NCBI GenBank assembly: GCA_964620905.1
Contig: CAZUKA010000001.1
Coordinates: 369,107-433,106 of the forward strand
From: an uncultured Gammaproteobacteria bacterium
GTDB lineage: Bacteria > Patescibacteriota > Patescibacteriia > S139-126
DNA length: 64,000 bases
Direction: 5' to 3'
The notes under the pieces were generated by a model. The model was not told where the DNA came from, made no database searches, and saw only the letters and a list, made by a program, of their open reading frames with translations. Below are positions 1 to 64,000 of this stretch, one piece after another. A program made the position numbers and the translations under genes. Numbering within the stretch: position 1 is the first letter of the stretch; every line of letters begins with the position of its first letter.

Positions 1-1415
1 ACTGTTTTTTCCCCTACCTGTGGCGGCCAAGGTCCGCTGCCTTCGGGCACACCTTCATCATCGCGAAAATAAGCATAATTCAATACCTTAAGCGGGGCTA
101 TCACTTGAGCTGATACAACATTGGTAGAAAAACTTAAATCATCTTTTTTTTCTTCACCTACCCTTCCGACACTAACACGAACAAAGCTCCGGTAGCGCTC
201 GGAAAAGTCAGGAATAACTTCTTTGATATTTATGGTTAGATTTATTTTTAATTCTTCACCCCTTGCCAACTGTTGCAAAGGCTCATAAACAGCGCCAGTC
301 AAAATAACTAAACCTTCATCAGTTATTTGTGGTTCAGCCACAGTTTGTAGGGACGACCAATCTACCATTTCTTGACTAAGTTGTAACTCTAATTGCAAAT
401 CATACAAATCAACTCCGGCAGTATTTTGCATAACTATTGCATAAGTTAATTGCTGTCCGGGACTTATTTCACTGATCTCGTTTTGTCCATTAATTTGCAT
501 TTGCAAAACCATTTCCTCACCTAAAATAACAACATCATATTCGGTCTCTTGTAAAATTTTATTCTTCTCCTTACCCTGACTGATTTCTAGTTTAATATTT
601 TCTAATCCTCTAGCAGTCGAAGAAAATTTTCCTTTAAAATTAAAATTTATTTCTTGGTTATTTAAAAAATCTCTCATCGGCCACGTATAAGCTTTACCAA
701 CCGCAGTATCTTCAATACCAGATATCTCTGGCTGGGGATTGGTCATGGCAAAATTACGACTAGTTATTAATTTGACGATCAGATCAGATAATTCTTGTCC
801 ACTAGTATTTTTTACCCGCACCGACATTTCCTGTTCTACTTCTGGTAAAATTGATTCGGGTAAACCCCAATCAATAGCCAATTGAGAATTACTCAAACGA
901 ACACTATAAGTGATTGATTGCACAAAATCAGAACTAAAATTAGCCGGTTGGTAAACCGCCTCCACCAAAAAATCTTTTATTTCACTCTCAGATCCATAAA
1001 TTTGGGCAGTAATTTTTATTTCCCCTGACTGGCCTTTGGATAAATCCGTTATCTCCCAATTGGTATTCAATAAGTTATCAGCTGTTGGTTCGGTTAATTT
1101 TAATTTTAAACCTTCTGGATAACGAACAGAAATATTTATTTTTTTCAAATCAACTCGTCCAGTATTCTTATAATTGATCACCCAAGTGGCTTCTTGTCCG
1201 ATGGCTACGGTTTCTGGTCCAATTACAACCAGTTCCATATCATTGCGACCGGTGGGAGAACCAGCAAAACGCAAAGCTGAAAATAACAACACCGCTGAAG
1301 CCAACAATAATCCCCCAACTACCAACCAAAAAAACCAATGGTGATTCTCTTTACCTTTTCGCTGCTGGCGTGATGATGATAATTTTGTACTGGTGTACTT
1401 ATTTTTTGCAGGCAT
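1..1415 (-). CDS. Large surface or secreted protein, N-terminal part (partial; C-terminus lies beyond window start). It has an N-terminal signal-anchor/TM helix followed by beta-rich repeats.
   Basis: Hand translation of the minus strand from the ATG at 1415-1413 gives MPAKNKYTSTKLSSSRQQRKGKENHHWFFWLVVGGLLLASAVLL..., continuous to position 1. It is absent from the ORF track because it is truncated by the window edge. Confidence 0.5.
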   Translation of the reverse strand, partial: MPAKNKYTSTKLSSSRQQRKGKENHHWFFWLVVGGLLLASAVLLFSALRFAGSPTGRNDMELVVIGPETVAIGQEATWVINYKNTGRVDLKKINISVRYPEGLKLKLTEPTADNLLNTNWEITDLSKGQSGEIKITAQIYGSESEIKDFLVEAVYQPANFSSDFVQSITYSVRLSNSQLAIDWGLPESILPEVEQEMSVRVKNTSGQELSDLIVKLITSRNFAMTNPQPEISGIEDTAVGKAYTWPMRDFLNNQEINFNFKGKFSSTARGLENIKLEISQGKEKNKILQETEYDVVILGEEMVLQMQINGQNEISEISPGQQLTYAIVMQNTAGVDLYDLQLELQLSQEMVDWSSLQTVAEPQITDEGLVILTGAVYEPLQQLARGEELKINLTINIKEVIPDFSERYRSFVRVSVGRVGEEKKDDLSFSTNVVSAQVIAPLKVLNYAYFRDDEGVPEGSGPWPPQVGEKT

Positions 1416-1560
1416 AGTGGTGACAATATTTTCTTCACTAATTGTTTCAGCTTTTACTGATTCAGTATAAAACTGAGTGATAGCCTCTTCAATATCCAAT
1501 GATGAATCGGCTGTTTGACCTGAAGGAATGAATTTTTTTTTACGAGCGCGTTTCTTAGTT

Positions 1561-2376
1561 TTACTTAATTCGCGCCATGATTTTATTTCCATAAAGATAC
1601 AAATTTTGCCAATAAATTATACTATTTATCTCTCTTTCCATTATAAAACGAATATAAGCACGTGCCAAAACTATCAACTGTTCAAATTCTACTGAAGCCA
1701 ATTTAAATCTATACAAATCAACCAAACGTTTCCAAAAATCCTCATGAAAAATATAACGCAATATTTTTAAATTTGCTAAAGCCAACGGTATATCTCCGAC
1801 TTGAGTGAATTCTTTTTTAACCACCCCACCGTCAACTAAAGAAAAGTAATTATCAACCGCATCTAAATTTTGATTGCTACGCACACAGATGGAAACTTCA
1901 GCTCGATATCCAACCAAAGAAATAAATTGCCAGATAACCAAATAAGAAATTAGGGCATTACGACTTGAATCTTGAACGTAGTGGAGTTGTAAAAATTCAG
2001 CCCAATTAACCAACAACTCATAAACTTCATTTTCCACTGCCTCCGGTACTGTGATATAATTTACTGCTTCCAATAAAGATTGCCACAGAAGCAAAGTTTC
2101 AGCCTGACCACGTAAAGCTTTCCAACTATTGATAATTTCTCCACCGGCTATATGATTTTGCTTTCTACCCGGTGCTAACATCAATTTTACTTCATTACCA
2201 ACTTCCAAAATGCCTCGCAATTTTGCATCTAACTTACGTGCTCCCTTAGCCAGAGCAAAAAATTTACCTTTTTCTTTGCTAAAAGCAGTGATAACTAAAT
2301 CATTTTCCCCCCGCGGTTGATGTTTTAAAATAACAGCTGACAAAATAGTAGTCATGACTTTTTTATACTTAGCCAA
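1561..2376 (-). CDS. recO: DNA repair protein RecO. The start may instead be the internal ATG at 2355, which forms an ATGA overlap with the ileS stop.
   Basis: The N-terminal OB-fold region (ILSAVILKHQPRGENDLVITAFSKEKGKFFALAKGARK) matches the RecO family. Length is typical. Confidence 0.65.
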   Translation of the reverse strand: MAKYKKVMTTILSAVILKHQPRGENDLVITAFSKEKGKFFALAKGARKLDAKLRGILEVGNEVKLMLAPGRKQNHIAGGEIINSWKALRGQAETLLLWQSLLEAVNYITVPEAVENEVYELLVNWAEFLQLHYVQDSSRNALISYLVIWQFISLVGYRAEVSICVRSNQNLDAVDNYFSLVDGGVVKKEFTQVGDIPLALANLKILRYIFHEDFWKRLVDLYRFKLASVEFEQLIVLARAYIRFIMEREINSIIYWQNLYLYGNKIMARIK

Positions 2377-5330
2377 ATTTTTTCTCCAGATATTTCAAAT
2401 TCTTGACCTGCCAAATCATGTGGACGAGCAAAAACCACTTCTTTGGCTAAAACACTAGTTTTGATCATTTCTAAAAACGATTCAAATTTTTGTTGCAAAT
2501 TTTCCGAGATAACTAAATATAAAATTATCTGATCACTGATGGTGAGTCCTGATTGTTTGCGTGAATTATTGACGCTCCGAATCAGTTCGCGTACCAAACC
2601 AGCTAGAGCCAACTGTTCATCAATTTCTGTATTCAATCTAATTTCACTTGCACCCAATCTTACTTCGTTGACATTTATTTCTTGACGCAAAATATCAAGA
2701 TACTGAACCGGTAAATCTTTTTGCGTGATAAAAATCTCTGCCAACGGTTGTCTAACTTTTATTTTAGCCTGTGCCCGTAAAGCTAGGGCTTGGGTGACAA
2801 TCAATCTCACTTGCTGCATCAAATGCAAATTATTTATTTCCTCTGGCATTAATTCCCTGCTTTGTGGCCAAACTGACAGATGAACCGAAAGCGCAAAATC
2901 TTCTTGTTTACTTGGACAACTATCAATCAACTCCTGATACAACTTTTCTGCCATAAACGGAGCAAAAGGTGCGAGTAATTTAGACAGTTCCAATAACACA
3001 AATCCTAAAGTTTTCACTGCCTGTGCTTGAGATTCGCCGCCGGCTTTAAAACGATCGCGACTACGTCTCACATACCAAGTTGATAAATCATCAATGAACA
3101 ACGACAAACGTCTAGCTGCAGCAGTTATATCATATTCATCCAAAAATTTGCTAACTAACTGAACTGTTTCAATAAGATAAGACATTATCCATTGATCCAA
3201 TAGATCAGCTGACGGCTGTTGGGGTACAGTTTTTACTGCTGGCACATAAAGTTGATAAAAAGAAAATACATTCCATAAAATCAGCCAATTCTTTTTTAAA
3301 ACCTCATCCACATTTTTGGCATCAAAATTCTTTGGTTCACCCGGCTGGTTGATGGTATAAAAATGCCAACGCAAGGCATCAGCGCCAAATTTATTCATAA
3401 TTTCCCACGGATCAACAATATTGCCTTTACTTTTGGACATTTTTTTACCGTATTTATCGTTGATATGCCCCAAACAAATCACATTTTGATAAGGGCTTCC
3501 CTGATCAAGCAAAGTGGCAACTGCCAGTAAGGTATAAAACCAACCGCGCGTTTGATCAATAGCTTCACAAATAAAATCGGCCGGAAACCATTTTTTTTCA
3601 GCAATTAATTCTTTATTTTGAAAAGGATAATGAATTTGGGCAAAGGGCATTGCTCCAGAATCAAACCAACAATCAAGTACAGCTGTATCTCGCGCCATCT
3701 CGCCGCCACACTGTTCACACTTGATTTTAATTTCATCAACCAAAGGCCGGTGGGCGTCAATTAATTTTTGTCCGCTTAATTTTTCTAACTCCGCAAACGA
3801 ACCAATCACTTTGATATTTCTGCAACCTTCATGATTCTTGCCAATTTGGCATTGCCAAATTGGCAATGGTGTTCCCCAATACCGCTCTCGAGAAATTGCC
3901 CAGTCTTTCACCCCATCCAACCATTCACCGAAACGACCAGTTTTAATATGGTTAGGCACCCAATTTATGTTTTGATTGTTGCTTTTCAATTGCTCTCGCA
4001 AAGCTGACATCTTAATAAACCAGGAATCCTTAGCATAATAAAGTAGCGGTGTATCACAACGCCAACAAAAAGGATAATCGTGTTTATATGATTCTTGTTT
4101 AAACAATAATTTTTGCTCTTGTAAATAATTAATAATGACTTTTTCCGTTTCCTCATCTTTGACAAATTTATTTTGTAAAGACTCAAGAATCTGGAATCTG
4201 GAATTTGGAATCTGGAAGAAAAAATTTCCATTTTCATTTACCGTATGATGTTTTGGCAAACGCACTTGTTCACCTAAATTGTAATCATCCTCACCATACA
4301 TCACCGCGGTATGAACTACTCCCGTGCCATCATCGGTAGTTACAAAATCAGCAACATAAACTTTATATGCGTTTTGATAATTTTCTACTACATCAGGAAT
4401 CGCACCAGGAAATAATGATTCATACTCTACTCCAACTAATTCACTACCTTTAAACTCAATTAAAACTTCGTATTCAACCTGATCCAATATACCTAACCTG
4501 GCTTTGGCAATTATTAGATCCTCCTTAATTTTCAATTCGTCATTCTTAATTCTAACTTTGACATAATCAAAATCGCTCCCCACTGCCAAAGCCACATTCC
4601 CAGGCAGCGTCCAAGGCGTTGTGGTCCATGAAAGAATATATAGCGGAACATCACTATTAGCTGACCCCTTAATTCTTAATTCGTTATTCTTAATTCTAAA
4701 CTTAATATAAACTGATTCATCTTTCACCTCCCGATAGCCTTGGGCGACTTCGTGACTAGAAAGTGCAGTACCACAGCGCGGACAATGGGGCACAACTTTA
4801 TGCCCCTGATAAAGCAATCCTTTATCATAAACTTGTCTAATAATCCACCACAGTGTTTCTATATAATCATTTTCATAGGTCACATAAGGATTGTCCATAT
4901 CTAACCAAAAACCCATCCGCCACGTAAGTTTTTCCCATTCTTCTTTATACTGCCAAACTGATTGCCTACATTTACTATTGAAATATTTAATTGAATCAGC
5001 AACATTGTCCCGTAAAGATTCAATCTGAGGTTTACCGGAAATTCCCAGTTCTTTTTCCACCTGCAACTCTACTGGCAGACCGTGAGTATCCCAACCAGCT
5101 TTTCTAGTTACGTGATAACCTTGCATGGTTTTATAACGCGGGATTAAATCCTTGAAAGCCCTAGCCAGTACATGATGAATACCTGGTTTGCCATTGGCCG
5201 TTGGCGGGCCTTCATAAAACACAAACTCACCCTGGGGTGAATCTTTCTCCAGGGACTTTTTGAATATATTTTCTTTTTCCCAAAATTCTAAAACTTCTTT
5301 TTCTAATTCAGGAAAATTTATTTGAGTCAT
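2352..5330 (-). CDS. ileS: Isoleucyl-tRNA synthetase (992 aa, with extra low-complexity insertions).
   Basis: Class I aaRS motifs are present: P-T-A-N-G-K-P-G-I-H-H (HIGH region) and KMSKSKGN. The sequence is collinear with IleRS. Confidence 0.93.
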   Translation of the reverse strand: MTQINFPELEKEVLEFWEKENIFKKSLEKDSPQGEFVFYEGPPTANGKPGIHHVLARAFKDLIPRYKTMQGYHVTRKAGWDTHGLPVELQVEKELGISGKPQIESLRDNVADSIKYFNSKCRQSVWQYKEEWEKLTWRMGFWLDMDNPYVTYENDYIETLWWIIRQVYDKGLLYQGHKVVPHCPRCGTALSSHEVAQGYREVKDESVYIKFRIKNNELRIKGSANSDVPLYILSWTTTPWTLPGNVALAVGSDFDYVKVRIKNDELKIKEDLIIAKARLGILDQVEYEVLIEFKGSELVGVEYESLFPGAIPDVVENYQNAYKVYVADFVTTDDGTGVVHTAVMYGEDDYNLGEQVRLPKHHTVNENGNFFFQIPNSRFQILESLQNKFVKDEETEKVIINYLQEQKLLFKQESYKHDYPFCWRCDTPLLYYAKDSWFIKMSALREQLKSNNQNINWVPNHIKTGRFGEWLDGVKDWAISRERYWGTPLPIWQCQIGKNHEGCRNIKVIGSFAELEKLSGQKLIDAHRPLVDEIKIKCEQCGGEMARDTAVLDCWFDSGAMPFAQIHYPFQNKELIAEKKWFPADFICEAIDQTRGWFYTLLAVATLLDQGSPYQNVICLGHINDKYGKKMSKSKGNIVDPWEIMNKFGADALRWHFYTINQPGEPKNFDAKNVDEVLKKNWLILWNVFSFYQLYVPAVKTVPQQPSADLLDQWIMSYLIETVQLVSKFLDEYDITAAARRLSLFIDDLSTWYVRRSRDRFKAGGESQAQAVKTLGFVLLELSKLLAPFAPFMAEKLYQELIDSCPSKQEDFALSVHLSVWPQSRELMPEEINNLHLMQQVRLIVTQALALRAQAKIKVRQPLAEIFITQKDLPVQYLDILRQEINVNEVRLGASEIRLNTEIDEQLALAGLVRELIRSVNNSRKQSGLTISDQIILYLVISENLQQKFESFLEMIKTSVLAKEVVFARPHDLAGQEFEISGEKIWLSIKKS
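4184..4218. repeat. Heptanucleotide tandem repeat (GAATCTG x ~4.5), in frame inside ileS, encoding the FQIPNSRFQIL insert.
   Basis: caagaatctggaatctggaatttggaatctggaag is read directly from the sequence. The same 7-nt phased GAAT motif occurs at 10371-10416 and 33094-33132. Confidence 0.8.
4514..4712. repeat. Two copies (~4528-4557 and ~4676-4712) of a GAAT-phased 7-mer repeat, in frame in ileS. They encode RIKNDELKIKED and RIKNNELRIKGS.
   Basis: Coding-sense units GAATTAA GAATGAC GAATTGA AAATTAA and GAATTAA GAATAAC GAATTAA GAATTAA are seen in the sequence. Confidence 0.7.
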
Positions 5331-5419
5331 AAACCAACAAATTTAATCAGAATGTTTAAATTGTACTGAAAAAATCGATAAAAGTCAATTTTAAACCTCA
5401 ACAATATTTTTTGATTAAA

Positions 5420-5448
5420 CAAAAGTCCGCACACTTAGTGCGGACTTT
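5420..5448 (-). terminator. Rho-independent terminator hairpin downstream of the 5491-5982 gene.
   Basis: aaagtccgcac-act-tagtgcggacttt is a perfect stem, with a T-rich tract in the minus sense. Confidence 0.6.
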
Positions 5449-5490
5449 ATATCTAAATTCAAAAATCTATATTTTGGATTCTATTCTCTC

Positions 5491-5982
5491 CTACTGCTGT
5501 GATTGCTTGTAATTAGTGATGGCTTCCACCACCCGACTGTCGGCCTTCAAATCTTCAATAAACAAAACATGATAAGGATTGATACGCATCTCATCTTTTG
5601 GTCCGTGCAATTCATTGCCCAGTTTGACCAAAGACAGTTCGCTCTGTTGTTCAGCTTGAGCTTGATCGCCACTGCGTTGCAATGGTTGAGTCACTTGTAA
5701 ATAATAAATCTCTCGCAACAACACACCGCTTTTTGTTTCTTTGACGACCTTACCAAAATACACTTGACCATTGGTCAAAAATACAGCTTGCCAATTCTCA
5801 TTGGTGCTAGAAAGACCAAGCACGTTAAAACGGCTGTATTTAGAGACCACGTACAACCCCAAAACAACTACCAAAGCAATAACAATTATCACTACTACCC
5901 ATTTGGCAAAACTCCCCCCTGATTTGTTGGGCTTTTGAAAAGCCGCGCTATCTGCTGTATTTACTGGATTATTAGTTTCCAT
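5491..5982 (-). CDS. Hypothetical membrane-anchored protein (single N-terminal TM).
   Basis: ORF with a hydrophobic segment WVVVIIVIALVVVLGLYVV, followed by a terminator. Confidence 0.5.
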   Translation of the reverse strand: METNNPVNTADSAAFQKPNKSGGSFAKWVVVIIVIALVVVLGLYVVSKYSRFNVLGLSSTNENWQAVFLTNGQVYFGKVVKETKSGVLLREIYYLQVTQPLQRSGDQAQAEQQSELSLVKLGNELHGPKDEMRINPYHVLFIEDLKADSRVVEAITNYKQSQQ

Positions 5983-6069
5983 ATCTTATGTCCTTTCAAT
6001 ACTTAATTATTAAACTTAAATTATTATAACACCAAAAATAATACCTAGACAAGGGCTTTTTCCACCTGT

Positions 6070-6387
6070 TTACTGATTTAATTCAATTTCCTGCCACTCA
6101 TCATTGTTGGGTCTTTTTTCATAAAATTTGGCAAAGGATACTTTTTCCTCCTGGTCATACTGCCATTGTTCTTTTACAGTACTGCCAATACGATTGCTGT
6201 AAAAAGTTTTTTTACCCACAACTTTTGGTTTGGTGTGAAATTCTGCTCTCATTTCTTTTTCACCCAATACCCACTCTATATATTCTATATTTTCACCCGG
6301 AATATCAGTATCATACTGTCCTTGATCCTGGACAGTAAATTTATTTTTTATTTGTTCTAAAAAAGCAATCCATTTGTCTTTGGTCAT
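6070..6387 (-). CDS. Hypothetical small protein.
   Basis: ORF 3 nt downstream of argS on the same strand. No recognisable family. Confidence 0.4.
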   Translation of the reverse strand: MTKDKWIAFLEQIKNKFTVQDQGQYDTDIPGENIEYIEWVLGEKEMRAEFHTKPKVVGKKTFYSNRIGSTVKEQWQYDQEEKVSFAKFYEKRPNNDEWQEIELNQ

Positions 6388-6390
6388 ATA

Positions 6391-8142
6391 TTACATTTTA
6401 TTTACCGTTTTGATATTTAGTAAATGCAAACCAGTAGCTAAAATATTGGCAGTGGCTTGGACTAAATGCAAACGCATCAATTTAGTCTCCTGGTCAGCTT
6501 TCAAAACTGGTACTGATTGATAATAATTATTAGCAAGTCCTGACAGCTCATACAAATATTCAGTCAAATAATTAATTTGCATTTTTTCATAGGTCAGATT
6601 GACAACAATCGGCCACTGGGAAATTTTTCTGGCTAAACCCGCTTCGCTTTCACCAAGATCAATCTGATTTAATAAACTAAAACTACCGGACTTTTGTAAA
6701 ATTCGTTGCAATCTAACTAAACTATAAAGTAAATAAGGACCAGTGTTGCCTTCCAAACTTAGCGAAGCCTGGGGATCAAAAATAATATTGGAACGGTGTG
6801 AACTTTTCAAAAACCAATATTTAATAGCGGCCACAGCAATACTTTTTGCAAGTTCTAACTGTTCAGGTTGTGACAGATCAGTTTGCCTTTTTGCTACTTC
6901 TTGGCAAGCAACCGTAGTTAAGTCGTTGATCAAATCATCGGCATCAACTACTTTACCTTCTCGGGATTTCATCTTACCATCAGGCAAAAGTACTTGCCCA
7001 TAGGCAAAATGCAAACATTTTTCCACCCAACTAAAACCCAATAAAGACAAAATTTTAAATAAAACTTTAAAATGATAAAGTTGCTCATCGCCCACCACAT
7101 AAATCATTTTATCAAAATGAAAATCTCGCCACCGCTTCAGTGCTAAATAAATATCCTGAGTGATATAGACCGTGGTGCCATCGGGCCTAAGTAATACTTT
7201 TTCACCACTATCTCTACCCCCGAGTCCATAAGTGCTCAAATCAATCACCACTGTGCCATCGATTTTTTTTTGCGCTAAGCCTTGGGTGACTGCATCCTGA
7301 ATAATTTCCCTGCCCTGATCATACAATTCACTTTCATAATAAACTACGTCAAACTCTGAACCATATGTTTGGTAGGTTTCCTGCCAACCCTGATAAACCC
7401 AGTTATTAAGTTTTGACCACAAAGCCAATACTGCTTTGTCCTTTTTTTCCCACACTGACAATAAATGACTAGCCTCGTCAGCCAAAGCTGGATGGTCATT
7501 AACTGCTTCATTATATTTAACATAAAAATTACCCACCAATTTATCGCCTTTGACTTTGGCTTTTTCTGGCGTGAGGCCAGATCCCCATTTTTGGTAAGCC
7601 AATAAACTTTTCATAATATGTATGCCACGGTCATTGATCACCTCGGTTTTAATAACTCGAAAACCAAAAAATTCATAAATTTTTGCCAAACTCATGCCAA
7701 TTGCATCATTGCGCAAATGTCCCAAGTGCAAAGGTTTATTGGTGTTGGGTGAAGAGTATTCAACTACTACCACTTGTCCCTCACCAAAATTTTGCTTTCC
7801 ATAATTTTTATCACCAGCTGCCTGGCAAACCTGACGGTGCAATTCAGCTAAGGGCAAGAAAAAATTTATAAACCCTTGCCCAGCTGTTTCCACTTTGATC
7901 TGGTTTGCTTGTAACCACTGGTGATTTCTAAGTTTTTTGCTTAATTCATCAGCTACCAAATGAGGTGATTTATTTTCCTGACTAGCTAATATCAACGCTA
8001 AATTTGTACTCAAATCACCCCAAGCTGCCTGAGAAGGGATTGATAAATCAAAATCCACTCCACCAGAAAGGTCAGTAAGAGTCTGTTTAATTTGGTGATA
8101 AAAATCAATCATCTTAACTTTATAGTAATAATTTTGGGCCAA
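6391..8142 (-). CDS. argS: Arginyl-tRNA synthetase.
   Basis: SSPNTNKPLHLGHLRN (HIGH-type motif) and the ArgRS N-terminal additional domain and DALR-like C-terminus are collinear. Confidence 0.9.
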   Translation of the reverse strand: MAQNYYYKVKMIDFYHQIKQTLTDLSGGVDFDLSIPSQAAWGDLSTNLALILASQENKSPHLVADELSKKLRNHQWLQANQIKVETAGQGFINFFLPLAELHRQVCQAAGDKNYGKQNFGEGQVVVVEYSSPNTNKPLHLGHLRNDAIGMSLAKIYEFFGFRVIKTEVINDRGIHIMKSLLAYQKWGSGLTPEKAKVKGDKLVGNFYVKYNEAVNDHPALADEASHLLSVWEKKDKAVLALWSKLNNWVYQGWQETYQTYGSEFDVVYYESELYDQGREIIQDAVTQGLAQKKIDGTVVIDLSTYGLGGRDSGEKVLLRPDGTTVYITQDIYLALKRWRDFHFDKMIYVVGDEQLYHFKVLFKILSLLGFSWVEKCLHFAYGQVLLPDGKMKSREGKVVDADDLINDLTTVACQEVAKRQTDLSQPEQLELAKSIAVAAIKYWFLKSSHRSNIIFDPQASLSLEGNTGPYLLYSLVRLQRILQKSGSFSLLNQIDLGESEAGLARKISQWPIVVNLTYEKMQINYLTEYLYELSGLANNYYQSVPVLKADQETKLMRLHLVQATANILATGLHLLNIKTVNKM

Positions 8143-8193
8143 TCAAGCAAGGTAAAAGTTGTGAGTACACGATCTTTGCGATACAATAAAAAT

Positions 8194-8640
8194 ATGGAAA
8201 TACTGACCAATAAATCAGCTTTATACAACTATTTCCCTCTACAAAAAATAGAGGCGGGGTTGATTTTGACTGGACCAGAAGTAAAATCAATCAAAATGAA
8301 ACGGGTAGATTTTAAAGGCAGTTATGTGACTATTAAAGACAATCAAGCTTGGCTCGTGGGTTTGCATGTTGCTCCTTATCAACCAGCCGGTGGTGTACAA
8401 AAAAACTATGAGCCAAAAAGACAAAGAAAACTACTTATAACTAAAAAAGAAATCAATCTTATCCGCGGACAACTAACCAATAAAGGATTGACAATCGTAC
8501 CATTGCGACTATATACTACCAGGGGTTTAGTGAAATTGGAATTGGCGGTAGTGAAAGGCAAAAAACAGTACGACAAAAAAGCTTTGCTCAAAAAAAGAGA
8601 CACTGAGCGTGATGTCAGACGAACTTTGAAAGAATATTAA
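8194..8640 (+). CDS. smpB: SsrA-binding protein SmpB. The track ORF starts at 8092 inside argS; ATG 8194 (MEILTNK...) is the likely start.
   Basis: AGLILTGPEVKSIKMKRVDFKGSYV...LVGLHVAPY...QRKLLITKKEI is typical SmpB. It lies immediately upstream of tmRNA. Confidence 0.88.
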   Translation: MEILTNKSALYNYFPLQKIEAGLILTGPEVKSIKMKRVDFKGSYVTIKDNQAWLVGLHVAPYQPAGGVQKNYEPKRQRKLLITKKEINLIRGQLTNKGLTIVPLRLYTTRGLVKLELAVVKGKKQYDKKALLKKRDTERDVRRTLKEY

Positions 8641-8720
8641 AATAATTTTTAATTTTGTAATTTTTAAATAAATTCTAATTTTTAAACTAAAAATTATAAA
8701 ATTTAAAAATTAAAAATTCT
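8641..8720. repeat. AT-rich imperfect palindromic intergenic element, copy A. It lies directly upstream of ssrA.
   Basis: The left arm aatttttaattttgtaattttt and the right arm tttaaaaattaaaaatt are near reverse complements. Related copies are at 10838-10930 and 29445-29528. Confidence 0.6.
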
Positions 8721-8724
8721 ATCT

Positions 8725-9101
8725 GGGGATGCTATCTATTCGCTAAGAAAGTGGAAACGTATGTTCAAATCGAGCGGCAACTCGCAAAACTACCAAAATT
8801 ATAAGTGCCAATACACTTATGAGCAAAATTAGGAACGCTTTTGCGCTACCTAACTTTGCACCAGTTGTAGCCTAATTTAGTCTACGACCATCGCTGAAAT
8901 CTGGCTCCAAGATTTCATAAGCGGTGTCATATCTGGAGCTTGAACGTCGATAAGCTGACTGTCGCCGTTTGAAATATTGTTCAGCACCACCAAAAAGTTT
9001 TTGCCTGATTTTATCTTTTTGGTTTTCCAATCAGGCTAAGTTTGTAAATCGTGCGTTGAAACTTTTTTACCACGTGGGTGCAAAGCCCACCATCTCCACC
9101 A
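8725..9101 (+). ncRNA. ssrA: tmRNA (transfer-messenger RNA, SsrA).
   Basis: 5' GGGGAUG pairs with 3' CAUCUCC, followed by ACCA. The T-arm is GUGGG-UGCAAAG-CCCAC. An internal reading frame ends ...NFAPVVA-UAA at 8873-8875. It sits right after smpB. Confidence 0.85.
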
Positions 9102-9140
9102 AGCTTAGCTTGGTAATTGGGAAGCTTAGCTTCCCACCAT
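9102..9140 (+). terminator. Two tandem perfect hairpins after the tmRNA 3' end.
   Basis: ccaagc-tta-gcttgg and gggaagc-tta-gcttccc, followed by a ...gagttttgctc tract. Confidence 0.45.
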
Positions 9141-9247
9141 CGAGTTTTGCTCAATAATAGATACACTCAGCGTAAAAAGCTAAATTTTTGTATTCATATT
9201 TTCTATTTTATTAAATTTTTGTATAATTTAATTATTGGAGAGAGACA

Positions 9248-9520
9248 ATGAACAATTTATATATATTAATTAGTTTAAAAGACAAATGTCTATATATCGG
9301 TTATACTAATAATATTAAAAATAGGTTAGAAAAACATAATAATGGTTACGTAAAAGCTACTAAAAATAGACGCCCATTAAAACTAATCTATTATGAAGCC
9401 TATATATTTGAAAAGGAAGCAAAACAAAGGAAAAAATATTTAAAAGGTGGAAAAGGTAGGTCTGAATTAAAAACTCAATTGAACCTAACACTAAACTATT
9501 ATAAATATAAATTCCTATAA
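9248..9520 (+). CDS. Small GIY-YIG nuclease-domain protein.
   Basis: YILISLKDKCLYIGYTNNIKNRLEKHNNG...YYE is a GIY...YIG motif. It has its own extended -10 (tgtataat ~9222) and an RBS (ggagagag). It is very AT-rich. Confidence 0.75.
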   Translation: MNNLYILISLKDKCLYIGYTNNIKNRLEKHNNGYVKATKNRRPLKLIYYEAYIFEKEAKQRKKYLKGGKGRSELKTQLNLTLNYYKYKFL

Positions 9521-9547
9521 TCAACCTAATAATTAACCCCTAAAACT

Positions 9548-10054
9548 ATTCAAAAATTTAGAATCAATCAGCAGATAAACCTCCCTGAAGTTCGCCTAGT
9601 AGGTATTGACGGCGAACAGTTGGGTGTGGTACCAACCACTGACGCCTTGCGTCAAGCACGAGAAGCTGGACTTGATTTAGTGGAGGTATCCCCCAAAGCT
9701 GCTCCTCCGGTGTGCCGTATTCTAGATTATGGCCAATGGATTTATAACCAAAATAAACTCCAACAAAAGGCCAAAGCTAAAAGTAAAAAATCAGAAGTCA
9801 AAGGAGTCAGACTTACTTACAACATGGGCGCCCATGATCTGGAGGTTAGAGCCAAGCAAGCTATCAAATTTTTAAACCAAGGCGATCGGGTAAAAACTGA
9901 AATTATCCTCAAAGGCAGACAAAAAGCTCACCCGGAAAAAGTCAAAGAAATTATGGTTAAATTCCAAGAAATGTTAGGTGCTAATGTTCGGATTGATCAA
10001 GAGCCTACACGTGAAGGCAATAAATTTTCAGCACTTTACTCCCAAAAAAAATAA
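9548..10054 (+). CDS. infC: Translation initiation factor IF-3, with a probable AUU start at 9548 (the track begins at an internal TTG at 9620).
   Basis: Upstream in frame I read ...RINQQINLPEVRLVGIDGEQLGVV, which matches the conserved IF3 N-terminus. The frame is open back to the TAA at 9530 and contains only an ATT (9548) or ATA (9575) as a candidate start. Confidence 0.8.
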   Translation: MQKFRINQQINLPEVRLVGIDGEQLGVVPTTDALRQAREAGLDLVEVSPKAAPPVCRILDYGQWIYNQNKLQQKAKAKSKKSEVKGVRLTYNMGAHDLEVRAKQAIKFLNQGDRVKTEIILKGRQKAHPEKVKEIMVKFQEMLGANVRIDQEPTREGNKFSALYSQKK

Positions 10055-10104
10055 ATCCGAGAATGTGCTTGACACCTACTGACTTTTCGGTTAAGATAAA
10101 TTTT

Positions 10105-10127
10105 GTCCCACTGCTTTTGGGTGGGAT
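10105..10127 (+). promoter_or_regulatory. Stem-loop in the infC-rpmI intergenic region. It may be an attenuator, an L20 operator-like structure, or the infC terminator.
   Basis: gtccca-ctgcttttgg-gtggga, followed by tttattgat. Confidence 0.3.
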
Positions 10128-10147
10128 TTATTGATAGCCACTTATAT

Positions 10148-10345
10148 ATGCCCAAACTAAAAACTCACAAAACTACCAATAAAAGAATACGTATTAGTAA
10201 AAACAAAAAACTGGTTCAAAGAACATCCGGCCAGGATCATTTTAATTCTCGTGAACCAGGTAAAGTTACCCGCAATAAACGACGTGACAAAAAAGTCGCC
10301 AAACCAAACGAAAAAAACATTCGCACTCTCCTGCCCTATCACTAA
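10148..10345 (+). CDS. rpmI: 50S ribosomal protein L35.
   Basis: MPKLKTHKTTNKRIRISKNKK... Confidence 0.9.
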   Translation: MPKLKTHKTTNKRIRISKNKKLVQRTSGQDHFNSREPGKVTRNKRRDKKVAKPNEKNIRTLLPYH

Positions 10346-10370
10346 TAAATTTACTTATATTCTTTATTCT

Positions 10371-10416
10371 AATTCAAGATTCTAGATTCTAGATTCTAAA
10401 TTCTAAATTCTAATTT
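10371..10416. repeat. Heptanucleotide tandem repeat (GATTCTA / AATTCTA units) between rpmI and rplT.
   Basis: aattcaagattctagattctagattctaaattctaaattctaattt. The reverse complement is GAATTTA/GAATCTA units with a 7-nt period. Confidence 0.8.
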
Positions 10417-10418
10417 AT

Positions 10419-10769
10419 ATGGCCAGAGTAAAAAGAGGTACAACTCACACCAAAAAAAGACGTAAACTAAGAAAGGCGGTTAAAGGTTATAAATGGAGTC
10501 GCAAGACAACTATTCGATTGGCCAAAACTGCCGTGGTGAAAGCTGGTACTCATGCTTTCCGTGACCGGCGTGCTAAAAAAAGAAACAACCGAGCTTTGTG
10601 GTTGATTCGCCTAAATGCCGCAGTTCGTGAACGTGGTACTAGTTATTCAAAATTCATCAATGCCTTGAAAAAGAAAAATATCGAACTGAATCGCAAAGTC
10701 TTATCAGAATTGGCTATGGATCACCCGGAAATTTTTGATCAAGTCTTCAAACAAGTAATGACCAAATAA
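10419..10769 (+). CDS. rplT: 50S ribosomal protein L20.
   Basis: MARVKRGTTHTKKRRKLRKAVKGY... Confidence 0.95.
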   Translation: MARVKRGTTHTKKRRKLRKAVKGYKWSRKTTIRLAKTAVVKAGTHAFRDRRAKKRNNRALWLIRLNAAVRERGTSYSKFINALKKKNIELNRKVLSELAMDHPEIFDQVFKQVMTK

Positions 10770-10789
10770 TTTTTAAAACAGAGAGTATA

Positions 10790-10815
10790 AAACCCGCCTT
10801 TAGGGCGGGTTTTTA
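10790..10815 (+). terminator. Rho-independent terminator after rplT.
   Basis: aaaacccgcc-tttag-ggcgggttttt. Confidence 0.75.
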
Positions 10816-10837
10816 AATAAATATATAATCAATTTTT

Positions 10838-10930
10838 AAATTTTTAATTTTGTAATTTTATAAATAATTTTTAATACTTAAATGTTTAAAAATTTAAATT
10901 TATTTAAAAAATAAAAATTATAAAATTTAT
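10838..10930. repeat. AT-rich palindromic intergenic element, copy B.
   Basis: tttttaattttgtaattttataaataa ... tttaaaaatttaaatttatttaaaaaataaaaattataaaattt. Confidence 0.55.
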
Positions 10931-11395
10931 TAAAATAATATTATTAACTTTAGCAACTTTAAGTTTCTAACTGTTACCCCACAACCTCACCCGGTTTTCA
11001 TTTTTGCGACTACTATAATTCAGACTCAATCCGCGTAAATTTATTGGTTGAATATTTTTCTTATTTCTCTTCCAAGTAAAAAAATTTTGTTTTTTTGTAA
11101 AAGCCATAAAAATTTTGTAAATAAAAAGGGATACGCATTTAGCGTACCACTCTGACTTTTATAGCTTGCGCTTTGTCGTTGGAAATGACTTTGATTTTCA
11201 TATTTTTGTTTTTAATTTTTATTTTGCCTCGAATTTAATCGAGAATTTTATTTTTTGAATTTTTTATTTGTAATTTATTTATAATTTGCAATTTAAAATT
11301 TATAATTTTCACTCCTATATTTTCATTATACCGCATTTTTTGACTTTTGTCAAGAAAAGAGGTACGATAAATTCAGATCAAATTTAATTTTAAAT

Positions 11396-11791
11396 ATGAA
11401 AAACAAAAAAATCCTAGTAGCAATATATATTTTAGTTTTTGTTTTTTTAGCACTAACATCAACCAATTACGTTTTTGCTTCAAATCCGCCTGTTAACCCT
11501 CCCGGCAACCCAACAGCCAACGGAGATACTAATACTGTCAATTTGCAAAACCCCTTATCAACTAGCGATCCTGCGGAAATTATGGCCAATGTTATTAAAG
11601 GTATCTTAGGTCTTACTGGGGTTATTGCCCTGGTTGCTTTTATCGCTGGTGGTGTAATTTGGATGACCTCCGGAGGCAGTGCGGAAAAAGTAAAAAAGGG
11701 CAGGGATATTTTGGTATGGGCAGTGCTTGGACTTTTCATAGTTTTTTCCAGTTATAGTATCCTCAAATATGTTTTTGACATTTTAGGTTAA
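11396..11791 (+). CDS. Small secreted two-TM protein with VirB2/TrbC-pilin-like topology (signal peptide, polar segment, TM1, short basic loop, TM2).
   Basis: MKNKKILVAIYILVFVFLALTSTNYVFA is the signal peptide. GILGLTGVIALVAFIAGGVIWMTSGGSAEKVKKGRDILVWAVLGLFIVF is the two-TM region. A paralog with the same architecture is at 22828-23193. Confidence 0.35.
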   Translation: MKNKKILVAIYILVFVFLALTSTNYVFASNPPVNPPGNPTANGDTNTVNLQNPLSTSDPAEIMANVIKGILGLTGVIALVAFIAGGVIWMTSGGSAEKVKKGRDILVWAVLGLFIVFSSYSILKYVFDILG

Positions 11792-11797
11792 ATATAA

Positions 11798-11828
11798 AAC
11801 AACCGTCATTTAGACGGTTGTTTTTGTA
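11798..11828. terminator. Bidirectional terminator between convergent genes.
   Basis: aaaacaaccgtc-attta-gacggttgttttt. Confidence 0.75.
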
Positions 11829-11845
11829 TGGGTGATAAATCAAGG

Positions 11846-14800
11846 TCAATCTTTTTTATAATTCTTTGCGGTGTTTTTATTTATTAACTTGTCTAATTTC
11901 TTTTTTGCCTCTTTATCGCCACTTTTTGCGTCCCGCAATAAAACGCCATACTTTTGATATTCCTTCAAACCATTCAACAAAGAATCCATACTGGTTACTA
12001 CAATATTGCCCTTGTCATCAAGTTTATATTTTATTCCCATCCAACCAATAGCCTTTTTATAAAACTTGGCATCTTTGCCTATTTTTTCACCAGCTTCGTA
12101 GGTATCCAAAGTGGAATTTAAAACATATTCAATTTGTTGCTTCAATTTTTCCAAATCCTCTGAACTATCAAAATCAATTTCTTTATTATCACCTGACTGT
12201 ATTTTTCTGATTTCATCATCAAAGGCACTAAATCCTCTGGACCACTGTTTGATTGGTGGTAAGGCATGATTTTTCCATTGATCAATGGCCCGACGAAGCG
12301 AGGTATAAATTCTAGAGTTCTTTGCGCCAGCGTATTTTATTCTCTCTTTATCGCCTTTTCTAGCTGACATAATTGCTTGACCAATAGCAATATCCTCACC
12401 TCCGGATATTTTATCTCTATATCCACCAATAGCGGCTAATATACTAGATTTAAAAGCAAAGTTTGCACCACTCGAAATCATCCTGCCTGTTTTATGTCTA
12501 CCAATCGCATTTAAATATTGAAATAAACGAGTGCCCATATGAAGAGCAGGATATTTTACATAACCCTCGGGATCCCAATCAACCTGTCCCAACATAGCAT
12601 CAACTTTTTTATCACTATCAAATCTTTTGATAAAATTTCTGATATATTCAGGGGCAATTCCCAAATTATCAGCATCATTACTTACCATGATCAAATCTTT
12701 TACGTCTTTACCCCGAGCCAACTGCCTAACCAACACCGCATCATTCAATAACTTACGAATAGTACCAATGTTTTGTTGATCTTTGTTTACCAATACCTCA
12801 TGCATTGACCTCAATTTGATCTGCGGATAATCTTTTTTAAAACGGTCAATTTCAGCTAAAGTTTTATCAGAACTATAAGGACTGCCCTTTTGATCCTTGT
12901 CTGGATTATTGACAAATAAAACTATCTCAAAATCATCATCATCAACTGTTTGTTTGGTGTAGTTTTCCAAAGTTCGATAAATATTTTTTTCTTCCTGATG
13001 GCCAGCTACTGGTATACATACTGAGACTCGACACTTTTCATTGATTGGTTCAATTTGTCCAACCAATCTATCAACCTGTTGTTTGTGTTCTGAAGAAAAT
13101 GACTCGGTATATCTTTTTATTTCAGCATAACTATCAAGTTCTGCTGCTGGATTTTCTTTCAATGTTGGGGAACATTTTTTCTCAAACTCAGCTTGGGAAT
13201 TTTTATCAATCTCACCTGACATCATATAATAAGGCGGGGGAACTTCTATCCCTGGATCTTTCCTTTTGGTATTTTCCAATGACTTACGCCAATAAACCGG
13301 TATAATTGGGGGCATTTCTATTTCTCTATTTGGATCAAGATCAAAAATTGGAATTTTTTCATCACGGTCAAAAATAGCTATCGGCACTTCTTGATCAGTT
13401 GCACCTGGATATTCTGAATCCTCCAATCCTTCACCAACTGCTGTGGCTAAAATACGAACCTGATCTACACCTTCTTGAGTCTGACCAACTGTATGTACCA
13501 CTTCCGCGTATTTACCAAGATATTTAGCGTGTCCCTTATCATCAAGTGCAAATAATTTCTCCCCGATGGGCGAATCCTTGTCAATTATCACATTACCTGT
13601 CTCGGGATCTATTGGCAGTTCAATTACTTGATTTTGGGTACCTACTGACACTGACAGCTGAACCTTCATCTCTCCTTTTTTGATTAACTCTTGAGCATCG
13701 ACTGATGCTTTTGAACCGTCAACAAAAGTATGATAAGAACCATCTTTATCCATTTTAATCACATTGAAGACATAATTCCCTTCGGTGTCTAAACCGCCTT
13801 TGCCACCCCAATGTAATTTCAATTCGTTTTTGTCAAAAATTGGTTTGGGTGTGTCATTATCATACCAAAGATTTCGTTTAATCTGTTCAAATAACTCCTG
13901 GTGTTTATTGATAAAGTCTTGACTAGAATTTTCCTCAACCCCTACCCCAGCCAATAAATCACTGCCATACTTGGCGGTCGTACTTTCAAAAATTATATTT
14001 TTACTCTGCAATTCAGCTTGTAATTGCTCATCCACAATCAGACTGTTATTTTCAGCAAAATTTAAACCAGCCAAAATTGTATCGTGGTTATCTTTGGAAA
14101 AAATAGAATAAGTACCATCTACTTCTTTTTTAATATCCCAATGTTCTGGCAGTCTAACTATTTTGTCATCTATCTCAATACTATTTAAGGCATGACCACG
14201 AATCATCTCTGATATTGTTACACCATTTTCTTTTAATTCTTGTTTAAATTCTTCAGCGATAGATCCATCTGGCTCTATTTCAATTTTTTCTACTATTGTT
14301 TGCTCACCACCCATCAAAGAATAGGTCCCGTCTTCATTTTTTATCATTTCACAACCTGCGGGTATTTTTGCTACCAATCCGTTATCAATATTTACAACTT
14401 GCGTACCCTGACTGCCTTCCGGGCCATCATTCCACAAATATTCGCGTAAAGATTCTAGGGCTGAATTACTCTTGATGGCAGTTTGACCTAAAATATCTTC
14501 TTTTTTATTGAAAATACTATCAATCCCACTCTCAACCAATCCCTGCTGATTGCCGCGGAAGAAAGCAGCTCCTTCTTGAAAGGCGGTACCAACTACTGCC
14601 CCAACCATTGCTCCTTTGCCCGCTGCTTTCAAGGCTCGACTATTTCTCATTTTATTAAATAAACGGTTTTTATTTTCAACTTCGTTGCGCATAAAAAGCT
14701 CCTGACGTGAATCTACTACTTGTTTATAAAAATCGTTGAAGTCGTCAATTTTAGTTCCATCTGTCAAAACTAGACCACCTTTATTTTCAATCAGCTGTTT

Positions 14801-16177
14801 TAAATCTCTTTTCACTTGGCCGCGCAGTAAATCCATCTGTTGACGCTCATGTTCAACAGCGGTCACATCTGAATACTGAATCATGTCTATATTATGTCGA
14901 TCAGAAATTTTTACTCTTGCTTCTAAATCTGATAGCTGATCAATCGCTGTCTGTAAATGAAGATCAACACCACCTCTGGATTTACTTAAATCTTTCAAAA
15001 GCCAATGACCATTTTCATCAGTCTTTATACTGCCATCATCTTCTATTTCATACATCGTTGCTTTTAGTTGATCAATTGCTGTTGATGCTTCTATGGTTTG
15101 ATAACGGTATTGTTCCATTTCAACTCTTCGTACTGCCTCTTTTTCATCATATTTTCTGCCTTTGGCCATTTCTCTTGAGTGTTGTCTTCTCTCTTCGGTC
15201 AAACGCTTCCGCTCTCTGGCAAAACCAATTGAACCGCCAACCAAGGCTGTACCAACTAAGGGTAGTGCGCGAGCGATTGTACTGACTGATCTTTTGGCTA
15301 AACCCAAACCAACCGAAGTTGCTGTCGCTACTGCCAAAGCTGCACCGGTTTCATTTACCAGTGATGACAAAACTTTACTTTTGGCTGTACCTTTTTGCAA
15401 TTTGTCCATTATTTTATCAACCATATCAAATTTAGCTTCAGTTCGAACTCCCAATCTGGCTTTTCCCACCACAATATCAAAATTCAAATCATTATCTAGA
15501 TTGTCTATTGCCAATCCGTGTTCTACTGCATCTCGGTATTGTTTGGCCATTTCCAACATGTTGTCAGTAAATCGTAAATGATTGTCAACATGGTCTGCGG
15601 CAACACCGTGAATTTTTGATAAAACCCGGTTACGTTCTTCTTGAAATTGATTTTCATCAATTTTGCCACTGGCAAAATCTTTTAGTGCTTGTTTAATCTC
15701 CTGTTTTAAATCAGTACTATCCTCAGTTGTCTTCTCTTTTGTTTCATTTTCACCCAGCACATATCTCTTTTCTCCGGCTTCGGTATGAATTGTTTCTTCA
15801 TACTCAACATCGGCAAACCTAGAAACAATAGACTCCTTGGCTTTTTCACTATACAAGACATCTGCTTCCTCGCCAGTAAAAATATTTCCGGTTTCTCTCA
15901 TTTCCTTTTTGGCTTTTTCAACTTCTTTACGATGATAGTAGTGATGCATGGTATCGTGCTTCCACAATTTCTTGAAAAATTTCTTTGAACCATCTCTGGT
16001 AAAAAATTCTTTAAAACCTTTAATTTGTAACTCATTGACTTCCTCGGTCATACGCAAATCAGCAATATCACGGGCTTGCGTTTCTACTAAATTTTCTACA
16101 TCCACTAAAACTAATTTATTTTCCAGTTTTCTCTCCGGAGCAGAATCAATATTTCTAAAAATTTTTTCAGGTGTCAT
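11846..16177 (-). CDS. Giant multidomain protein (1443 aa). It has an N-terminal coiled-coil/charged region, two Gly/Ala-rich hydrophobic segments, a beta-rich middle and a C-terminal GT-A fold glycosyltransferase (GT2-like, DXD) domain.
   Basis: RVSVCIPVAGHQEE...IVLFVNNPD...LIMVSNDADNLG (DXD)...GGEDIAIG matches the GT-A signature. The remainder has no recognisable family. Confidence 0.6.
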   Translation of the reverse strand: MTPEKIFRNIDSAPERKLENKLVLVDVENLVETQARDIADLRMTEEVNELQIKGFKEFFTRDGSKKFFKKLWKHDTMHHYYHRKEVEKAKKEMRETGNIFTGEEADVLYSEKAKESIVSRFADVEYEETIHTEAGEKRYVLGENETKEKTTEDSTDLKQEIKQALKDFASGKIDENQFQEERNRVLSKIHGVAADHVDNHLRFTDNMLEMAKQYRDAVEHGLAIDNLDNDLNFDIVVGKARLGVRTEAKFDMVDKIMDKLQKGTAKSKVLSSLVNETGAALAVATATSVGLGLAKRSVSTIARALPLVGTALVGGSIGFARERKRLTEERRQHSREMAKGRKYDEKEAVRRVEMEQYRYQTIEASTAIDQLKATMYEIEDDGSIKTDENGHWLLKDLSKSRGGVDLHLQTAIDQLSDLEARVKISDRHNIDMIQYSDVTAVEHERQQMDLLRGQVKRDLKQLIENKGGLVLTDGTKIDDFNDFYKQVVDSRQELFMRNEVENKNRLFNKMRNSRALKAAGKGAMVGAVVGTAFQEGAAFFRGNQQGLVESGIDSIFNKKEDILGQTAIKSNSALESLREYLWNDGPEGSQGTQVVNIDNGLVAKIPAGCEMIKNEDGTYSLMGGEQTIVEKIEIEPDGSIAEEFKQELKENGVTISEMIRGHALNSIEIDDKIVRLPEHWDIKKEVDGTYSIFSKDNHDTILAGLNFAENNSLIVDEQLQAELQSKNIIFESTTAKYGSDLLAGVGVEENSSQDFINKHQELFEQIKRNLWYDNDTPKPIFDKNELKLHWGGKGGLDTEGNYVFNVIKMDKDGSYHTFVDGSKASVDAQELIKKGEMKVQLSVSVGTQNQVIELPIDPETGNVIIDKDSPIGEKLFALDDKGHAKYLGKYAEVVHTVGQTQEGVDQVRILATAVGEGLEDSEYPGATDQEVPIAIFDRDEKIPIFDLDPNREIEMPPIIPVYWRKSLENTKRKDPGIEVPPPYYMMSGEIDKNSQAEFEKKCSPTLKENPAAELDSYAEIKRYTESFSSEHKQQVDRLVGQIEPINEKCRVSVCIPVAGHQEEKNIYRTLENYTKQTVDDDDFEIVLFVNNPDKDQKGSPYSSDKTLAEIDRFKKDYPQIKLRSMHEVLVNKDQQNIGTIRKLLNDAVLVRQLARGKDVKDLIMVSNDADNLGIAPEYIRNFIKRFDSDKKVDAMLGQVDWDPEGYVKYPALHMGTRLFQYLNAIGRHKTGRMISSGANFAFKSSILAAIGGYRDKISGGEDIAIGQAIMSARKGDKERIKYAGAKNSRIYTSLRRAIDQWKNHALPPIKQWSRGFSAFDDEIRKIQSGDNKEIDFDSSEDLEKLKQQIEYVLNSTLDTYEAGEKIGKDAKFYKKAIGWMGIKYKLDDKGNIVVTSMDSLLNGLKEYQKYGVLLRDAKSGDKEAKKKLDKLINKNTAKNYKKD

Positions 16178-16198
16178 AACTTTAATATAAATAAAAAA

Positions 16199-16220
16199 AT
16201 GCTTAAACGGATTTAAGCAT
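16199..16220 (-). terminator. Hairpin that overlaps the stop of the 16213-16557 gene.
   Basis: atgcttaaa-cgga-tttaagcat, followed in the minus sense by ttttttatttat. Confidence 0.5.
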
Positions 16221-16557
16221 TCAAATAAACATTGCGAAATTGCATGAGTTCAGCCGAAATTTTTTCAGTCAAGTCGGGAATATACTTATTTAAAAATTCA
16301 TTCATCTGTTTACTATCAGATTTTTCATTATCCAATAATTTTTCAAACTCGGCCAAAGTATCTGCTGGAAGATTTTTTAAAATCATGGCATTGATTTTAT
16401 CTTCCAATCTTTCCAATAAATCCGACTTTACTTCTGCTAAAACATCAGTTTCTAAATAATCAAGTCCTTTTTCCTTTACCAATTGTTGAATAAATTGATC
16501 GTACATTTTGTCTACTTCAGCCAAATTGTCTGAACTATTTACATTTGTTTTGATCAT
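16213..16557 (-). CDS. Small, highly acidic, alpha-helical protein (hypothetical; possibly a chaperone or immunity-like partner).
   Basis: ORF with an E/D/L/K-rich helical sequence and no TM. Confidence 0.5.
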   Translation of the reverse strand: MIKTNVNSSDNLAEVDKMYDQFIQQLVKEKGLDYLETDVLAEVKSDLLERLEDKINAMILKNLPADTLAEFEKLLDNEKSDSKQMNEFLNKYIPDLTEKISAELMQFRNVYLNA

Positions 16558-16649
16558 AAAACTATATAAATTAATGCTTATATAATTAATTATAACATTT
16601 TATGATATCATATTTTGCATAAATTGTCAATCATGAAAATATCTATTTA

Positions 16650-16678
16650 TTGACAAAATCAAAAAAATATGCTATACT
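16650..16678 (+). promoter_or_regulatory. Near-consensus sigma70 promoter for the 16838-18846 operon.
   Basis: TTGACA (16650-16655), a 17-nt spacer, then TATACT (16673-16678). Confidence 0.6.
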
Positions 16679-16752
16679 GGTTTGTTATGAATTAAAAACT
16701 TGAACCTTGACAATTTATCAAAACTCCTTTTAAAAACCTTTATTTTTTAAAA

Positions 16753-16806
16753 GTTAGTTAGTTGATTTAGGTTGAGAATTATCTTTATTTAAATCAACTA
16801 ACTAAC
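16753..16806 (+). promoter_or_regulatory. 17-bp perfect inverted repeat (stem-loop or operator) in the ~150-nt 5' UTR of the 16838 gene.
   Basis: gttagttagttgattta ... 20 nt ... taaatcaactaactaac. Confidence 0.55.
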
Positions 16807-16837
16807 AAAAAAAACAAAAAATAAAAGGAGCAACGTC

Positions 16838-17536
16838 ATGTTAAAAAAATTCGGAAAAAAAGTTAAAGACTTTTTTACTAGTAATGCTGCCGGCGTGGCC
16901 ACGGGTGTTGTCGGTGGACATGCTTTGAGTAGTTTCTTAATAGAACTATTTAAAGGAGGCGCTGGTGAAGTAGGCAAATTGGTCCTGCAAAATATAACTC
17001 AAACACCACCCAGAGCTGAACTGGAAAAAGTTCTTCTGGGGCTTCCTGATCCCAAAAGAATATTTTGGGAAGATAGATTAAAAGAAGCAAAGGATGATAC
17101 AAATCATCGTCCAAGCGAAAATGAAACAGTGACAGCATGGTGTAAACCGTTGCTGTTGAAAAAAATGAAAGTCTATATCCAAAACAAGGATGGAAGTCCT
17201 GCATTGGATAAAGAAGGTCATCCGGCTTATTATGAAACCGGGGAAATTCTCAATGACGACGAACTCCGTGAACATATTTACGGAAAAGTCGCAGATTTAG
17301 GAGTTGAGGAGTTCTGGATCTGGACAGATCTCCTGATCCATGATCGCTGGCAACAAATATTTCAGCGTTTCGGAAAAAAGTTTAAAAATCTTTTGAAAGC
17401 AAATTGGCAAAAAATTGCAAATCTGTATAAAAAAGTAATGACTTATACAGAAAATGAGTCCAACCGGGCTCATCAAGAAGTACGCGCTCAAAGAGATGCG
17501 CGTAGAAGAAGAATTGAAAATATTACAAATAATTAA
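16838..17536 (+). CDS. Hypothetical protein with a Gly-rich amphipathic N-terminus and a basic C-terminus.
   Basis: Strong RBS (aaaaggag) 7 nt upstream of the ATG. No family recognised. Confidence 0.55.
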   Translation: MLKKFGKKVKDFFTSNAAGVATGVVGGHALSSFLIELFKGGAGEVGKLVLQNITQTPPRAELEKVLLGLPDPKRIFWEDRLKEAKDDTNHRPSENETVTAWCKPLLLKKMKVYIQNKDGSPALDKEGHPAYYETGEILNDDELREHIYGKVADLGVEEFWIWTDLLIHDRWQQIFQRFGKKFKNLLKANWQKIANLYKKVMTYTENESNRAHQEVRAQRDARRRRIENITNN

Positions 17537-17556
17537 AAATCAAAAAGGAGTTTAAA

Positions 17557-18846
17557 ATGCTTTATTATAGCATATCTGTATTATCGTTATGTTTATTAAT
17601 CTGGGGGTACTGGTATGTACTCACCAGATTAATTAGCTTTTCCACTGCCACTTCTGGCGGTGTGGCAAATACCGTCAATGACCTATTGGGCCAAGCGGTT
17701 GATGCTGTTGAACCTATAAGTCAGCACCTTCCAATCTTGGGGCCATTGGTTCCAAGAGTTGAAAATTTCATTGCTGGGACTTTGGAAAATGTTTTAGCAT
17801 TGATTGTGCCTATGGCACACAATGTCAGGGATAGGCTAATTTGGGCCGCAGTGTATATTTCCGGGATACTAATCCTGCAGATGTTATTTACATTTATTGG
17901 CTGGCTATTTCCAGTTGCCTTCCTGGTTGTTCTAAACTTACTACTATCATACGCAGTAGCACAAACCTACGACCCAATTGTTGATGCTTTTTTCAAAAAA
18001 TATAAATTTAGAAGAAGCATCCGCCCTTTTGCACTTGTAGTCGGCTTACATCTCAACTTACTTGTCTTGACACTTTATTGGTATTTGATTGACAAAAATT
18101 TTTATCAATCAACCTTGGAAATTTTTTCTATATTTATTTTGTTAATTGTAGGTTGGGGCTTTATGCTCCTCTACAAACTGTATAGAAATGAAAAAGGTGA
18201 ATGGCAACCTAAGTTCTCTGACAAAGCCGGGGTGGTATTAAATACCGCTTCAATCATATTACTAGCATTCCTCTTGCTAGTAAAATTAATTGGGGTTGAG
18301 ACGGTAGAAAATGTTGGTGACTCTGGACAAAAAAGAGTCAAGGGTGTTGTTGAGTGGACAAGTAAACTTCTAAATAGCCCGGATTTTCTACCGGGTTATA
18401 CCAACAAGGAAACAAATCTGCTAACAGCAAATATGTTTAAACTGATGGTCGTGCCGTCAGAAACAGCTCTCAGATTCCCTGATTTCTATCAGGATAGGTT
18501 AACTAACCTCTCAACTACATATGTAAAAGTAAAACTGGAAAGTGGAGATGAGGGTTATATTAACCTTCTTGATTTAGAACAAGGTTTTCTAAACCCAAAA
18601 GAAAAAACAGAAAAATATGAAGAAGAAAAAGAATTAATTAAAAACCAAAATCAAGACACATTAAAATACGACTTTCCTGATAAAACACGATTTAAAATAG
18701 TGACTAAATCAGGAAAACCTTTTTTACAGGCCGACGGAGAACGTTGGCAACTCTGGGAGTCTGGACAAATGTTCAGAAAATTATTCCCTCAGGATATTGT
18801 AAAAGGTACAGTTGACGGAGAAAAATTCTTCGTCATAGTCCAATAA
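17557..18846 (+). CDS. Hypothetical polytopic membrane protein (~6 TM, ~240 aa) with a ~190-aa soluble C-terminal domain.
   Basis: RBS (aaaggag). Hydrophobic helices are seen in the translation. Confidence 0.55.
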   Translation: MLYYSISVLSLCLLIWGYWYVLTRLISFSTATSGGVANTVNDLLGQAVDAVEPISQHLPILGPLVPRVENFIAGTLENVLALIVPMAHNVRDRLIWAAVYISGILILQMLFTFIGWLFPVAFLVVLNLLLSYAVAQTYDPIVDAFFKKYKFRRSIRPFALVVGLHLNLLVLTLYWYLIDKNFYQSTLEIFSIFILLIVGWGFMLLYKLYRNEKGEWQPKFSDKAGVVLNTASIILLAFLLLVKLIGVETVENVGDSGQKRVKGVVEWTSKLLNSPDFLPGYTNKETNLLTANMFKLMVVPSETALRFPDFYQDRLTNLSTTYVKVKLESGDEGYINLLDLEQGFLNPKEKTEKYEEEKELIKNQNQDTLKYDFPDKTRFKIVTKSGKPFLQADGERWQLWESGQMFRKLFPQDIVKGTVDGEKFFVIVQ

Positions 18847-18905
18847 TTACAGCCGCTGGTCACGTACCGGCGGCTCTTTTTTTTACTAAATCTGATAAAA
18901 ATTAG

Positions 18906-18926
18906 ACCCTGAAAATTTCAGGGTCT
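18906..18926. terminator. Bidirectional terminator hairpin.
   Basis: gaccctgaaa-a-tttcagggtc, followed by ttttatt. Confidence 0.65.
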
Positions 18927-18930
18927 TTTA

Positions 18931-19950
18931 TTATTTTAAAATAATTAATTTTTTGGTGACAATTTTGTCATCAGCTATCAGACGATAAATATAAGTGCCG
19001 CTGGGCAAATTGTCAGGTAAAAAATTTACCTCGTGTTTACCATCAACTAATGGTTGGTTTAACAAATTGGCAACTTCATTGCCCAATATATTGAAAACAA
19101 GTAATTCTACTTGAGCTGGTTTAGGTAGATAAAACGAAATGATGGTTTCGCTATTGAATGGATTGGGATAATTGTCATAAAGCACAACACTTACCGGACC
19201 AAAAACTTCCACCTCTACGGAGCCGTAAATTTTACTTTCACCATTGTAATCCACTTGTCGCAGTCGATATTGATACTTCCCTGCTCTATTTAGCACATCA
19301 ACAAAATCATATGCCCCTTTTGTTTTTGTTGGAACAAAACCAAGCTGCTGCCATCCGAAATCTTGTCGATCAACAAAAAATCCATAATTGTTTGTTTCGG
19401 TAATTGTCGTCCAACTAAGTTGAACTGTAAATCTTTCACTGACAGCAAAAAATGAAATAAGTTCCACCGGTACTGGCGCATCAATTTGAATTGGTAAAAT
19501 AAGACTGTCAGGCAAAGCTGTGAGTTTAGCACGTAATTGATAATTTCCTAAGGGTATAGTTGAACCCAAGACAATGGTGGTATCAAAACGTATTTGCGAT
19601 CCATAAGTGAGCAGTCGGACCGTATTAGTATCTGGTGGTTCATTGGCTGGAACATTGTTCCAAATCAATTGATTATCTTGCCACAAGGAAAAGGTAACCC
19701 ATCTGGCTACAGGAAAAGTAAGATCAATCGGGAATATTCCCCAATTTTTGGCAGATAAACACAAGAAAACAGAATCTCCGACTACATAGTATGAAGTATC
19801 ACTGGTAAAAACCAGATGTAGATTTGGATTGCTTTGAGCAAATTTGGTTGTCTCATGACAGCCACAAAAATAATTGCACTCACCCGGTAGCTGAGCTAGT
19901 GGCTCAAAAGTAAAAATAAAAACAAACAACAGTAACCACAGTACTTTCAT
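18931..19950 (-). CDS. Secreted protein with a T9SS (Por) type-A C-terminal sorting domain.
   Basis: There is a signal peptide. The C-terminus YDNYPNPFNSETIISFYLP...GKHEVNF...SGTYIYRLIADDKIVTKKLIILK matches the Por_Secre_tail consensus. Confidence 0.7.
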   Translation of the reverse strand: MKVLWLLLFVFIFTFEPLAQLPGECNYFCGCHETTKFAQSNPNLHLVFTSDTSYYVVGDSVFLCLSAKNWGIFPIDLTFPVARWVTFSLWQDNQLIWNNVPANEPPDTNTVRLLTYGSQIRFDTTIVLGSTIPLGNYQLRAKLTALPDSLILPIQIDAPVPVELISFFAVSERFTVQLSWTTITETNNYGFFVDRQDFGWQQLGFVPTKTKGAYDFVDVLNRAGKYQYRLRQVDYNGESKIYGSVEVEVFGPVSVVLYDNYPNPFNSETIISFYLPKPAQVELLVFNILGNEVANLLNQPLVDGKHEVNFLPDNLPSGTYIYRLIADDKIVTKKLIILK

Positions 19951-20095
19951 GATTCCTCCAATTTTTTATTAGTTGTAGATTAATTTAATTGTCAAAGAAA
20001 TTGTTTAATAGCTTATCATAATTAAAAAAACTATTCAAATGAGTAGTTTGTTTGTCGCACACGGCTTTTAGTTTTGTCATACTGAACTTGGTTCA

Positions 20096-20115
20096 CCTGC
20101 CTGCCGGCAGGCAGG
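20096..20115. repeat. GC-rich 20-bp perfect palindrome in an AT-rich intergenic region.
   Basis: cctgcctgccggcaggcagg is self-complementary. Confidence 0.8.
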
Positions 20116-20195
20116 GCATCTCATTTAGATTCCTAAATAAATTCGGAATGACAGTAAATCAAGATGACACTGAAAAATTAAAAATTATATTACAT

Positions 20196-20903
20196 CTAAT
20201 ACTCAATTCCCCAGCCACGAGCCAACTCACCAATCAAAATACCAGCCAGTAAAGCCAGTCCCCCTATCACTAATATCTTGATACCTGATTTAAACCAAGG
20301 TTGTTTGGTATAAAGAGCTGTCAAAACTCCAAGCAGAAACAATCCAAGCAAAGTCATCAAGATGGACACGGGCATGGCGATTTTTATTGCAAAAAATAAA
20401 TAAGGTACTAAGGCCACCAGCCCACCAACAATATAAGCAATAAACATGAAGACACCGGTAGTCTTCGGATTTATTATTTTTCCTGGTAAAACTTTTAGCT
20501 CATGCAAAGCTTTTTCTTTGAGCATCAATTTTTTGTTTTGACTGACAAAATCTGCCATTTGTCTGGCTAAATTATCAGGCCAACCGTCTTTTTGATAAAT
20601 TGCAAGCAAATCATTTTTTTCAATCTCCATTTGATTATGTAATTCTTGTTTTTGTCGACGCAGTTGACTAATATCACGATCTCGTTCTGATCGATTGGAA
20701 ACATAAGAACCGATACCCATAGAAATTGATTCTACTGTAATGATGACAAAACCAGCTAGTAACACTGTAAAATGATTTTGACTGCCAATGGCAATACCGG
20801 TAATTGCCCCTAAAGTTGAAACCATACCATCTTCCAAACCAAACACTACATCACGGAATGATTGGAAAAAATTTATCCTTTGTTTAACAATATAATTTTT
20901 CAT
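20196..20903 (-). CDS. VIT1/CCC1-family membrane protein (DUF125; putative Fe/Mn transporter-like).
   Basis: FGLEDGMVSTLGAITGIAIG...ISMGIGSYVSNRSERD is the VIT signature. There is a central coiled region and C-terminal TMs. An ATGA overlap couples it to the upstream CYTH gene. Confidence 0.72.
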   Translation of the reverse strand: MKNYIVKQRINFFQSFRDVVFGLEDGMVSTLGAITGIAIGSQNHFTVLLAGFVIITVESISMGIGSYVSNRSERDRDISQLRRQKQELHNQMEIEKNDLLAIYQKDGWPDNLARQMADFVSQNKKLMLKEKALHELKVLPGKIINPKTTGVFMFIAYIVGGLVALVPYLFFAIKIAMPVSILMTLLGLFLLGVLTALYTKQPWFKSGIKILVIGGLALLAGILIGELARGWGIEY

Positions 20904-21481
20904 TTTTTTATAAAAGGATTAGAATCAGCAAAAGTCAGACGCGGTATTTGTTCGTGAATTAAATCAGGCTCAATGCCGTATTTTTTCTGATAAAGATTAC
21001 CTACATTGCCAAAAAGCGCTGCAGTGTAATCAAAACCAACTTTTTCCGCCACAGCTTTTACAGCCGCTTCACTCTGACCTTCAATTTCCACAAAAGGCGG
21101 CAGATATGGCCACTGATCTAAACATATTTCCACTCCATCCAGCAACCACAGTTCTCTTTTTGATTCTTGGTAAGCTTTCACCTCACAGCCAAGTAGTTGT
21201 AATAATTCCAAAGTTTTAGCAAAATCATCTACCTCCAAACAAACTTCTTTTTGATCTTCAATTTTGTCACCAGTAATCACTTTATAAGTCAGGGTGATGC
21301 GGTCAGCTTCATCACGTAGTCTAAGCCAAGAATTTTTATTTTTTACTGCCAAAGGTGGATTGATAATTACTCTGGTTTGTAAAAATTCATCTTTTACTAA
21401 TTTTGCACCGCTATTTGCTAAACGCTTTCTAAACTGATCAAAACTTACATCAATAAAAGTTGCTTCAAATTCTATTTTCAT
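20900..21481 (-). CDS. CYTH-domain protein (triphosphate tunnel metalloenzyme; class IV adenylate cyclase / triphosphatase-like).
   Basis: The N-terminus MKIEFEATF and the motif ...VEICLDQWPYLPPFVEIEG fit the CYTH pattern. Length is ~190 aa. An ATGA overlap joins it to the GAF gene. Confidence 0.6.
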   Translation of the reverse strand: MKIEFEATFIDVSFDQFRKRLANSGAKLVKDEFLQTRVIINPPLAVKNKNSWLRLRDEADRITLTYKVITGDKIEDQKEVCLEVDDFAKTLELLQLLGCEVKAYQESKRELWLLDGVEICLDQWPYLPPFVEIEGQSEAAVKAVAEKVGFDYTAALFGNVGNLYQKKYGIEPDLIHEQIPRLTFADSNPFIKK

Positions 21482-21972
21482 AATTGAGGTTTATTTAACT
21501 CTGTCTCGGCCCTTTTAGCCAAAGACAATAAAATACTGACACTATTGTCATTAAATTCGCGAGGTTGATTGTCTTTCACACACAACACGCCAACCGGCAA
21601 CCGAGTATTTGCTTCTCGTAGGGCTACACCGGCATAAAAACGAATATAAGGTTTACCTTGAACATAGGGATTGTCAACAAATCTCGGATCTAACCAAGTG
21701 TCTTTGACAATAAATATAAAGTCAGCATAAATTGCGTGACCACAAAAAGATATATCTCTTCCCCCCTCCCGTACATCCAATCCCCGACAAGACTTATACC
21801 ATTCTCGTTGGCCGTTGATAATAGAGATAGTGGCAATTGGCATTTTCAATTTTTCACACGCTTCTTTGGTGATAGCATCAAAACGTTCTTCCGGAACAGT
21901 ATCCAAAATACCAAGTTTATAAACTGCTGCCAAGCGTTCTGCTTCGTTTGCTTGTAATGGAGCTTTGATCAT
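21478..21972 (-). CDS. Standalone GAF-domain protein.
   Basis: NEAERLAAVYKLGILDTVPEERFD...SFCGHAI...RFYAGVAL...GVLCVKD is a typical GAF small-ligand-binding fold. Confidence 0.75.
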   Translation of the reverse strand: MIKAPLQANEAERLAAVYKLGILDTVPEERFDAITKEACEKLKMPIATISIINGQREWYKSCRGLDVREGGRDISFCGHAIYADFIFIVKDTWLDPRFVDNPYVQGKPYIRFYAGVALREANTRLPVGVLCVKDNQPREFNDNSVSILLSLAKRAETELNKPQL

Positions 21973-21992
21973 ATTTAAATAATAAAATTTAT

Positions 21993-22796
21993 TTACAATA
22001 ATCGCAAAAGATTATCAATATTTTTTTCCATTTCCACTTCACCAACTTTGACAATTTCTTCACCAATCTCTTCTTGAAAATAACTCCGCCAACTGGAAAA
22101 ACCAATTTTGGAAAAAGTAGGCTCTAAAATAACATCCGAACTTTGCAAAGAATATTTGGCCAAATGGTGCCGCATAATATCCAAACTACGATTGGCTACT
22201 TTTTTAAAAGAATAATCATCAAGTTCCACTGGACGATATTTTTGATAGTTATCCAGATTGATACTAACAACAACATCAGCACCCATTTGTCTCACTACAT
22301 CATCAGGTACTGGATTGCTCGAACCACCATCTATCAATAATTGCTGACCAATTGTTACTGGTTTAAATAAAGTTGGTATTGACATACTAGCTCTGACTGC
22401 CTTGGCCATGGCACCACTATCCAACACTACTGCTTGGCCACTTATCAAATCTGTAGCTATCGCAGCTACTGGAATTTTAGTATCACTAAATCCAGCGCCA
22501 CCGAACCATTGCTCCAACAATTTTTCCAATTTATCACCTTTGATTAAACCGCCTTGTAAAGTTGGTTCTAAAAAAATATAAAATTTATCCCGCCGCTTAT
22601 TAACGGTATAATCTTCCAGTTTGGCAATATCCTGAAACAAACCAAAAAAACACGCCACCCAGGCGCCCACACTTGATCCAGCTATAAAATCAATGGGTAT
22701 TTCGTGTTTCAGTAAGGTTTTTATCACTCCTACATGCGCCAACCCTTTGACGCCCCCACTACCCAAAGCCAAACCCACTTTTTTGTTGGTTTTCAT
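21993..22796 (-). CDS. Patatin-like phospholipase.
   Basis: GLALGSGGVKG (oxyanion Gly-rich loop), AGSSVGA (GXSXG nucleophile) and LIDGGSSNP (catalytic Asp) are present. Confidence 0.85.
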   Translation of the reverse strand: MKTNKKVGLALGSGGVKGLAHVGVIKTLLKHEIPIDFIAGSSVGAWVACFFGLFQDIAKLEDYTVNKRRDKFYIFLEPTLQGGLIKGDKLEKLLEQWFGGAGFSDTKIPVAAIATDLISGQAVVLDSGAMAKAVRASMSIPTLFKPVTIGQQLLIDGGSSNPVPDDVVRQMGADVVVSINLDNYQKYRPVELDDYSFKKVANRSLDIMRHHLAKYSLQSSDVILEPTFSKIGFSSWRSYFQEEIGEEIVKVGEVEMEKNIDNLLRLL

Positions 22797-22827
22797 TTAT
22801 ATCTAAATTATCCAAACTAATTCAAAA

Positions 22828-23193
22828 TTAAGTCGCGTCCAAAATCACACTGAAAACAAACCGACTTAGGGCATAGGCAACAATGATAATAAAAAGTCCA
22901 ATTACCCCGGCCGCAATAGTTTTTTTGGCGGTTTCCCCACGATCAGTGCCATAGCCACTGGCGGCACCGACTACTCCCCAAATAATTATCAAAACTAAAA
23001 GCAAACCCAAGATACCCAAGGATATATTGATTATCCTAGCGATCGTTACCCTAATGTCGCTAGTACCAAGCCCGATAGCTGAGCCGTATTCTAAACCAAA
23101 ATCAACCTGGGCAAAAACTAAGGCTGGGGCTAAAAACAAACCTAGACATACCAATGATAAAACCTGTTTATAACTTTTCATATTTATTACCAT
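22828..23193 (-). CDS. Small secreted two-TM protein, VirB2/TrbC-pilin-like. It is a paralog of 11396-11791.
   Basis: Signal peptide MKSYKQVLSLVCLGLFLAPALVFA, TM1 ISLGILGLLLVLIIIWGVVG, loop ASGYGTDRGETAKK, TM2 IAAGVIGLFIIIVAYAL. Confidence 0.35.
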   Translation of the reverse strand: MVINMKSYKQVLSLVCLGLFLAPALVFAQVDFGLEYGSAIGLGTSDIRVTIARIINISLGILGLLLVLIIIWGVVGAASGYGTDRGETAKKTIAAGVIGLFIIIVAYALSRFVFSVILDAT

Positions 23194-23224
23194 TATACCA
23201 AAAATAATACTTTTTGGCTAAATA

Positions 23225-24271
23225 TTAGCGTAAATATTTATTAAAAAAATCTGTTGTCCGTAACATTACTTGGGGCCAAGCTTTGATAAATTCATGTGGC
23301 TCACCAGTATAAATAAAATATTCATATTTTTTATTATTATCCTTAAGCGCCACAGACAATTTGTCTGACCATTCCAGCGGTACTGACTCGTCAGCATCGC
23401 CGTGATGGATCATTACTGGTATGGAAATATTACTAACAAAATTCAACGGTGAAATACTCTCCCAAAAATCAGGATTGGCATCAGGCTCACCGTACAAACT
23501 GATTATATCATTAGCTTCGGTTGGTCGATTTTTTGTCCAACGAGCAAAATTATCACGATAATCACCACTCACTGGTGCAAACAGTACAGCCGCTTTTACT
23601 AAATCAGGCCGAGCGGTTATTATATTCAATGTAATTCCTCCACCCATGGAATGACCAAGTAAACCAATATTTGTTTTGTCTATAAAATCAAAATCTGACT
23701 CTCTAACTGCATAAACTACATTAATTACATCCTCAGTATAGCCAAAACGCAAGGATAAATGATTGTCGTCATCTTTATCCGAATCAGCATGATTGCGGTA
23801 ATCAGGATGAATAACTACAAAACCATTTTGAGCTAAATAATCCTGTTCCCGTCTTAGTCCCCGACCATTGGTATATATACTAGGATCAATATAACCATGA
23901 TTTAAAATCAAAACTGGAAAAACACCATCTCCTTTGGGTACATTCATTATTCCAGAAATTTTTAAATCACCACTTAAATAAGTGACGTAATAACGGGTGT
24001 AATAATTATTGTCATCCAATACTCTACCCAGTTGTAAATCCCGACCGTCAAATTCTTGCTGACTTAAAGCAGGAATAGAAATCGGATAGAGTGGTAGGGT
24101 TTCAGCAATTTCTGCATCGGGTTGAATATTATTTTTATTTTCTTCATCAACTAAAAAATTTTTATTTGTCTTATTGTTCGCTGGCTGAGATGTGCGGCGA
24201 GAATAAATATAATAAAAACCGCCGAGCGCGAGTAGAATTATAAATATATATAAAAAAAATTTTTTATTCAT
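23225..24271 (-). CDS. Alpha/beta hydrolase (prolyl oligopeptidase S9 / dienelactone-hydrolase-like) with an N-terminal TM anchor.
   Basis: GLLGHSMGGG is the nucleophile elbow. HHGDADESVP is the His region. Confidence 0.7.
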   Translation of the reverse strand: MNKKFFLYIFIILLALGGFYYIYSRRTSQPANNKTNKNFLVDEENKNNIQPDAEIAETLPLYPISIPALSQQEFDGRDLQLGRVLDDNNYYTRYYVTYLSGDLKISGIMNVPKGDGVFPVLILNHGYIDPSIYTNGRGLRREQDYLAQNGFVVIHPDYRNHADSDKDDDNHLSLRFGYTEDVINVVYAVRESDFDFIDKTNIGLLGHSMGGGITLNIITARPDLVKAAVLFAPVSGDYRDNFARWTKNRPTEANDIISLYGEPDANPDFWESISPLNFVSNISIPVMIHHGDADESVPLEWSDKLSVALKDNNKKYEYFIYTGEPHEFIKAWPQVMLRTTDFFNKYLR

Positions 24272-24272
24272 A

Positions 24273-25478
24273 TTAATTGATTAATTTTTTTATTATATTA
24301 TTTCTCTGCTCCATACTTAAAGCGTGCAACACAGCTACAATCACTTCATTTTTTTTCAGTACAACGGTTCGCTGCGCTTCAACTAAAAATCCAGTCTTGG
24401 CCGCATCAGGCACAAAGGTATGTAAACTATAATTACGATCAGTAATTTTTACTTGTCTAGTCTGGCCATCAGCACTTCTAACCTGAGCTGAATAATCTTT
24501 GACCGCACTAGCAGTAGTAATTTCACTTTTACTAAAAGCCTGATTGGCAATTTTGGCCATTTCTTTGGCAGTAGTCACATTGTGCGCATTTAGACCCGTC
24601 ATTTCAAAAAATAGTGTTTTACTAAGTCCCAAATCTATTGCTTGTTGATTCATGGCAGTGACAAATTCGGTTCGTGACATGCCAGAATTATCCACTAAAG
24701 CCACAGTGGCTTGATTGGATGAAGCAATCAGCATCCCTAGCCATAAATCATAAAACGACCATTGATCCCCCACTTGTAAATCAACTTCGCTGGTAATATC
24801 TTCGCCTACCAAACTTTTAGGATAATCAAGTTGATCTTTAGTTATGATAATGGTTTTTTGCCAATCAGGATTGATTGATAATAAAACCAAAGCGGTCATA
24901 AGTTTAGTTAAACTAGCTGGCGGCAAAATTAGATCAGCGTTGTAACTTTGACTAAAATTTTTACCATCATAACGAACATAGGCCACGTCATTGAAAGTAG
25001 TATCATGAATAATTTGTTTAACATTGGTTTTGATTTTTCGTAAATTGTCATTAGTTATTCCTAATCCAAATTGGCGTAATATATTAAAAGCAGCTTCGCG
25101 GTTGGACAAATAATAACGCCTACCATCAACTGGATTGACATACCAAGCCTCACCGTGACTTTCCACTTGCAATAATATCCTACCCTTTAATCTTTGAACT
25201 AATTTTTGATCGCCTGACTCACCTGGGCTAGTAGGGATCTTAGCTAAATCACGGTTAGTAATACCCAGTCCCAACGAACGCATGATATTAAACGCTTCTT
25301 CACCATCGCGCAAATAATATCTTTCCCAACTTACTGGATCCACATACCAGGCCCGGCCATAGCTTTCCACTTGCAACAAAATCCTTCCCTGCAAACGATT
25401 AGCTAAATCATCAGCGGCTTTTATTTGGTATAAAGGTAGTAGAGTAAATAATAAAATGATATATAATATTTTTTCCAT
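24273..25478 (-). CDS. Serine-type D-Ala-D-Ala carboxypeptidase (PBP5/6-like, S11) with two N-terminal ~55-aa tandem repeats.
   Basis: PPASLTKLMTALVLL matches the SxxK active-site region. The duplicated module RLQGRILLQVESYGRAWYVDPV..RYYL...GLGITNRDL occurs twice. Confidence 0.7.
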   Translation of the reverse strand: MEKILYIILLFTLLPLYQIKAADDLANRLQGRILLQVESYGRAWYVDPVSWERYYLRDGEEAFNIMRSLGLGITNRDLAKIPTSPGESGDQKLVQRLKGRILLQVESHGEAWYVNPVDGRRYYLSNREAAFNILRQFGLGITNDNLRKIKTNVKQIIHDTTFNDVAYVRYDGKNFSQSYNADLILPPASLTKLMTALVLLSINPDWQKTIIITKDQLDYPKSLVGEDITSEVDLQVGDQWSFYDLWLGMLIASSNQATVALVDNSGMSRTEFVTAMNQQAIDLGLSKTLFFEMTGLNAHNVTTAKEMAKIANQAFSKSEITTASAVKDYSAQVRSADGQTRQVKITDRNYSLHTFVPDAAKTGFLVEAQRTVVLKKNEVIVAVLHALSMEQRNNIIKKLIN

Positions 25479-25630
25479 TGAATTAATTATAACAATAAAA
25501 CCACCTAACTGGCGAAGTTTTTTCCTAAAAGTTGTGATACTGATAGTATTGACATAACCATGGAAATATGATTTAATACTTTATTAAGTCTTTTTACAAT
25601 AATTAAATATAAACAAATAAGGAAAAAATT

Positions 25631-26062
25631 ATGGGAAGGTTATTTAAATATTTATTTAATGTCTCACTATTTTCATTAGTTATTTATTCTATTTTGTATT
25701 TAAATACAAATGACTTTGTAGGGGCAGTATTAGCTGCAGGATTTTCTGCATTAGTAGCAATGTTGACAGTATTAGCTGTAAAAGGAAATTCGGCAACCGA
25801 AGTAGCTGCAGCAGCATTAGCAGTAATGACAGCATCTCTTATAATGGTAGCTCCATCAGCGGAAGCAGCACTTCCAACAAAAGAAGTTGCAGTAGAAATG
25901 GTAATATTTGTAGCAGTAATAATAGCAATAATTTCTATTTTTATGGCAATTGCATCAGTAGATGATCTACGAATAAAAAAATGGAAAATAATTCTTTCCA
26001 TCATAATTCAAATATCTGTCATAGATGCTTTTTTCTATGGATTATACCTGTTAAAAATATAA
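25631..26062 (+). CDS. Hypothetical small membrane protein.
   Basis: ORF with several hydrophobic helices, followed by a terminator at 26078-26112. Confidence 0.4.
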   Translation: MGRLFKYLFNVSLFSLVIYSILYLNTNDFVGAVLAAGFSALVAMLTVLAVKGNSATEVAAAALAVMTASLIMVAPSAEAALPTKEVAVEMVIFVAVIIAIISIFMAIASVDDLRIKKWKIILSIIIQISVIDAFFYGLYLLKI

Positions 26063-26077
26063 TAAAATTTCAATCTC

Positions 26078-26112
26078 ATCAAAACCTCATTAAGCTAAAC
26101 TTAGGAGGTTTT
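26078..26112 (+). terminator. Terminator hairpin.
   Basis: aaacctc-attaagctaaactta-ggaggtttttt. Confidence 0.55.
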
Positions 26113-26346
26113 TTATTTATAAAGAAACCCAAAAAATGGTGCTTAAATGGTGCTTAGTGGATTGAAAAATACTCCCCATCGCTCCGACTCGGGTATCTGG
26201 GCGCTACGCATCGAAAGCTGCGCCAGCTTGCTTTCTCTCGCACCCCTCTTGTCACTTTTTCAATCTCAACAATCAAAAAACAAATACATTCTTGTATTTA
26301 TTTTTTGATGGCGGGACACAGTAGGCGTAGGACTAACGTGTTTTTA

Positions 26347-27060
26347 CTAATTTATAAAATTAAAACTAGATATTACTTCATTTAAAGCCTCTAGGTTTTC
26401 TTCGTTATTTGGAAATGTATCAAATCCAAAGATTTTATCATCATTAAAATAATAAAATCCTTGCGACCTTAATCCAGTCATAGATAATAATTCTTTATTG
26501 CCAATTGTTGTCCATTCGTACGATGCAATAGATTCGTCATCATTGGTTATATAATCAATGTATTCTTGTTTTGATATTGTTTTACCACTACCAGCCCAAT
26601 TGTCTAGATTAATTAGTAATATATTTATTTGGTCTCCTAGAGCATACCATTCAGTGCCTTCTATTGTTTTGGTGTCGTATTCGTTTTTCTTTAAGAGCAT
26701 TACTATGCCAGCCGCTTCTTCAAATGCGTACCAACCATCGGGTATTTGTAATTCAAAACCATATTCCTCGTTTATGTAGTGAGGACCAGAAAAACCCTTT
26801 TTGATATTTTCATTAATAGTATTTTGAGATTCTGGGTCTATAGCATTTTCAGAAATATTAAATGTTTTAATGTCTTTTATATCATCCTTTTCTGTTATAG
26901 TTATTTGCCTTTGTAGTTTAGATATTTTATTTATTGACTCAATATATTTATTATTAAAACTACTTTCTAGCTTAATAATTCTACTTTCTTGCCATATAAA
27001 TAACATACCTACGATAAGGGCTGTTAAAACTACTAATATAATATTGCTTGTTTTATCCAT
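26347..27060 (-). CDS. Hypothetical membrane-anchored protein. It is very AT-rich and lies next to the tRNA-Asp 3' end.
   Basis: ORF with an N-terminal TM and no family recognised. Confidence 0.45.
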   Translation of the reverse strand: MDKTSNIILVVLTALIVGMLFIWQESRIIKLESSFNNKYIESINKISKLQRQITITEKDDIKDIKTFNISENAIDPESQNTINENIKKGFSGPHYINEEYGFELQIPDGWYAFEEAAGIVMLLKKNEYDTKTIEGTEWYALGDQINILLINLDNWAGSGKTISKQEYIDYITNDDESIASYEWTTIGNKELLSMTGLRSQGFYYFNDDKIFGFDTFPNNEENLEALNEVISSFNFIN

Positions 27061-27114
27061 ACCTTAATTATTCAAAAAAAACCGCCCAAAAGTCAATTTC
27101 TGTTTATCTGGAAA

Positions 27115-27191
27115 TGGCGGGGCCGAAGGGACTCGAACCCTCGACCTCCTGCGTGACAGGCAGGCGTTCTAACCAACTGAACTACGACCCC
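27115..27191 (-). tRNA. tRNA-Asp (GUC), with CCA encoded.
   Basis: Cloverleaf folded by hand. Acceptor GGGGUCG/CGGCCCC, anticodon loop CUGUCAC, T-loop UUCGAGU. Confidence 0.9.
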
Positions 27192-27447
27192 GAAAAATAT
27201 GTTTATAAAAATTAGATTCTAAATAAAGTTCAAAATTATACTAATTTTGACAGTATGATTATTATAATCAATACCTGAAAAAAATCAAGTTTAAAGCAAC
27301 CCATTTGACACCTTATTTGCTTATTGTTAATATTCAATCACTATATGAAAAATAATAATTTATCATTACAAAATTGGCAATCAGTGCAGTCTGCTATGGG
27401 CTGACCACTGTATTTTAATTTTGCCAACATATTTTAGAATCCAGTCG

Positions 27448-27470
27448 CCAGCTCAAAGCTGGTTTTTTTT
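27448..27470 (+). terminator. Orphan rho-independent terminator in the intergenic region upstream of the 27510 gene.
   Basis: ccagc-tcaaa-gctgg followed by 8 T. Confidence 0.55.
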
Positions 27471-27509
27471 GTTCTTTAAAAATTTTTAACAATCCAACCG
27501 GAGGTAACT

Positions 27510-27941
27510 ATGTCCGATAATTATTTGTTCTTTTTGGTAAAAGAAAAATTTGTGCTTCACTTGGGCTATGACCAGGGTCACGGTGGCTGGAATCACGATC
27601 TAGCGGTAAAAAAAACTCAAATTATTGAAAAGGATGTTGTTCTTAAAATAAAATTGAACGACAATTGCCCGACTGCTTATTTTCCCCCACCAGCTGAAAT
27701 AAAAGACATTACCCTGACACTAATTTACCCAGAGCAAACTAACCTACCTGAAAGTGAGCTAGTTGTAGCCAGTACCCAAATTGGCTATTGGCTGATTCGC
27801 CAAAAAATAATTCAGTTTTCTCCTTGTAGGCATGACGAAAAAAAGGAACCAATCCAAACTTTTCCTTTCAGTATTTGTCCAAAATGCCTGCGCAAGCAAT
27901 CTGAACTTGGCGAATTATCGATTAAAGGATTATTCTTATAA
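27510..27941 (+). CDS. Hypothetical protein.
   Basis: ORF with RBS ggaggt. It is followed by the hairpin gaccgtc-ttaatt-gacggtc ttttt. Confidence 0.5.
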   Translation: MSDNYLFFLVKEKFVLHLGYDQGHGGWNHDLAVKKTQIIEKDVVLKIKLNDNCPTAYFPPPAEIKDITLTLIYPEQTNLPESELVVASTQIGYWLIRQKIIQFSPCRHDEKKEPIQTFPFSICPKCLRKQSELGELSIKGLFL

Positions 27942-27971
27942 TCCTGACAAGTCCAAACTACCCTGACCGTC

Positions 27972-28766
27972 TTAATTGACGGTCTTTTTATTTATAAAAA
28001 AATAAATAATAACAACAGACAAAATTGCTAAACCACTAAAAACAATGGGCCAGCGGATACCCAATATCATAAGTGCCGGGTCCAAACGAATAAATTCTAA
28101 TACTAGTCGCAACAAAGAATAAAGTCCTAGATAAAATAAAGTAATTTGCCCGTAAAATCTTTTTTTCTTAAGTAGCCACAATAAAACAAAAAATATTAGC
28201 AACGAGCCAATTGATTCATATAAAAAAGTCGGATGAAAATGACTAGCAGATAAATAGGTTGGTAAACGGTTTGCTAAGCTTATTGGAATACCCCAAGGTA
28301 AGCTGGTGGGTAGTCCGTATAATTCTTGATTAAAATAATTTCCCCAGCGACCGATTGCTTGCCCCAATGGCAATACCAAACAAATAGCATCAGTCAGGAT
28401 CCATAATGACTTTTGCCACCGCCGACTGTAAAACCACAAAACTAACAGCCCCCCGAGCCAAGCACCGTGAATTGCTAGTCCCCCTTGCCAGATTTTTAAA
28501 ATCTGGCTGGGATTTGAAAAATAAAAACTTGGTTCAACTAATAATACTTCATAAATCCTTGCTCCCACAATTCCGCCGATAACCAACCAAAACAACAAAT
28601 CCCAGATTTGTTCAACGGTCAAAGAAAAAATTTTGGCTTTTTTTAGTAATACATAAAAGGCTGCCAAAATACTAAGAAGCATCAACAAGCCATACCAGTG
28701 GATTTGAATAAAACCAAAACTGACTAAAACTGGTGAGGGGGTAAAATTGTGAAACCAGGAAAACAT
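27972..28766 (-). CDS. lgt: Prolipoprotein diacylglyceryl transferase.
   Basis: HWYGLLM...GGIVGARIYEVL...GGLAIHGAWLGG...GQAIGRWGNYFNQELYG is collinear with Lgt. Confidence 0.88.
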   Translation of the reverse strand: MFSWFHNFTPSPVLVSFGFIQIHWYGLLMLLSILAAFYVLLKKAKIFSLTVEQIWDLLFWLVIGGIVGARIYEVLLVEPSFYFSNPSQILKIWQGGLAIHGAWLGGLLVLWFYSRRWQKSLWILTDAICLVLPLGQAIGRWGNYFNQELYGLPTSLPWGIPISLANRLPTYLSASHFHPTFLYESIGSLLIFFVLLWLLKKKRFYGQITLFYLGLYSLLRLVLEFIRLDPALMILGIRWPIVFSGLAILSVVIIYFFINKKTVN

Positions 28767-28835
28767 CTTTGAAAATTATAAATTATAAATTTTTAACAAT
28801 TTTTTATAGTTTATAATTGAAAATTTAAAATTATT

Positions 28836-29438
28836 TTATTCTCCCAAAGCCGCCGCCACTACTTGATCAAGCTGTCCCCAATTTTGCACTAACTGGCCGT
28901 TGACAAAAAAAGTCGGAGTGCCGCTAATACGACGACTACTGGCTTCGGCCATATCGGCCCGAACTAAATCATTTTTAGCTCGTGCGTCCAGACAAGCAGT
29001 AAATGAATTTATTTCCAAACCTAAACTTTCTGCATAGGCTAAAAGTTCAGTTCGGGAAAAATTTGGTTGATTGGAAAATAAAGTATCATGATATTCCCAA
29101 AATTTACCTTGGTCATTGGCACATTCGGAAGCAAGAGCCGCACGAAACGCTTGGGGGTGAATAGTGGTCAAAGGAAAATGTTTATATTCAAACCTGATTC
29201 TGTCGTCGTATTTTGCTACCACATTTTTCAAGCTGTCTTGAGCTGATTTACAAGCCGGACACTGAAAATCAGAAAATTCCTCTACCAACACTGTTGCCTC
29301 TGCTTGACCTAAATATGGTCGGGGTGAGTTGATATTTTCATAAATCGGTTTGTCTTCCTGGGTTAGCCAAATTGCCACCCCGCCGACAACTAAAATAATT
29401 GCCGCTATAATAAAAAATAAATTTGTTTTATTGGACAT
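28836..29438 (-). CDS. DsbA-family thiol:disulfide oxidoreductase (membrane-anchored).
   Basis: It has an N-terminal TM. The CPAC active site sits in a thioredoxin-like fold (FSDFQCPACKSA). Confidence 0.75.
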   Translation of the reverse strand: MSNKTNLFFIIAAIILVVGGVAIWLTQEDKPIYENINSPRPYLGQAEATVLVEEFSDFQCPACKSAQDSLKNVVAKYDDRIRFEYKHFPLTTIHPQAFRAALASECANDQGKFWEYHDTLFSNQPNFSRTELLAYAESLGLEINSFTACLDARAKNDLVRADMAEASSRRISGTPTFFVNGQLVQNWGQLDQVVAAALGE

Positions 29439-29444
29439 ATATTT

Positions 29445-29528
29445 TAAATTAATTTTTAATTTTTAATTTTGTAATTTTATAAAATCAGTTTAGTTTAAAA
29501 ATTTAAAAATTAAAAATTAAAAATTTTA
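29445..29528. repeat. AT-rich palindromic intergenic element, copy C. It lies immediately upstream of dsbA.
   Basis: aatttttaatttttaattttgtaattttataaa ... tttaaaaatttaaaaattaaaaattaaaaatt. Confidence 0.6.
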
Positions 29529-29533
29529 CTATA

Positions 29534-29908
29534 TTATAACATTTCCGGATCAAATCCTTGGGCACGGATACTACAAGACTCAACTATCGGTAATTCAAGT
29601 TTTTTTGCTAAATCTCTGGAAATATCATCTACGGATCCGGGATTTAAATAAATCTTTTTTACTGGATAGTCAACCAAGGACTGCAAAACACCCACCGTAA
29701 GATAAGGCGGCAAATAAATACTCACCTCTGCGACTTCTTCTGGCAAATCTTCTATATCAGCAAAAGAGTCCAAATTAGCAATCGTCGTTGCATGAGGATT
29801 TATCGGATAAACTTTATAACCGGCTTGCAAAAAAGCCTTGACGGCTTTATGGGAATATTTTTTTGGATCACGTGAAGCACCAATTATGGCAATAGTTTTT
29901 TTGGACAT
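29534..29908 (-). CDS. CoA-binding domain protein (YccU-like).
   Basis: IAIIGASRDPKKYSHKAV...GYKVYPINP. Confidence 0.7.
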   Translation of the reverse strand: MSKKTIAIIGASRDPKKYSHKAVKAFLQAGYKVYPINPHATTIANLDSFADIEDLPEEVAEVSIYLPPYLTVGVLQSLVDYPVKKIYLNPGSVDDISRDLAKKLELPIVESCSIRAQGFDPEML

Positions 29909-30891
29909 TATTTTGGTAATAGATAATTATAAATCTCCAATACCGCCTTAGCACCTTCACCGGCAGCTATGATAATCTGTTTTTGAGTGATACTGGAAAC
30001 ATCACCCGCGGCAAAAATTCCCGGCACGGAAGTGCGATTTCTTTCATCAATAATAATTTCTTTTTTCTGATTCAATTTTACCAAATTTGCAAACGCAGCA
30101 CTGTTTGGTTCATAACCAATCTCTTCAAAAACACCATCAACCTCCAACCATTCTTCTTGGCAGGTTTTTTTGTTTTTTATTTTTATCTTTTCCAACTTAC
30201 CCTCACCCGTCATCGCCAAAGTATCTGTATTATTTTTGATAGTTACATTGGAAAGTTTGGCTATTTCTTCAGCTAAGGTAGTTTCCCCGCGAAACTGCTC
30301 ATTGATATTGATGACATAAACAAATTTGGCAATTTTTACAAGATATAAAACTGCCTCCATAGCACTGTTTCCACCGCCAATTACGGCAATAGTTTTATCC
30401 CGATAAAGCGGGCCATCACAAGTGGCACAAAAAGTCACTCCCCGACCAATAAGTTCTTTTTCGCCGGGTATAGCTAAATGTCTTGGTTTAGCGCCGGTAG
30501 CAATCAATACGGCACGCGATTTAAACTGTTTATTGCATTGAGTGGTGATTATGAATTCCTTATCTTCGGGTTCAATTTTTAGTACAGAATCATTTTGTAA
30601 AAGCTCCAAATCAAATAAAGCATTATCATCATCAATTTTTTTGACATGCTGATAAAATTTTTGTGACAATTCATAACCCGACATAAAATCATAACCCAAA
30701 TAATTTTCCACTTCCGCCGACCAATTGGTCTGTCCGCCAATATCAGTGGTGATTACCAAGGTATCCAATTTACGTCGCGAAGAATATACTGCCGCACTCA
30801 TACCCGCCGGACCAGCACCAACAATTATTAAATCCAACGTCCTAGTTTGTAAACTCGCCAATGAAGACTCGGGTAATTTTTGTTTAGTCAT
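29908..30891 (-). CDS. trxB: Thioredoxin reductase.
   Basis: Two Rossmann GxGxxG motifs are present. The redox-active site is FCATCDG. Confidence 0.9.
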   Translation of the reverse strand: MTKQKLPESSLASLQTRTLDLIIVGAGPAGMSAAVYSSRRKLDTLVITTDIGGQTNWSAEVENYLGYDFMSGYELSQKFYQHVKKIDDDNALFDLELLQNDSVLKIEPEDKEFIITTQCNKQFKSRAVLIATGAKPRHLAIPGEKELIGRGVTFCATCDGPLYRDKTIAVIGGGNSAMEAVLYLVKIAKFVYVININEQFRGETTLAEEIAKLSNVTIKNNTDTLAMTGEGKLEKIKIKNKKTCQEEWLEVDGVFEEIGYEPNSAAFANLVKLNQKKEIIIDERNRTSVPGIFAAGDVSSITQKQIIIAAGEGAKAVLEIYNYLLPK

Positions 30892-30896
30892 AATTA

Positions 30897-31337
30897 TTAT
30901 TTTAAATCTAATCCTAACTCTTTTAGGCCACGAGCAAAGCTTTCCACTGCCTGTTTGGCCTCTATTTTAGTTAGCTGGTAAGAACTTTCGTGTACTAGTT
31001 TATTGCGCAATAAATGTGCCGGCCAAATCCGACGAAGATTATAATATTTGCTTTGGGCAATTTTCAAACGTTCACCTAAACTATTACCGCCAAAACCCTG
31101 GTGCTGTAATAGTTTATCAAACAATTTGTCGGCTTCTATCACTGCTTGACGTTGAGCGTAAATTTCAGCATTGGCAAGTAATTTTACTATATCATTCCAT
31201 TGCTTGCGCCAATAGTCAATATCTAGTTCCTCATAACTTTCCTGGTCTTGAAAATAAAATATTCCTATTGCCACAACAATCAACAAAAAAATTACTGCAA
31301 AAATAAGGATAAGCATATCTTTATAAATCAGGTTCAC
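30897..31337 (-). CDS. Hypothetical membrane-anchored protein.
   Basis: ORF with an N-terminal TM. Confidence 0.45.
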   Translation of the reverse strand: MNLIYKDMLILIFAVIFLLIVVAIGIFYFQDQESYEELDIDYWRKQWNDIVKLLANAEIYAQRQAVIEADKLFDKLLQHQGFGGNSLGERLKIAQSKYYNLRRIWPAHLLRNKLVHESSYQLTKIEAKQAVESFARGLKELGLDLK

Positions 31338-32775
31338 TTAACGGCGAGCGTATTTGCTCAATTGCCGTTCCAATTTCAAATAAAATATTTTCTTGCCAAT
31401 GATCAGTTATCAATTGTGCTCCGACTGGCAAACTATTACTCAATCCCAACGGAATAGAAATTCCTGGTAAACCAGCTAAATTGGCTGACACGGTATAAAT
31501 ATCTGACAAATACATTTGTAAAGGATCGTTGGTTTTTTCACCCAGCTTAAAAGCAGTAGCTGGAGTAGTCGGGGTGAGTAAAGCATCAACCTGGGAAAAA
31601 ACTTTGGCAAAATCTTGATAGATTTTCTTTCTGACTTTTTGTGCCTGCAAATAATAAGCCTCCACATAACCAGATGACAAAACATAAGTACCTATCAGTA
31701 TACGCCGTCTAACTTCAGCACCAAAACCTTTGGCTCTGGTTTTAGCATAATATGTAAGTAATGACTCCTTGTTTTCACCACGCGTGCCAAAACGCAAACC
31801 ATCAAACTTGGCTAAATTGGAACTCACCTCAGCCGGCATAATGATATAATATACCGATAAAGCATATTCAGTTAAAGGCAAACTAACCTCTTTTATCTCC
31901 GCGCCATTATCTGCCAAACGATCAGCTATACCCAAAACCATATCTTTTATAGATTTATCCAGTCCACTAATAAAATATTCCTTTGGCAGTCCAATACGTA
32001 AACCTTTCACTTGTCCGCTAAATATTTTGTCACTGGAAAAATTATGATCTTTTCTGGTAGTAGCATCCAAAGGGTCCGGACCAGCAATGACTTCCAGTAC
32101 AGCAGCAGCTTCGGCTACGGTTTTAGTAAATGGACCTATACAATCAAGCGAAGATGCCATAGCAATCAAGCCAAATCTAGATACCAATCCATAAGTCGGT
32201 TTCAACCCGACCACACCACAAAATGAGGCCGGTTGACGGATAGAACCACCGGTATCGGTTCCTAAAGAATATACTACTTCGCCGGCTGCCACAGCAGCGG
32301 CTGAACCACCACTACTGCCACCAGGTACGCGAGTTAGGTCATAGGGATTTTTTGTAGAAAAATATGCAGAGTTTTCCGTACTGGAACCCATAGCAAATTC
32401 ATCACAATTATTTTTACCAATCATCACCAAATCAGCCTGTTTCAATCTAGCTACTGCTGTGGCATCATAAACTGCTTTGTAATCCGCCAAAATTTTTGAC
32501 CCGGCTGTGGTTTTTACTCCTTTGGTCATCAGTACATCTTTGATGCCAGCTGGTACACCTGCCAGTAAGGATATTTTTTCACCACGAGATATTTTTTCAT
32601 CTACTGCCTTGGCTTGCTTACGAGCAGCAGAAAAATCAGTCAGTAAAAAAGCTTGTACTTTTGGTTCAACTCTGTTTATTTGCTCAATATAAAAATCCAA
32701 AATCTCTTGGGCTTTAATTTGTTTATTAACCAATTTATCATGCCAGCTAAAAATTGTTTCACTTAATTTAGTCAT
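31321..32775 (-). CDS. gatA: Glutamyl-tRNA(Gln) amidotransferase subunit A.
   Basis: Amidase signature GGSSGGSAAAVAAG. Confidence 0.9.
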   Translation of the reverse strand: MTKLSETIFSWHDKLVNKQIKAQEILDFYIEQINRVEPKVQAFLLTDFSAARKQAKAVDEKISRGEKISLLAGVPAGIKDVLMTKGVKTTAGSKILADYKAVYDATAVARLKQADLVMIGKNNCDEFAMGSSTENSAYFSTKNPYDLTRVPGGSSGGSAAAVAAGEVVYSLGTDTGGSIRQPASFCGVVGLKPTYGLVSRFGLIAMASSLDCIGPFTKTVAEAAAVLEVIAGPDPLDATTRKDHNFSSDKIFSGQVKGLRIGLPKEYFISGLDKSIKDMVLGIADRLADNGAEIKEVSLPLTEYALSVYYIIMPAEVSSNLAKFDGLRFGTRGENKESLLTYYAKTRAKGFGAEVRRRILIGTYVLSSGYVEAYYLQAQKVRKKIYQDFAKVFSQVDALLTPTTPATAFKLGEKTNDPLQMYLSDIYTVSANLAGLPGISIPLGLSNSLPVGAQLITDHWQENILFEIGTAIEQIRSPLSEPDL

Positions 32776-33053
32776 GAAAATATTTTTGGTGTTTTTAACA
32801 GACCATCCTTTGTTTCCGGCAGTGCTGCTATTAGATCCGATTTGAAGAAAGAATTTTTTACTTCGTCTGGTCTTAGAGCTGATTTGGTATCGAGATAAAA
32901 ACCCGGTTGGATATTGCTGGTATCAACTTTTTGCAAAACCGAAACAAACTGCAAAATATCATCTATCTGCTGCTGGTAGGAATTTATTTCATCTGACGTC
33001 AACTCCAAACGTGAGAGTTTGGCCAAATGTTCAATTTGTTTTTTATCAATCAT
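32772..33053 (-). CDS. gatC: Glutamyl-tRNA(Gln) amidotransferase subunit C.
   Basis: IEHLAKLSRLELTSDEI... It is coupled to gatA by a 4-nt overlap. Confidence 0.85.
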   Translation of the reverse strand: MIDKKQIEHLAKLSRLELTSDEINSYQQQIDDILQFVSVLQKVDTSNIQPGFYLDTKSALRPDEVKNSFFKSDLIAALPETKDGLLKTPKIFS

Positions 33054-33093
33054 AATCTTATTTTATCAGATAACGGGAAAATGCCAATATTAT

Positions 33094-33132
33094 TGAATCT
33101 TGAATCTGGAATATAGAATCTGGAATTTGACA
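33094..33132. repeat. Heptanucleotide tandem repeat (GAATCTG/GAATCTT units).
   Basis: ttgaatcttgaatctggaatatagaatctggaatttgac. Confidence 0.8.
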
Positions 33133-33287
33133 AATTTTTAAGGATTTTTTAAGATACAGACCTGTTCATTTATGATTGGTAGGGTAAAATCTTCAATTCG
33201 GATGATAAATCCTTATAAGATTTGCGGCAAATTACTCTTTTTGCCACCCTGCCATAATTTTAAATTAAAATTTAACAATATTTAACC

Positions 33288-33362
33288 GCAGAGATAGCTC
33301 AGTTGGTAGAGCCGTGGGTCAGAAAAACCCTAGGGTCGTGAGTTCAAATCTCACTCTCTGCT
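33288..33362 (+). tRNA. tRNA-like gene with a non-canonical anticodon arm (possibly tRNA-Phe GAA-like; 2 nt longer than standard; no CCA encoded).
   Basis: The acceptor (GCAGAGA/TCTCTGC), D-arm (GCTC-AGTTGGTA-GAGC) and T-arm (GTGAG-TTCAAAT-CTCAC) are canonical. The anticodon region CGTGGGTCAGAAAAACCCTA folds only with a 9-nt loop, or as a 4-bp stem with A33. Confidence 0.5.
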
Positions 33363-33370
33363 CAAAATAA

Positions 33371-33400
33371 TAAGCTGTCACCAAGACAGCTTTTTAATTT
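33371..33400 (+). terminator. Terminator hairpin after the tRNA-like gene.
   Basis: agctgtc-accaa-gacagct ttttaatttt. Confidence 0.55.
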
Positions 33401-33602
33401 TGAATTATAAATTTTAAAATATTCCGACCCTCTGCTGCCTGAAGTGAAAAATTGCCAAGAAGCGAGTGAAATATGCCTCTCAACTAGCGTTAAGCGATTT
33501 TAAGAGGCACACGAGCGGATTGGCAATTTTGCCTGAACGGCAGTATTGGTCGGCAGTTTTTGCTACTTTTTGCTGACAAAAAGTAGAGATAAAAATATTT
33601 TT

Positions 33603-36448
<2,846 letters not shown>

Positions 36449-36465
36449 TATTTTTTTAAATCATT

Positions 36466-37065
36466 CTAATAGCGTTTGTAAACCCGTGAAGAAACAGTGG
36501 TCTGTAAAGACTGAACTTCTTTTTCCGCTGTTTTTGCAGTAATGTTTTCTGCCACCAAAATAATCGTTACCCGCGGTGTACTACTGGCAGCATAACCATC
36601 AGCTAAAATTCGAAAAGGATCACTTTCCGGATAAACGTAAAAGTTTGCCCTTAAAATATTTACTCCCCGCGGAGTAATGCTGGCCCAGGCAGAATTGTTG
36701 CGTTTGACTGCCAAACAACTGGTTGTGCCCGGTTCGCAATATGTCGGTGAGCTCGTGGCTACAAACACCATGGTATTGCCGACTAAATCTTTCAGTGGTA
36801 AATAATCTATATAGGGTTGCCCTGGTATATTTGTGATTGCACCATAATCAATCAAGTTCATCCTAACTTCCCTGGCTATAACTTCCATTACATAACGGGC
36901 ATCGGATTGAATCCTGGTCTCACTGGCCAAACGATTTTGCGCTGTTTGCGACAGCAAATAAATATCAGTCAAAACAATCAAACTCACGCCAAACAAAGCC
37001 AAGCCAACTACGACTTCCATCAAGGTAAAACCTTGTTTATTTATTTTTAAATCAATAAGCTTCAT
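36466..37065 (-). CDS. Type IV minor pilin / pseudopilin.
   Basis: The prepilin motif KQGFTLMEVVVGLALFG (G|FTLxE) is present. Confidence 0.7.
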   Translation of the reverse strand: MKLIDLKINKQGFTLMEVVVGLALFGVSLIVLTDIYLLSQTAQNRLASETRIQSDARYVMEVIAREVRMNLIDYGAITNIPGQPYIDYLPLKDLVGNTMVFVATSSPTYCEPGTTSCLAVKRNNSAWASITPRGVNILRANFYVYPESDPFRILADGYAASSTPRVTIILVAENITAKTAEKEVQSLQTTVSSRVYKRY

Positions 37066-37648
37066 GCCAATTATATAAAAATTCTTCCAAAATATAACTA
37101 CGTGGACGAGTATCTTCTGTCCAGAAAACTTTGCTTACTACCTTGATACCGACTGGATTATACCTATCAGTATCACACACAAAAGTAGGTGGCGAAATAG
37201 CAATAATATTAAAAGAACCATCTTTTTCCTGACACAATGATTCACTGATTTCAATAGTACGAGAAAATGGAGTGATTTGGCCAAGAGTGTCGTGGTTGTA
37301 AATACCATAACTATCCAAATACAACTGCTGGTTAACATCACCAAAATCTATTGTCCAAATCTTGGTACTTGGATTGAATTTCAAAATACCCCCCCGGGTG
37401 CCGTCATTTTTCAATCCCGTCAACCAATTTCTTTGTCGCAACCAGTTCTCATCGCGGATATTGCGCACTACTTCTAGGCCTTCTCTGGCTAAATTGGCCG
37501 CTGTAATTTGCATCACTGATGACTGACTACCTTTTAAATTTGAATAAGTGAGTGTAACCGCACCAGCAATACCGGTCGTAATCACAGCAATAGCGACAAT
37601 AATTTCCATCATCCCCTGACCTTTGTTATTTTTTATAAAAAATTTCAT
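37052..37648 (-). CDS. Type IV minor pilin-like protein.
   Basis: GQGMMEIIVAIAVITTG is a prepilin-type N-terminus. Confidence 0.6.
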   Translation of the reverse strand: MKFFIKNNKGQGMMEIIVAIAVITTGIAGAVTLTYSNLKGSQSSVMQITAANLAREGLEVVRNIRDENWLRQRNWLTGLKNDGTRGGILKFNPSTKIWTIDFGDVNQQLYLDSYGIYNHDTLGQITPFSRTIEISESLCQEKDGSFNIIAISPPTFVCDTDRYNPVGIKVVSKVFWTEDTRPRSYILEEFLYNWHEAY

Positions 37649-37649
37649 A

Positions 37650-38318
37650 TTAATTTATTTCTGTTGTAGAAATTTTACCCGATATCCAATTTATTTTAAT
37701 ACTTATCCTTTGACCAGTAGGAGTATAAATCAAACTGACCCAAGACGGGTTATAATTACCGCAACTGCCAATCTCACCCGGTCCCAAAGGTTGTATGCCA
37801 TTAACAAAAATTTCCCCTTTAGGAACAGTAAAGACTATATCCATCACATCTGCCGTGGTTTGAATACATTCGAATGCGGGATTGTTGTCAATTTTATATT
37901 CAGGTACATTCATACCATCTATCACAAAGTTGTTTGATAAATTAATGGTTTGAGCTAAATAGTCAGTAGCAGTGGTGTCAAAATAATATTTTTTAGAACC
38001 CAAAGGACAAACAGAACAGTCAGTTTCAGCAAAAATTACTATATTATTTCGTTTGTTGCTAAAATGTACGCCCCACCGGTCAGGTATATTGCCGCTAGGG
38101 AGAGCTTGGGCGGAAAGTGCGTAATTTTGCACCTGACGTAAGATATTGGCAACTTCCAAAGCTTTAAGTTTTAGCTCGCTGGTACGGTTGCCACGGTTCA
38201 AATTGGCCATGGTTAAAAGTAAAATAACGATAAAAATACCAGCTGATACCAACATTTCCGGCACCGTAAAACCACTGGTTGTTTTTTGTTTTTTTTTCAT
38301 AACCGTCCCAAATACCAA
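37650..38318 (-). CDS. Type IV minor pilin-like protein.
   Basis: SGFTVPEMLVSAGIFIVILL is a prepilin-type N-terminus. Confidence 0.65.
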   Translation of the reverse strand: MVFGTVMKKKQKTTSGFTVPEMLVSAGIFIVILLLTMANLNRGNRTSELKLKALEVANILRQVQNYALSAQALPSGNIPDRWGVHFSNKRNNIVIFAETDCSVCPLGSKKYYFDTTATDYLAQTINLSNNFVIDGMNVPEYKIDNNPAFECIQTTADVMDIVFTVPKGEIFVNGIQPLGPGEIGSCGNYNPSWVSLIYTPTGQRISIKINWISGKISTTEIN

Positions 38319-39085
38319 CTGATTATTTTATCTCCCCATAGTAGAGCAATAAAAGCACCAATAGTCAAAAAAGTACCAAACGGAATCTGTGCGCCCCAAC
38401 GTTTCTTTTTTAATAATACCATACCTAGACCAAATATCGCACCAATCACATAAGCCAACATCAGACCAGCCAAAATATCAGGCCAACCTAAAATAAACCC
38501 CAGCAGTGCCCCCAGGCGAATATCACCGCCGCCAATCCATTTGCCTTTTGATACTAAAAACTGCAACAAAAAAAACCCACCTCCCACCGCAGCAGCCAAT
38601 AAAATATTTAAAAAATTTGCCAGAGAAAAATCAACTATCATTTGCCACAAAACAGCAACCAGCATTGCGGGAAAGGTGATAATATCCAAAATCAAAAAAT
38701 ATTTCAGATCATACAAAAATATGATAACCAAAAAAACCGTCAGTACATAAAACCCGGATAAAAAAACAACTTCCACAAAATTTGGCGGCAAAATAGTTTG
38801 ACTAGATAAAACTTGCGTCTGATAAATCAATAAAAATAAAGCCCCACAAATAATCTCAACTATCGGATATTGCCAGGAAATTCTTTTATGGCACCGACGG
38901 CAGCGGCCGCGCAAAAAAATAAAACTTAGAATCGGTATCAACTCATACCAAGCTAAATTGCGCTGGCACAGCGGACAGTGGGAACGAGCGGAAATAAAGT
39001 TCAATTTATGATGCAAGCGATAAACCAAGGCATTGATAAAACTGCCCAAAGCTGCACCGATAATAAAAATAAAAAGCTTAATCAT
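38297..39085 (-). CDS. pilD: Prepilin peptidase (A24 family).
   Basis: The N-terminal CPLC...CRRC zinc motif, multiple TMs and a GGGDIRLG region are present. Confidence 0.88.
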   Translation of the reverse strand: MIKLFIFIIGAALGSFINALVYRLHHKLNFISARSHCPLCQRNLAWYELIPILSFIFLRGRCRRCHKRISWQYPIVEIICGALFLLIYQTQVLSSQTILPPNFVEVVFLSGFYVLTVFLVIIFLYDLKYFLILDIITFPAMLVAVLWQMIVDFSLANFLNILLAAAVGGGFFLLQFLVSKGKWIGGGDIRLGALLGFILGWPDILAGLMLAYVIGAIFGLGMVLLKKKRWGAQIPFGTFLTIGAFIALLWGDKIISWYLGRL

Positions 39086-39175
39086 TGTATATATTATATC
39101 ATTTTAAGGAGTATAAATAAAAATCTTCCCTTTCAAGGGGAAGATTTTTAAAATAGAAATCAACTTTATAATATA

Positions 39176-39649
39176 TTACCATGCACCACAAGCAGTAGAA
39201 GAAATACCTGAAGGTGTGGCACATTTTTCACCGCCCGTTAATTCACCTGTAGTTCCACCTAAACAAAAAGCTAACCTATAAGATGCACATGGTGCAGCAG
39301 CACATGCAGCGCCGGTTGCACTTGCAGATCTGTATCTATAAGCATTATTTGCAGCAGTACAAGTTGTTCCGTCTGCTGGTGTGGGAGCAGTAGGCATAGC
39401 TTGCATATAAGTAGCCATCGATCCGGCGATACCAGTAACTGCCGCTAAAGGATCTTGTACGGGATATCCACCTTGTTCATTATAATAAAGCTCGAACGCT
39501 GTTTGCATTTGCTTTACATCAGCAACGCGCTTAGCGTCACGCGATCTGGATCTGGCATTGTTCAATGAAACTACCGCTAAAGTAGAAAGTAAACCAATGA
39601 TAGCAATTACCACCAAAAGTTCAATTAAAGTAAAACCTTTTTTATTCAT
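39176..39649 (-). CDS. pilA: Type IVa major pilin. The probable start is the ATG at 39649 (MNKKGFTLIELL...); the track ORF extends to a GTG at 39691.
   Basis: Class III signal peptide plus FTLIELLVVIAIIGLL. A strong SD (aaaggaggtg) lies 7 nt upstream of ATG 39649. The Cys-rich C-terminal domain is encoded by GC-rich DNA. Confidence 0.85.
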   Translation of the reverse strand: MNKKGFTLIELLVVIAIIGLLSTLAVVSLNNARSRSRDAKRVADVKQMQTAFELYYNEQGGYPVQDPLAAVTGIAGSMATYMQAMPTAPTPADGTTCTAANNAYRYRSASATGAACAAAPCASYRLAFCLGGTTGELTGGEKCATPSGISSTACGAW

Positions 39650-39860
39650 AGTTTCACCTCCTTTCAGAAGGGAAAAAATAGTTTTTGCCACAGGACAAGC
39701 CGCGGTGACAAAAACGATTTTTTATAAAGATTTGTTAAATTTTTTATATTTTTATTGCTAAAACAGATCGACCTTTAACAATAAATTAATTATAGCATAT
39801 TTTTCAAAAAACCACAAGCTTAAATAAAATCTTTACAACTAGCTACTACATAAATAATTA

Positions 39861-41066
39861 TTAAAAACTACTAGCCAGCTGATACATGGGTAGTATAATA
39901 GCCGCTACCATCAGCCCCACGCCTACACCCATCAGCACCATAATCAATGGTTCTATTAGACTTACCATATTGGCTACCAAATTTTCAATTTCCCGAGCAT
40001 AAAAATCAGTAATTTTTGTTAAAATTTGCTCAAGTCTACCGGTTTGTTCTCCCACTGACATCATTTGCGATACTAAAGGAGGAACTTCCGGACTTTTCAA
40101 AAACAGCGAAGCTACACTATTGCCATCCTCTACTTCTTTGATAGTTTTTTTTATCAAATCTTTATACAAATCATTGCCCACTACATCAGCCGTTACTTCC
40201 AGTGCGGCCGTCAAAGGCACGCCACCCACGATTAAAGTAGAAAGTGATCTGGTTAGACGTACCAGATATATCCGTTGCCACAATTTGCCAAACACCGGAA
40301 TTTTTAGTTTCAGCCGGTCATAGTAAATCTTAGCTGGTCCTCGCCTAGTCAGACGGAACAGAGTATACCCACCACCGCCAACCAAAAAAAGCAAAATATA
40401 CCAATAGTGGCGCATAAAATTTGATACCATAATCAAAATTCGCGTCGCAATTGGCAACTCTGCACCTGATTCAGAAATAATAGCTGTGAGTTTTGGCACC
40501 ACAAACACCATCATCACAATCGCCACAATCGTCAAACCGACCAAAATAAACACCGGATAAATCATAGCGCCTTTTATTTTGGAAGTAAGATCATAATCTT
40601 TTTCCTGCTGATCAGCTAAATAGTTCAACACTTCGTCCAACTTACCACTAGTTTCGCCGGATCTAAGCATCGCTACATAAAAATCAGAAAAAGTTTTATG
40701 GTACCGTCCCAAAGCTTGAGACAATTTAGCTCCACCGTCAACTTCATCAGCCACTTCAGAAATAATAACTTTCAAACGTTTATTGTCTGTTTGATTTACC
40801 AAAATTTTCAACGCCTGCACAATCGGCACGGAAGCGGAGGCCATCACCGCCAGCTGGCGCGAAAAAACCACAATATCTTTATTTTTTATCCGATTTAAAA
40901 AAGGCAAATCAAAATTCAAAGACAATTTTTCTTTTTCTTCCAAAGACAAAATAATCAAACCCCGATCAACCAAAATTGACGAGGCGACGTTTTCGGACGG
41001 TGCTTCCACTGATCCTTGCATAACTTCACCGCGGGCATTGCGAGCACGGTATTGGAAAAATGCCAT
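39861..41066 (-). CDS. pilC: Type IV pilus assembly platform protein (GspF family).
   Basis: Two T2SS-F domains and three TM segments. Confidence 0.88.
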   Translation of the reverse strand: MAFFQYRARNARGEVMQGSVEAPSENVASSILVDRGLIILSLEEKEKLSLNFDLPFLNRIKNKDIVVFSRQLAVMASASVPIVQALKILVNQTDNKRLKVIISEVADEVDGGAKLSQALGRYHKTFSDFYVAMLRSGETSGKLDEVLNYLADQQEKDYDLTSKIKGAMIYPVFILVGLTIVAIVMMVFVVPKLTAIISESGAELPIATRILIMVSNFMRHYWYILLFLVGGGGYTLFRLTRRGPAKIYYDRLKLKIPVFGKLWQRIYLVRLTRSLSTLIVGGVPLTAALEVTADVVGNDLYKDLIKKTIKEVEDGNSVASLFLKSPEVPPLVSQMMSVGEQTGRLEQILTKITDFYAREIENLVANMVSLIEPLIMVLMGVGVGLMVAAIILPMYQLASSF

Positions 41067-41072
41067 AAAAAT

Positions 41073-42143
41073 TTATGATCTTAAGATTCTTTTTAAATTT
41101 TCCGGGTCATTCACTTCCTGCAAGGCAATAGTCGGATCAATTTGCCCGGACCTGACTAGTTCGGCAATATACCGATCCATAGAAATCATTCCTTGTTCGC
41201 GCGAAGACAATAAAATACTGGATAGCTGGGCCAATTTATTTTCCTTGATTGATGAAGCTATCAAAGAGCTGCCAAACACTATTTCCATCGCTAGCACCAA
41301 CCCTCCACCCAAACGAGGTAATAATTTTTGTATGATTGCTCCCCTAAATACTTTTGATAATAAATAACGAGCATGCTCCCGAGTATCTTCTGGACAAGTA
41401 TCAATTACGCTATGCAACAACTGACCAATGCTATTTCCTTCCAGAGGCATAAATACCAACACACCACTGTTGGCAATCTCCAACAATCGATACATTATCC
41501 GCGGACTATTGACCCGTGTCACCATCATCACATCAACATCCTCTTCTCTGATCTCCAAAGCTTCCAGCCAGGATTCAGCATCACCACCAATATCTTTTTG
41601 TTGAATTAAACTTTTATTGCCAATCAGAACATGCTCTATGGGTTGTTCTAGAGTGAGAATATTTCTGCTTTGTGACCGATTGATCGTCTCGATAAAACCA
41701 ACCATGGTAGTGGTCTTACCCGCCCGATAAGGGCCACCAATCAGCACCAAACCACTACGTTCGTGGGTTAAATTTTCTACTGCTTTGGGAAAACCAAGTT
41801 CAGCTAAAGTTTTAACAATCACCGGTATATAGTGAAAAACTATTGAAGGAAAACTTTTTTGAAAAAATATATCTACCCGAAAACGTGCCCGATCGCCAAA
41901 ATCATAAGCAAAAATAATTTCTTTTCGACTACCTAAAATTTGTTTTTGTTCAGGACTAAGTAAGATATCAATTACTCCTTGAATAAAGTCATTGGTAATC
42001 ACTTCTTCATCCGACATCTCCACCAACTCTTCGTATAATCTCATCATTGGTCGCGTACCAACCACCAAATGCAAATCCGAGCCGTGACGTTCAGCTACCA
42101 CCGTCAAGATGCGATTTAGTGTAATATTGAGTGTAGTTTGCAT
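41073..42143 (-). CDS. pilT: PilT-like pilus retraction ATPase (divergent Walker A).
   Basis: The N-terminal HGSDLHLVVGTRPMMR and the P-loop GGPYRAGKTTT, with PilT-like length. Confidence 0.75.
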   Translation of the reverse strand: MQTTLNITLNRILTVVAERHGSDLHLVVGTRPMMRLYEELVEMSDEEVITNDFIQGVIDILLSPEQKQILGSRKEIIFAYDFGDRARFRVDIFFQKSFPSIVFHYIPVIVKTLAELGFPKAVENLTHERSGLVLIGGPYRAGKTTTMVGFIETINRSQSRNILTLEQPIEHVLIGNKSLIQQKDIGGDAESWLEALEIREEDVDVMMVTRVNSPRIMYRLLEIANSGVLVFMPLEGNSIGQLLHSVIDTCPEDTREHARYLLSKVFRGAIIQKLLPRLGGGLVLAMEIVFGSSLIASSIKENKLAQLSSILLSSREQGMISMDRYIAELVRSGQIDPTIALQEVNDPENLKRILRS

Positions 42144-42520
42144 TATTGCTTTTGTAATAATTTTTTTAAACTGTCCACTAATTCATCAGGGTCGGTATTG
42201 ATTTTGACAAAATAAGCCCGCACCAAATCCGGGATCGGCTCGTTTTCTTCGGCAGTAGCCCGATCATAATTTGACAGCACTACACACAGTGGTTGGGGTT
42301 CGGGCGATTCGGCTACCAAGCGCAACAAATCCCAACCAGAAAGTTCGGGAATATTGAGATCTACCACCGCTGCTTGGGGATGATATTTTTCAATTGTTCG
42401 CCAGGCTGACAGACCATCGCGCGCCGAATAAACCATAAAACCTTTGTCACTAAACTTTCGCGCATACAAAGACAATAAATATTGATCATCCTCCACAATT
42501 AAAACTGATTGCTTGTCCAT
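42143..42520 (-). CDS. Single-domain response regulator (CheY/PilH-like receiver).
   Basis: VLIVEDD...VVDLNIP...K is the REC pattern. It is embedded in the pil operon. Confidence 0.75.
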   Translation of the reverse strand: MDKQSVLIVEDDQYLLSLYARKFSDKGFMVYSARDGLSAWRTIEKYHPQAAVVDLNIPELSGWDLLRLVAESPEPQPLCVVLSNYDRATAEENEPIPDLVRAYFVKINTDPDELVDSLKKLLQKQ

Positions 42521-42524
42521 GGTT

Positions 42525-44285
42525 TTATTCTTTAGTCACTCTTAAAATTTCTTCCATGGTGGTTTTACCTTGCAAAACTTTGATAATGCCATCTTGTTGC
42601 ATATTTGGAAGTCCTTGTTCAATAAAGATGCGCTCAATTTCGTCCAATTTATTGTTTTCCAACATCTTTTTTAAATCATCATTCATGGACAACACTTCTA
42701 CCACTGCCAACCGTCCTTGATAACCAGAATCACCGCAGCGCGGGCAACCGCGACCGCGATAAAATTTATACTCCTCACGTTGTATCATGGTTTGTAAATC
42801 CTTGGCTAAATGTTCTGGTTTTACATCCACGATCGTCTTTTTTACCTGATCAATCAATTTTTCCGGAATATCACTTATCTCCTCTTTACAAAATTCACAT
42901 ATCTTTCTAACTAAGCGCTGAGCGATTACTACGTTGAGTGTGGAACCAAGCAAAAACGGTTCTACATGCATATCTATCAACCGCGGTATAGCGCCAATCG
43001 CATCATTGGTATGCAACGTGGACAATACCATATGTCCGGTCAAAGCGGCGTGGATGGCCAGTTCTGCAGTTTCATTGTCCCGTATCTCACCCACCATAAC
43101 AATATCAGGATCTTGACGTAAAGCAGCCCGCAGACCGTTGGCAAAACCATAACCAACTTCCGTGTTGACTTGCGACTGATTGATACCATCTAAATAATAC
43201 TCAATCGGATCTTCCAGAGTTAAAATATTTACTCCTTCTTTATTTAATAAATTTAATGCTGCATAAAGAGTAGTTGATTTACCGCTACCGGTAGGGCCAG
43301 TTACCAAAAACATACCAGTGGATTTTTCTATATTTTCATATAAAATCTCCAGTCCTTTGCCCCAAAAGCCAAGTTCTTCCAGAGTAATTATCTTATTGGT
43401 TACATCCAAAATACGCAGTACCACTTTTTCTGCATTGAACAAAGGTAAAAAAGAAATACGTAAATCCACTTTTTTATTGCCTATTTGTACTCTGATACGT
43501 CCATCTTGTGGTATTCTAGTTTCATCAATTTTCAAATTGGATATCACCTTCAACCGGGTAATCAAAGAATTATGCAAATGTTTTGGTAACCGCAACGAAG
43601 TGTGTAAAATACCGTCAATCCGGTACCTAACGCGAGTGCTATCTTCAGCTGGTTCAATATGTATATCAGAAGCATTACCTTCAACGGCGTGTTTTAAAAT
43701 GGATTCCACCATTTTGGAAACCGGGGCGGATTTGATAACTTCCTCAAAATCTTTTTCCTCTTCTTCTTCTTTTTCTTCGGCTTTTTTCTTTTGATACAAA
43801 TCCTCGACAATATCCAAGGCTTTTTTTACTTCGGTTTTTAGAGATTCGTATTGTTTGATAGTATGATCAAAAGCGTTTTTGGTAATGACATAATATTCCA
43901 CCCGATAATTATTTTTACGGGCTAAAAATTCCAAAGCTTCAATAGCTTTAAAATCACCTGGATCAACGATGCCCACTTTCAAGTGTTCGGTTTTTTTATC
44001 ATAAGCAAATGGCACCACCAAATAATTCTCCGCCAAATCTTTGGGTATCAAATTTAAGATATCATTGGCTACTCGCTGGCTATAAAGATCAAAATAAGGC
44101 AAATTGAAAAATTCTCCTTGGGCCTTGGCAATTGCCTCTTCACTAACACCCAAAGATTTAGCCGCTTGCTCAAAATCAACCCCTTGAGCCATTTGGTTTT
44201 TTAAATCAACCAGCTGCTTTTCTTTAAGCTGATTGTTTTTGGCTAAAATTTCTATTAGATTTTCAGAAAATCTGGCTGAAGACAT
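42525..44285 (-). CDS. pilB: Type IV pilus assembly ATPase (GspE family).
   Basis: Walker A VTGPTGSGKSTT. C-terminal CPRCGDSG zinc motif. N-terminal GSPII-like domain. Confidence 0.9.
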   Translation of the reverse strand: MSSARFSENLIEILAKNNQLKEKQLVDLKNQMAQGVDFEQAAKSLGVSEEAIAKAQGEFFNLPYFDLYSQRVANDILNLIPKDLAENYLVVPFAYDKKTEHLKVGIVDPGDFKAIEALEFLARKNNYRVEYYVITKNAFDHTIKQYESLKTEVKKALDIVEDLYQKKKAEEKEEEEEKDFEEVIKSAPVSKMVESILKHAVEGNASDIHIEPAEDSTRVRYRIDGILHTSLRLPKHLHNSLITRLKVISNLKIDETRIPQDGRIRVQIGNKKVDLRISFLPLFNAEKVVLRILDVTNKIITLEELGFWGKGLEILYENIEKSTGMFLVTGPTGSGKSTTLYAALNLLNKEGVNILTLEDPIEYYLDGINQSQVNTEVGYGFANGLRAALRQDPDIVMVGEIRDNETAELAIHAALTGHMVLSTLHTNDAIGAIPRLIDMHVEPFLLGSTLNVVIAQRLVRKICEFCKEEISDIPEKLIDQVKKTIVDVKPEHLAKDLQTMIQREEYKFYRGRGCPRCGDSGYQGRLAVVEVLSMNDDLKKMLENNKLDEIERIFIEQGLPNMQQDGIIKVLQGKTTMEEILRVTKE

Positions 44286-44291
44286 AAAAAA

Positions 44292-44585
44292 TTATTGTAT
44301 AGGTACAAAGGGATTATCTCTACCTTTGGCATCTAAATTTGGCTGATATTGGCTATCATTTTTCAATTCAGAAAAACGAAGATCTTGATCTAAACTTTGT
44401 TCAAAAATTTGTTTGCTAGGAAGTTTTTGCGTCTCAATCTGACTTGACGGTTGAGTACTTAAAGAAAAAATTTGAGTCAGATTGGCACCGTCTTTCTTCG
44501 GTCCCCACAGTACCCAAAAAGTAATAGCCGCAACTACTATCAGGATAGAAAATAAAATAATATTTTTCTTTTTTTGTTTACTCAT
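44292..44585 (-). CDS. Small TM-anchored protein in the pil operon (PilP-like?).
   Basis: ORF with an N-terminal TM, overlapping pilO by 8 nt. Confidence 0.35.
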   Translation of the reverse strand: MSKQKKKNIILFSILIVVAAITFWVLWGPKKDGANLTQIFSLSTQPSSQIETQKLPSKQIFEQSLDQDLRFSELKNDSQYQPNLDAKGRDNPFVPIQ

Positions 44586-45201
44586 TGTTTTCTAAATAAT
44601 ATGTTCTGGCATTGAAAGAAAAATTGGTTAAAGAAGGTGTAAAGATAATATACTGAATATCAAACAATCTGACATTTTGCTGAATCGCTTTGACTAGTTG
44701 TTTGAAGTAACTATAATTATCAACCTCCGTCTTACCCAAAAAAGTTGCCGCCACATCAACAACTTTTAAATTTTTTGGGGTGGTAATTCCTTCAGTCACA
44801 AGTAAAGTGGTCAGGTCGCGATCGCCAACATCATTGGCAGTGACATTCATTAGAACAGTATTATTTAATTTGGCTAAACCAGAAAGATGAGTAAAAAGAA
44901 TCGGTGCCTCATTGGCCGAGGGTAAAAGTTCATTGATTTTCTTAAAATGACTAGCGGGTAAATTTTTGTAATCAGCAATCAAATCATTCAACTGATTTAA
45001 CTTTTCCTGGCGTGTTTTTAAAGCTTCTTGGTGATAAGCCAAAGTCAACTCTGGATTGTTTTTGTGGCTATTCCACTTTGGCCACAATACAAAGACAAAA
45101 CCAACCGTTATTAAAACCACTACCAACAAAACCCCAAGATAAACAATATAACGGGATATAAATTTCATGAATAAATTATTTTTTTTCTTTTCTATGGGCA
45201 T
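44578..45201 (-). CDS. PilO-like pilus assembly protein.
   Basis: A single TM followed by a coiled region, in a pilM-N-O context. Confidence 0.5.
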   Translation of the reverse strand: MPIEKKKNNLFMKFISRYIVYLGVLLVVVLITVGFVFVLWPKWNSHKNNPELTLAYHQEALKTRQEKLNQLNDLIADYKNLPASHFKKINELLPSANEAPILFTHLSGLAKLNNTVLMNVTANDVGDRDLTTLLVTEGITTPKNLKVVDVAATFLGKTEVDNYSYFKQLVKAIQQNVRLFDIQYIIFTPSLTNFSFNARTYYLENNE

Positions 45202-45203
45202 AT

Positions 45204-46463
45204 TTATTCAGTACGATAAAAAATTGAAGTATCAAGTTGCAAATTGATCTGGGTACTCACTGACATGTTTTGATAATTTTCTAATAGCAATTGACGCAAA
45301 TCAAGTGTACTGCCCGCTGGAGTGTCGGGATTGACTGTGGGGGGTTGACTGTCAGGAGTTTGGGCGGGTTCATAACTACTCGTTGATAAAGAAGCACTGT
45401 TGATTTCTACTTTTTTTACCTCGGGTGAATTTTTGAAAATTTCATACTGATTGGCCAGTGCTTCATAGCTTTGAGCTTGCAGATTTATATTTACCAAACC
45501 ATTTTTATCAGCTGACACATCAATATAATAAACATCATCAGCAACATTGTTTTCCAACCATGTAAAAAATTTATCCCAATAAATATGTGAACTCAACAAC
45601 AATTTAATATTGTCATAAGTTTGCTGATATTTAATCAAATTTTTCAAGTCATCAGATTTGGCAATAAATTCAGTCTCGGCTGTTTGTATTTCCTGTTTGA
45701 TAGTTTGAATCTTTTTGGCTTCTTGTAAATGAATAAATTCTATGACAACATAACCGGCCGCCAACAAAATCACACTAAATAATACCGAATAAACCAAAGT
45801 GATAACAATTTTTTTTCGATTGACCGGTGAAATCATTTCCTCTGGAATCAAATTCACTCCATACTGATCACTATCGAAATCATCTCCCTGACCTAAGCGT
45901 AAACCCTTTTGCAACTGCTGGTCTATTTTTTCCAAAACGCTTAGTGGTTTAGTGGCTCCACTCCGAACTGACAAAGGTGAAGATGAGTGGGTAGATGTAA
46001 TCCTCTCTGGCGTCTCCTGTTTAGGTGCTAGTTTTGCCTGTGGTTGAGTAGATGAAATTGGCTGGCGGGATCTTTGCGCAGCGGCTGGCTGGCTGATGGC
46101 CGGCGGTTTGGTTTTTTCTTGATAAACCGAAGTAGTAATATCGCTAGTTTTTTTGCCAGCTGACAATTGTCCAATATCTTGAGCATAAAGTTTTTGCAGA
46201 GGTGTTATTTGACCGGATTTTTTTCCAACATCGCCAGTAGAACTGGTCCAACGACGAAAACCTAAACTACCCAAAATTTTTGCCCACCAAGGTATGGTTT
46301 GATAAGCGCTCGCCTGCTCCAATTTAGTGGGAGTGGTATAACGAGGATTTGCTACTTCGTCTTTGTTGATCGTAGACAAATTTTCTTTGCGCCTCATCTT
46401 TTCGGGCAACAAATTTATGTCCTTGTCTTGATTATTGTTTGATTGTGTTTTATCTTCAAACAT
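45204..46463 (-). CDS. PilN-like pilus assembly protein with a ~200-aa low-complexity N-terminal extension.
   Basis: The TM IVITLVYSVLFSVILLAAGYVVI plus a coiled-coil, in a pilM-N-O context. Confidence 0.55.
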   Translation of the reverse strand: MFEDKTQSNNNQDKDINLLPEKMRRKENLSTINKDEVANPRYTTPTKLEQASAYQTIPWWAKILGSLGFRRWTSSTGDVGKKSGQITPLQKLYAQDIGQLSAGKKTSDITTSVYQEKTKPPAISQPAAAQRSRQPISSTQPQAKLAPKQETPERITSTHSSSPLSVRSGATKPLSVLEKIDQQLQKGLRLGQGDDFDSDQYGVNLIPEEMISPVNRKKIVITLVYSVLFSVILLAAGYVVIEFIHLQEAKKIQTIKQEIQTAETEFIAKSDDLKNLIKYQQTYDNIKLLLSSHIYWDKFFTWLENNVADDVYYIDVSADKNGLVNINLQAQSYEALANQYEIFKNSPEVKKVEINSASLSTSSYEPAQTPDSQPPTVNPDTPAGSTLDLRQLLLENYQNMSVSTQINLQLDTSIFYRTE

Positions 46464-46468
46464 AAAAA

Positions 46469-47665
46469 TTAATCAATATCGCGCATTGCCAATCCAGTGG
46501 CGACTGCTAGTCTAGAACCAACTTCTTCCAGCACCATTTTCAAATCCTCGGGATAAGCTACTCGAAACCACGGATCACCCACAAAAACATTCAGATTTAG
46601 TACTTGTGATAAATAGTCCGTCAAATTTGGCAAAAAAGCACTACCACCAACTAAAATAGCTTTTTCTACATTTAGTGAAGTTTGACTTTGATACAAATTA
46701 AGTGAGTATTTAACTTCATTGATCACCGGATTTAGAGTTCGTTCAATTACTTTGGGAATGCCACTAGCGGCATTATTTTGCACCACACCAATATCACGTT
46801 TAAATTGTTCGGCGCGCCTTCGATCTATATTCAAACTGGTAGCAATTGCTTGCGTGAGAGTCGCACCGCCAATATCCAAACTCCGATTCAAAATCGGCAC
46901 ACCGTCTTCCACAATACTGATCGCGGTAGTCAATGAACCAATATCAATAATCATGATCGGCAATTTTGATCCAAAAAAAAGACTCCGCGCCAGAGCAAAC
47001 GACTCTGTCTCTAGACTAATCAATTTGAGATTGGCTTTTTTAAAAATTTCCAAATAACGAGCCACTAAATTTTTTGGAGCAGCAGTTATTAGTACGCGAT
47101 AATTCTGCCTTGAAGATGTTTTTTCCTTTTGGTCTAATTCATTGTCAGTTGAAGATTTTTTCTTTTCTTCATTTTTCTCTTCATTATTTTTTTCCTCCTT
47201 AGATTCATTGTCAGCTGACAATAAATCCGCTGATTCAGTAGTATTGTCTCTACTGTCGCTGGTGGTCAATTCAGGAACAGATCGCAATAATTTCCAGTCC
47301 AAAATCATCTCATCCAACGGCATCGGCACAAACTTTTTTGCTTCCCACTTAACCGCCTGGGCTAAATCGCTTTTGGGCATGGGCGGCAAAGATAGAATTG
47401 AACTAAAAACCGAAAAAGGCGGCAAAGCAGCGATCGCTAGGTTGGACGTGACATGAGATCTTTTAACAATCTCTTGCAATAAATCAGCTACTTTGTTGAT
47501 TGTTTCCGGAGCATTACTACGCACAACATCTCCACTGCTTTCCACTATCCCATAAGTCAAAAGTTTTGCCTGTCCCTTGAAATTTGCCAGTTCAACCACT
47601 TTGATACCAGCTGTACCAAGATCAACTCCCAGATAACTTTTAGTTTTTTTTGCAAATAAAGGCAT
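46469..47665 (-). CDS. pilM: Type IV pilus assembly protein PilM (actin-like ATPase) with an acidic low-complexity insert.
   Basis: SYLGVDLGTAGIKVVEL...GGSA in an actin-like fold. Confidence 0.85.
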   Translation of the reverse strand: MPLFAKKTKSYLGVDLGTAGIKVVELANFKGQAKLLTYGIVESSGDVVRSNAPETINKVADLLQEIVKRSHVTSNLAIAALPPFSVFSSILSLPPMPKSDLAQAVKWEAKKFVPMPLDEMILDWKLLRSVPELTTSDSRDNTTESADLLSADNESKEEKNNEEKNEEKKKSSTDNELDQKEKTSSRQNYRVLITAAPKNLVARYLEIFKKANLKLISLETESFALARSLFFGSKLPIMIIDIGSLTTAISIVEDGVPILNRSLDIGGATLTQAIATSLNIDRRRAEQFKRDIGVVQNNAASGIPKVIERTLNPVINEVKYSLNLYQSQTSLNVEKAILVGGSAFLPNLTDYLSQVLNLNVFVGDPWFRVAYPEDLKMVLEEVGSRLAVATGLAMRDID

Positions 47666-47720
47666 GAAATAATATGGTATTGATTGCTAAATTATACCAC
47701 ATTTTTTAATTTTTATGAAA

Positions 47721-49844
47721 TTATTTGGGCACAACTTCACTCCAAATAGGCAAACTTTTGGCAAAATCTTGTAAGCCCGGAGGGGTATTTACTGTCATCC
47801 GACCATCATAAATAACTTGTTCAGACGCTTGTTTTAAAACTGAAGCATAGGTTCTTTCCATCTCAAATTTTCTAGCCATCATCATACCATTGACTAGCAA
47901 AGGTTCACTGCCTGCACCAGTAAGAATCCGACCACAACCTGAATCTGGACAATCTACCCCATCTTTTCCCAAAACAATAAAATTACCTGCTAACTCAGTA
48001 ACTTCTGGATCAATTATTATATCACCAAAAACAATAAAGGCAACTGACGGCAGATCTTTAAAACTTGTTAAAGGATTGTCTCCGTAAGTAATATTTCTGT
48101 TAATATGTAAATCACCATTCACCACAAAAGTGGTGGCTCCACTGGAAAATTCTACTGATACATCGGTTCGGCTCTTGGTAAATTGGCAAAGAGCAGTACT
48201 ATTAGTACTAATAAATACTCCCTCACCTTTAGCAACATTCCAGTTTTGAAGCCAATCAGGTGGTGGACTAGGATTATAATGATTCACGACGGTAATACAG
48301 GAAGTCCCCTGAAAATTCATTGCAAACGGTGCACCTATAGTATATTGAGTTGCACCGACTAAACGGTAAGTCAGTGAGGTAATGGGTGTGCCATTTACTT
48401 CAACTTGTTCGGGGGTAATGTTTCTAAAAAAATAACCTTCACCGATTTTAAAATTTGTTGCAGGAATATACGCACCTTTAAAAATCCAAACAGTGCCAGT
48501 GGCATTCGTAAACACATCTTTGATAAGTTGACCATCCATTTCTTGTATTACAGGACTTACATAATTCCAGTCTGTTGTAAGATTGTAAGTAAATACTCCG
48601 GGAGCAACATCTTCACCCATAATCAAATCACCACCTACAACCACTCGTCGATTGGGATTAGTGTATAAACCAGATATTATTGAATCACCTGGCAAAGATT
48701 GATAATCACCGTATTTGTTGGTCCTAGGTTCTATAATTCCTGGAATATCCAGTTTGCCTAATATATTGAAATAATTGGTACTGGCATTGGGTAAAGAAAT
48801 ATCAAAAGGAAAATTAGGCACAACATATTGGCCAGTACCAAAAGTTGAATATTTTTCTTCACTGGTAAAATTTTGAATATTTCCACCAGCTAAAATCAAA
48901 TAAGTAGCATTGTATTTGCCACTGGGTGGAGCTAGGTCAGGAGTTATATTGGTCCGTACATAAACATCACCTTCAGTAGTTTGAATATAAGGTATAGCAA
49001 CTTGAACACTAGCCCCAGGACATAAACCTCTCTCATAAGTTGGATCGCCACCTCGATACTCTTCATTAATACATAACCAACCATAACCATGATAAGGCAT
49101 GGCATCTAGACTGGTACTATCACCAGTATCAAAAGCATTCCAGGCCAGTCCTCTGATTTCCAAGGTACTAGTAGAAAAACGTAAACCATATTGATCATCG
49201 CTATCTTTGATATTACCCCGCAAAGAAATCCAACCTTTCTCTCCCCAACTTACCGTACTGGTGGCGGCGATAATTTTTGCCCATCCTGAAATCTTGGCTG
49301 GATTTTGGTCTGGTTCGTAAGTAACTTTTATTTGTGGTGAACCCGATACTGGGTCAACATTTTTTGGTTCCCATTCATCTCCTCGCCAATCATCACAATA
49401 ATTTTGTCCACCGCCGGCATTGCAACAACTCTCACCAAAACAAATCCAACCAACCCCACTACTCCAAATCCAACCAGTTATTTCCCTGGTTTGTAAATTT
49501 GCCTGCAGTCCATAAGCACCAAATACGCCCCCTTTATCACTAGCACAAACTTCACTAGCAGGTGGATAATCACATACAAATCCACTAGGGGTGGTTGTGG
49601 AATAAGTACAATAACAATCATTAAAAGAAGTGAGTCCATAGCCAGAACGAAAAGTACCGCTAAGTCGTGATAACAATGGCGACCAACCCCAGCCGTAAAT
49701 ATTGTCATCATAAGCGCTCTGGGAACCAGGCACAAAAGTCAATAAAACCGCCAGCAAAAAAAATAAACTAGCTAAACTTATACCAGCCCAGGCAAAATAG
49801 CTAGGTAGTTTTTTTTGTTTGGTTGTTTGAAAAAACCTGTGCAT
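47721..49844 (-). CDS. Large secreted Cys/Trp-rich protein at the end of the pil operon (possible pilus-associated adhesin).
   Basis: ORF with an N-terminal TM/signal anchor. No family recognised. Confidence 0.5.
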   Translation of the reverse strand: MHRFFQTTKQKKLPSYFAWAGISLASLFFLLAVLLTFVPGSQSAYDDNIYGWGWSPLLSRLSGTFRSGYGLTSFNDCYCTYSTTTPSGFVCDYPPASEVCASDKGGVFGAYGLQANLQTREITGWIWSSGVGWICFGESCCNAGGGQNYCDDWRGDEWEPKNVDPVSGSPQIKVTYEPDQNPAKISGWAKIIAATSTVSWGEKGWISLRGNIKDSDDQYGLRFSTSTLEIRGLAWNAFDTGDSTSLDAMPYHGYGWLCINEEYRGGDPTYERGLCPGASVQVAIPYIQTTEGDVYVRTNITPDLAPPSGKYNATYLILAGGNIQNFTSEEKYSTFGTGQYVVPNFPFDISLPNASTNYFNILGKLDIPGIIEPRTNKYGDYQSLPGDSIISGLYTNPNRRVVVGGDLIMGEDVAPGVFTYNLTTDWNYVSPVIQEMDGQLIKDVFTNATGTVWIFKGAYIPATNFKIGEGYFFRNITPEQVEVNGTPITSLTYRLVGATQYTIGAPFAMNFQGTSCITVVNHYNPSPPPDWLQNWNVAKGEGVFISTNSTALCQFTKSRTDVSVEFSSGATTFVVNGDLHINRNITYGDNPLTSFKDLPSVAFIVFGDIIIDPEVTELAGNFIVLGKDGVDCPDSGCGRILTGAGSEPLLVNGMMMARKFEMERTYASVLKQASEQVIYDGRMTVNTPPGLQDFAKSLPIWSEVVPK

Positions 49845-49898
49845 GCGAATTCTGTTTTAACTATTTTAAAAATATATCAAAAACAATCTAAAGGCAAT

Positions 49899-50516
49899 TT
49901 AAAAATATCCACCAGTAAAAAACTGAAAAAGTTTATTGATGATAGGCGCGATCAATTGCCAAAAAAAGAAAACAAAAAACAAAACCAACATCATACCGTA
50001 TCTCTCCAAATTCAACCGCCACTGCCACCAAAACTTATTGTCAGGCAGTAAAGAAAAAAGTATTTTTGAGCCATCCAATGGCGGTATCGGCACTAGATTA
50101 AATATCGCCAGTAAAATATTGATATAAATAATCAATGACAAAAAATCAACATAAACACCCGGTTCTGCCAATCTGACAACCATTCCCAAAATCAAGGCGA
50201 TAAATAAATTTACTCCTGGCCCAGCTACAGCAACAATTGCTTCTCCCCAGCGACGATTGCGCAGATTGAAGGGGTTGTAGGGTACGGGTTTAGCCCAACC
50301 GATCAAAAAATTTCCAGGCAACAAAAGTAGCAACAACGGCACAAATATCGTACCCACCGGATCGATATGTGGTAGGGGATTCAAAGTCAAACGGCCAGCA
50401 AGACGCGCGGTTGGATCACCTTGCTTTTCGGCTGCCCAGCCATGCATATACTCATGAATAATTGCTGAGATTATCACGATTAAAAAAAAGAATACGCTGG
50501 TTAATATGTCAGTCAT
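49899..50516 (-). CDS. Membrane zinc metalloprotease (site-2 protease / M50-like).
   Basis: HEYMHG is the HExxH motif, within a polytopic membrane protein. Confidence 0.6.
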   Translation of the reverse strand: MTDILTSVFFFLIVIISAIIHEYMHGWAAEKQGDPTARLAGRLTLNPLPHIDPVGTIFVPLLLLLLPGNFLIGWAKPVPYNPFNLRNRRWGEAIVAVAGPGVNLFIALILGMVVRLAEPGVYVDFLSLIIYINILLAIFNLVPIPPLDGSKILFSLLPDNKFWWQWRLNLERYGMMLVLFFVFFFWQLIAPIINKLFQFFTGGYF

Positions 50517-50525
50517 TTAAAAAAA

Positions 50526-51074
50526 TTAAAACTTAAAATGTTCACTAATTAGTTCAGCACATTTTTCTGCACTTAAAACCGTATTATCAAGCTTGAGATA
50601 ATTTTTGTCAGTAAAATAATTGATATCCGAAATAAAATCCTTGTCTTTTTCCAAAGCCGCCAAACCCTTGACGGTAGCCACTTTATTCATTTCTTTACGA
50701 GTGGCACTTTTTACCCTGGCCTTGCGTTCAGTTTCACTGGACTGCAATTCGACAAAATAAACTGGCATTTTTTTTCGTTTGGAAATTTTCAACACTCTTT
50801 CTACAAAACTCTGATCACGAACATCATTGAAAGCCCAAACAAATGTCATTACCAACCCTTTGATATGTTTTAAAGTTGCAGCTGTCCCGATGATCATTTC
50901 TCTGATGCCCTCATCAGCTTGACGATATTCAGTAGTGCCAAAAAAGAAAAAATCATCAAGCAAATCAAATATTTCCTGCTTGTGTAAAATGCGAAAACCA
51001 CATCTTTTAGCTAACTCCCTGCCAACAGTCAGTTTGCCTACCGCCGGCGGGCCAAAAATTATAACCAATTTCAT
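50526..51074 (-). CDS. P-loop kinase-like protein.
   Basis: Walker A IFGPPAVGKLTV. Confidence 0.55.
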   Translation of the reverse strand: MKLVIIFGPPAVGKLTVGRELAKRCGFRILHKQEIFDLLDDFFFFGTTEYRQADEGIREMIIGTAATLKHIKGLVMTFVWAFNDVRDQSFVERVLKISKRKKMPVYFVELQSSETERKARVKSATRKEMNKVATVKGLAALEKDKDFISDINYFTDKNYLKLDNTVLSAEKCAELISEHFKF

Positions 51075-51126
51075 AACTATTTTTTAAAATATGTTATATA
51101 ATTATTATAACATAAGCAAAATTTTT

Positions 51127-51726
51127 ATGTACCAACCTAATGACAAATACGCCCAAAAAGCAAAAAACGCTGGCTGGAGGTCACGGGCAGTTTATAAACT
51201 GGAAGAAATTGACCACAAGTTTTCTTTGTTCCAATCGGGTGATATGGTACTTGATCTAGGAGCTGCACCGGGCTCGTGGCTGCAATATGCGGCCAAAAAG
51301 GTAGGAAAAAAAGGCAAAATTTTTGGAATCGATCTTGCCCCAATTAAACCTTTGACTGAAAAAAATATCTACTTGATAAAACAAGATATATTCCAAACGC
51401 AAAACTGGCTAAATATCTTGCCAAAAAAAATCGATATCATCCTGTCTGATGCAGCGCCCGCAACCAGTGGTATCAAATTTGTTGACTGTGCTAAATCCGT
51501 AGCTTTGGTTGAGCAGTCATTAAAAATTGCCAAGGAAATTTTAAAATCCAATGGCAAATTCTGCGCCAAAATTTTCCTAAGTCCCGAAGCTGAACATCTT
51601 TATCAACAAATGAAAAAATATTTTTCCGTCTGCCACCGTCTAAAACCCCGTGCCAGTAGGACAGACAGTAAGGAAACCTACTATGTCGGTATTGGCTATA
51701 AGCCACCTGGTAAAACTTTGATCTGA
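51127..51726 (+). CDS. rlmE: 23S rRNA (uridine-2'-O)-methyltransferase RlmE (FtsJ). The start is probably the ATG at 51127.
   Basis: RSRAVYKLEEID...VLDLGAAPGSW...DAAP is the FtsJ SAM-MTase signature. Confidence 0.85.
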   Translation: MYQPNDKYAQKAKNAGWRSRAVYKLEEIDHKFSLFQSGDMVLDLGAAPGSWLQYAAKKVGKKGKIFGIDLAPIKPLTEKNIYLIKQDIFQTQNWLNILPKKIDIILSDAAPATSGIKFVDCAKSVALVEQSLKIAKEILKSNGKFCAKIFLSPEAEHLYQQMKKYFSVCHRLKPRASRTDSKETYYVGIGYKPPGKTLI

Positions 51727-52079
51727 CTGGCTAAAACTGACTTGGTGCCAATAAACTTTATTTTGATCTCCACTGTCTGACCAACTTGTATTTCTGATAA
51801 ATCTATCAACTCGTCTTGAGCAGAAAAAATTTCAGCCGTTGGTAAAAATCCTACCAATACACCGCCTTCATCTGCATAATCAACAACCAAAATATTAGCC
51901 ACTCCATCAACCCGCTTCACCACCGCTTGAATACTGTGGGTGGTCACCAAAGGCAAACTAGGATTGATATCTAACTTATCGCTGGGCTGACGAATAAAAA
52001 ATAAAATCAAAACAACAATCAAGGCTGTCAAGGATAAATAAGTAATCAGGATAAAAATATATTTTTTTTGTCCGCGCAT
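51696..52079 (-). CDS. Hypothetical membrane-anchored protein.
   Basis: ORF with an N-terminal TM. Its 3' end overlaps the convergent rlmE by 31 nt. Confidence 0.4.
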   Translation of the reverse strand: MRGQKKYIFILITYLSLTALIVVLILFFIRQPSDKLDINPSLPLVTTHSIQAVVKRVDGVANILVVDYADEGGVLVGFLPTAEIFSAQDELIDLSEIQVGQTVEIKIKFIGTKSVLASQIKVLPGGL

Positions 52080-52082
52080 AGA

Positions 52083-52553
52083 TTAAAAATCTTTTACTGT
52101 TGCCACTGCTTGCTGGCTAATTGTCTTGTCTGCCACGCTGACAAAAGTAAAACTAGCTTTGATTTTCTGTCCAGCCAAAACTAAAGGTAGCCAATATTTA
52201 TCATCAGGCCACATTTCTTCATAAGGGATTTGCTCTAAATCAAACCAAGCGGGCTTCATTTCCTCCGATTCTCTAATCTGACCGGTAAATTTGTCAGTCA
52301 AAAAAACATGAACTAACAAATTGGTCGCCTCAGCAACAAAATGAAATTCTATTTCAGCTACCTTAATTAAACTTTCGGCTTGAATTCCAGCTTCTTCCCT
52401 TAATTCTCGTCTGCTGGCAGCAATTATACTCTCCCCTGCTTCCACTTTACCACCAAAACCATTCCACTGTTTAGCACCAAAACCTCTTTTTTTATAACCC
52501 AATAAAAGCCGATTGCCTGATCGGACTAAGCATAAGGTCAAATGTTTAGGCAT
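52083..52553 (-). CDS. NUDIX hydrolase. The start is probably the internal ATG (MPKHLTL...).
   Basis: Nudix box GGKVEAGESIIAASRRELREEAGI. Confidence 0.8.
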   Translation of the reverse strand: MPKHLTLCLVRSGNRLLLGYKKRGFGAKQWNGFGGKVEAGESIIAASRRELREEAGIQAESLIKVAEIEFHFVAEATNLLVHVFLTDKFTGQIRESEEMKPAWFDLEQIPYEEMWPDDKYWLPLVLAGQKIKASFTFVSVADKTISQQAVATVKDF

Positions 52554-52555
52554 AG

Positions 52556-53077
52556 TCAAATTATTTTCTTTTCTTGCCAGTAAATTATCCCACCGACGAT
52601 TAAAGCGGCCAAAAAGAAAGAAGCTCCATACAAACATGACGAATCAAAAATTGAAGTCATAAGTCCACTGCAACCAACTACCGGTTGACCAGCAGCTTGT
52701 TTTAACTGCCACCACTCCCACGCTACCACACTCCAAGCAAACAGCGTACCACCTAGTAAAAACAAGGTGTGAAAAAATCTTTGTTTAATTTGTTGGGCTT
52801 TGATAGAAATATTTAAAATATACCAGGTCCAAAATAAAGCTACCAAAAAACCAAGGCCTCCATAAAAACATGGCGTGGTGACTGGATTAGTATAAACGCA
52901 ATCAGTCACTTTAAAAATCGTACCTTCGGTTGCATAAAAATTGATAAACTCTCTGATAATTGTTTGCCAAGCAAAAATAGTGCCACCCAATAAAAACAAA
53001 ATTTGCAGCCATTTGATAACTTTTGAATTTTTCATAAAATTAAATTGGATATTGTTTATTATAACTATTTCTGTCAA
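52556..53077 (-). CDS. 4-TM membrane protein with an internal duplication. Each half carries a conserved Cys pair (possible thiol-oxidoreductase-like).
   Basis: DCVYTNPVTTPC and GCSGLMTSIFDSSC sit in equivalent loops of the two repeats. Confidence 0.45.
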   Translation of the reverse strand: MTEIVIINNIQFNFMKNSKVIKWLQILFLLGGTIFAWQTIIREFINFYATEGTIFKVTDCVYTNPVTTPCFYGGLGFLVALFWTWYILNISIKAQQIKQRFFHTLFLLGGTLFAWSVVAWEWWQLKQAAGQPVVGCSGLMTSIFDSSCLYGASFFLAALIVGGIIYWQEKKII

Positions 53078-53157
53078 TAAAATAAAGGAGGTATTGACTA
53101 ATATATAAAAAATTATATTTTTAAAATATCCTTACCTTAAAATCACAGGAGTCCACT

Positions 53158-53298
53158 ATGAAACATAAAAAAATTTTTTGGCTGCCAATATTTATCACTT
53201 TGTCTGTTTACTCATTTTACAAATGGCGAAAAAAAATAAACTCGCCAAAATTTCCCCAATTAATTGGCTCGCAAGAAACTTTGGATAGTATTTTTTAA
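53158..53298 (+). CDS. Small ORF (46 aa) absent from the track. It is a predicted single-TM peptide.
   Basis: MKHKKIFWLPIFITLSVYSFYKWRKK... The SD caggag lies 6 nt upstream. It is followed by the terminator aaccctg-attataa-cagggttttt. Confidence 0.45.
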   Translation: MKHKKIFWLPIFITLSVYSFYKWRKKINSPKFPQLIGSQETLDSIF

Positions 53299-53323
53299 AT
53301 AAACCCTGATTATAACAGGGTTT

Positions 53324-54070
53324 TTATTTTTCTACTTTTTTGGCTGCCTGACGATAATCACAATAACCACAACTTGAAGAAGGAGCCGGTAATACCGAGG
53401 CAGTCAAACATTGCTTGGCTTGAATGATGGTTTCTTCCACCCAACTATCATCACCCTGATAAGGGATAATTTGAACATCAAAATCAAGTCGCCCGTCAAA
53501 AGCTCGTCTGTCTTTTTTTCCGTTGGCATAGACAAAATATCCGATGTCGGACACGCTAAAACCATTGCGACGAAAAAGCCACTGATAAATTTCCATCTGG
53601 CGTTTAAAACTCTGTCGATATTCATCAGCCAAAGAAATTTCATTTTCCGAACTAGTAGCTTTATAATCAACAATCATCAATTCCTCTTGCTTATTGATCC
53701 AAACATCATCAACTGCGCCATAAATCAACCAGTTGGTTGCTGGATGCAAATATTGAATACCAGTGAAATTGTGCCGCCATTTATCCATATTTGGATGTTG
53801 CCAAGGAATTGCATCAATACCGTAAGTTGCCATCATGGGATGGGATTGTTGTTTAATCCGATGAATATCAAATTCTTTTTTCATCAAAGCATCAACGGCA
53901 TTATTGAGAGTATAAGGAAACATCGGTGGCCTGGCGACACCCATTTTCCTATCTAAATAAAAACAGCGCTGGCAGTCCATAAAAAGTTCCAATTTAGACC
54001 GAGACAATTTAAAAGGCTGCGATTTGCCAGAAGAAAATAAATTGTTGTTTTTTACTTTGTTTATTGTCAT
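53324..54070 (-). CDS. Cas4-like PD-(D/E)XK nuclease with an Fe-S Cys cluster (orphan).
   Basis: Cys pairs CQRC near the N-terminus and CGYC at the C-terminus. The motif IVDYKAT is PD-(D/E)XK-like. No cas genes or CRISPR array are in the window. Confidence 0.6.
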   Translation of the reverse strand: MTINKVKNNNLFSSGKSQPFKLSRSKLELFMDCQRCFYLDRKMGVARPPMFPYTLNNAVDALMKKEFDIHRIKQQSHPMMATYGIDAIPWQHPNMDKWRHNFTGIQYLHPATNWLIYGAVDDVWINKQEELMIVDYKATSSENEISLADEYRQSFKRQMEIYQWLFRRNGFSVSDIGYFVYANGKKDRRAFDGRLDFDVQIIPYQGDDSWVEETIIQAKQCLTASVLPAPSSSCGYCDYRQAAKKVEK

Positions 54071-54177
54071 AAACGCTCTTTGATAAAATAATTCATTTTT
54101 TTCTTTTTTTTATACTGGCGCGAAAACGCCAAGTGGCTGGTGTTCGATAAGTTGGTAGACCGCGCCGTTTACCAACC

Positions 54178-54687
54178 TTAGAATGATTTTTCATTTTTTT
54201 TATTTAAATGACTAACTAGCCAAACTATATAGACAGTCAGTAATAAAGTCCAATTGGCCATAAATACCCAAGGTGTACTCCAAGCAATACCGGCAAAATA
54301 AGGAGTGGAAAACGGCCAAAGAAAAGGTGTTGGGAAAAAATCAAGACCATGGGTGAAAATATCAAATATTATATGTAATGGCCAGGCGAGTAGCGGTAAA
54401 AATATTTTTTTGATTGACAAATACAAAACAAAAATAACTACGCCAACTACGACTAAGCTATGGGTCAAATTGTAAAGCCAATGCACATAAACCGGAATTG
54501 CACTCATCGGTGGTACTCCTTGTGACCAATCAATTTGAGCAGCCAAACCCAACCAAACTAAAACTGTAAGTATTCCAAAAGAAAATAAATCTGGTGCCAA
54601 ACCAAAAAACACTGCCAACCAATAATCCGTCTTTTTTTGTCTACCCACAGCAACTCCGCCCCAGAGACCATGCGCAATGATATCCAT
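54178..54687 (-). CDS. Membrane-bound metal-dependent hydrolase-like protein (DUF457/YdjM-like).
   Basis: MDIIAHGLWG...HGLDF. Confidence 0.5.
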   Translation of the reverse strand: MDIIAHGLWGGVAVGRQKKTDYWLAVFFGLAPDLFSFGILTVLVWLGLAAQIDWSQGVPPMSAIPVYVHWLYNLTHSLVVVGVVIFVLYLSIKKIFLPLLAWPLHIIFDIFTHGLDFFPTPFLWPFSTPYFAGIAWSTPWVFMANWTLLLTVYIVWLVSHLNKKNEKSF

Positions 54688-54688
54688 G

Positions 54689-55198
54689 CTAGTTGAGTTT
54701 AAATTTTACTGGGACCCTCACTTCAGCCCCGTGTTCTGGCAGCCCCGAGGGATTGGCTTTTTCAAAAATCAATTCCCCCTGATCAATATCAACCGGTGAA
54801 GTAAACTCTATTACCGCTGTAAAAGGTACAAATTCATTGGTCATCCAATCACCTTGTGCCTGAGCTGTAGTATTACCTAAAATCAAACCATGAATAGTTG
54901 TAAGTTGAATGGGAAATACTGCCTCAAAATACCAACTACCCCTAGCTTGACCCGTGATAGTTAGTGGACTCGTTATCTCCTCATCTGTTTGGGGTAAAAA
55001 AATTTCAATATCAGAAGGTTTGACAACTACACTATCCCCGCAACCTACTAATGGTTGCGGTGAACTGGGATTGCCGTGTGCCACCCAAACACCATCTTTA
55101 CAAAGCCAAGTGTCTTCCGGTTGGGTAAAACGCCAAACTGTTACCATCATTACTATAATTGCCAACAAACCAACTATAATTAAATAATTTTTTTTCAT
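54689..55198 (-). CDS. Secreted Ig-like domain protein (hypothetical).
   Basis: ORF with a signal anchor and a beta-rich sequence. Confidence 0.45.
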   Translation of the reverse strand: MKKNYLIIVGLLAIIVMMVTVWRFTQPEDTWLCKDGVWVAHGNPSSPQPLVGCGDSVVVKPSDIEIFLPQTDEEITSPLTITGQARGSWYFEAVFPIQLTTIHGLILGNTTAQAQGDWMTNEFVPFTAVIEFTSPVDIDQGELIFEKANPSGLPEHGAEVRVPVKFKLN

Positions 55199-55206
55199 AT
55201 ATTAAA

Positions 55207-56163
55207 TTAATAATTAATATTCTTTAAACATTGGTTAAATGATTCCACTTGCAAATTATAAATATTAACCATTGACCGCAACTGCTCAGCCGCTTGTTTA
55301 TATTTTTCTACCAGAGCGTTGTATTGATTTACTTGCTCATTGTAAATCTCGATGGTCTGATTGTTTGCATCTGATCCGGGTCGATTGGCAGCTAATTCTG
55401 TTTGCCAAACTGCCAAACTGTCTGCTTGCTTATCTAAATCTAATTTTAAATTATCAATTTGTTTTTTTAGATTAGCCTCTACTTCTGGACAAGCTGATAA
55501 AGGCCGACCAAATTCCTGTACTGCCAACCAAGTAAAACTGCCTTCAAATTCAACATAAGCAACCGCCACCCCAATTTCCAAATAATTTTTACTCAAAATA
55601 TTCTCCCTGTGTCCTGGACTTTCCATCCACGCTTTAACTACCTCGGCATCATCTTGATAACTACCTAAAGCTAAATTTTCTCCAATCGCAATATATTTAT
55701 ATCCTGTAGGAGCAATTACCTCGGCTGTTCCTATTCCTTGGGGCGACACATGGCCAAAATACTGTTGAACAATCATATCATCTAATTTTTGACGCGCCGC
55801 TTGTGATAATAAATTGTTTTCTTTTAATAATGTTAAATCATACTGTTGGCGTTGTTGATTGGTTTGAAAAATTATCCCAGCTACAGTTAAATCACCAGCA
55901 ATTTCCTCTCTATTTCGCCGCAACGGTTCAGGAGTTTTAATTGTCGGTACATTTTCTTGTATTTTTTCTGCTTGCTCAACTAGTACTTGAGAAACTGTTG
56001 CCAAAGAATTATCCAACCAAGATCGATCTAGCTTGGTGTCTGACAGCACCATACCTTGCCACAACAAATCAGACTGATTTTTTTGCCACCAAGCCAATGA
56101 TATAAAAATAAAAAATAACAGCAATAAACCAACTAATTTTGTTCGTCTGCCAACCATAGGCAA
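55207..56163 (-). CDS. CAP (SCP/PR-1-like) domain protein with a C-terminal coiled-coil.
   Basis: ...KAWMESPGHRENILSKNYLEIGVAVA... Confidence 0.7.
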   Translation of the reverse strand: MPMVGRRTKLVGLLLLFFIFISLAWWQKNQSDLLWQGMVLSDTKLDRSWLDNSLATVSQVLVEQAEKIQENVPTIKTPEPLRRNREEIAGDLTVAGIIFQTNQQRQQYDLTLLKENNLLSQAARQKLDDMIVQQYFGHVSPQGIGTAEVIAPTGYKYIAIGENLALGSYQDDAEVVKAWMESPGHRENILSKNYLEIGVAVAYVEFEGSFTWLAVQEFGRPLSACPEVEANLKKQIDNLKLDLDKQADSLAVWQTELAANRPGSDANNQTIEIYNEQVNQYNALVEKYKQAAEQLRSMVNIYNLQVESFNQCLKNINY

Positions 56164-56174
56164 AAAAATAAAAA

Positions 56175-56564
56175 CTATTCGGTAGTTACGCCGTCAAAGT
56201 GTTCCTCAACTTGTGCATCTTTTTTAGTAGCATGAACAACATCGTGTCGGTGTTCGGGCGGAGAATAAAGTGAATATAATTTCATATCTTCCGTACCAGT
56301 GTTGATTATGTTGTGTCTCAGACCGGCTGGAATCACTAAGGCAAAATCATCAGCAATTTCATGCGTCACACCACCAAGTAAAGCTTGACCTTTACCACCT
56401 TCAATTCTAATAAACTGATCAAGCTCATGCACTTCTTCGCCAATATCCTCCCCTGGTAATAAGCTCATTACTACCAATTGACTGTGCTTGGCCGTATAAA
56501 GTACTTTGCGAAAATTTTTGTTGTTTTTTGTTTCCTGTTCAATATTTACTACATAACCTTGCAT
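56175..56564 (-). CDS. Cupin-domain protein.
   Basis: Cupin beta-barrel motifs (G..HE.D....I..G.G). Confidence 0.6.
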   Translation of the reverse strand: MQGYVVNIEQETKNNKNFRKVLYTAKHSQLVVMSLLPGEDIGEEVHELDQFIRIEGGKGQALLGGVTHEIADDFALVIPAGLRHNIINTGTEDMKLYSLYSPPEHRHDVVHATKKDAQVEEHFDGVTTE

Positions 56565-56711
56565 AAAAATTTGTTTAATTATTAATATTTATCATCAGTA
56601 TAACATAATCCAAATATTTATCCCAATAAAAAATTTTCTTGATTTTGACTTGACTTTTTTGATTTTTCTGTCAAAATAAATCAATCTTACTTTAAAAATC
56701 AAGGAGAAAAA

Positions 56712-57194
56712 ATGAACTATAAAATAAAACTATTCAAAAAAATCTATAATTCTGACGAACTAACTGCTGGTTTACTTTACCAACTGTTTGCCGAATACAA
56801 CGGCGGTCAAATTGAAATAGAATATTTTACCACCACCAGTTCGGGGAAAAAAAGAAGAGGGATATTGAGAGGGGTGATAGATTTTATTTTTATTGATCAA
56901 ATAAACAGACAAGAAGTGGTGCGTGTCAAATTTATGTGGCTAGCAGCAAAATTAAATCTCAAAAATAAAAAATTTATCTTAACCAACTACCAATCTATAT
57001 CCTTCACCAAATACCAAAAAGAATATTTTGGTAAAAATCCTACCTATGATAAGAGCGCGGTCTTATTATTACTTGATGAGGATGAAGATGAAAAAATAGC
57101 TGATCCCAATAGCTATAAAGTAGTTAAGGTTGATTTTATTGATGGCAATGATCCAAATTATCTAAGATTTGAATCATTACAAAACTCCGATTGA
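56712..57194 (+). CDS. Hypothetical protein.
   Basis: ORF with RBS aaggag. Confidence 0.45.
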   Translation: MNYKIKLFKKIYNSDELTAGLLYQLFAEYNGGQIEIEYFTTTSSGKKRRGILRGVIDFIFIDQINRQEVVRVKFMWLAAKLNLKNKKFILTNYQSISFTKYQKEYFGKNPTYDKSAVLLLLDEDEDEKIADPNSYKVVKVDFIDGNDPNYLRFESLQNSD

Positions 57195-57206
57195 TGGCGG
57201 AGTTTT

Positions 57207-57821
57207 TTATTTGTTTCTCAATTTATAAATTGAGATGGTTATAAACATCCCGGCTAAAGCAGCCGCACTCAATAATATATAAATGATTATTTCTTTAAAA
57301 AATCTTTCGGTAAAAATTTGTATCAATAAACTATTACCTGAAAATGTAAAATTCCCTTGGGGAAAAAAGACATGATGAAAGTACAAAAAACTGACAGCAA
57401 AATCAACCAAAGCTAAAAAGGCTAAAACAAAAATAAAAAATAAGGCAAAAATAGCGCCATTGCGCAACAAGCGATAAAAATCATCCAGTGCACCCAAAAT
57501 TCTAAAAAATATATAAAACCCTCCCAATAAAACCACCGCGCCCAGCAAAATCAATTCTCCAAAATAAAACAAATTGGCAACATCAGCCAAATGACTAACT
57601 TCTGCATCTGAAAAAACTTCAGGCACGTCTTTACGAGTCAATAAATATTTTAAAGTCTGTTTGGTAATTGTTTCTAGATCAATCGCTGACAACTGACTAG
57701 TCTGTGTGTTCGCAACGGTTTGCCAAACAATTTGAGGTTGCCACAAAAGAAAAAATAGTGGGGTCAACAATAAAAATATTGTAGTGGCGACAATAATCAA
57801 AAAACGAATTATTATTTTCAT
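57207..57821 (-). CDS. Hypothetical membrane protein.
   Basis: ORF with multiple TMs. Confidence 0.45.
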   Translation of the reverse strand: MKIIIRFLIIVATTIFLLLTPLFFLLWQPQIVWQTVANTQTSQLSAIDLETITKQTLKYLLTRKDVPEVFSDAEVSHLADVANLFYFGELILLGAVVLLGGFYIFFRILGALDDFYRLLRNGAIFALFFIFVLAFLALVDFAVSFLYFHHVFFPQGNFTFSGNSLLIQIFTERFFKEIIIYILLSAAALAGMFITISIYKLRNK

Positions 57822-58501
57822 ATATTGTCAATTACCTTTTTAATTATCACTAATACCAATAAATGAACGGGGTAAAAAAAATAAAAAATATATTTCAATC
57901 TGGGTCCCAATTGTCCATTGTAAAATTTGAGAATAAACAATGATAAGATCGCGAACAATTGAACAAGCGAAAGAAAACTATGATCATATCCGGCTAACTT
58001 TCCCAAAGAGTAATGATAATAAACGTAAATAACCGTGAGCCCAGTCTGGGTAATAAATAAATATATAAAATCTTTCGCCACCGGAAAAAAATAAAAAAAG
58101 AATACTAGCATAATACCATACCAACCATAATCAAGCTTGATAATTTCACCAGACAAAGCCAGCAATAAAACTGCCAGCCAGCCAAAAAATTTATTTTTTA
58201 TCTTACTAAAAAGCCAAATTGCCACCAAACCAAATAAAAGAGTAAAAAAGATATTTAAATTTTTATTCTGAAAAGCCCAATAATATATAGGTTGACTAAA
58301 TACGGCAAAAATGAACAGACGGGTTAGATATTTTTTTATGCTTTTGGTGTGTTGAAAACCCACGGCCAATAAATAGGCAAAAATTGGTAAGGTCAACCGA
58401 CCAATGATCCGCCAAAAAATTTGTTCGGGGTACAAAATCGCTCCGATATGATCGATTAACATCAAACTACAAGCGATTATTTTGAGATAGAATGAGTTCA
58501 T
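57818..58501 (-). CDS. TraX-family membrane protein.
   Basis: LKIIACSLMLIDHIG matches the TraX N-terminal motif. Confidence 0.55.
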   Translation of the reverse strand: MNSFYLKIIACSLMLIDHIGAILYPEQIFWRIIGRLTLPIFAYLLAVGFQHTKSIKKYLTRLFIFAVFSQPIYYWAFQNKNLNIFFTLLFGLVAIWLFSKIKNKFFGWLAVLLLALSGEIIKLDYGWYGIMLVFFFYFFPVAKDFIYLFITQTGLTVIYVYYHYSLGKLAGYDHSFLSLVQLFAILSLFILKFYNGQLGPRLKYIFYFFYPVHLLVLVIIKKVIDNI

Positions 58502-58607
58502 AAATCACTTAGGAAATACACTTACTCTCAATTAATCACCAATTTTACAATTTTTCAGTTAACCTTGGTAATTTATTGATCAAGATAAATCGGAAATTAA
58601 ATTAACT

Positions 58608-58684
58608 TGGTCGGGGTAGCCGGACTTGAACCGGCGACCTCATGCACCCCATGCATGCGCGCTAGCCAACTGCGCTATACCCCG
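58608..58684 (-). tRNA. tRNA-Pro (GGG), with CCA encoded.
   Basis: Cloverleaf folded by hand. Acceptor CGGGGUA/UACCCCG, anticodon loop AUGGGGU, T-loop UUCAAGU. Confidence 0.9.
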
Positions 58685-58764
58685 ATAATTAAATTATAAG
58701 TTATAAACAAAAAATTATAAATGTACTACTTGTCAACTCAAAAAAATCATGGTATTTCTTAAAT

Positions 58765-59121
58765 ATGAACTCCAAACTTCTCCAAGCTTTCAAATGGATT
58801 TTTGCTATTTTGCTAGGACTAACTTTGCTTTCATTTTTTTCTTTTCAAAATGAAATGAAATTTTTAATTCTAGCAGTCATGCTGGCGACGGTAGTTATTA
58901 GCACTATTTCTTATCTCCCCGATCAGCCAACTCCGGCAGTTGATCTTAGCCACTTAACTAATTTTTTGTCTCAACTGATTATTATCACAGTAATATTTTT
59001 ACTTGCCCTCTGGGAACTATCACGAGACGGAATAATTGATATTTGGTTTTTTGTTTTACTTTTAACCGTTACTTTATCTCGACCGGTTATATATCTTCTG
59101 CTTAAAGCCTTTCGCAAATAA
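58765..59121 (+). CDS. Hypothetical small membrane protein.
   Basis: ORF followed by the terminator actctt-taataatt-aagagt tttttt (59136-59170). Confidence 0.45.
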   Translation: MNSKLLQAFKWIFAILLGLTLLSFFSFQNEMKFLILAVMLATVVISTISYLPDQPTPAVDLSHLTNFLSQLIIITVIFLLALWELSRDGIIDIWFFVLLLTVTLSRPVIYLLLKAFRK

Positions 59122-59401
59122 AACTACCAACTAATTAAAATTTTACTCTTTAATAATTAAGAGTTTTTTTATTTTACTATAAAAACTAAAGAGGCCATCC
59201 ATCTCGGACGACCTCTCCAGCCTATGTAGGGTGCACTTTAGGATAATCCCAGTACGCTTCCCTGAAAATCAGGTGGGTTTCCGCAGGTTCAGATTGTCAG
59301 AAAAAATTCTAGAAATTTTCATCAAATCTGCCCAATATAAGAATCCCTCAAATTTTAGGTTGTAGAAAGGCGTATCTAGGATTCCCTCTCCGTGCTAGTT
59401 C

Positions 59402-59413
59402 ATTATAGCATGT
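59402..59413 (-). promoter_or_regulatory. Extended -10 promoter (TGCTATAAT) on the minus strand, reading into the 59175-59395 noncoding region.
   Basis: cattatagca on the plus strand is TGCTATAATG on the minus strand. There is a weak -35 TTAATA at a 17-nt spacing. Confidence 0.45.
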
Positions 59414-59459
59414 TTAAAAATAAATATTAAGAGCATCTAAAAAAGCTAAAAATAGCAAA

Positions 59460-59490
59460 AAACCGCTGATTCAGCGGTTGATTGTGGATA
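59460..59490 (-). terminator. Rho-independent terminator of ndk.
   Basis: aaccgctga-(a/t)-tcagcggtt followed by tttttt in the minus sense. Confidence 0.75.
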
Positions 59491-59503
59491 TCTTTTAATT
59501 AAA

Positions 59504-59977
59504 TCAGGTTAATTCTTCATTGGCATATACCCAGTTCCAATCATCTTTGCGATAAGCAAATAACTCTCCGGGTTTAAAAAATCTTTTAATCTCCTGACTG
59601 GCTGATTCTAAACTGTCAGACGCATGCACAATATTGTTTGATCCGGACATAGAAAAATCACCCCGGATTGAACCGGCATCAGCTACCCGTCCTTTAGTTG
59701 GACCAACAATCATTCTAACTGTGTCTATTACTTCCACTCCTTCTAAAACCAAAAAAACTACTGGGGATGATTTCATAAAATTTTTCAGGTCAGCAAAAAA
59801 AGGTTTATCCGCGTGATGCGAATAATGTTGGTTCAATAAATCATCGGATAAAAAATCCATTTTCATTCCGGCAATTTTTAAACCTTTTTCCTCAAACCGC
59901 GTAATAATCCGTCCCAGCAAATTTCTTTGCAGAGCATCCGGTTTGATAATAATCAATGTGCGTTGTAGATTGGACAT
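59504..59977 (-). CDS. ndk: Nucleoside diphosphate kinase.
   Basis: RTLIIIKPDALQRNLLGRIITRFE...NIVHASDS (active-site His region). Confidence 0.95.
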   Translation of the reverse strand: MSNLQRTLIIIKPDALQRNLLGRIITRFEEKGLKIAGMKMDFLSDDLLNQHYSHHADKPFFADLKNFMKSSPVVFLVLEGVEVIDTVRMIVGPTKGRVADAGSIRGDFSMSGSNNIVHASDSLESASQEIKRFFKPGELFAYRKDDWNWVYANEELT

Positions 59978-59983
59978 AAAAAA

Positions 59984-60388
59984 TTAATTTAAATATTTGG
60001 CTACTTTATCAACCAATTGCGCCGGTGTCAAGTTGGCTTTAACCAAATAATCAACCGCTCCGAGTTTTTTTCCTTTACTGACATCTTCATCCTGCCCTAA
60101 ATTGGTGAGCATTATAACTTTGATGTCGGACGTTGCTTTATCTGCTTTCAACTCTTTCAAAACCATAAAACCATCTTTTTTGGGTAAGATAATATCCAAC
60201 AGTATAATATCCGGCTTTTCACTTTTAGCTTTAACTATTCCTTCGGAACCGTCGCCGGCGGTCACCACCTCATAATTTTCGTGTTCAAACTTGGTTTGAT
60301 ACATCTGCAATAAAGACTCCTCATCCTCAATGATTAATACTTTTTGATTCTTTGGCATATAATTATTTATTCCTTTAAAGTATAACAA
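59984..60388 (-). CDS. Single-domain response regulator (receiver only).
   Basis: VLIIEDE...ILLDIILP...K is the REC pattern. Confidence 0.8.
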   Translation of the reverse strand: MLYFKGINNYMPKNQKVLIIEDEESLLQMYQTKFEHENYEVVTAGDGSEGIVKAKSEKPDIILLDIILPKKDGFMVLKELKADKATSDIKVIMLTNLGQDEDVSKGKKLGAVDYLVKANLTPAQLVDKVAKYLN

Positions 60389-60393
60389 AAAAT

Positions 60394-61284
60394 CTATTTA
60401 ATTTCAACTTTTTGACCATCGGTTTGTAGCCAAATAGTCCCTAGTTGGTCAGTGCGTAATACTTGAGCCTGTACATTTTTTATATTGTATAAAACCCGAA
60501 AATGCGGATGACCATAGCGGTTATCTAACCCAGCGGAAATAATTACATATTGGGGTTTTACAACTTGCAAAAATTCCGGATAAGTTGATGTTTGAGAACC
60601 GTGATGACCGGCTTTAATGATTTCAGCACTTAATTTTGGATAAAGGGCTATTAATTCTCTTTCCTGTTCGCCCGGCAAATCGCCAGTTAATATAAAATCT
60701 ATCCTGCCAAAACTCGCTGTCAGCGCCAGTGAGGAAGCATTAGTATCGCTAAATACTTTATGCTGCAAACTTACCAAGGGATAAATTACTTCTATCTGCA
60801 AACTATCATAAGTAAAAATTTGTCCGGCTTGAGCGATAAAAATTTTGGTATTTGTCTTATGCAATTGATCAAGCAATAGATCATAGGCGGGCAAATCATC
60901 AACAACACCGGTAAATAAAAAATTTTTTATTTTGTACCGTTGGGCAGTCTCCACCAAACCATTTAGATGATCGCTGTCGGGATGAGTAAGTACTAAAAGA
61001 TCAATTGTTTTTTCATAAAAAGGTAAAACTCGACCGATCTCATAAAGTACAGATAAATCTGGCCCACCATCAACCAATATCACTTGCCGATCGGTTGTAT
61101 AAAATAAAGTTGCATCGCCCTGACCTACATTTAAAAAATAAATATCAACTTTTTCCCGTGGTTGAAAATAATTATAAAAAAATTCTATATTTTTTTCTAA
61201 CCGTGGAGCAATAAAAATATAAATTGAAAATATCACCCAAAACCAAAATAATTTATTCAACCACGGACCAGCTGCGTCGCGCAT
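60394..61284 (-). CDS. ComEC C-terminal metallo-beta-lactamase domain protein (own N-terminal TM).
   Basis: DATLFYTTD...VLTHPDSDHLNGL...AGHHGS are MBL-fold motifs. Confidence 0.8.
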   Translation of the reverse strand: MRDAAGPWLNKLFWFWVIFSIYIFIAPRLEKNIEFFYNYFQPREKVDIYFLNVGQGDATLFYTTDRQVILVDGGPDLSVLYEIGRVLPFYEKTIDLLVLTHPDSDHLNGLVETAQRYKIKNFLFTGVVDDLPAYDLLLDQLHKTNTKIFIAQAGQIFTYDSLQIEVIYPLVSLQHKVFSDTNASSLALTASFGRIDFILTGDLPGEQERELIALYPKLSAEIIKAGHHGSQTSTYPEFLQVVKPQYVIISAGLDNRYGHPHFRVLYNIKNVQAQVLRTDQLGTIWLQTDGQKVEIK

Positions 61285-62728
61285 AAAAAATTATCAAAAT
61301 TAAAAGAATATAAACTATCAAAATGGTCAATAACCCTGGTGAAGAAATATTCACCATGGCCCAAGAAAAATTACTAAAATAACCCGTGATGAAAATCACA
61401 TAATGCAAACCAACATAAGCTAACCAGGCCAATAATTGACCTCCCGAATAAAAAATAAAACTGACCAACACCGCCATAAATCCTAAAGCCATAATCAAAG
61501 GAATGACAAATAGAATCAAAATATTGACCAGCAAGGCAACCAAAGAAAAGCGACCAAACTGATAAATAATCAACGGAGCAGTCATAATAATTGCCGCACT
61601 TGTGGCAATTACTGATTCTTTTAAACCAAATTTAGTAGGTAAACTTATCCTCAAAGAAATAAAAATTTTTTCCAATACCGGTGCTAAATAAATCAATCCA
61701 ATAGTAGCTAAAAATGACAACTGAAAACCAACATCAAATAATAAAATATAAGGGTTAATTGCTGACATCACCGTGGCCGAAGTAATCAACAATATCCCCG
61801 GTTTTACCCCACCGCCCCAGCGATAAGCAATTAATACTAAAATCCCCATAATGCCTGCTCGGACTACTGATGCTGGATAACCAGTTAATAAAATAAACAT
61901 TACGATTATCAATATTACCAACCAAAAAGCATAACGGCGATGTAGACCTAACCACGGAGCGATTAGAAAAATTATCAAACCTAAAACAGTAATATTATAA
62001 CCGGATAAAGCTACAATATGAGTTGTACCGGTGATGTTGAATTGTTCCCTGATTGGTGTTGGGATTGATCTTTTTGCGCCCCACAATAAGCCATTTAAAA
62101 AGGCCGCTTCCGGTTCTGGCAAAAGCTGATTGACTCTATCAATTAATTTTATTTTCAAACCCAACAGTTGACCATAAAAACTAAACTTTTGATTGACAAA
62201 AGAAAGCTGAGGATAATACATAACTGAGCTAATACCAAAACTGGCTAAATAAGCTGCATAGTCAAAATCAGCAAACACCGGTGGTGGTTGTAACTTACCC
62301 CTCACTACTAAAACATCGCCATAGTTGAAGGTCGGATAAAGTGGTGCCGTAATCAAAATTCGGTCATCTGTTTGTGAATAAATATCGGTTTTCTTTACTG
62401 TTATTAATTGACGATCGGTTCGGATATCAACTTCCGCCACTACCTGAACCCTAAGCTCAACTTCATTATCTTCCCAAATCTGATTTTGTTCAGCCGTTGG
62501 TAAAGACAAAAACTCCCAGCGCCAAAAACCAAATAAACACCCGACAATCACAAATAACAAACATAAGATCTTAATTTGTGGCCAATAAAAATAAAATAAG
62601 ATGACTATTATCAAACTAGAATATAAAACTACGGTTGGCGGTTGATAAAAATAGCCCAAGGTAGCGCCCACCAACCAGCCACCACCAAAACAATATAAAA
62701 AGAAATAATGTTTAAAATTTTTTTTCAT
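61253..62728 (-). CDS. comEC: ComEC/Rec2 competence membrane channel domain protein.
   Basis: DUF4131-like N-terminus and the competence domain GTTHIVALSGYNITVL. Confidence 0.8.
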   Translation of the reverse strand: MKKNFKHYFFLYCFGGGWLVGATLGYFYQPPTVVLYSSLIIVILFYFYWPQIKILCLLFVIVGCLFGFWRWEFLSLPTAEQNQIWEDNEVELRVQVVAEVDIRTDRQLITVKKTDIYSQTDDRILITAPLYPTFNYGDVLVVRGKLQPPPVFADFDYAAYLASFGISSVMYYPQLSFVNQKFSFYGQLLGLKIKLIDRVNQLLPEPEAAFLNGLLWGAKRSIPTPIREQFNITGTTHIVALSGYNITVLGLIIFLIAPWLGLHRRYAFWLVILIIVMFILLTGYPASVVRAGIMGILVLIAYRWGGGVKPGILLITSATVMSAINPYILLFDVGFQLSFLATIGLIYLAPVLEKIFISLRISLPTKFGLKESVIATSAAIIMTAPLIIYQFGRFSLVALLVNILILFVIPLIMALGFMAVLVSFIFYSGGQLLAWLAYVGLHYVIFITGYFSNFSWAMVNISSPGLLTILIVYILLILIIFYARRSWSVVE

Positions 62729-62748
62729 TCTCTCTCCTCGAAAAAAAA

Positions 62749-63786
62749 TTATTTAATCTGTTGTATTGACCAACTAGCGGTACTACTGATCAATTTATCT
62801 TGATGTAATATAAATTTTTTTAAATACGGACGCAAAGAATTATGCCCCCAATTGCCACTGGCAATCAAAACATTTCTCATAAATCTATCCCAGCCAATTC
62901 TCTTGATCGGTGAATCTTTAAATTTTTCTTTAAATTCTTCGGGGGTAATAGTCAACAAATCAATCAAACTGGGAGCTATTAGATCGGTTTTGATCTTAAT
63001 TTTCTCGGTAATAATCAAAGCCGCTTTTTTATTCCAGGGACATACTTCCTGACAAACATCACAGCCATAGATCCAATTTTTAATTAAAGTTCGCAAAGCA
63101 ACAGGGATTTCATCTCGATGTTCTATGGTCAAATAGGAAATACAACGTCTGGCATCAAGTTGCCAAGGTTCAACAAATGCTTGGGTGGGACATTTATCCT
63201 GACAACGACGACAAAGTCCACAACTTCCCATGTTTTTATTTTCCTCATCAGCTGTCAAAGCCAGATCACAAATAATTTCACCCAAGAAAAAATACGAACC
63301 AATGTTTGTATTGATCAAGGTGGTATTTTTTCCAACATATCCCAAACCGCCACTACTACCTACTTCCCTTTCCAAAATCGGTCCGGTATCAACATAAACG
63401 TGATATTGCCACTGATTGTTGACTTGCCTGCCAATTTTTTCTGCCAACTCCTCAAGTAATTTCTGCATAACCTGATGATAGTCATCATACCATGCATACC
63501 GAGCAATTAGTCCGCGGGACGGATCTTGTCTTAATTCTTCAGGAATATCGGCCGGCCGGTACAATAGACCAACCGTGATGGCACTGATTGCCTGACCAAA
63601 TAAATTTTTGCGCGGATCAAGTCGTCTTTCAATATTTTTACCATACCACGCCATTTCACCGGCAAAACCATTGTCTAGCCATTTTTTTACTTGTTGAGAA
63701 TATTGACTTGGTTGCAAACTAGTAATACCTACTAAATCAAAACCTACTTCTCGTGCCATTTTTTTTATTGCCAACTCTAACCGCAT
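62749..63786 (-). CDS. queG: Epoxyqueuosine reductase.
   Basis: Two 4Fe-4S ferredoxin motifs, CGLCRRCQDKCP and CDVCQEVCP, in a QueG-length collinear protein. Confidence 0.88.
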   Translation of the reverse strand: MRLELAIKKMAREVGFDLVGITSLQPSQYSQQVKKWLDNGFAGEMAWYGKNIERRLDPRKNLFGQAISAITVGLLYRPADIPEELRQDPSRGLIARYAWYDDYHQVMQKLLEELAEKIGRQVNNQWQYHVYVDTGPILEREVGSSGGLGYVGKNTTLINTNIGSYFFLGEIICDLALTADEENKNMGSCGLCRRCQDKCPTQAFVEPWQLDARRCISYLTIEHRDEIPVALRTLIKNWIYGCDVCQEVCPWNKKAALIITEKIKIKTDLIAPSLIDLLTITPEEFKEKFKDSPIKRIGWDRFMRNVLIASGNWGHNSLRPYLKKFILHQDKLISSTASWSIQQIK

Positions 63787-63789
63787 AAC

Positions 63790-64000
63790 AAATTATTCCA
63801 CTGTCACTGATTTGGCTAAATTCCTAGGTTTATCTACATCCAATCCTTTAAGATCAGCTATATAATAAGCCAAAAGCTGTAAAGGAACCACTGTAAGTTG
63901 CGGCATAAAAAAAGGTAAGGTCTCGGGTATATAAATCACGGTGTCTGATATTTTTTTTATATTGTCATCACCCCGAGTGGCAATCGTAATAATTTTTCCA
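63790..64000 (-). CDS. glmS: Glutamine--fructose-6-phosphate aminotransferase, C-terminal end (partial; the N-terminus lies beyond the window).
   Basis: The minus-strand translation ends ...[17 protein letters not shown], the conserved GlmS C-terminus. Confidence 0.8.

Follow-up and report, generated by a model that had tools for sequence, protein, structure and literature searches.

TAACTGA heptamers occur in marine Beggiatoaceae, cyanobacteria and Bacteroidetes as tandem arrays of 2–6 copies, which are mostly intergenic, lie a few nucleotides from a start codon, and are also found inside ribosomal-protein operons (MacGregor 2015, PMC4679880). In the forward orientation, these arrays contain stops in all three frames; a minority are located in ORFs, where the reading is stop-free, those of BOGUAY being found at the ends of proteins or in hypothetical ones. 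The arrays have no predicted RNA structure and no evident mechanism of mobility (PMC4679880). Other over-represented heptameric simple sequence repeats (SSRs) of bacteria are the cyanobacterial STRR, GGGAATC of Xanthomonas and GGGGAYT of Nostoc, which are reported to be intergenic and G-rich, with G-quadruplex potential (Rehm 2015, PMC4692102); that paper cites a 2007 survey and the idea of polymerase slippage.

A heptamer within a gene is described for neuO of E. coli K1, in which the poly-psi tract, an (AAGACTC)n VNTR in the 5' coding region, comprises 2–93 perfect copies, encodes the N-terminus of the product of a non-essential prophage gene, and acts both as an on/off switch and as a tuner of activity (PMC3046976). 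Rickettsia palindromic elements (RPEs) are MITE-like palindromic sequences of ~150 bp that encode a conserved peptide (reviewed in PMC10969869). The genic repeat units of Borgs are divisible by three (PMC9879509).

The arrays considered here are found in a 64-kb stretch of DNA from a Patescibacteria (CPR) bacterium, referred to below as the window, and their coordinates are listed in Table 1. Three lie within ileS and two are intergenic. ileS is an essential housekeeping gene. Homologs of its product carry the Pfam domains tRNA-synt_1 and Anticodon_1, including one (P0001) that is 100% identical, and the best solved homolog is the PDB IleRS 8c8w (E = 2e-245). No second ileS copy is seen within the window, and a search for another assembly of this species found none (the P0001 cluster contains 1 contig).

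Table 1. Positions of the ileS gene, the heptanucleotide arrays and the related segments in the window.
Feature	Position	Strand	Sequence, product or basis
ileS CDS (992 aa), host of three arrays	2352..5330	-	ORF list, translation, homolog search
Site A array	4668..4697	-	AGAATTA AGAATAA CGAATTA AGAATTA AG, encoding RIKNNELRIK, aa 212-221
Site B array	4524..4553	-	AGAATTA AGAATGA CGAATTG AAAATTA AG, encoding RIKNDELKIK, aa 260-269
Site C array	4185..4220 (GAAT-phased array 4188-4217)	-	TTCCAGA TTCCAAA TTCCAGA TTCCAGA TTC, encoding FQIPNSRFQI, aa 372-381
Site D junction (codons N499/H500)	3831..3836	-	Codon alignments; window retains one unit
44-nt segment including site B, paralog of 4667-4710	4523..4566		Repeat search
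44-nt segment including site A, paralog of 4523-4566	4667..4710		Repeat search
rpmI-rplT spacer array, ~7 units ATTCTAG/ATTCTAA	10366..10417	+	Tandem Repeats Finder, phased scan
gatC-side array, GAATCTT GAATCTG GAATATA GAATCTG GAAT (+ strand)	33088..33132		Tandem Repeats Finder, phased scan

All five arrays are present at, or a few bases from, the places where a sequence-only reading of the same DNA had located them. Tandem Repeats Finder assigns a period of 7 to each of the coding arrays, with 4.3 copies and 82% matches at site A, 4.3 copies and 65% matches at site B, and 4.4 copies and 91% matches at site C (4187-4217, + strand unit GAATCTG). The strict 7-nt period claimed in that reading holds for site C; at sites A and B, it is the GAAT phase alone that is strict. 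For the intergenic arrays the same program gives 6.9 copies of ATTCTAG (10366-10412) and 5.6 copies of TTGAATC (33093-33130). Coding and intergenic arrays do form one DNA family, as had been proposed, the rplT-spacer array of the related genome L001 being a mixture of TTAGAAT, CTAGAAT and TAAGAAT units. The ground state of this family, GAAT plus 3 nt, is GAATTAA or GAATCTA.

The pattern GAATN3GAATN3GAAT, with at most one mismatch, has 15 matches in the window, all within the five array loci, while the mean in shuffled sequences is 0.91 and none of 100 shuffles reaches 15. Under one scoring scheme, the window contains 7 arrays of period 7, against 0–1 for each of the other periods from 2 to 15 and ~0 in the shuffles; no other tandem period is enriched. 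Period-7 enrichment is seen in the relatives too, and 873 kb of other genomes, chosen because they carry a GAAT-type array, contain 169 period-7 arrays, while the remaining periods between 4 and 12 contribute no more than 4 arrays each. The GAAT-array loci of this set also hold 56 other heptamer unit types, among them TAACTGA. Tandem repeats in this lineage arise almost only at the 7-nt period.

The genome has a GC content of 36.6%, and the codons for Lys, Asn, Ile and Glu are AT-rich, which might favor such patterns by chance. Nevertheless, the probability that the arrays are a product of AT-rich codon usage, or else an assembly artefact, is negligible; these possibilities are refuted by the shuffle controls, by the restriction of the enrichment to period 7, and by the recurrence of the arrays in independent assemblies (NCBI, JGI and Logan samples). 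The arrays consist of head-to-tail 7-nt copies in excess of chance, and related genomes differ at the same locus in the number of copies or in the sequence of the unit, as in heptanucleotide SSRs. They resemble the SSRs described by Rehm in that period 7 is favored while the remaining periods are not in excess, in the slippage that has been proposed, and in the location of arrays of variable length and sequence between the same genes of related species, but differ in that the units are AT-rich and coding as well.

In 19 coding arrays, stop triplets are present in 42 of the 50 unit tails that are out of frame and in none of the 28 that are in frame. The persistence of stop triplets in the former, and never in the latter, argues for an origin of the arrays at the DNA level, and supports the selection on the coding arrays that the sequence-only reading had suspected. 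Because a sense codon replaces TAA or TAG only in the unit where this triplet falls in frame, the ileS arrays appear to be translated. As in Borgs, fast-evolving DNA tandem repeats give rise to novel protein segments, many of them disordered, and leave the ORFs intact (PMC9879509); in contrast to the Borg units, the 7-nt unit is not divisible by three, is read in all three phases, and keeps the frame only per three units. The constraint on length expected of a 7-nt unit is likewise seen, in the form of 21-nt steps, the window being short of exactly 3 units at site D.

The ileS arrays lie in variable loops near the conserved WTTTPWTLPGN motif, in a region which we take to be the CP1 editing domain. 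In the AF2 model, site A extends from the end of strand E200-213 into a loop (pLDDT <50 at residues 220-226), site B occupies the tip of a predicted beta-hairpin (E255-263/E268-275; pLDDT of the block is 63 versus 89 on both sides), and site C is in a predicted coil ahead of helix 380-385. The supposition that the arrays are insertions is upheld by comparison with the orthologs and with 8c8w, the insertions falling in predicted loops or at the hairpin tip. Each had been said to add 10–12 residues; the peptides are encoded as claimed, but the net gain is smaller. The gaps in 8c8w are 11, 6 and 8 residues at sites A, B and C, respectively, array-free orthologs are shorter by 6 residues at site A, and distant orthologs by 8 at site C.

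Site D is situated in a variable segment that is bounded by two conserved cysteines. Here the related genomes L001 and L002 have 21 nt more than the window (GAATAAA GAATTGA GAATTAA GAATCAA, encoding NKELRIKN), a difference of exactly 3 units, or 7 codons. A degenerate version is present in L004/L130, and 13 residues are absent from more distant orthologs.

Pairing within the ileS mRNA between the GAAT-sense sites A and B and the ATTC-sense site C gave no convincing structure. The duplex energies of sites A and B with site C are -17.4 and -16.5 kcal/mol (shuffle means -10.7 and -11.7; fractions 0.04 and 0.06), and the arrays fold weakly alone (-0.1 to -3.6 kcal/mol). Array-array RNA pairing is rejected, the energies being an expected by-product of inverted phased repeats.

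As many as nine related genomes have arrays at orthologous positions. Those of ileS are orthologous, were inherited vertically, and were gained at different times, the order from the ortholog alignments being B, next C and D, and last A. Site B, found as well in L006 (whose IleRS is 66% identical), is the oldest array, and site A, confined to the window, L001 and L002, the youngest. At site C the identity of the units within the array is 0.93 both in the window and in L002, versus 0.64–0.79 between orthologous units. L002 has TTCAAGC three times and TTCAAGA once; the A to C substitution at unit position 7 in the 3 units affects the first, second and third codon positions, with the replacements I to L, N to A, and R/K to S. 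These near-perfect arrays of a different unit in two species, with one base change over all codon positions, argue for an origin at the DNA level, as do the shortfall of exactly 21 nt at site D in the window and the inclusion of sites A and B in 44-nt paralogs (84% identity) spaced 144 nt, or 48 codons, apart. Judged from these comparisons, the arrays are apparently still evolving as DNA repeats, with units homogenised within a genome and an exact three-unit difference between species.

It is conceivable, if improbable, that the heptads ELRIKNx and FQIPNSK are instead selected protein features, for example as a source of positive charge for tRNA binding, comparable to RLKTQDS of NeuO, which provides a precedent for heptads tuning an enzyme (PMC3046976). 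Several of the hosts (IleRS, ArgRS, the CCA-adding enzyme and TrmD) bind tRNA. However, while site B persists to 66% IleRS identity and still shows R-I-x-N-x-E-L-x-I-K, it is replaced by unrelated sequence in the L004/L130 clade; the site D heptad is lost as a whole in the window; and the peptide at site C varies freely (FQIPNSRFQI, FQIQNSKFKI, FKLQASSFKI, FKILNTKFKI) although the repeat is conserved in the DNA. In addition, pLDDT is low in the inserts, and constraint on the protein requires neither 7-nt periodicity of the DNA nor retention of out-of-frame TAA triplets.

The likeness to NeuO extends to the mechanism, since each 7-nt unit shifts the frame. In both cases the unit is coding, the frame is kept by multiples of three units only, and three units make one 7-residue heptad containing R and K in a segment that is disordered or flexible. 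The 7-bp repeats in the hmw promoters of H. influenzae are also phase-variable. A contingency switch of the neuO or hmw type, in which gain or loss of single units toggles ileS, is nevertheless very improbable. Instead of a long, perfect and slippage-prone array in a dispensable, usually surface-related gene, there are ~4 units per array, two of the arrays being imperfect, at internal positions of an essential gene for which the window holds a single copy, and the array length at sites A to C is the same in three to five species.

The arrays are most readily described as heptanucleotide SSRs, and it is probable that they arose as DNA repeats of GAAT plus 3 nt rather than as coding sequence and were domesticated in frame in ileS. 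Turnover would proceed via replication slippage or intra-array conversion, of which only the three-unit steps would survive in an essential gene. New sites may come from short-range template switching off an array that is already stop-free; site A would have been copied in this way from site B, 144 nt off, via the pre-existing Y-I/V-K-F/V microhomology. The net length change at site A is 18 nt and not 21, which counts against the explanation in that this event, at least, was a replacement and did not simply add three units. The encoded residues may be tolerated passengers in surface loops and not a selected motif. Against this explanation also counts the distribution of the gains, four in ileS versus none in ~60 other genes of the window, a clustering that exceeds the prediction of a uniform mutational process.

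The rpmI-rplT spacer array stops 5 nt short of the rplT ATG (10419) and, in the mRNA sense, has stop triplets in all three frames, with TAA or TAG in every unit. An (ATYCTAA)n array of 3–5 units is at the same position in L001, L002, L004 and L006. The unit number in this spacer ranges from 3 to ~7 between genomes, and together with the 3-unit difference at site D it confirms variation among related genomes, a point raised with the sequence-only reading. The retention of the spacer array in five species suggests that some arrays of the GAAT family are functional, which is a further point against the above explanation. No Shine-Dalgarno motif precedes rplT. The array as a substitute for this motif is rejected, because Shine-Dalgarno motifs are rare across the window (6 of 50 genes) and the absence here is not special.

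In being start-proximal, with stops in all frames and without a Shine-Dalgarno motif, this intergenic member, and not the ileS arrays, resembles the TAACTGA arrays, which also co-occur in genomes with GAAT arrays. The units differ, being GAATCTG, GAATTAA and ATTCTAR (GAATNNN) rather than TAACTGA. Moreover, the arrays that lie in ORFs fall within conserved domains of essential enzymes, a single gene holding several, and the coding arrays use the stop-bearing orientation with the in-frame stop edited out. The gatC-side array is flanked by a promoter-like gatC -35 hexamer (-, 33087-33082) and TTGACA (+, 33127). A tRNA-Phe gene is located nearby (33288-33363, + strand). Rfam, at gathering thresholds over the whole window, detects only a tmRNA and three tRNAs, and no Rfam family overlaps any array.

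For taxonomic breadth, a genome scan for GAAT arrays yielded at least 120 stretches. Among the matches listed, 8 of the 16 from CPR fall in ORFs, compared with ~1–5 of 104 inside genes in other phyla. Also among the matches listed, Pfam places 7 of the 8 CPR ORF matches within conserved domains, as it does an array in a methyltransferase of an unclassified bin; the hosts include ArgRS, MurF, MurG, TrmD and the CCA-adding enzyme. The presence of the same repeat family inside their conserved domains points to a DNA-level repeat process that adds small insertions to CPR housekeeping proteins.

Since these enzymes, an integrase and a GT2 glycosyltransferase are unrelated and come from distant CPR lineages, the sharing of units might be attributed to a dedicated copy-and-paste or mobile process that puts pre-formed heptamer arrays into genes. 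The arrays are like RPEs in being repeated DNA that lies in frame, at fold-compatible positions, in metabolic or housekeeping genes that are unrelated to each other, and in a host-dependent bacterium with a reduced genome. Such a process would account for the clustering of arrays in single genes (ileS has 4 sites, an ArgRS gene 3, and a MurF and a MurG gene 2 each) and for the founding of an in-frame array, which single-unit slippage fails to explain because the intermediates are frameshifts. It is considered unlikely, however, in view of the structure of the arrays. They are direct tandem repeats of ~30 nt, not 100–150 bp or more, without palindromic structure or dispersed near-identical copies, and extended similarity is limited to sites A and B. 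Around the ileS arrays, terminal inverted repeats were not found, target-site duplications are not evident, and the inverted repeats detected between 4100 and 4800 do not enclose any array; neither a transposase nor another candidate enzyme is associated with the arrays. A sequence-specific generator is further weakened by the 56 other heptamer types of the GAAT-array genomes, the common factor being the period and not a recognised sequence. The shared mobile mini-element entertained in the sequence-only reading is thus disfavored, also by the orthologous positions, which indicate vertical inheritance, and by the resemblance of site A to a local copy of site B.

A wider extension of the DNA-repeat explanation is possible but tentative. 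A CPR-wide period-7 process may routinely seed (GAATTAA)n-type arrays inside the domains of housekeeping enzymes, with the in-frame stop edited out, producing recurrent ELRIKNx and FQIPNSK micro-insertions that spread locally within a gene; the CPR excess in genes, among the matches listed, would then reflect either a separate mechanism of insertion or selection that is unusually relaxed in these symbionts. If true, lineage-specific insertions in CPR proteins would have a source that has not been described before. A literature search on heptamer repeats with CPR, Patescibacteria, Parcubacteria or Saccharibacteria returned nothing relevant, its coverage being incomplete and the absence no proof of novelty.

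The ileS arrays represent an essential enzyme remodelled by a non-triplet DNA repeat. They leave a countable signature (out-of-frame stops kept, in-frame stops edited, 21-nt indel steps, and homogenisation across codon phases) that is searchable genome-wide. In annotation, the array segments should not be taken for functional motifs or phylogenetic characters. If the CPR-wide pattern holds, it would explain, in concrete and testable terms, where some of the small insertions specific to lineages of CPR housekeeping proteins come from, and would offer a natural system for the old and unexplained heptamer excess of bacteria, because selection on coding DNA records the slippage steps that occur.

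The best-supported reading of the period-7 arrays in the window is that they are probably products of a heptamer simple sequence repeat (SSR) process, which are occasionally fixed inside genes. Heptamer SSRs occur in many bacteria and are put down to polymerase slippage in the literature (PMC4692102). A scan of the window (GC 36.6%) for GAAT at 7-nt spacing with at most one mismatch gave 15 matches, confined to five array loci, against a mean of 0.91 in dinucleotide shuffles. Under a single scoring scheme, the window has seven arrays of period 7 and none or one of each other period from 2 to 15, and shuffles have about none. The 7-nt arrays that the sequence-only reading had reported in ileS and in intergenic DNA are real and well above chance. 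The strict 7-nt period that it ascribed to all three ileS arrays applies to site C only; in sites A and B the GAAT phase alone is strict. Intergenic AT-only arrays (AAATTAA, AAATTAT, TTAATTT, AAAATTA) also have period 7, one of them lying directly 5' of the tmRNA gene, and AATTACT arrays are present in relatives. These arrays show that the general feature is the period and not the GAAT unit.

Positions of ileS, of the heptamer arrays and of neighbouring features
Feature	Locus	Position	Strand	Remark
ileS	window	2352-5330	minus	ORF of 992 codons
Site A, period-7 coding array	window	4668-4697		Tandem Repeats Finder; RIKNNELRIK, aa 212-221
Site B, period-7 coding array	window	4524-4553		Tandem Repeats Finder; RIKNDELKIK, aa 260-269
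Site C, period-7 coding array	window	4187-4217		Tandem Repeats Finder; FQIPNSRFQI, aa 372-381
Site D, junction in ileS	window	3831-3836
14-nt near-tandem repeat in ileS	window	3838-3865		TTGCCAAATTGGCA x1.9, 92% matches; codons PIWQCQIG
Intergenic arrays, period 7	window	10366-10412, 33093-33130		Tandem Repeats Finder
rpmI-rplT spacer array	window	10346-10418 (spacer)
rpmI-rplT spacer array	L001	5218-5256
rpmI-rplT spacer array	L002	5056-5094
rpmI-rplT spacer array	L004	5111-5153
rpmI-rplT spacer array	L006	5257-5305
Array upstream of gatC	window	33088-33132
gatC, promoter-like -10	window	ends 33060
gatC, ATG	window	33053
AT-only arrays, intergenic	window	8684-8718, 28773-28791, 29449-29470, 29498-29525
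tmRNA gene	window	8725-9101
Hairpin RNA candidate	window	33423-33553	minus	within 33375-33600
Stop of ORF upstream of hairpin	window	33603
Terminator-like hairpin	window	33392-33372

The IleRS of the window matches one protein, encoded on a 716,806-bp contig, at 100% identity. Its nearest relatives are 80-59% identical to it, and matches at about 57% identity belong to Komeilibacteria or 'Patescibacteria group'. Syntenic loci for eight ileS orthologs were recovered from independent NCBI, JGI and Logan assemblies. The 80%-identical IleRS lies in full synteny on CAZINS010000001.1 (L001/L027), yet this record is titled 'uncultured Gammaproteobacteria bacterium'; such titles, here and in other records, conflict with the gene affinity to the Candidate Phyla Radiation (CPR) and likely reflect a mislabelled bin. 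Seven other homologs of 1145-1218 aa (P0013-P0015, P0019, P0030, P0061 and P0097), some labelled Komeilibacteria, are unusual in architecture in that they carry an extra histidine phosphatase domain (PF00300); even the best local alignment to them spans only about 52% of the query.

In an alignment of 22 sequences, site A adds six residues relative to array-free orthologs, site C adds eight relative to distant orthologs, and site B lies within a stretch of variable length. Opposite sites A, B and C, gaps of 11, 6 and 8 residues appear in 8c8w, the best homolog of solved structure. In the AlphaFold model (mean pLDDT 78, pTM 0.70), site A is predicted as a strand end leading to a loop whose pLDDT is under 50, site B as a beta-hairpin tip and site C as coil, with a local dip in confidence at each. 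The alignment, the gaps and the model thus bear out the proposal that the arrays are insertions placed in loops, and it is this predicted placement that would make them tolerable. The conserved WTTTPWTLPGN motif, a part of the CP1 editing domain, has site A on one side and site B on the other.

The timing of array gain was read from nine ileS orthologs. The site B array reaches down to 66% IleRS identity and has left traces in orthologs of 62-63% identity. The clade of the window and that of L004 and L130 have sites C and D in common, and site A is limited to the window, L001 and L002. In the L004/L130 clade, site B is overwritten by unrelated sequence with 20 extra residues (VKNLINNGRAPITGKDNKLY), which marks the loop as a recurrent insertion hotspot. 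Judged from these sequences, ileS has gained arrays on three or four occasions at the least and has lost some as well, always at orthologous positions. Neither terminal inverted repeats nor evident target-site duplications were found at the ileS arrays, and these features, with the orthologous positions, speak against a shared mobile mini-element in the usual sense, as had been suggested. A dedicated insertion mechanism, which would be compatible with a heptamer SSR process, is unlikely. Sites A and B each sit in a 44-nt segment; the two segments share 84% identity at a spacing of 144 nt (48 codons), and the Y-I/V-K-F/V codons 5' of site A exist even in array-free orthologs. A short-range template switch, with these codons as microhomology, may have carried a copy of the site B array, already free of stops, to site A.

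Coding and intergenic arrays belong to one DNA family, as had been proposed, because TTAGAAT, CTAGAAT and TAAGAAT units occur together in a single array in the rpmI-rplT spacer of L001. In 19 coding arrays, from the clade of the window and from other CPR genomes, the 3-nt unit tail is a stop triplet (TAA, TAG or TGA) in 42 of 50 out-of-frame units and in none of 28 in-frame units, which have CAA, CAG, GAC, AAA, AAT, GAA and similar tails instead. It follows that the DNA repeat bears stops in its ground state and that editing has touched only the codon at which translation would end. This restriction shows, as far as sequence goes, that the coding arrays are translated, and it upholds the selection envisaged by the sequence-only reading.

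Site C of the window is TTCCAGA x4 with one mismatch, while L002 has, at equal position and length, TTCAAGC x3 and TTCAAGA; the arrays of L001 and L004 are degenerate. Unit identity is 0.93 within the array (window; L002) versus 0.64-0.79 between orthologous units of the species. An A-to-C change specific to L002, at unit position 7, occurs in three units at codon positions 1, 2 and 3, with the effects I to L, N to A and R/K to S. One base change across three codon positions is what DNA-repeat homogenisation can yield and protein-level selection cannot. Selection for a role of the encoded residues in the protein, for instance an added charge for tRNA binding, is compatible with the heptamer SSR process and is itself quite improbable. 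At site D, L001 and L002 have GAATAAA GAATTGA GAATTAA GAATCAA (NKELRIKN), and the window has exactly 21 nt fewer, equal to three units or seven codons, with one unit kept. Immediately 5' in the coding sense lies the near-tandem repeat TTGCCAAATTGGCA, which may be due to chance or connected with the 21-nt deletion.

An (ATYCTAA)n array of 3 to about 7 units is kept right before rplT in five species, ending 4-10 nt 5' of the ATG in all five. It has stop triplets in every frame and no Shine-Dalgarno sequence; this absence is unremarkable, since GGAG, GAGG or AGGA occurs in the 30 nt 5' of the start in only 6 of 50 genes of the window. That its position is kept at this divergence points either to a function in translating rplT or to an SSR locus of great persistence. 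The array fits the published description of the Beggiatoaceae TAACTGA repeats, which likewise lie inside ribosomal-protein operons just 5' of starts. Two divergent promoter-like -35 hexamers flank the array upstream of gatC, which is 6 nt upstream of the hexamer that belongs to gatC; gatC itself appears nearly leaderless. Nearby, between an ORF stop and a terminator-like hairpin, is a long and strongly stable hairpin RNA candidate (MFE -67.1 kcal/mol over 226 nt, z = -5.45 versus shuffles). It has no Rfam match even at E<=1 and could be an unrecognised small RNA, e.g. a 6S-like RNA.

A scan for GAATYWR x3 + GAAT, with one genome per species, gave at least 120 stretches. Among the matches listed, nearly perfect arrays occur in cyanobacteria, Bacteroidota, Acidobacteriota, Verrucomicrobiota and 16 named Patescibacteria, and the array is inside an ORF in 8 of the 16 CPR loci. 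Pfam placed seven of these CPR ORFs and one methyltransferase of an unclassified bin, with the array within the matched domain each time; the eighth CPR ORF (L065) has no Pfam match. The hosts placed are a CCA-adding enzyme, MurG (two arrays), a GT2 glycosyltransferase, a XerC-type integrase, ArgRS (three arrays), MurF (two arrays), TrmD and a SAM methyltransferase. The peptides from all these ORF arrays are the same cyclic ones, ELRIKNx or FQIPNSK depending on orientation, which is simply the coding of the unit in three phases. Multiple segments per gene, in both orientations, are found in the Patescibacteria ArgRS (L104: NKELRIKNQE, IIHNSQFIIH, GIKNHELRIMN), the Parcubacteria MurF (L115) and MurG (L071); these two or three segments per gene echo the clustering in ileS. 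In the 104 non-CPR loci listed, the ORF overlaps inspected are mostly spurious high-GC ORFs or arrays just 5' of the real start, and one alone looked internal. Taking 1-5 internal non-CPR cases, the CPR excess inside ORFs has a Fisher p of 1e-7 to 1e-5 among the matches listed, the counts being approximate and the ORFs judged by manual inspection. Within 873 kb of scanned loci, again among the matches listed, period 7 has 169 arrays of 56 unit types, TAACTGA included, and any other period from 4 to 12 at most four. Here too the general property is the period rather than one sequence.

Where the host gene is essential, the heptamer SSR process would leave only changes of three units and phases free of stops, which accounts for the 21-nt and stop-editing signatures. 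Slippage by single units does not account for a first in-frame array, its intermediates being frameshifts. The clustering of acquisitions in particular genes may come from a domesticated array being copied locally. NeuO is a known case of a heptanucleotide VNTR that is translated in three phases (PMC3046976), but a similar on/off switch in ileS is very unlikely, considering that the arrays are short and imperfect and that the host is ileS. Other components are also known, namely heptamer SSRs with start-proximal placement and occasional ORF overlap (PMC4679880), in-frame Rickettsia palindromic elements in housekeeping genes of a reduced genome (PMC10969869), and protein segments born from repeats in Borgs (PMC9879509). 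The literature searched gave no description of heptamer arrays that bear stops and are fixed, several to a gene, within the conserved domains of essential enzymes, of stop editing by phase, indels of 21 nt or concerted evolution in such arrays, or of their recurrence among CPR lineages. Therefore, while the component phenomena are known, what appears to be new is the presence of such coding arrays in conserved domains, their signatures of editing, indels and homogenisation, and their recurrence among CPR lineages.

What the first reader, a model, noticed from the sequence alone, without database searches (positions are those of the whole stretch)
11846..16177. 1443-aa giant protein ending in a GT-A (DXD) glycosyltransferase domain with no cell-wall biosynthesis context
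The C-terminal ~250 residues carry GT2-like motifs (VSVCIPV..., SNDADN as DXD, GGEDIAIG). They are fused to ~1000 residues of coiled-coil, Gly/Ala-rich hydrophobic segments and beta-rich repeats (DGTYS... twice). Soluble DXD glycosyltransferase domains fused to large delivery scaffolds are the architecture of glycosylating toxins and effectors. Its neighbours are a tiny acidic helical protein and a strongly promoted two-gene operon of unknowns.
Basis: partly seen in the sequence, partly recalled or inferred. Interest (0 to 1): 0.6.

Follow-up and report, generated by a model that had tools for sequence, protein, structure and literature searches.

The report
CPR scaffold protein carrying a glycosyltransferase
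The 1443-residue gene is real and ends in an intact sugar-transferring enzyme of the ordinary GT2 type rather than a toxin type, but it belongs to a very large, undescribed family of modular proteins from ultrasmall symbiotic (CPR) bacteria, always paired with a tiny partner gene, whose role is unknown.

Summary
ORF 11846-16177 (-) encodes 1443 aa, and every quoted motif is present. An AlphaFold model of the C-terminus matches only GT2-type inverting GT-A enzymes (PcManGT, hyaluronan synthases, TarP/TarS, RmlT, BcsA, GtrB). No toxin glycosyltransferase appears in the 50 matches listed. The DAD, ED and RR motifs are kept in 45-52 of 52 related GT domains.

The "tiny acidic helical" neighbour is DUF5663. 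It sits directly upstream of the giant gene in 33/38 and 40/41 related loci, so the unit is a two-gene operon.

The first ~950 residues form an unannotated scaffold: a helical domain, three weakly hydrophobic Gly/Ala segments and an acidic beta-rich domain. It occurs in at least 846 protein clusters. Every relative that carries a reliable organism name is CPR/Patescibacteria.

After a conserved PPxIPxxGRxPLE motif the payload varies: GT2 (61%), GT9-like, or K/E-rich repeats. Add-ons include Ser/Thr kinase, PP2C, YkuD and calpain-like domains.

Homology to glycosylating toxins is not supported. A scaffold-plus-payload design is supported.

Which side of which membrane the enzyme works on is unresolved. 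My best guess is a membrane-associated glycosylation platform inside the CPR cell (0.4). The main rival is a host-directed effector (0.3).

The parts
11846..16177 (-). Complete ORF, 1443 aa: scaffold (residues 1-950), boundary motif, then GT2-type payload
   Evidence: ORF; 13 full-length homologs, P0001 99% identical; scaffold profile: 1288 clusters at E<=1e-3, 846 at E<=1e-30
16213..16557 (-). DUF5663 partner gene (114 aa, acidic, helical), 35 nt upstream of the giant ORF on the same strand; probably co-transcribed
   Evidence: PF18908 E=1.7e-9, 38.6 bits against cut-off 23.7; immediately upstream in 33/38 and 40/41 related loci, gaps mostly 0-35 nt
16602..16630 (-). Promoter-like site TTGACA-17-TATCAT (11/12, TG before -10) ahead of DUF5663; candidate operon promoter
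   Evidence: sequence. Consensus match only: the total number of such sites in the region equals the shuffle expectation
15368..16177 (-). N-terminal conserved helical domain (residues 1-270), no signal peptide, many invariant charged residues (W72, E125, H131, G135-E136, G243-V-R-T-E247)
   Evidence: helices, pLDDT 60-88; family N-terminal extensions are charged, with no signal peptide or TM
15221..15352 (-). First two Gly/Ala-rich hydrophobic segments (residues 276-319, hairpin with a 6-aa basic loop), preceded by invariant N275-E276
   Evidence: Kyte-Doolittle 1.21/1.46; no 19-residue window of the window protein has Hessa dG below +4
14636..15220 (-). Basic helical region (residues 320-514) with invariant ERRQHSREMAKG (329-340) and a long helix running into the third hydrophobic segment
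14558..14635 (-). Third hydrophobic segment (residues 515-540; invariant G526, G530, E535). Strongly basic flank before it, acidic flank after it
   Evidence: (11 family members, mean K+R 6.0 before and 0.7 after)
13328..14542 (-). Acidic beta-rich central domain (residues 546-950; 76 D+E against 38 K+R) with conserved WYDNDTP...NELKLHWGG motifs
   Evidence: no structural match
14219..14395 (-). Internal repeat copy 1 (residues ~595-653, contains DGTYS at 616)
13994..14179 (-). Internal repeat copy 2 (residues ~667-728, DGTYS at 687); lies in an insertion specific to this protein
13274..13315 (-). Scaffold/payload boundary motif MPPIIPVYWRKSLE (family consensus PPxIPxxGRxPLE)
   Evidence: strict regex found in 124/158 representatives, median 9 aa after the scaffold profile end
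11978..13180 (-). GT2-type GT-A glycosyltransferase domain (residues 1000-1400)
   Evidence: fold; weak GT2 Pfam/NCBIfam hits; motif conservation in 52 domains
12668..12676 (-). DXD motif D1168-A1169-D1170
   Evidence: conserved D 50/52, A 52/52, D 52/52
11849..11977 (-). C-terminal K-rich helical tail (residues 1401-1443); in many relatives a Ser/Thr kinase follows here, but not in the window

Best explanation
Shown: genes 16213-16557 and 11846-16177 form a two-gene module that is widespread in CPR/Patescibacteria. A small DUF5663 protein is encoded directly ahead of a modular giant protein. The giant has a ~950-residue conserved scaffold: a helical N-domain, three marginally hydrophobic Gly/Ala helices and an acidic beta-rich domain. 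The scaffold ends in a PPxIPxxGRxPLE motif, which is followed by an exchangeable enzymatic payload. In the window the payload is an intact GT2-type (inverting, GT-A, metal/DXD-dependent) glycosyltransferase.

Inferred, my committed mechanism: the protein stays in the CPR cell. Its N-domain and its payload both face the cytoplasm, and the Gly/Ala helices hold it at the inner face of the membrane. There the GT domain transfers a sugar from a nucleotide-sugar to a membrane-proximal acceptor, such as an envelope glycoconjugate or a protein destined for the surface. DUF5663 is an obligate scaffold-binding subunit or assembly factor. In relatives the same platform also carries or recruits a Hanks-type kinase, PP2C, a second GT or a GT9-type GT. 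This suggests stepwise glycosylation and phosphorylation of one substrate.
For: GT fold and motifs.

All frequent payloads need cytoplasmic co-substrates (nucleotide sugars, ATP). These are GT2 in 97/158 representatives, GT9-like, Pkinase (E 1e-20 to 1e-33) and PP2C.

Fission variants exist. In L001, L010, L013, L019, L022 and L045 the kinase or an extra GT is a separate gene next to the giant. These proteins have no signal peptide or hydrophobic segment, so they are soluble cytoplasmic proteins.

A homologous GT domain in a different architecture (L034) follows a genuine TM helix with a +6 K/R flank, which places it in the cytoplasm.

The three hydrophobic segments are far less hydrophobic than real TM helices of the same genome. 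Their median simplified Hessa dG is +6.3/+3.6/+4.6 kcal/mol, with none below 1.5 in 71 members. VIT1, the 429-aa membrane protein and the pilin from the same window score -2.6 to +2.1. So they need not all span the membrane.

The GT is the best-conserved part: 45-56% identity for the closer relatives against 36-39% for the scaffold. No immunity-like gene is conserved downstream. The neighbouring genes that could be identified are housekeeping genes. No copy lies on viral contigs, and the window proteins have no defence-library hits.
Against: Taken at face value, three conserved hydrophobic segments plus a long, charged N-terminus without a signal peptide put the payload OUTSIDE the producer's membrane. 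The flank charges agree: mean K+R is 6.0 before the third segment and 0.7 after it.

Three family members carry YkuD L,D-transpeptidase domains on the payload arm, one of them together with the GT. From established knowledge of that family, YkuD domains work outside the cytoplasmic membrane.

Payload exchange behind a conserved boundary motif is more typical of delivered effectors than of housekeeping enzymes.

No acceptor, donor sugar or pathway partner has been identified. The window itself has no kinase. No transmembrane or signal-peptide predictor was available; topology rests on my own hydropathy scripts.
Confidence: 0.4

Rival explanations
1. Host-directed modular effector. The scaffold is a delivery device. 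The N-domain stays in the CPR cell or on its surface. The weakly hydrophobic Gly/Ala helices escape the producer's membrane-insertion machinery (kept soluble by DUF5663 acting as a chaperone) or act as a signal-anchor. The payload after the PPxIPxxGRxPLE motif is exported and acts in the attached host cell, where nucleotide sugars and ATP are available.
For: Conserved scaffold with exchangeable payloads: GT2, GT9-like, kinase, PP2C, YkuD, calpain-like protease, DUF362, and weak DnaJ and HopA1 hits. A conserved boundary motif sits exactly at the junction. The small partner gene is coupled to the scaffold whatever the payload. The positive-inside rule predicts N-in/C-out. Marginal hydrophobicity is, from my knowledge of the literature, what transmembrane effectors and pore-forming toxins show. 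The mix of cytoplasm-type and wall-type (YkuD) enzymes on one arm fits action in another cell. CPR bacteria are obligate epibionts. A type IV pilus cluster is recognised by eye in the same window.
Against: No signal peptide, no known secretion-system targeting domain and no identified secretion route. No conserved immunity gene. The payload is more conserved than the scaffold. Soluble stand-alone kinase and GT paralogs sit next door. L034 places the same GT in the cytoplasm. The GT is of the ordinary GT2 kind. T4SS-pilin-like ORFs lie nearby in only 4 of 46 loci.
Confidence: 0.3
2. Extracytoplasmic envelope enzyme of the CPR cell itself. It would be anchored N-in/C-out like a class A penicillin-binding protein, with the GT (and YkuD in some relatives) modifying wall or surface polymers outside the membrane.
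For: Topology rule. YkuD co-occurs with the GT on one arm. The acidic beta-rich domain could be a wall- or surface-binding module. The structural neighbours are wall-glycopolymer GT2 enzymes.
Against: DXD GT-A enzymes, GT9 enzymes, Hanks kinases and PP2C use nucleotide-sugar, ATP or phosphoprotein substrates that are not available outside the membrane (established biochemistry of these families). The hydrophobic segments are poor Sec substrates. Stand-alone soluble paralogs exist.
Confidence: 0.1
3. A true homolog of glycosylating toxins (large clostridial toxin GT44, Legionella Lgt/SetA, NleB/SseK type) fused to a toxin translocation apparatus.
For: Only the generic features: a DXD GT-A domain plus a large hydrophobic-segment-containing region.
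Against: No toxin GT appears among the 50 Foldseek matches listed; the fold matches are GT2 enzymes. No Pfam or NCBIfam toxin, CPD or CROP domain is found. No PDB sequence match. The domain order is the reverse of TcdA/B.
Confidence: 0.03

Closest known systems
GT2 wall-glycopolymer and cellulose-synthase-like glycosyltransferases (TarP/TarS, RmlT, GtrB, PcManGT, hyaluronan synthase, BcsA)
   Same: GT-A fold (Foldseek probability 1.0). DXD (DAD). An ED motif at the position of the catalytic base. A basic RR motif after it. Weak hits to Pfam PF13641, PF13632 and PF00535.
   Different: 10-18% identity only, and below the Pfam gathering scores. No own transmembrane channel or trimerisation domain. 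SxRRA replaces QxxRW. The domain sits at the end of a 950-aa scaffold found in no characterised GT2 enzyme.
Modular delivered toxins (large clostridial toxins, MARTX; polymorphic toxins such as CdiA, Rhs/WapA, LXG)
   Same: A large conserved non-enzymatic region with weakly hydrophobic helices, a conserved junction motif, and exchangeable enzymatic domains.
   Different: No sequence or fold relation. No signal peptide, TPS, LXG, PAAR or RHS domain. No immunity gene. The payloads are mostly glycosyltransferases and signalling enzymes that are better conserved than the scaffold.
Chaperone/adaptor plus TM-containing effector pairs (T6SS Eag-effector, T7SS Lap-LXG); comparison from memory
   Same: A small gene immediately upstream of a large protein that carries marginally hydrophobic helices and a C-terminal enzyme. 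The coupling follows the N-terminal part, not the payload.
   Different: DUF5663 matches no solved structure by sequence. No binding has been shown. No T6SS or T7SS genes were seen in the window (most ORFs were only read by eye).
LPS inner-core assembly set WaaC/WaaF (GT9) plus WaaP/WaaY (kinase-fold sugar kinases)
   Same: In relatives, GT9-like payloads (PF01075, best E=8e-15). The associated kinases also hit PF06293 Kdo/WaaP above its cut-off (30.4 against 21.3 bits).
   Different: The kinases match Hanks-type Pkinase far better (E=1e-33). From general knowledge, CPR are monoderm-like and lack LPS. The window protein has a GT2 payload and no kinase.

Membership tests
GT2-type GT-A glycosyltransferases | GT-A (Rossmann-like alpha/beta/alpha) fold | tested here: met
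   AF2 model pLDDT 76, pTM 0.79. Foldseek against PDB: 131 hits at E<=1e-3, and the 50 listed are GT2-type enzymes.
GT2-type GT-A glycosyltransferases | DXD metal/nucleotide-sugar binding motif | tested here: met
   D1168-A-D1170. Invariant in 13 homologs and in 50-52 of 52 domains.
GT2-type GT-A glycosyltransferases | Acidic catalytic-base motif (ED/TED position) | tested here: met
   E1261 in 51/52 and D1262 in 45/52 domains. The equivalence to the catalytic base is inferred from motif order, not from a superposition.
GT2-type GT-A glycosyltransferases | Curated profile match (Pfam GT2 models at gathering score) | tested here: inconclusive
   PF13641 E=1.3e-5 but 25.8 bits against cut-off 27 on the isolated domain. 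14-15 bits on the whole protein. One relative (P0039) carries PF13632 and PF13641.
GT2-type GT-A glycosyltransferases | Glycosyl transfer with inversion from a nucleotide sugar | not testable with these tools
   Needs enzymology.
Processive synthase-type GT2 (BcsA/HAS) | QxxRW motif and a transmembrane channel flanking the GT domain | tested here: not met
   SLRRA (R1295-R1296) replaces QxxRW. No hydrophobic segment lies after residue 540.
Glycosylating toxins (TcdA/B GT44, Lgt, SetA, NleB/SseK) | GT domain closest in sequence or fold to toxin glycosyltransferases | tested here: not met
Glycosylating toxins (TcdA/B GT44, Lgt, SetA, NleB/SseK) | Toxin accessory modules (autoprotease, receptor-binding repeats) or a secretion signal | tested here: not met
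   No Pfam or NCBIfam hits outside the GT. The N-terminus is charged and not hydrophobic. The scaffold model has no structural match.
Polymorphic toxin / effector systems | Conserved N-terminal region with variable C-terminal domains | tested here: met
   Of 158 scaffold representatives, 97 carry GT2, 21 have GT9-like tails, 21 have K/E-rich tails and the rest differ.
Polymorphic toxin / effector systems | Conserved junction (pre-toxin-like) motif | tested here: met
   PPxIPxxGRxPLE in at least 124/158, at the scaffold end. Whether it is a processing site is unknown.
Polymorphic toxin / effector systems | Cognate immunity gene directly downstream | tested here: not met
   Neighbour clustering over 46 loci finds only DUF5663 (upstream) as a conserved partner. 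In the window the next gene is a convergent pilin gene.
Polymorphic toxin / effector systems | Recognisable secretion-system targeting domain (LXG, PAAR, RHS, TPS, signal peptide) | tested here: not met
DUF5663 (PF18908), partner gene | Profile match above the gathering score | tested here: met
   38.6 bits against 23.7, E=1.7e-9. 211 small stand-alone homologs.

The most novel reading that the evidence does not exclude
The DUF5663 + scaffold-payload module is a lineage-wide host-interaction device of CPR bacteria. It would be a surface-anchored or exported carrier that delivers exchangeable enzymes (glycosyltransferases, Ser/Thr kinases and phosphatases, a wall transpeptidase-like domain, a protease) into or onto the host cell. 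DUF5663 would act as its chaperone, and PPxIPxxGRxPLE would be the release or translocation junction.
Probability: 0.3. Interest if true: 0.9.

Novelty: new variant of a known kind. Interest (0 to 1): 0.6.

Why it matters
CPR/Patescibacteria make up a large share of bacterial diversity. Their cultivated members live attached to other microbes, and almost nothing is known about the proteins that mediate this. This gene belongs to a family with at least 846 clusters at 50% identity. The family has no Pfam, NCBIfam or literature description for its scaffold. It is strictly paired with a DUF, and it carries interchangeable nucleotide-sugar- and ATP-dependent enzymes behind a conserved junction.

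If the payload works inside the CPR cell, the family defines a lineage-specific glycosylation and phospho-signalling platform for the envelope. If it works in the host, it would be the first general effector system proposed for these epibionts.

The topology contradiction is a concrete, experimentally testable question: cytoplasm-type enzymes are predicted to lie outside the membrane.

Tried and rejected
- Toxin-GT homology was rejected.
- Pfam, NCBIfam, PADLOC and PHROGs searches on the giant protein, DUF5663 and the divergent operon gave nothing beyond weak GT2 hits and DUF5663.
- PDB sequence searches with profiles of the GT domain, the scaffold and DUF5663 gave no significant hit.
- The fold search of the scaffold model (pLDDT 62) found nothing at E<0.8.
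- The large protein upstream of a kinase-GT fusion (L008, 1367 aa) is not a scaffold homolog (hhalign probability 0.1).
- The giant Omnitrophica and 'Planctomycetales' proteins that carry the same GT domain (L048, L046) have no Pfam domains.
- The adjacent T4SS-type pilin as a conserved partner was rejected: pilin-like ORFs are nearby in only 4 of 46 loci.
- A kinase in the window: none found by tblastn.
- A phage origin: no viral contig carries the scaffold.
- A tandem arsenal of scaffold genes: none seen in 21-kb loci. Extra DUF5663 paralogs are solitary.
- Literature searches for DUF5663, PF18908, CPR glycosyltransferase/kinase giants and Patescibacteria effectors found no description.
- The first attempt to scan genomes with the diverse GT alignment failed for lack of a conserved stretch.

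Full report
OBSERVATION. The ORF at 11846..16177 (-) is present as described: ATG start, 1443 aa. G+C content (0.37-0.38) matches the rest of the window. A 99%-identical full-length copy exists in independent assemblies (P0001). The quoted motifs lie at residues 1051, 1166 and 1259, and DAD translates from nt 12668-12676. 'DGTYS twice' marks a genuine tandem duplication of a ~60-aa unit (score 58 against 25.7 +/- 5.0 in shuffles). Its second copy is an insertion unique to this protein. Three Gly/Ala-rich hydrophobic stretches lie at residues 276-294, 301-319 and 515-540.

THE C-TERMINAL DOMAIN. On the full protein, Pfam and NCBIfam give only sub-threshold GT2 hits, and PDB sequence search gives nothing. 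An AF2 model of residues 940-1443, built on 13 homologs, has pLDDT 76 and pTM 0.79. Foldseek against the PDB returns 131 hits at E<=1e-3. The 50 listed are GT2-type inverting GT-A enzymes: PcManGT (E=2.4e-8), hyaluronan synthases, chondroitin polymerase, TarP/TarS, RmlT, BcsA, GtrB and mannosylglycerate synthase. No toxin glycosyltransferase is among them. On the isolated domain PF13641 reaches E=1.3e-5, at 25.8 bits against a cut-off of 27. Across 52 related GT domains the putative catalytic residues are almost invariant: D1168 50/52, A1169 52/52, D1170 52/52, E1261 51/52, D1262 45/52, R1295-R1296 51-52/52, N1090 51/52. I conclude that the domain is an intact GT2-type enzyme under strong constraint and is not a relative of TcdB, Lgt or NleB-type toxins.

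THE FAMILY. The whole-protein search found 13 homologs with the same end-to-end architecture. The two that carry an organism name are Candidatus Nomurabacteria and Candidatus Uhrbacteria. An exhaustive HMMER search with a profile of residues 1-950 found 1288 clusters (50% identity) at E<=1e-3 and 846 at E<=1e-30; the top 150 are mostly 1200-1800 aa long. A scan of GTDB species representatives with the GT domain returned 40 loci. Those with informative record titles are Paceibacterota, Minisyncoccia, Uhr-, Morani-, Levyi-, Davies-, Magasanik- and Saccharibacteria, plus one Omnitrophica giant of 6251 aa. Many other titles are generic 'uncultured ...' labels (including Gammaproteobacteria) on third-party assemblies, which I do not trust. 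No part of the scaffold matches Pfam, NCBIfam, PDB sequences or PDB folds. No viral contig carries it. No searchable paper mentions DUF5663/PF18908 or such a family.

THE PARTNER GENE. The 'tiny acidic helical protein' at 16213..16557 (-) is DUF5663 (PF18908, E=1.7e-9). It lies 35 nt upstream on the same strand, behind a TTGACA-17-TATCAT promoter-like site. A DUF5663 gene lies immediately upstream in every homolog locus inspected individually. Counted systematically, it is there in 33 of 38 genome loci and 40 of 41 metagenome loci that include upstream DNA, with gaps mostly of 0-35 nt. The coupling holds whatever the payload is, so DUF5663 goes with the scaffold. DUF5663 proteins are always small and stand-alone (211 hits, 99-197 aa). 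All-against-all clustering of neighbours over 46 loci finds no other conserved partner. T4SS-pilin-like ORFs, like the convergent one at 11396..11791, occur in only 4 loci.

MODULARITY. Of 158 scaffold representatives, 97 carry the GT2 domain and 61 do not. The non-GT2 tails fall into three groups. Twenty-one form a GT9 (heptosyltransferase-like) cluster; PF01075 matched 13 of 32 members scanned, best E=8e-15. Twenty-one are K/E-rich repeat tails with no Pfam match. The rest are a few small clusters and singletons. Extra modules behind the GT include:
- Hanks-type Ser/Thr kinase (E 1e-20 to 1e-33), fused in about 14 genome loci and a separate next gene in four
- PP2C
- YkuD L,D-transpeptidase (E=4.6e-8, 7e-7, 3e-4)
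- a calpain-like protease (E=9e-6)
- DUF362 (E=5e-17)
- weak DnaJ and HopA1 hits
- second GT domains or paralogous GT genes next door

The junction between scaffold and payload carries a conserved motif, PPxIPxxGRxPLE, in at least 124/158 representatives. In the window it reads MPPIIPVYWRKSLE. The window protein has the simplest version, scaffold + GT2. No kinase was found anywhere in the 64 kb by tblastn.

WHERE DOES THE ENZYME WORK? This is unresolved, and it is the most interesting point.

For a cytoplasmic payload:
- GT2, GT9, Hanks kinase and PP2C all need cytoplasmic co-substrates.
- The stand-alone kinase and GT paralogs have no export signal.
- In L034 the same GT follows a genuine TM helix with a +6 K/R flank.
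- On a simplified Hessa scale the three hydrophobic segments are very poor membrane-insertion substrates. Medians are +6.3/+3.6/+4.6 kcal/mol and none is below 1.5 in 71 members. Real membrane proteins of the same window score -2.6 to +2.1.

For an external payload:
- The three segments are conserved in position across the family, and some reach Kyte-Doolittle values of 1.7-2.0.
- N-termini are long, charged and lack signal peptides.
- In the 11 members tested, the flank before the third segment is strongly basic (mean K+R 6.0) and the flank after it is acidic (mean K+R 0.7).
- YkuD domains share the payload arm.

These analyses are my own scripts; no dedicated topology predictor was available.

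INTERPRETATION. I commit, at 0.4, to a membrane-associated glycosylation (and, in relatives, phosphorylation) platform acting at the cytoplasmic face in the CPR cell, with DUF5663 as a scaffold subunit. The main rival, at 0.3, is a host-directed modular effector. It explains the payload exchange, the junction motif, the upstream partner, the marginal hydrophobicity and the mix of wall-type and cytoplasm-type enzymes. It lacks any identified secretion route or immunity gene, and it sits uneasily with a payload that is more conserved than its carrier (45-56% against 36-39% identity). An extracytoplasmic envelope enzyme gets 0.1 and a true toxin-GT homolog 0.03.

VERDICT. The gene is a member of a large, apparently undescribed family seen mainly in CPR lineages. 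The GT domain itself is a new, divergent branch of a known kind. Interest 0.6.

Noticed in passing
window 8725-9101 (+): tmRNA found by Rfam (93 bits, full-length model) next to smpB (8092-8640). ARAGORN did not report it.
   Followed up: partly
window 11396-11791 (+): 131-aa T4SS-type pilin (PF18895 E=9e-10; TrbC/VirB2-like), convergent with the giant gene. Similar pilin-like ORFs, sometimes in tandem arrays (L017), lie near the module in only 4 of 46 loci.
   Followed up: partly
window 18931-19950 (-): 339-aa protein with a hydrophobic N-terminus that looks like a signal peptide and a type IX secretion C-terminal sorting domain (TIGR04183 E=3.4e-11). This is unexpected in a CPR-like, presumably monoderm genome. 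It could be horizontal transfer or a different use of the domain.
   Followed up: no
window 16838-18846 (+): Divergent two-gene unit (232 aa; 429 aa with six genuine TM helices) behind a TTGACA-17-TATACT site. No Pfam, NCBIfam, PADLOC or PHROGs match, and no homolog in any related locus, so it is not part of the conserved module.
   Followed up: partly
window 39861-47665 (-) and 60394-62728 (-): By eye, a type IV pilus cluster (PilC-, PilT-, PilB- and PilM-like, with Walker A motifs at the expected places) and a ComEC-like competence channel, as is typical for CPR genomes.
   Followed up: no
L029 6527-13855; L048 2-18757; L046 2-11821; L034 8315-12028: Extreme relatives. One is scaffold-GT-kinase-PP2C in a single 2442-aa protein. 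A 6251-aa Omnitrophica protein and a protein of at least 3940 aa carry the same GT domain with no other Pfam domain. One polytopic membrane protein has the GT after a real TM helix.
   Followed up: partly
L001, L010, L059 downstream of the module: A UvrD-type helicase, and in L001 and L010 also KsgA/RsmA, recur a few genes downstream of the module in several distant loci. There is no such arrangement in the window.
   Followed up: no
L001 10364-11365 (stand-alone kinase): Read by eye, the kinase associated with the module has VDLAPLN in place of HRDLKPxN and a degenerate glycine loop. It keeps the VAK lysine, a DLDG (DFG-like) motif and APE, so it is atypical but possibly active. It also matches the Kdo/WaaP sugar-kinase model above its cut-off in L010 and L022.
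   Followed up: partly
window 16213-16557: An identical DUF5663 protein (P0199) is recorded on a 716,806-bp NCBI contig, so the window probably comes from a near-complete small (CPR-sized) genome. That record could not be retrieved.
   Followed up: partly

Follow-up and report, generated by a model that had tools for sequence, protein, structure and literature searches.

How does a protein that closes with a T9SS type A C-terminal sorting domain (CTD) come to be encoded by a bacterium whose phylum is held to lack both an outer membrane and the T9SS? The stretch of DNA that raises this question, 64 kb long and hereafter called the window, carries on its minus strand (positions 18931..19950) a complete gene for a predicted secreted three-domain protein of 339 amino acids. 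A preliminary description of the window had recognised the sorting domain by its motifs and had left two explanations standing, namely that the gene was acquired horizontally or that the lineage assignment was wrong. From its N-terminus onwards the protein comprises a signal peptide, a BsuPI-like sandwich, a pre-CTD sandwich and a type A CTD.

The gene, taken from the list of open reading frames, starts with an ATG and ends in a TAA that is followed by a second TAA, and its product is identical to the 339-aa product called on an independent Logan contig (L001). A Shine-Dalgarno sequence, GGAGGA, can be read 4 nt 5' of the ATG (19954..19959, minus strand), and a bidirectional intrinsic-terminator-like hairpin (18904..18926) begins 5 nt past the stop codon. 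This hairpin, found in a terminator scan that returned 7 sites in the region against 1.2 expected, has a 10-bp stem with a T-run behind it on each strand and is common to our gene and the convergent one. A repeated mobile element was considered for the GC palindrome at positions 20096-20115 and was ruled out, as the palindrome occurs once in the window.

The CTD occupies residues 256-339 (18934..19185, minus strand), as delimited by TIGR04183, PF18962 and AlphaFold2 (AF2). The last ~80 residues had been described as a match to the Por secretion tail consensus, and all four of the motifs quoted in support are present, NYPNPFN at residues 260-266, GKHEVNF at 304-310, SGTYIYRL at 317-324 and KKLIILK at 333-339. 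The claim also withstood the profile check at which it might have failed: TIGR04183 (Por_Secre_tail), which has a curated cut-off of 23 bits, matches at 43 bits (E 3.4e-11) over residues 261-337 of 339 and profile positions 2-71 of 72. PF18962 gave 35.3 bits against a cut-off of 27, and the orthologues P0004 and P0006 scored 32.9 and 33.4 bits on the same CTD test, whereas the type B tail CHU_C (PF13585 / TIGR04131) reached 15.1 bits, below its cut-off of 27. Thus, the domain lies at the extreme C-terminus and carries NYPNPF, G.Y.Y and the terminal K...K. In the AF2 model it is an Ig-like beta-sandwich of six strands between residues 269 and 337 (pLDDT 83-97). Residues N260, P262, N263, P264, F265, N266, G318, Y320 and K339 are invariant in the alignments, and the signal-like surface residues KK 333-334 and the terminal K339 have been kept. 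Although the CTD is only 43-46% identical between Patescibacterial lineages, its sorting motifs, including the terminal lysines, are retained, and its conservation, equal to that of the rest of the protein, exceeds the needs of a mere spacer.

Directly upstream lies a second beta-sandwich (residues 158-255; 19186..19479, minus strand), delimited by AF2 and the cargo alignment, with seven strands at pLDDT 84-95 and the pattern PVELxSF...W.T.TE.NN.GF...YRL.Q.D.dG. No Pfam or NCBIfam model matched it. A domain of this kind precedes the CTD in hundreds of Ignavibacteria-type proteins, and 13 of its positions are invariant over 59 cargo proteins, by which it is recognisable as the common "pre-CTD" sandwich of the Ignavibacteria-type T9SS cargo class. 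Residues 160-339 together were modelled as two beta-sandwiches (pLDDT 83-97; AF2, 59-sequence alignment). A Foldseek search of the PDB with the full model returned generic tandem Ig/FN3 arrays only and did not tell the domains apart; the CTD-bearing PorU (6za2_B) was among these equally generic matches.

The N-terminal half begins with a signal peptide (residues 1-19, MKVLWLLLFVFIFTFEPLA; 19894..19950, minus strand), read from the sequence, with predicted cleavage before Q20 and a Pro at position -3 of the cleavage site. AF2 places a helix at residues 2-13, the region is conserved in all orthologues, and the A/S-Q junction at its end is nearly invariant in the family. A 'Q-rule' after the signal peptide has been described for Bacteroidetes, with Ignavibacterium at 77% (PMC5837995), and the junction may be taken as a lead consistent with such a donor rather than as a test of it. 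The following Cys-rich motif, Q-[LF]-P-G-E-C-N-Y-F-C-x-C (residues 20-31; 19858..19893, minus strand), was found in the orthologue alignment; it is unvarying in all six Patescibacterial orthologues, and its core QLPGEC[ND]Y also occurs in the distant members P0024 and P0246. Anchoring as a lipoprotein was ruled out, since there is no lipobox and the first Cys lies 6 residues past the predicted cleavage site, and so was covalent wall anchoring, as the sequence has neither an LPXTG motif nor a C-terminal transmembrane segment.

The domain that follows (residues ~40-157; 19480..19833, minus strand) was assigned as a BsuPI-like beta-sandwich by hhalign and by its PDB profile match. The family alignment (A4, 13 sequences) aligned with Pfam-verified BsuPI repeats (A7) at 98% probability (E 1.6e-13, 91 columns), the top PDB profile match was the intracellular proteinase inhibitor 3isy_A (E 0.05), and in two of the proteins retrieved by the N-domain profile, P0248 and P0249, the residues that match bear PF12690. 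PF12690 itself had no match in the window protein at E<=1, and the family member P0245 reached 18.5 bits against a gathering score of 22.9; because the window protein falls short of the Pfam model, the assignment holds at superfamily level only. AF2 models of the N-domain alone (six sequences, pLDDT 45) and within the full protein were poor, and the assignment therefore relies on sequence profiles. As such, the N-domain is a remote homologue of BsuPI of Bacillus subtilis (PF12690; PDB 3ISY) and might inhibit a subtilisin-like protease, but the identity is ~18%, and BsuPI is intracellular whereas the window protein is predicted to be secreted and has the extra Cys-rich motif. The domain is rare, its profile finding 11 proteins among 1.84 billion representatives. 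A scan of the GTDB species representatives with the N-domain alignment A2 gave 434 pattern matches and no confirmed one, so that the family is absent from this collection at that sensitivity, and a metagenome scan with the narrower alignment A5 added only two loci, both from a known subclade.

What, then, is the host? We assign the window genome to the Patescibacteria on the basis of the relatives of its LigA and CYTH proteins, its VirB2-like pilins and its secretin-free type IV pilus cluster. LigA has at least 8000 relatives, and all named ones are Patescibacteria at 57-60% identity (Buchanan-, Kerfeld- and Komeilibacteria and the Parcubacteria group), with unnamed NCBI relatives reaching 75%. 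The neighbouring CYTH protein retrieved 79 loci from the GTDB species genomes, all in Patescibacteria-type MAGs, of which the two nearest show full synteny with the window. Several of the MAGs with a CYTH locus bear plainly wrong submitter titles ("uncultured Gammaproteobacteria", "Micrarchaeota"). The window also holds two VirB2-like T4SS_pilin genes and, at 35600-49844, a type IV pilus cluster that includes PilM and N-methyl pseudopilins. The preliminary description had stated that the pilus locus lacks a secretin and that the window holds no PorK/L/M/N or SprA genes, and both statements are borne out: no secretin was found among the unassigned ORFs of the cluster, which match nothing else either, and no T9SS component among ten window proteins without annotation that were checked, of which eight exceed 200 aa. 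Its suggestion that the lineage assignment might be wrong can in turn be rejected, given the Patescibacterial relatives of LigA and CYTH and the position of the gene in conserved Patescibacterial synteny across many assemblies.

The search for a T9SS in the host covered the 64 kb of the window genome and ~20 kb around each orthologue. We built a CTD HMM from 96 Ignavibacteria-type tails and ran it over 1.39 Mb at E<=10. It detected only the orthologues and FCB-like controls in L090-L092, including a non-family CTD on L092; neither the 64-kb window nor 1.17 Mb of sequence from 79 further Patescibacteria genomes yielded another CTD. In bacteria that possess a T9SS, CTD proteins number in the tens to hundreds. 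The system has been placed in Bacteroidetes and possibly other FCB phyla (PMC5837995), and Patescibacteria have been proposed to be without an outer membrane (PMC12102498), so the gene-bearing genomes would be expected, from knowledge at the level of the phylum, to have no T9SS. Within the literature searched, coverage of which is incomplete, we found no report of T9SS CTDs in Patescibacteria, including CPR, Parcubacteria and Saccharibacteria.

In addition to its host, the history of the gene can be read from its locus. The gene keeps its position on at least 12 contigs of JGI and Logan origin, drawn from 11 or more samples (L001-L007, L087-L089, L093, L094), with LigA, GatC, GatA, LGT, patatin, (GAF), CYTH and (VIT1) on its 5' side and, on the other side, a block of convergent hypotheticals, a VirB2-like pilin, L20, L35, IF3, SmpB, ArgRS and IleRS. 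Sources of gene-bearing MAGs include Logan SRR10807626, SRR30015102 and SRR28495930 and JGI 3300037810 (contig Ga0376277_0001225) and 3300013136. Identity to the window protein is 79% for P0001 and P0002, 93% for the partial P0003 and 46-49% for P0004-P0006, and the tree of the orthologues agrees with how far the flanking genes have diverged. Composition and codon usage, which the preliminary description had proposed to compare with the genome, were compared with the window and are native: GC is 0.371 (z -0.19), the z of GC3 is -0.77, and the gene ranks 19/62 in codon typicality. A recent transfer is ruled out by this native composition together with the conserved synteny. By the Nei-Gojobori method, within two subclades, the N-domain has a dN/dS of 0.09-0.11, the middle domain one of 0.11-0.15 and the CTD one of 0.12-0.27, with 0.12-0.16 for the whole gene, and hence the whole protein, tail included, is under purifying selection. 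Reading frames are intact in all lineages, at 339-344 aa, and the gene evolves faster than its housekeeping neighbours (46-50% versus 53-77% identity). In the two nearest GTDB genomes (L008, L009) synteny is complete and the gene is gone, with ~40 bp left in its slot. By identity of patatin, GAF, CYTH and VIT1 these two are as near to the window as the gene-bearing L087, and by patatin, VIT1, ArgRS and L20 they are nearer than the gene-bearing L002 and L007, CYTH being about equal. The simplest history would be that the common ancestor already had the gene, that it was passed on vertically and that the L008/L009 sub-lineage lost it cleanly.

Outside the clade, residues 158-339 match 1118 proteins, the best at 40-46% identity, and the best matches of this C-terminal half are source-labelled Ignavibacteria "T9SS type A sorting domain-containing" proteins with varied passenger domains. 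A phylogeny of the CTD, also proposed at the outset as a check on its origin, points the same way: in an NJ tree built from the last 185 residues, computed without support values, the Patescibacterial orthologues form one clade inside Ignavibacteria-type cargo. The donor is accordingly named from the source labels on the matches and from this tree only. Among full-length members of the family outside the Patescibacterial synteny, P0245 lies on L092 beside a second Por_Secre_tail protein, a CarboxypepD_reg protein and polysaccharide genes, and P0241 and P0246 form tandem paralogue pairs on L091 and L095. The contexts on L091, L092 and L095 are typical of T9SS-bearing FCB bacteria, and we infer an FCB-like lineage for L091 and L095. 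The original proposal of a horizontal acquisition is thus upheld, in that the closest relatives outside the clade are Ignavibacteria-type T9SS cargo, and refined to an old transfer kept under purifying selection. The transfer is old because the composition has been ameliorated, inheritance has been vertical and there has been one clean loss. We regard it as highly likely that the gene stems from such an ancient transfer and is now native and selected.

For the protein itself, we consider it fairly probable that this is an anciently transferred T9SS cargo gene whose product is now exported by Sec and has retained the CTD for a structural or binding role. According to this scenario, a typical T9SS cargo gene of the FCB superphylum (Ignavibacteria/Bacteroidota-type) would have entered the ancestor of a small clade of Patescibacteria long ago and would thereafter have been inherited vertically, with native composition and under purifying selection, and lost in at least one sub-lineage. 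In a single-membrane host, export would proceed through Sec via the putative N-terminal signal peptide, and the CTD would encounter neither a translocon nor PorV as shuttle or PorU as sortase. Since the phylum is taken to have neither an outer membrane nor a T9SS translocon, the CTD could not serve as a signal for outer-membrane export or attachment, and it would therefore most likely be kept uncleaved, as a third Ig-like beta-sandwich. The mature product may be an extracellular or wall-associated rod of three sandwiches, of which the BsuPI-like head, following the Cys-rich motif, would be the likely functional part, through ligand binding or through protease binding or inhibition. Chances are about even that the CTD is structural and nothing else; its retained surface lysines and its conservation, on a par with the rest of the protein, weigh against this part of the scenario.

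Several other explanations have to be weighed against this scenario. The resemblance of the C-terminal half to Ignavibacteria proteins could have arisen if an Ignavibacteria fragment had been joined to a Patescibacteria contig during assembly or binning, but the synteny refutes this, both junctions being identical on at least 12 contigs from JGI and Logan and from different samples, and the native GC and codon usage and an orthologue tree that parallels flanking-gene divergence leave such an artefact with a negligible probability. It is also very improbable that we are dealing with ordinary cargo of a lineage whose outer membrane and T9SS are encoded outside the window. Only part of the genome has been seen, and the CTD scores fall in the normal range of functional cargo; however, every relative with a name belongs to the Patescibacteria, a secretin is missing from the pilus cluster, the 64 kb hold a single CTD and 1.17 Mb of related-phylum loci yielded none, and the closest relatives are without even the CTD gene. 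Loss in L008/L009 and faster evolution than the housekeeping neighbours might further be taken as signs of a decaying, functionless remnant of the transfer, which we hold to be most unlikely in view of reading frames that are intact in all lineages, the low dN/dS over the whole gene, a strong Shine-Dalgarno sequence and the gene's own terminator.

The most far-reaching alternative is that the CTD is a working signal for the T9SS of another cell, in an epibiont with an Ignavibacteria/Bacteroidota host. A cargo gene captured from a T9SS-bearing host lineage would then encode a cargo mimic, the CTD of which docks on, or is processed by, the PorV/PorU attachment complex at the host surface, and this would fasten either the BsuPI-like head or the whole epibiont to the outer membrane of the host. 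As far as known, CTDs are recognised by the T9SS from the periplasmic side, which speaks against such docking, and we know of no report of uptake or processing of exogenous CTD proteins. What makes the idea attractive is the state of the tail, which has kept its surface lysines and matches the rest of the protein in conservation; it is under purifying selection and retains all sorting motifs, terminal lysines included, across lineages that are only 43-46% identical in this domain. Purifying selection would be expected just as much, however, if the sandwich were purely structural. The closest relatives belong to Ignavibacteria cargo, as would fit a transfer from host to epibiont, and in the regions examined of the gene-bearing genomes this is the sole CTD protein seen. 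Patescibacteria are, in addition, widely held to be obligate epibionts (PMC12102498), a view that favours a signal between cells, but evidence of host association is lacking for this clade, and its two sister genomes L008 and L009 manage without the gene. On balance, we consider a cross-species signal unlikely.

Returning to the favoured reading of an old, Sec-exported cargo gene, the protein can be set beside known systems. Like the type A CTD cargo of Ignavibacteria and Bacteroidota, it has a signal peptide followed by Gln, a passenger, a pre-CTD sandwich and a C-terminal domain of ~80 aa with NYPNPF, GxY.Y and K...K motifs and scores above the curated cut-offs. It differs from that cargo in its host, a Patescibacterium held to be without an outer membrane and a T9SS, and in number, since such cargo comes in large families and the window's CTD protein is the sole one seen. 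With its host phylum held to lack both and its CTD on its own, the CTD therefore probably cannot perform the function that defines the family. In Porphyromonas gingivalis the translocon recognises the CTD, PorU cleaves it off and an A-LPS anchor takes its place, whereas the window host is expected to have no translocon, no PorU and no A-LPS anchor. Gingipain RgpB and other CTD proteins of P. gingivalis nevertheless share the same anatomy, with a Sec signal, Q at +1, a passenger, an Ig-like linker and the CTD (PMC5837995). The anatomy is thus that of standard T9SS type A cargo in an unexpected host, in which the one defining feature that is probably lacking is the machinery in the same cell.

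Together, these observations describe a well-documented oddity for which the most likely explanation is mundane and which has a small chance of a very interesting one. A T9SS sorting domain is conserved here in a phylum held to be without the machine, in a clean and contamination-proof case, and as such the label "T9SS type A sorting domain-containing protein" is unusable as evidence of a T9SS or of an outer membrane. The gene records an old transfer from an Ignavibacteria/Bacteroidota-type bacterium to a CPR clade, one of few kinds of clue to the partners of uncultured epibionts. It also amounts to a natural experiment, in which a CTD freed from secretion may add a structural sandwich, act as an adhesin or signal across species. 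If the last of these were true, it would be the first secretion sorting signal used between species, and it would indicate which bacteria host an uncultured CPR clade.

The conserved neighbourhood of the gene for the protein with the T9SS type A C-terminal sorting domain (CTD) includes a block of hypothetical proteins (window 16838-18846; 11064-14672 in the syntenic Patescibacterial contig L002 and 11325-14097 in L008), which across the clade keeps its place between the slot of the CTD gene and a VirB2-like pilin gene. The proteins of this block evolve fast and returned no match in Pfam or NCBIfam. Two of them, of 232 aa and a membrane-rich 429 aa, are included in the window copy, and a 202-aa member is present in L002, L004, L007, L008 and L009 and absent from the window and from L087. 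Between the pilin gene and the block, the window carries genes for a 1443-aa protein, the C-terminal part of which has a weak glycosyltransferase-like match, and for a 114-aa protein (11846-16557). Since the block immediately adjoins the pilin in L008 and L009, the nearest GTDB genomes, as well as in L087 and L002, this segment looks like an insertion of about 4.7 kb particular to the window lineage.

On the other side of the CTD gene, the AT-rich spacer separating it from VIT1 contains a perfect GC-rich palindrome of 20 nt, CCTGCCTGCCGGCAGGCAGG (window 20096-20115), which occurs only once in the whole window. The palindrome, at which a T-run is absent, may be the terminator stem of VIT1. At window 8725-9101 lies a tmRNA gene, detected with the Rfam model RF00023 at 93 bits and not reported by ARAGORN, and the adjoining ORF at 8092-8640 (+) is probably smpB, since SmpB is encoded at the corresponding place in syntenic loci. 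The type IV pilus cluster at window 35600-49844 encodes PilM and N-methyl pseudopilins according to Pfam. Inspection of the translations by eye added PilN/O-like proteins, a major pilin, PilB, PilT and PilC, as well as a response regulator and a prepilin peptidase. A secretin was looked for in this cluster and not found, and a 707-aa orphan (47721-49844) had no match in Pfam or NCBIfam.

Several GTDB representative MAGs, among them L008, L009, L010 and L011, bear titles at odds with their Patescibacterial gene content and synteny ('uncultured Gammaproteobacteria bacterium', 'Candidatus Micrarchaeota archaeon' and 'Woesearchaeota'), which are probably placeholder labels originating from the submitting pipelines.

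Outside the Patescibacterial synteny, the family combining a BsuPI-like domain, a pre-CTD sandwich and a CTD occurs in an AT-rich lineage as tandem paralogue pairs at 1646-3876 of contig L091 and 751-2719 of contig L095, with the gene for a conserved membrane protein of 130 aa lying upstream of each pair. Within the Patescibacterial clade, the CTD-coding third of the gene (window 18934-19185 and its orthologues) has a synonymous divergence (dS) of 0.44-0.60, roughly half the 0.7-1.6 of the remainder, in each of the four comparisons made. The pre-CTD motif GKYQYRLRQVD (residues 224-234; window 19249-19281) partially matches positions 54-80 of the CTD HMM, built from 96 Ignavibacteria-type tails, and this sandwich may have arisen from the CTD by an old duplication.
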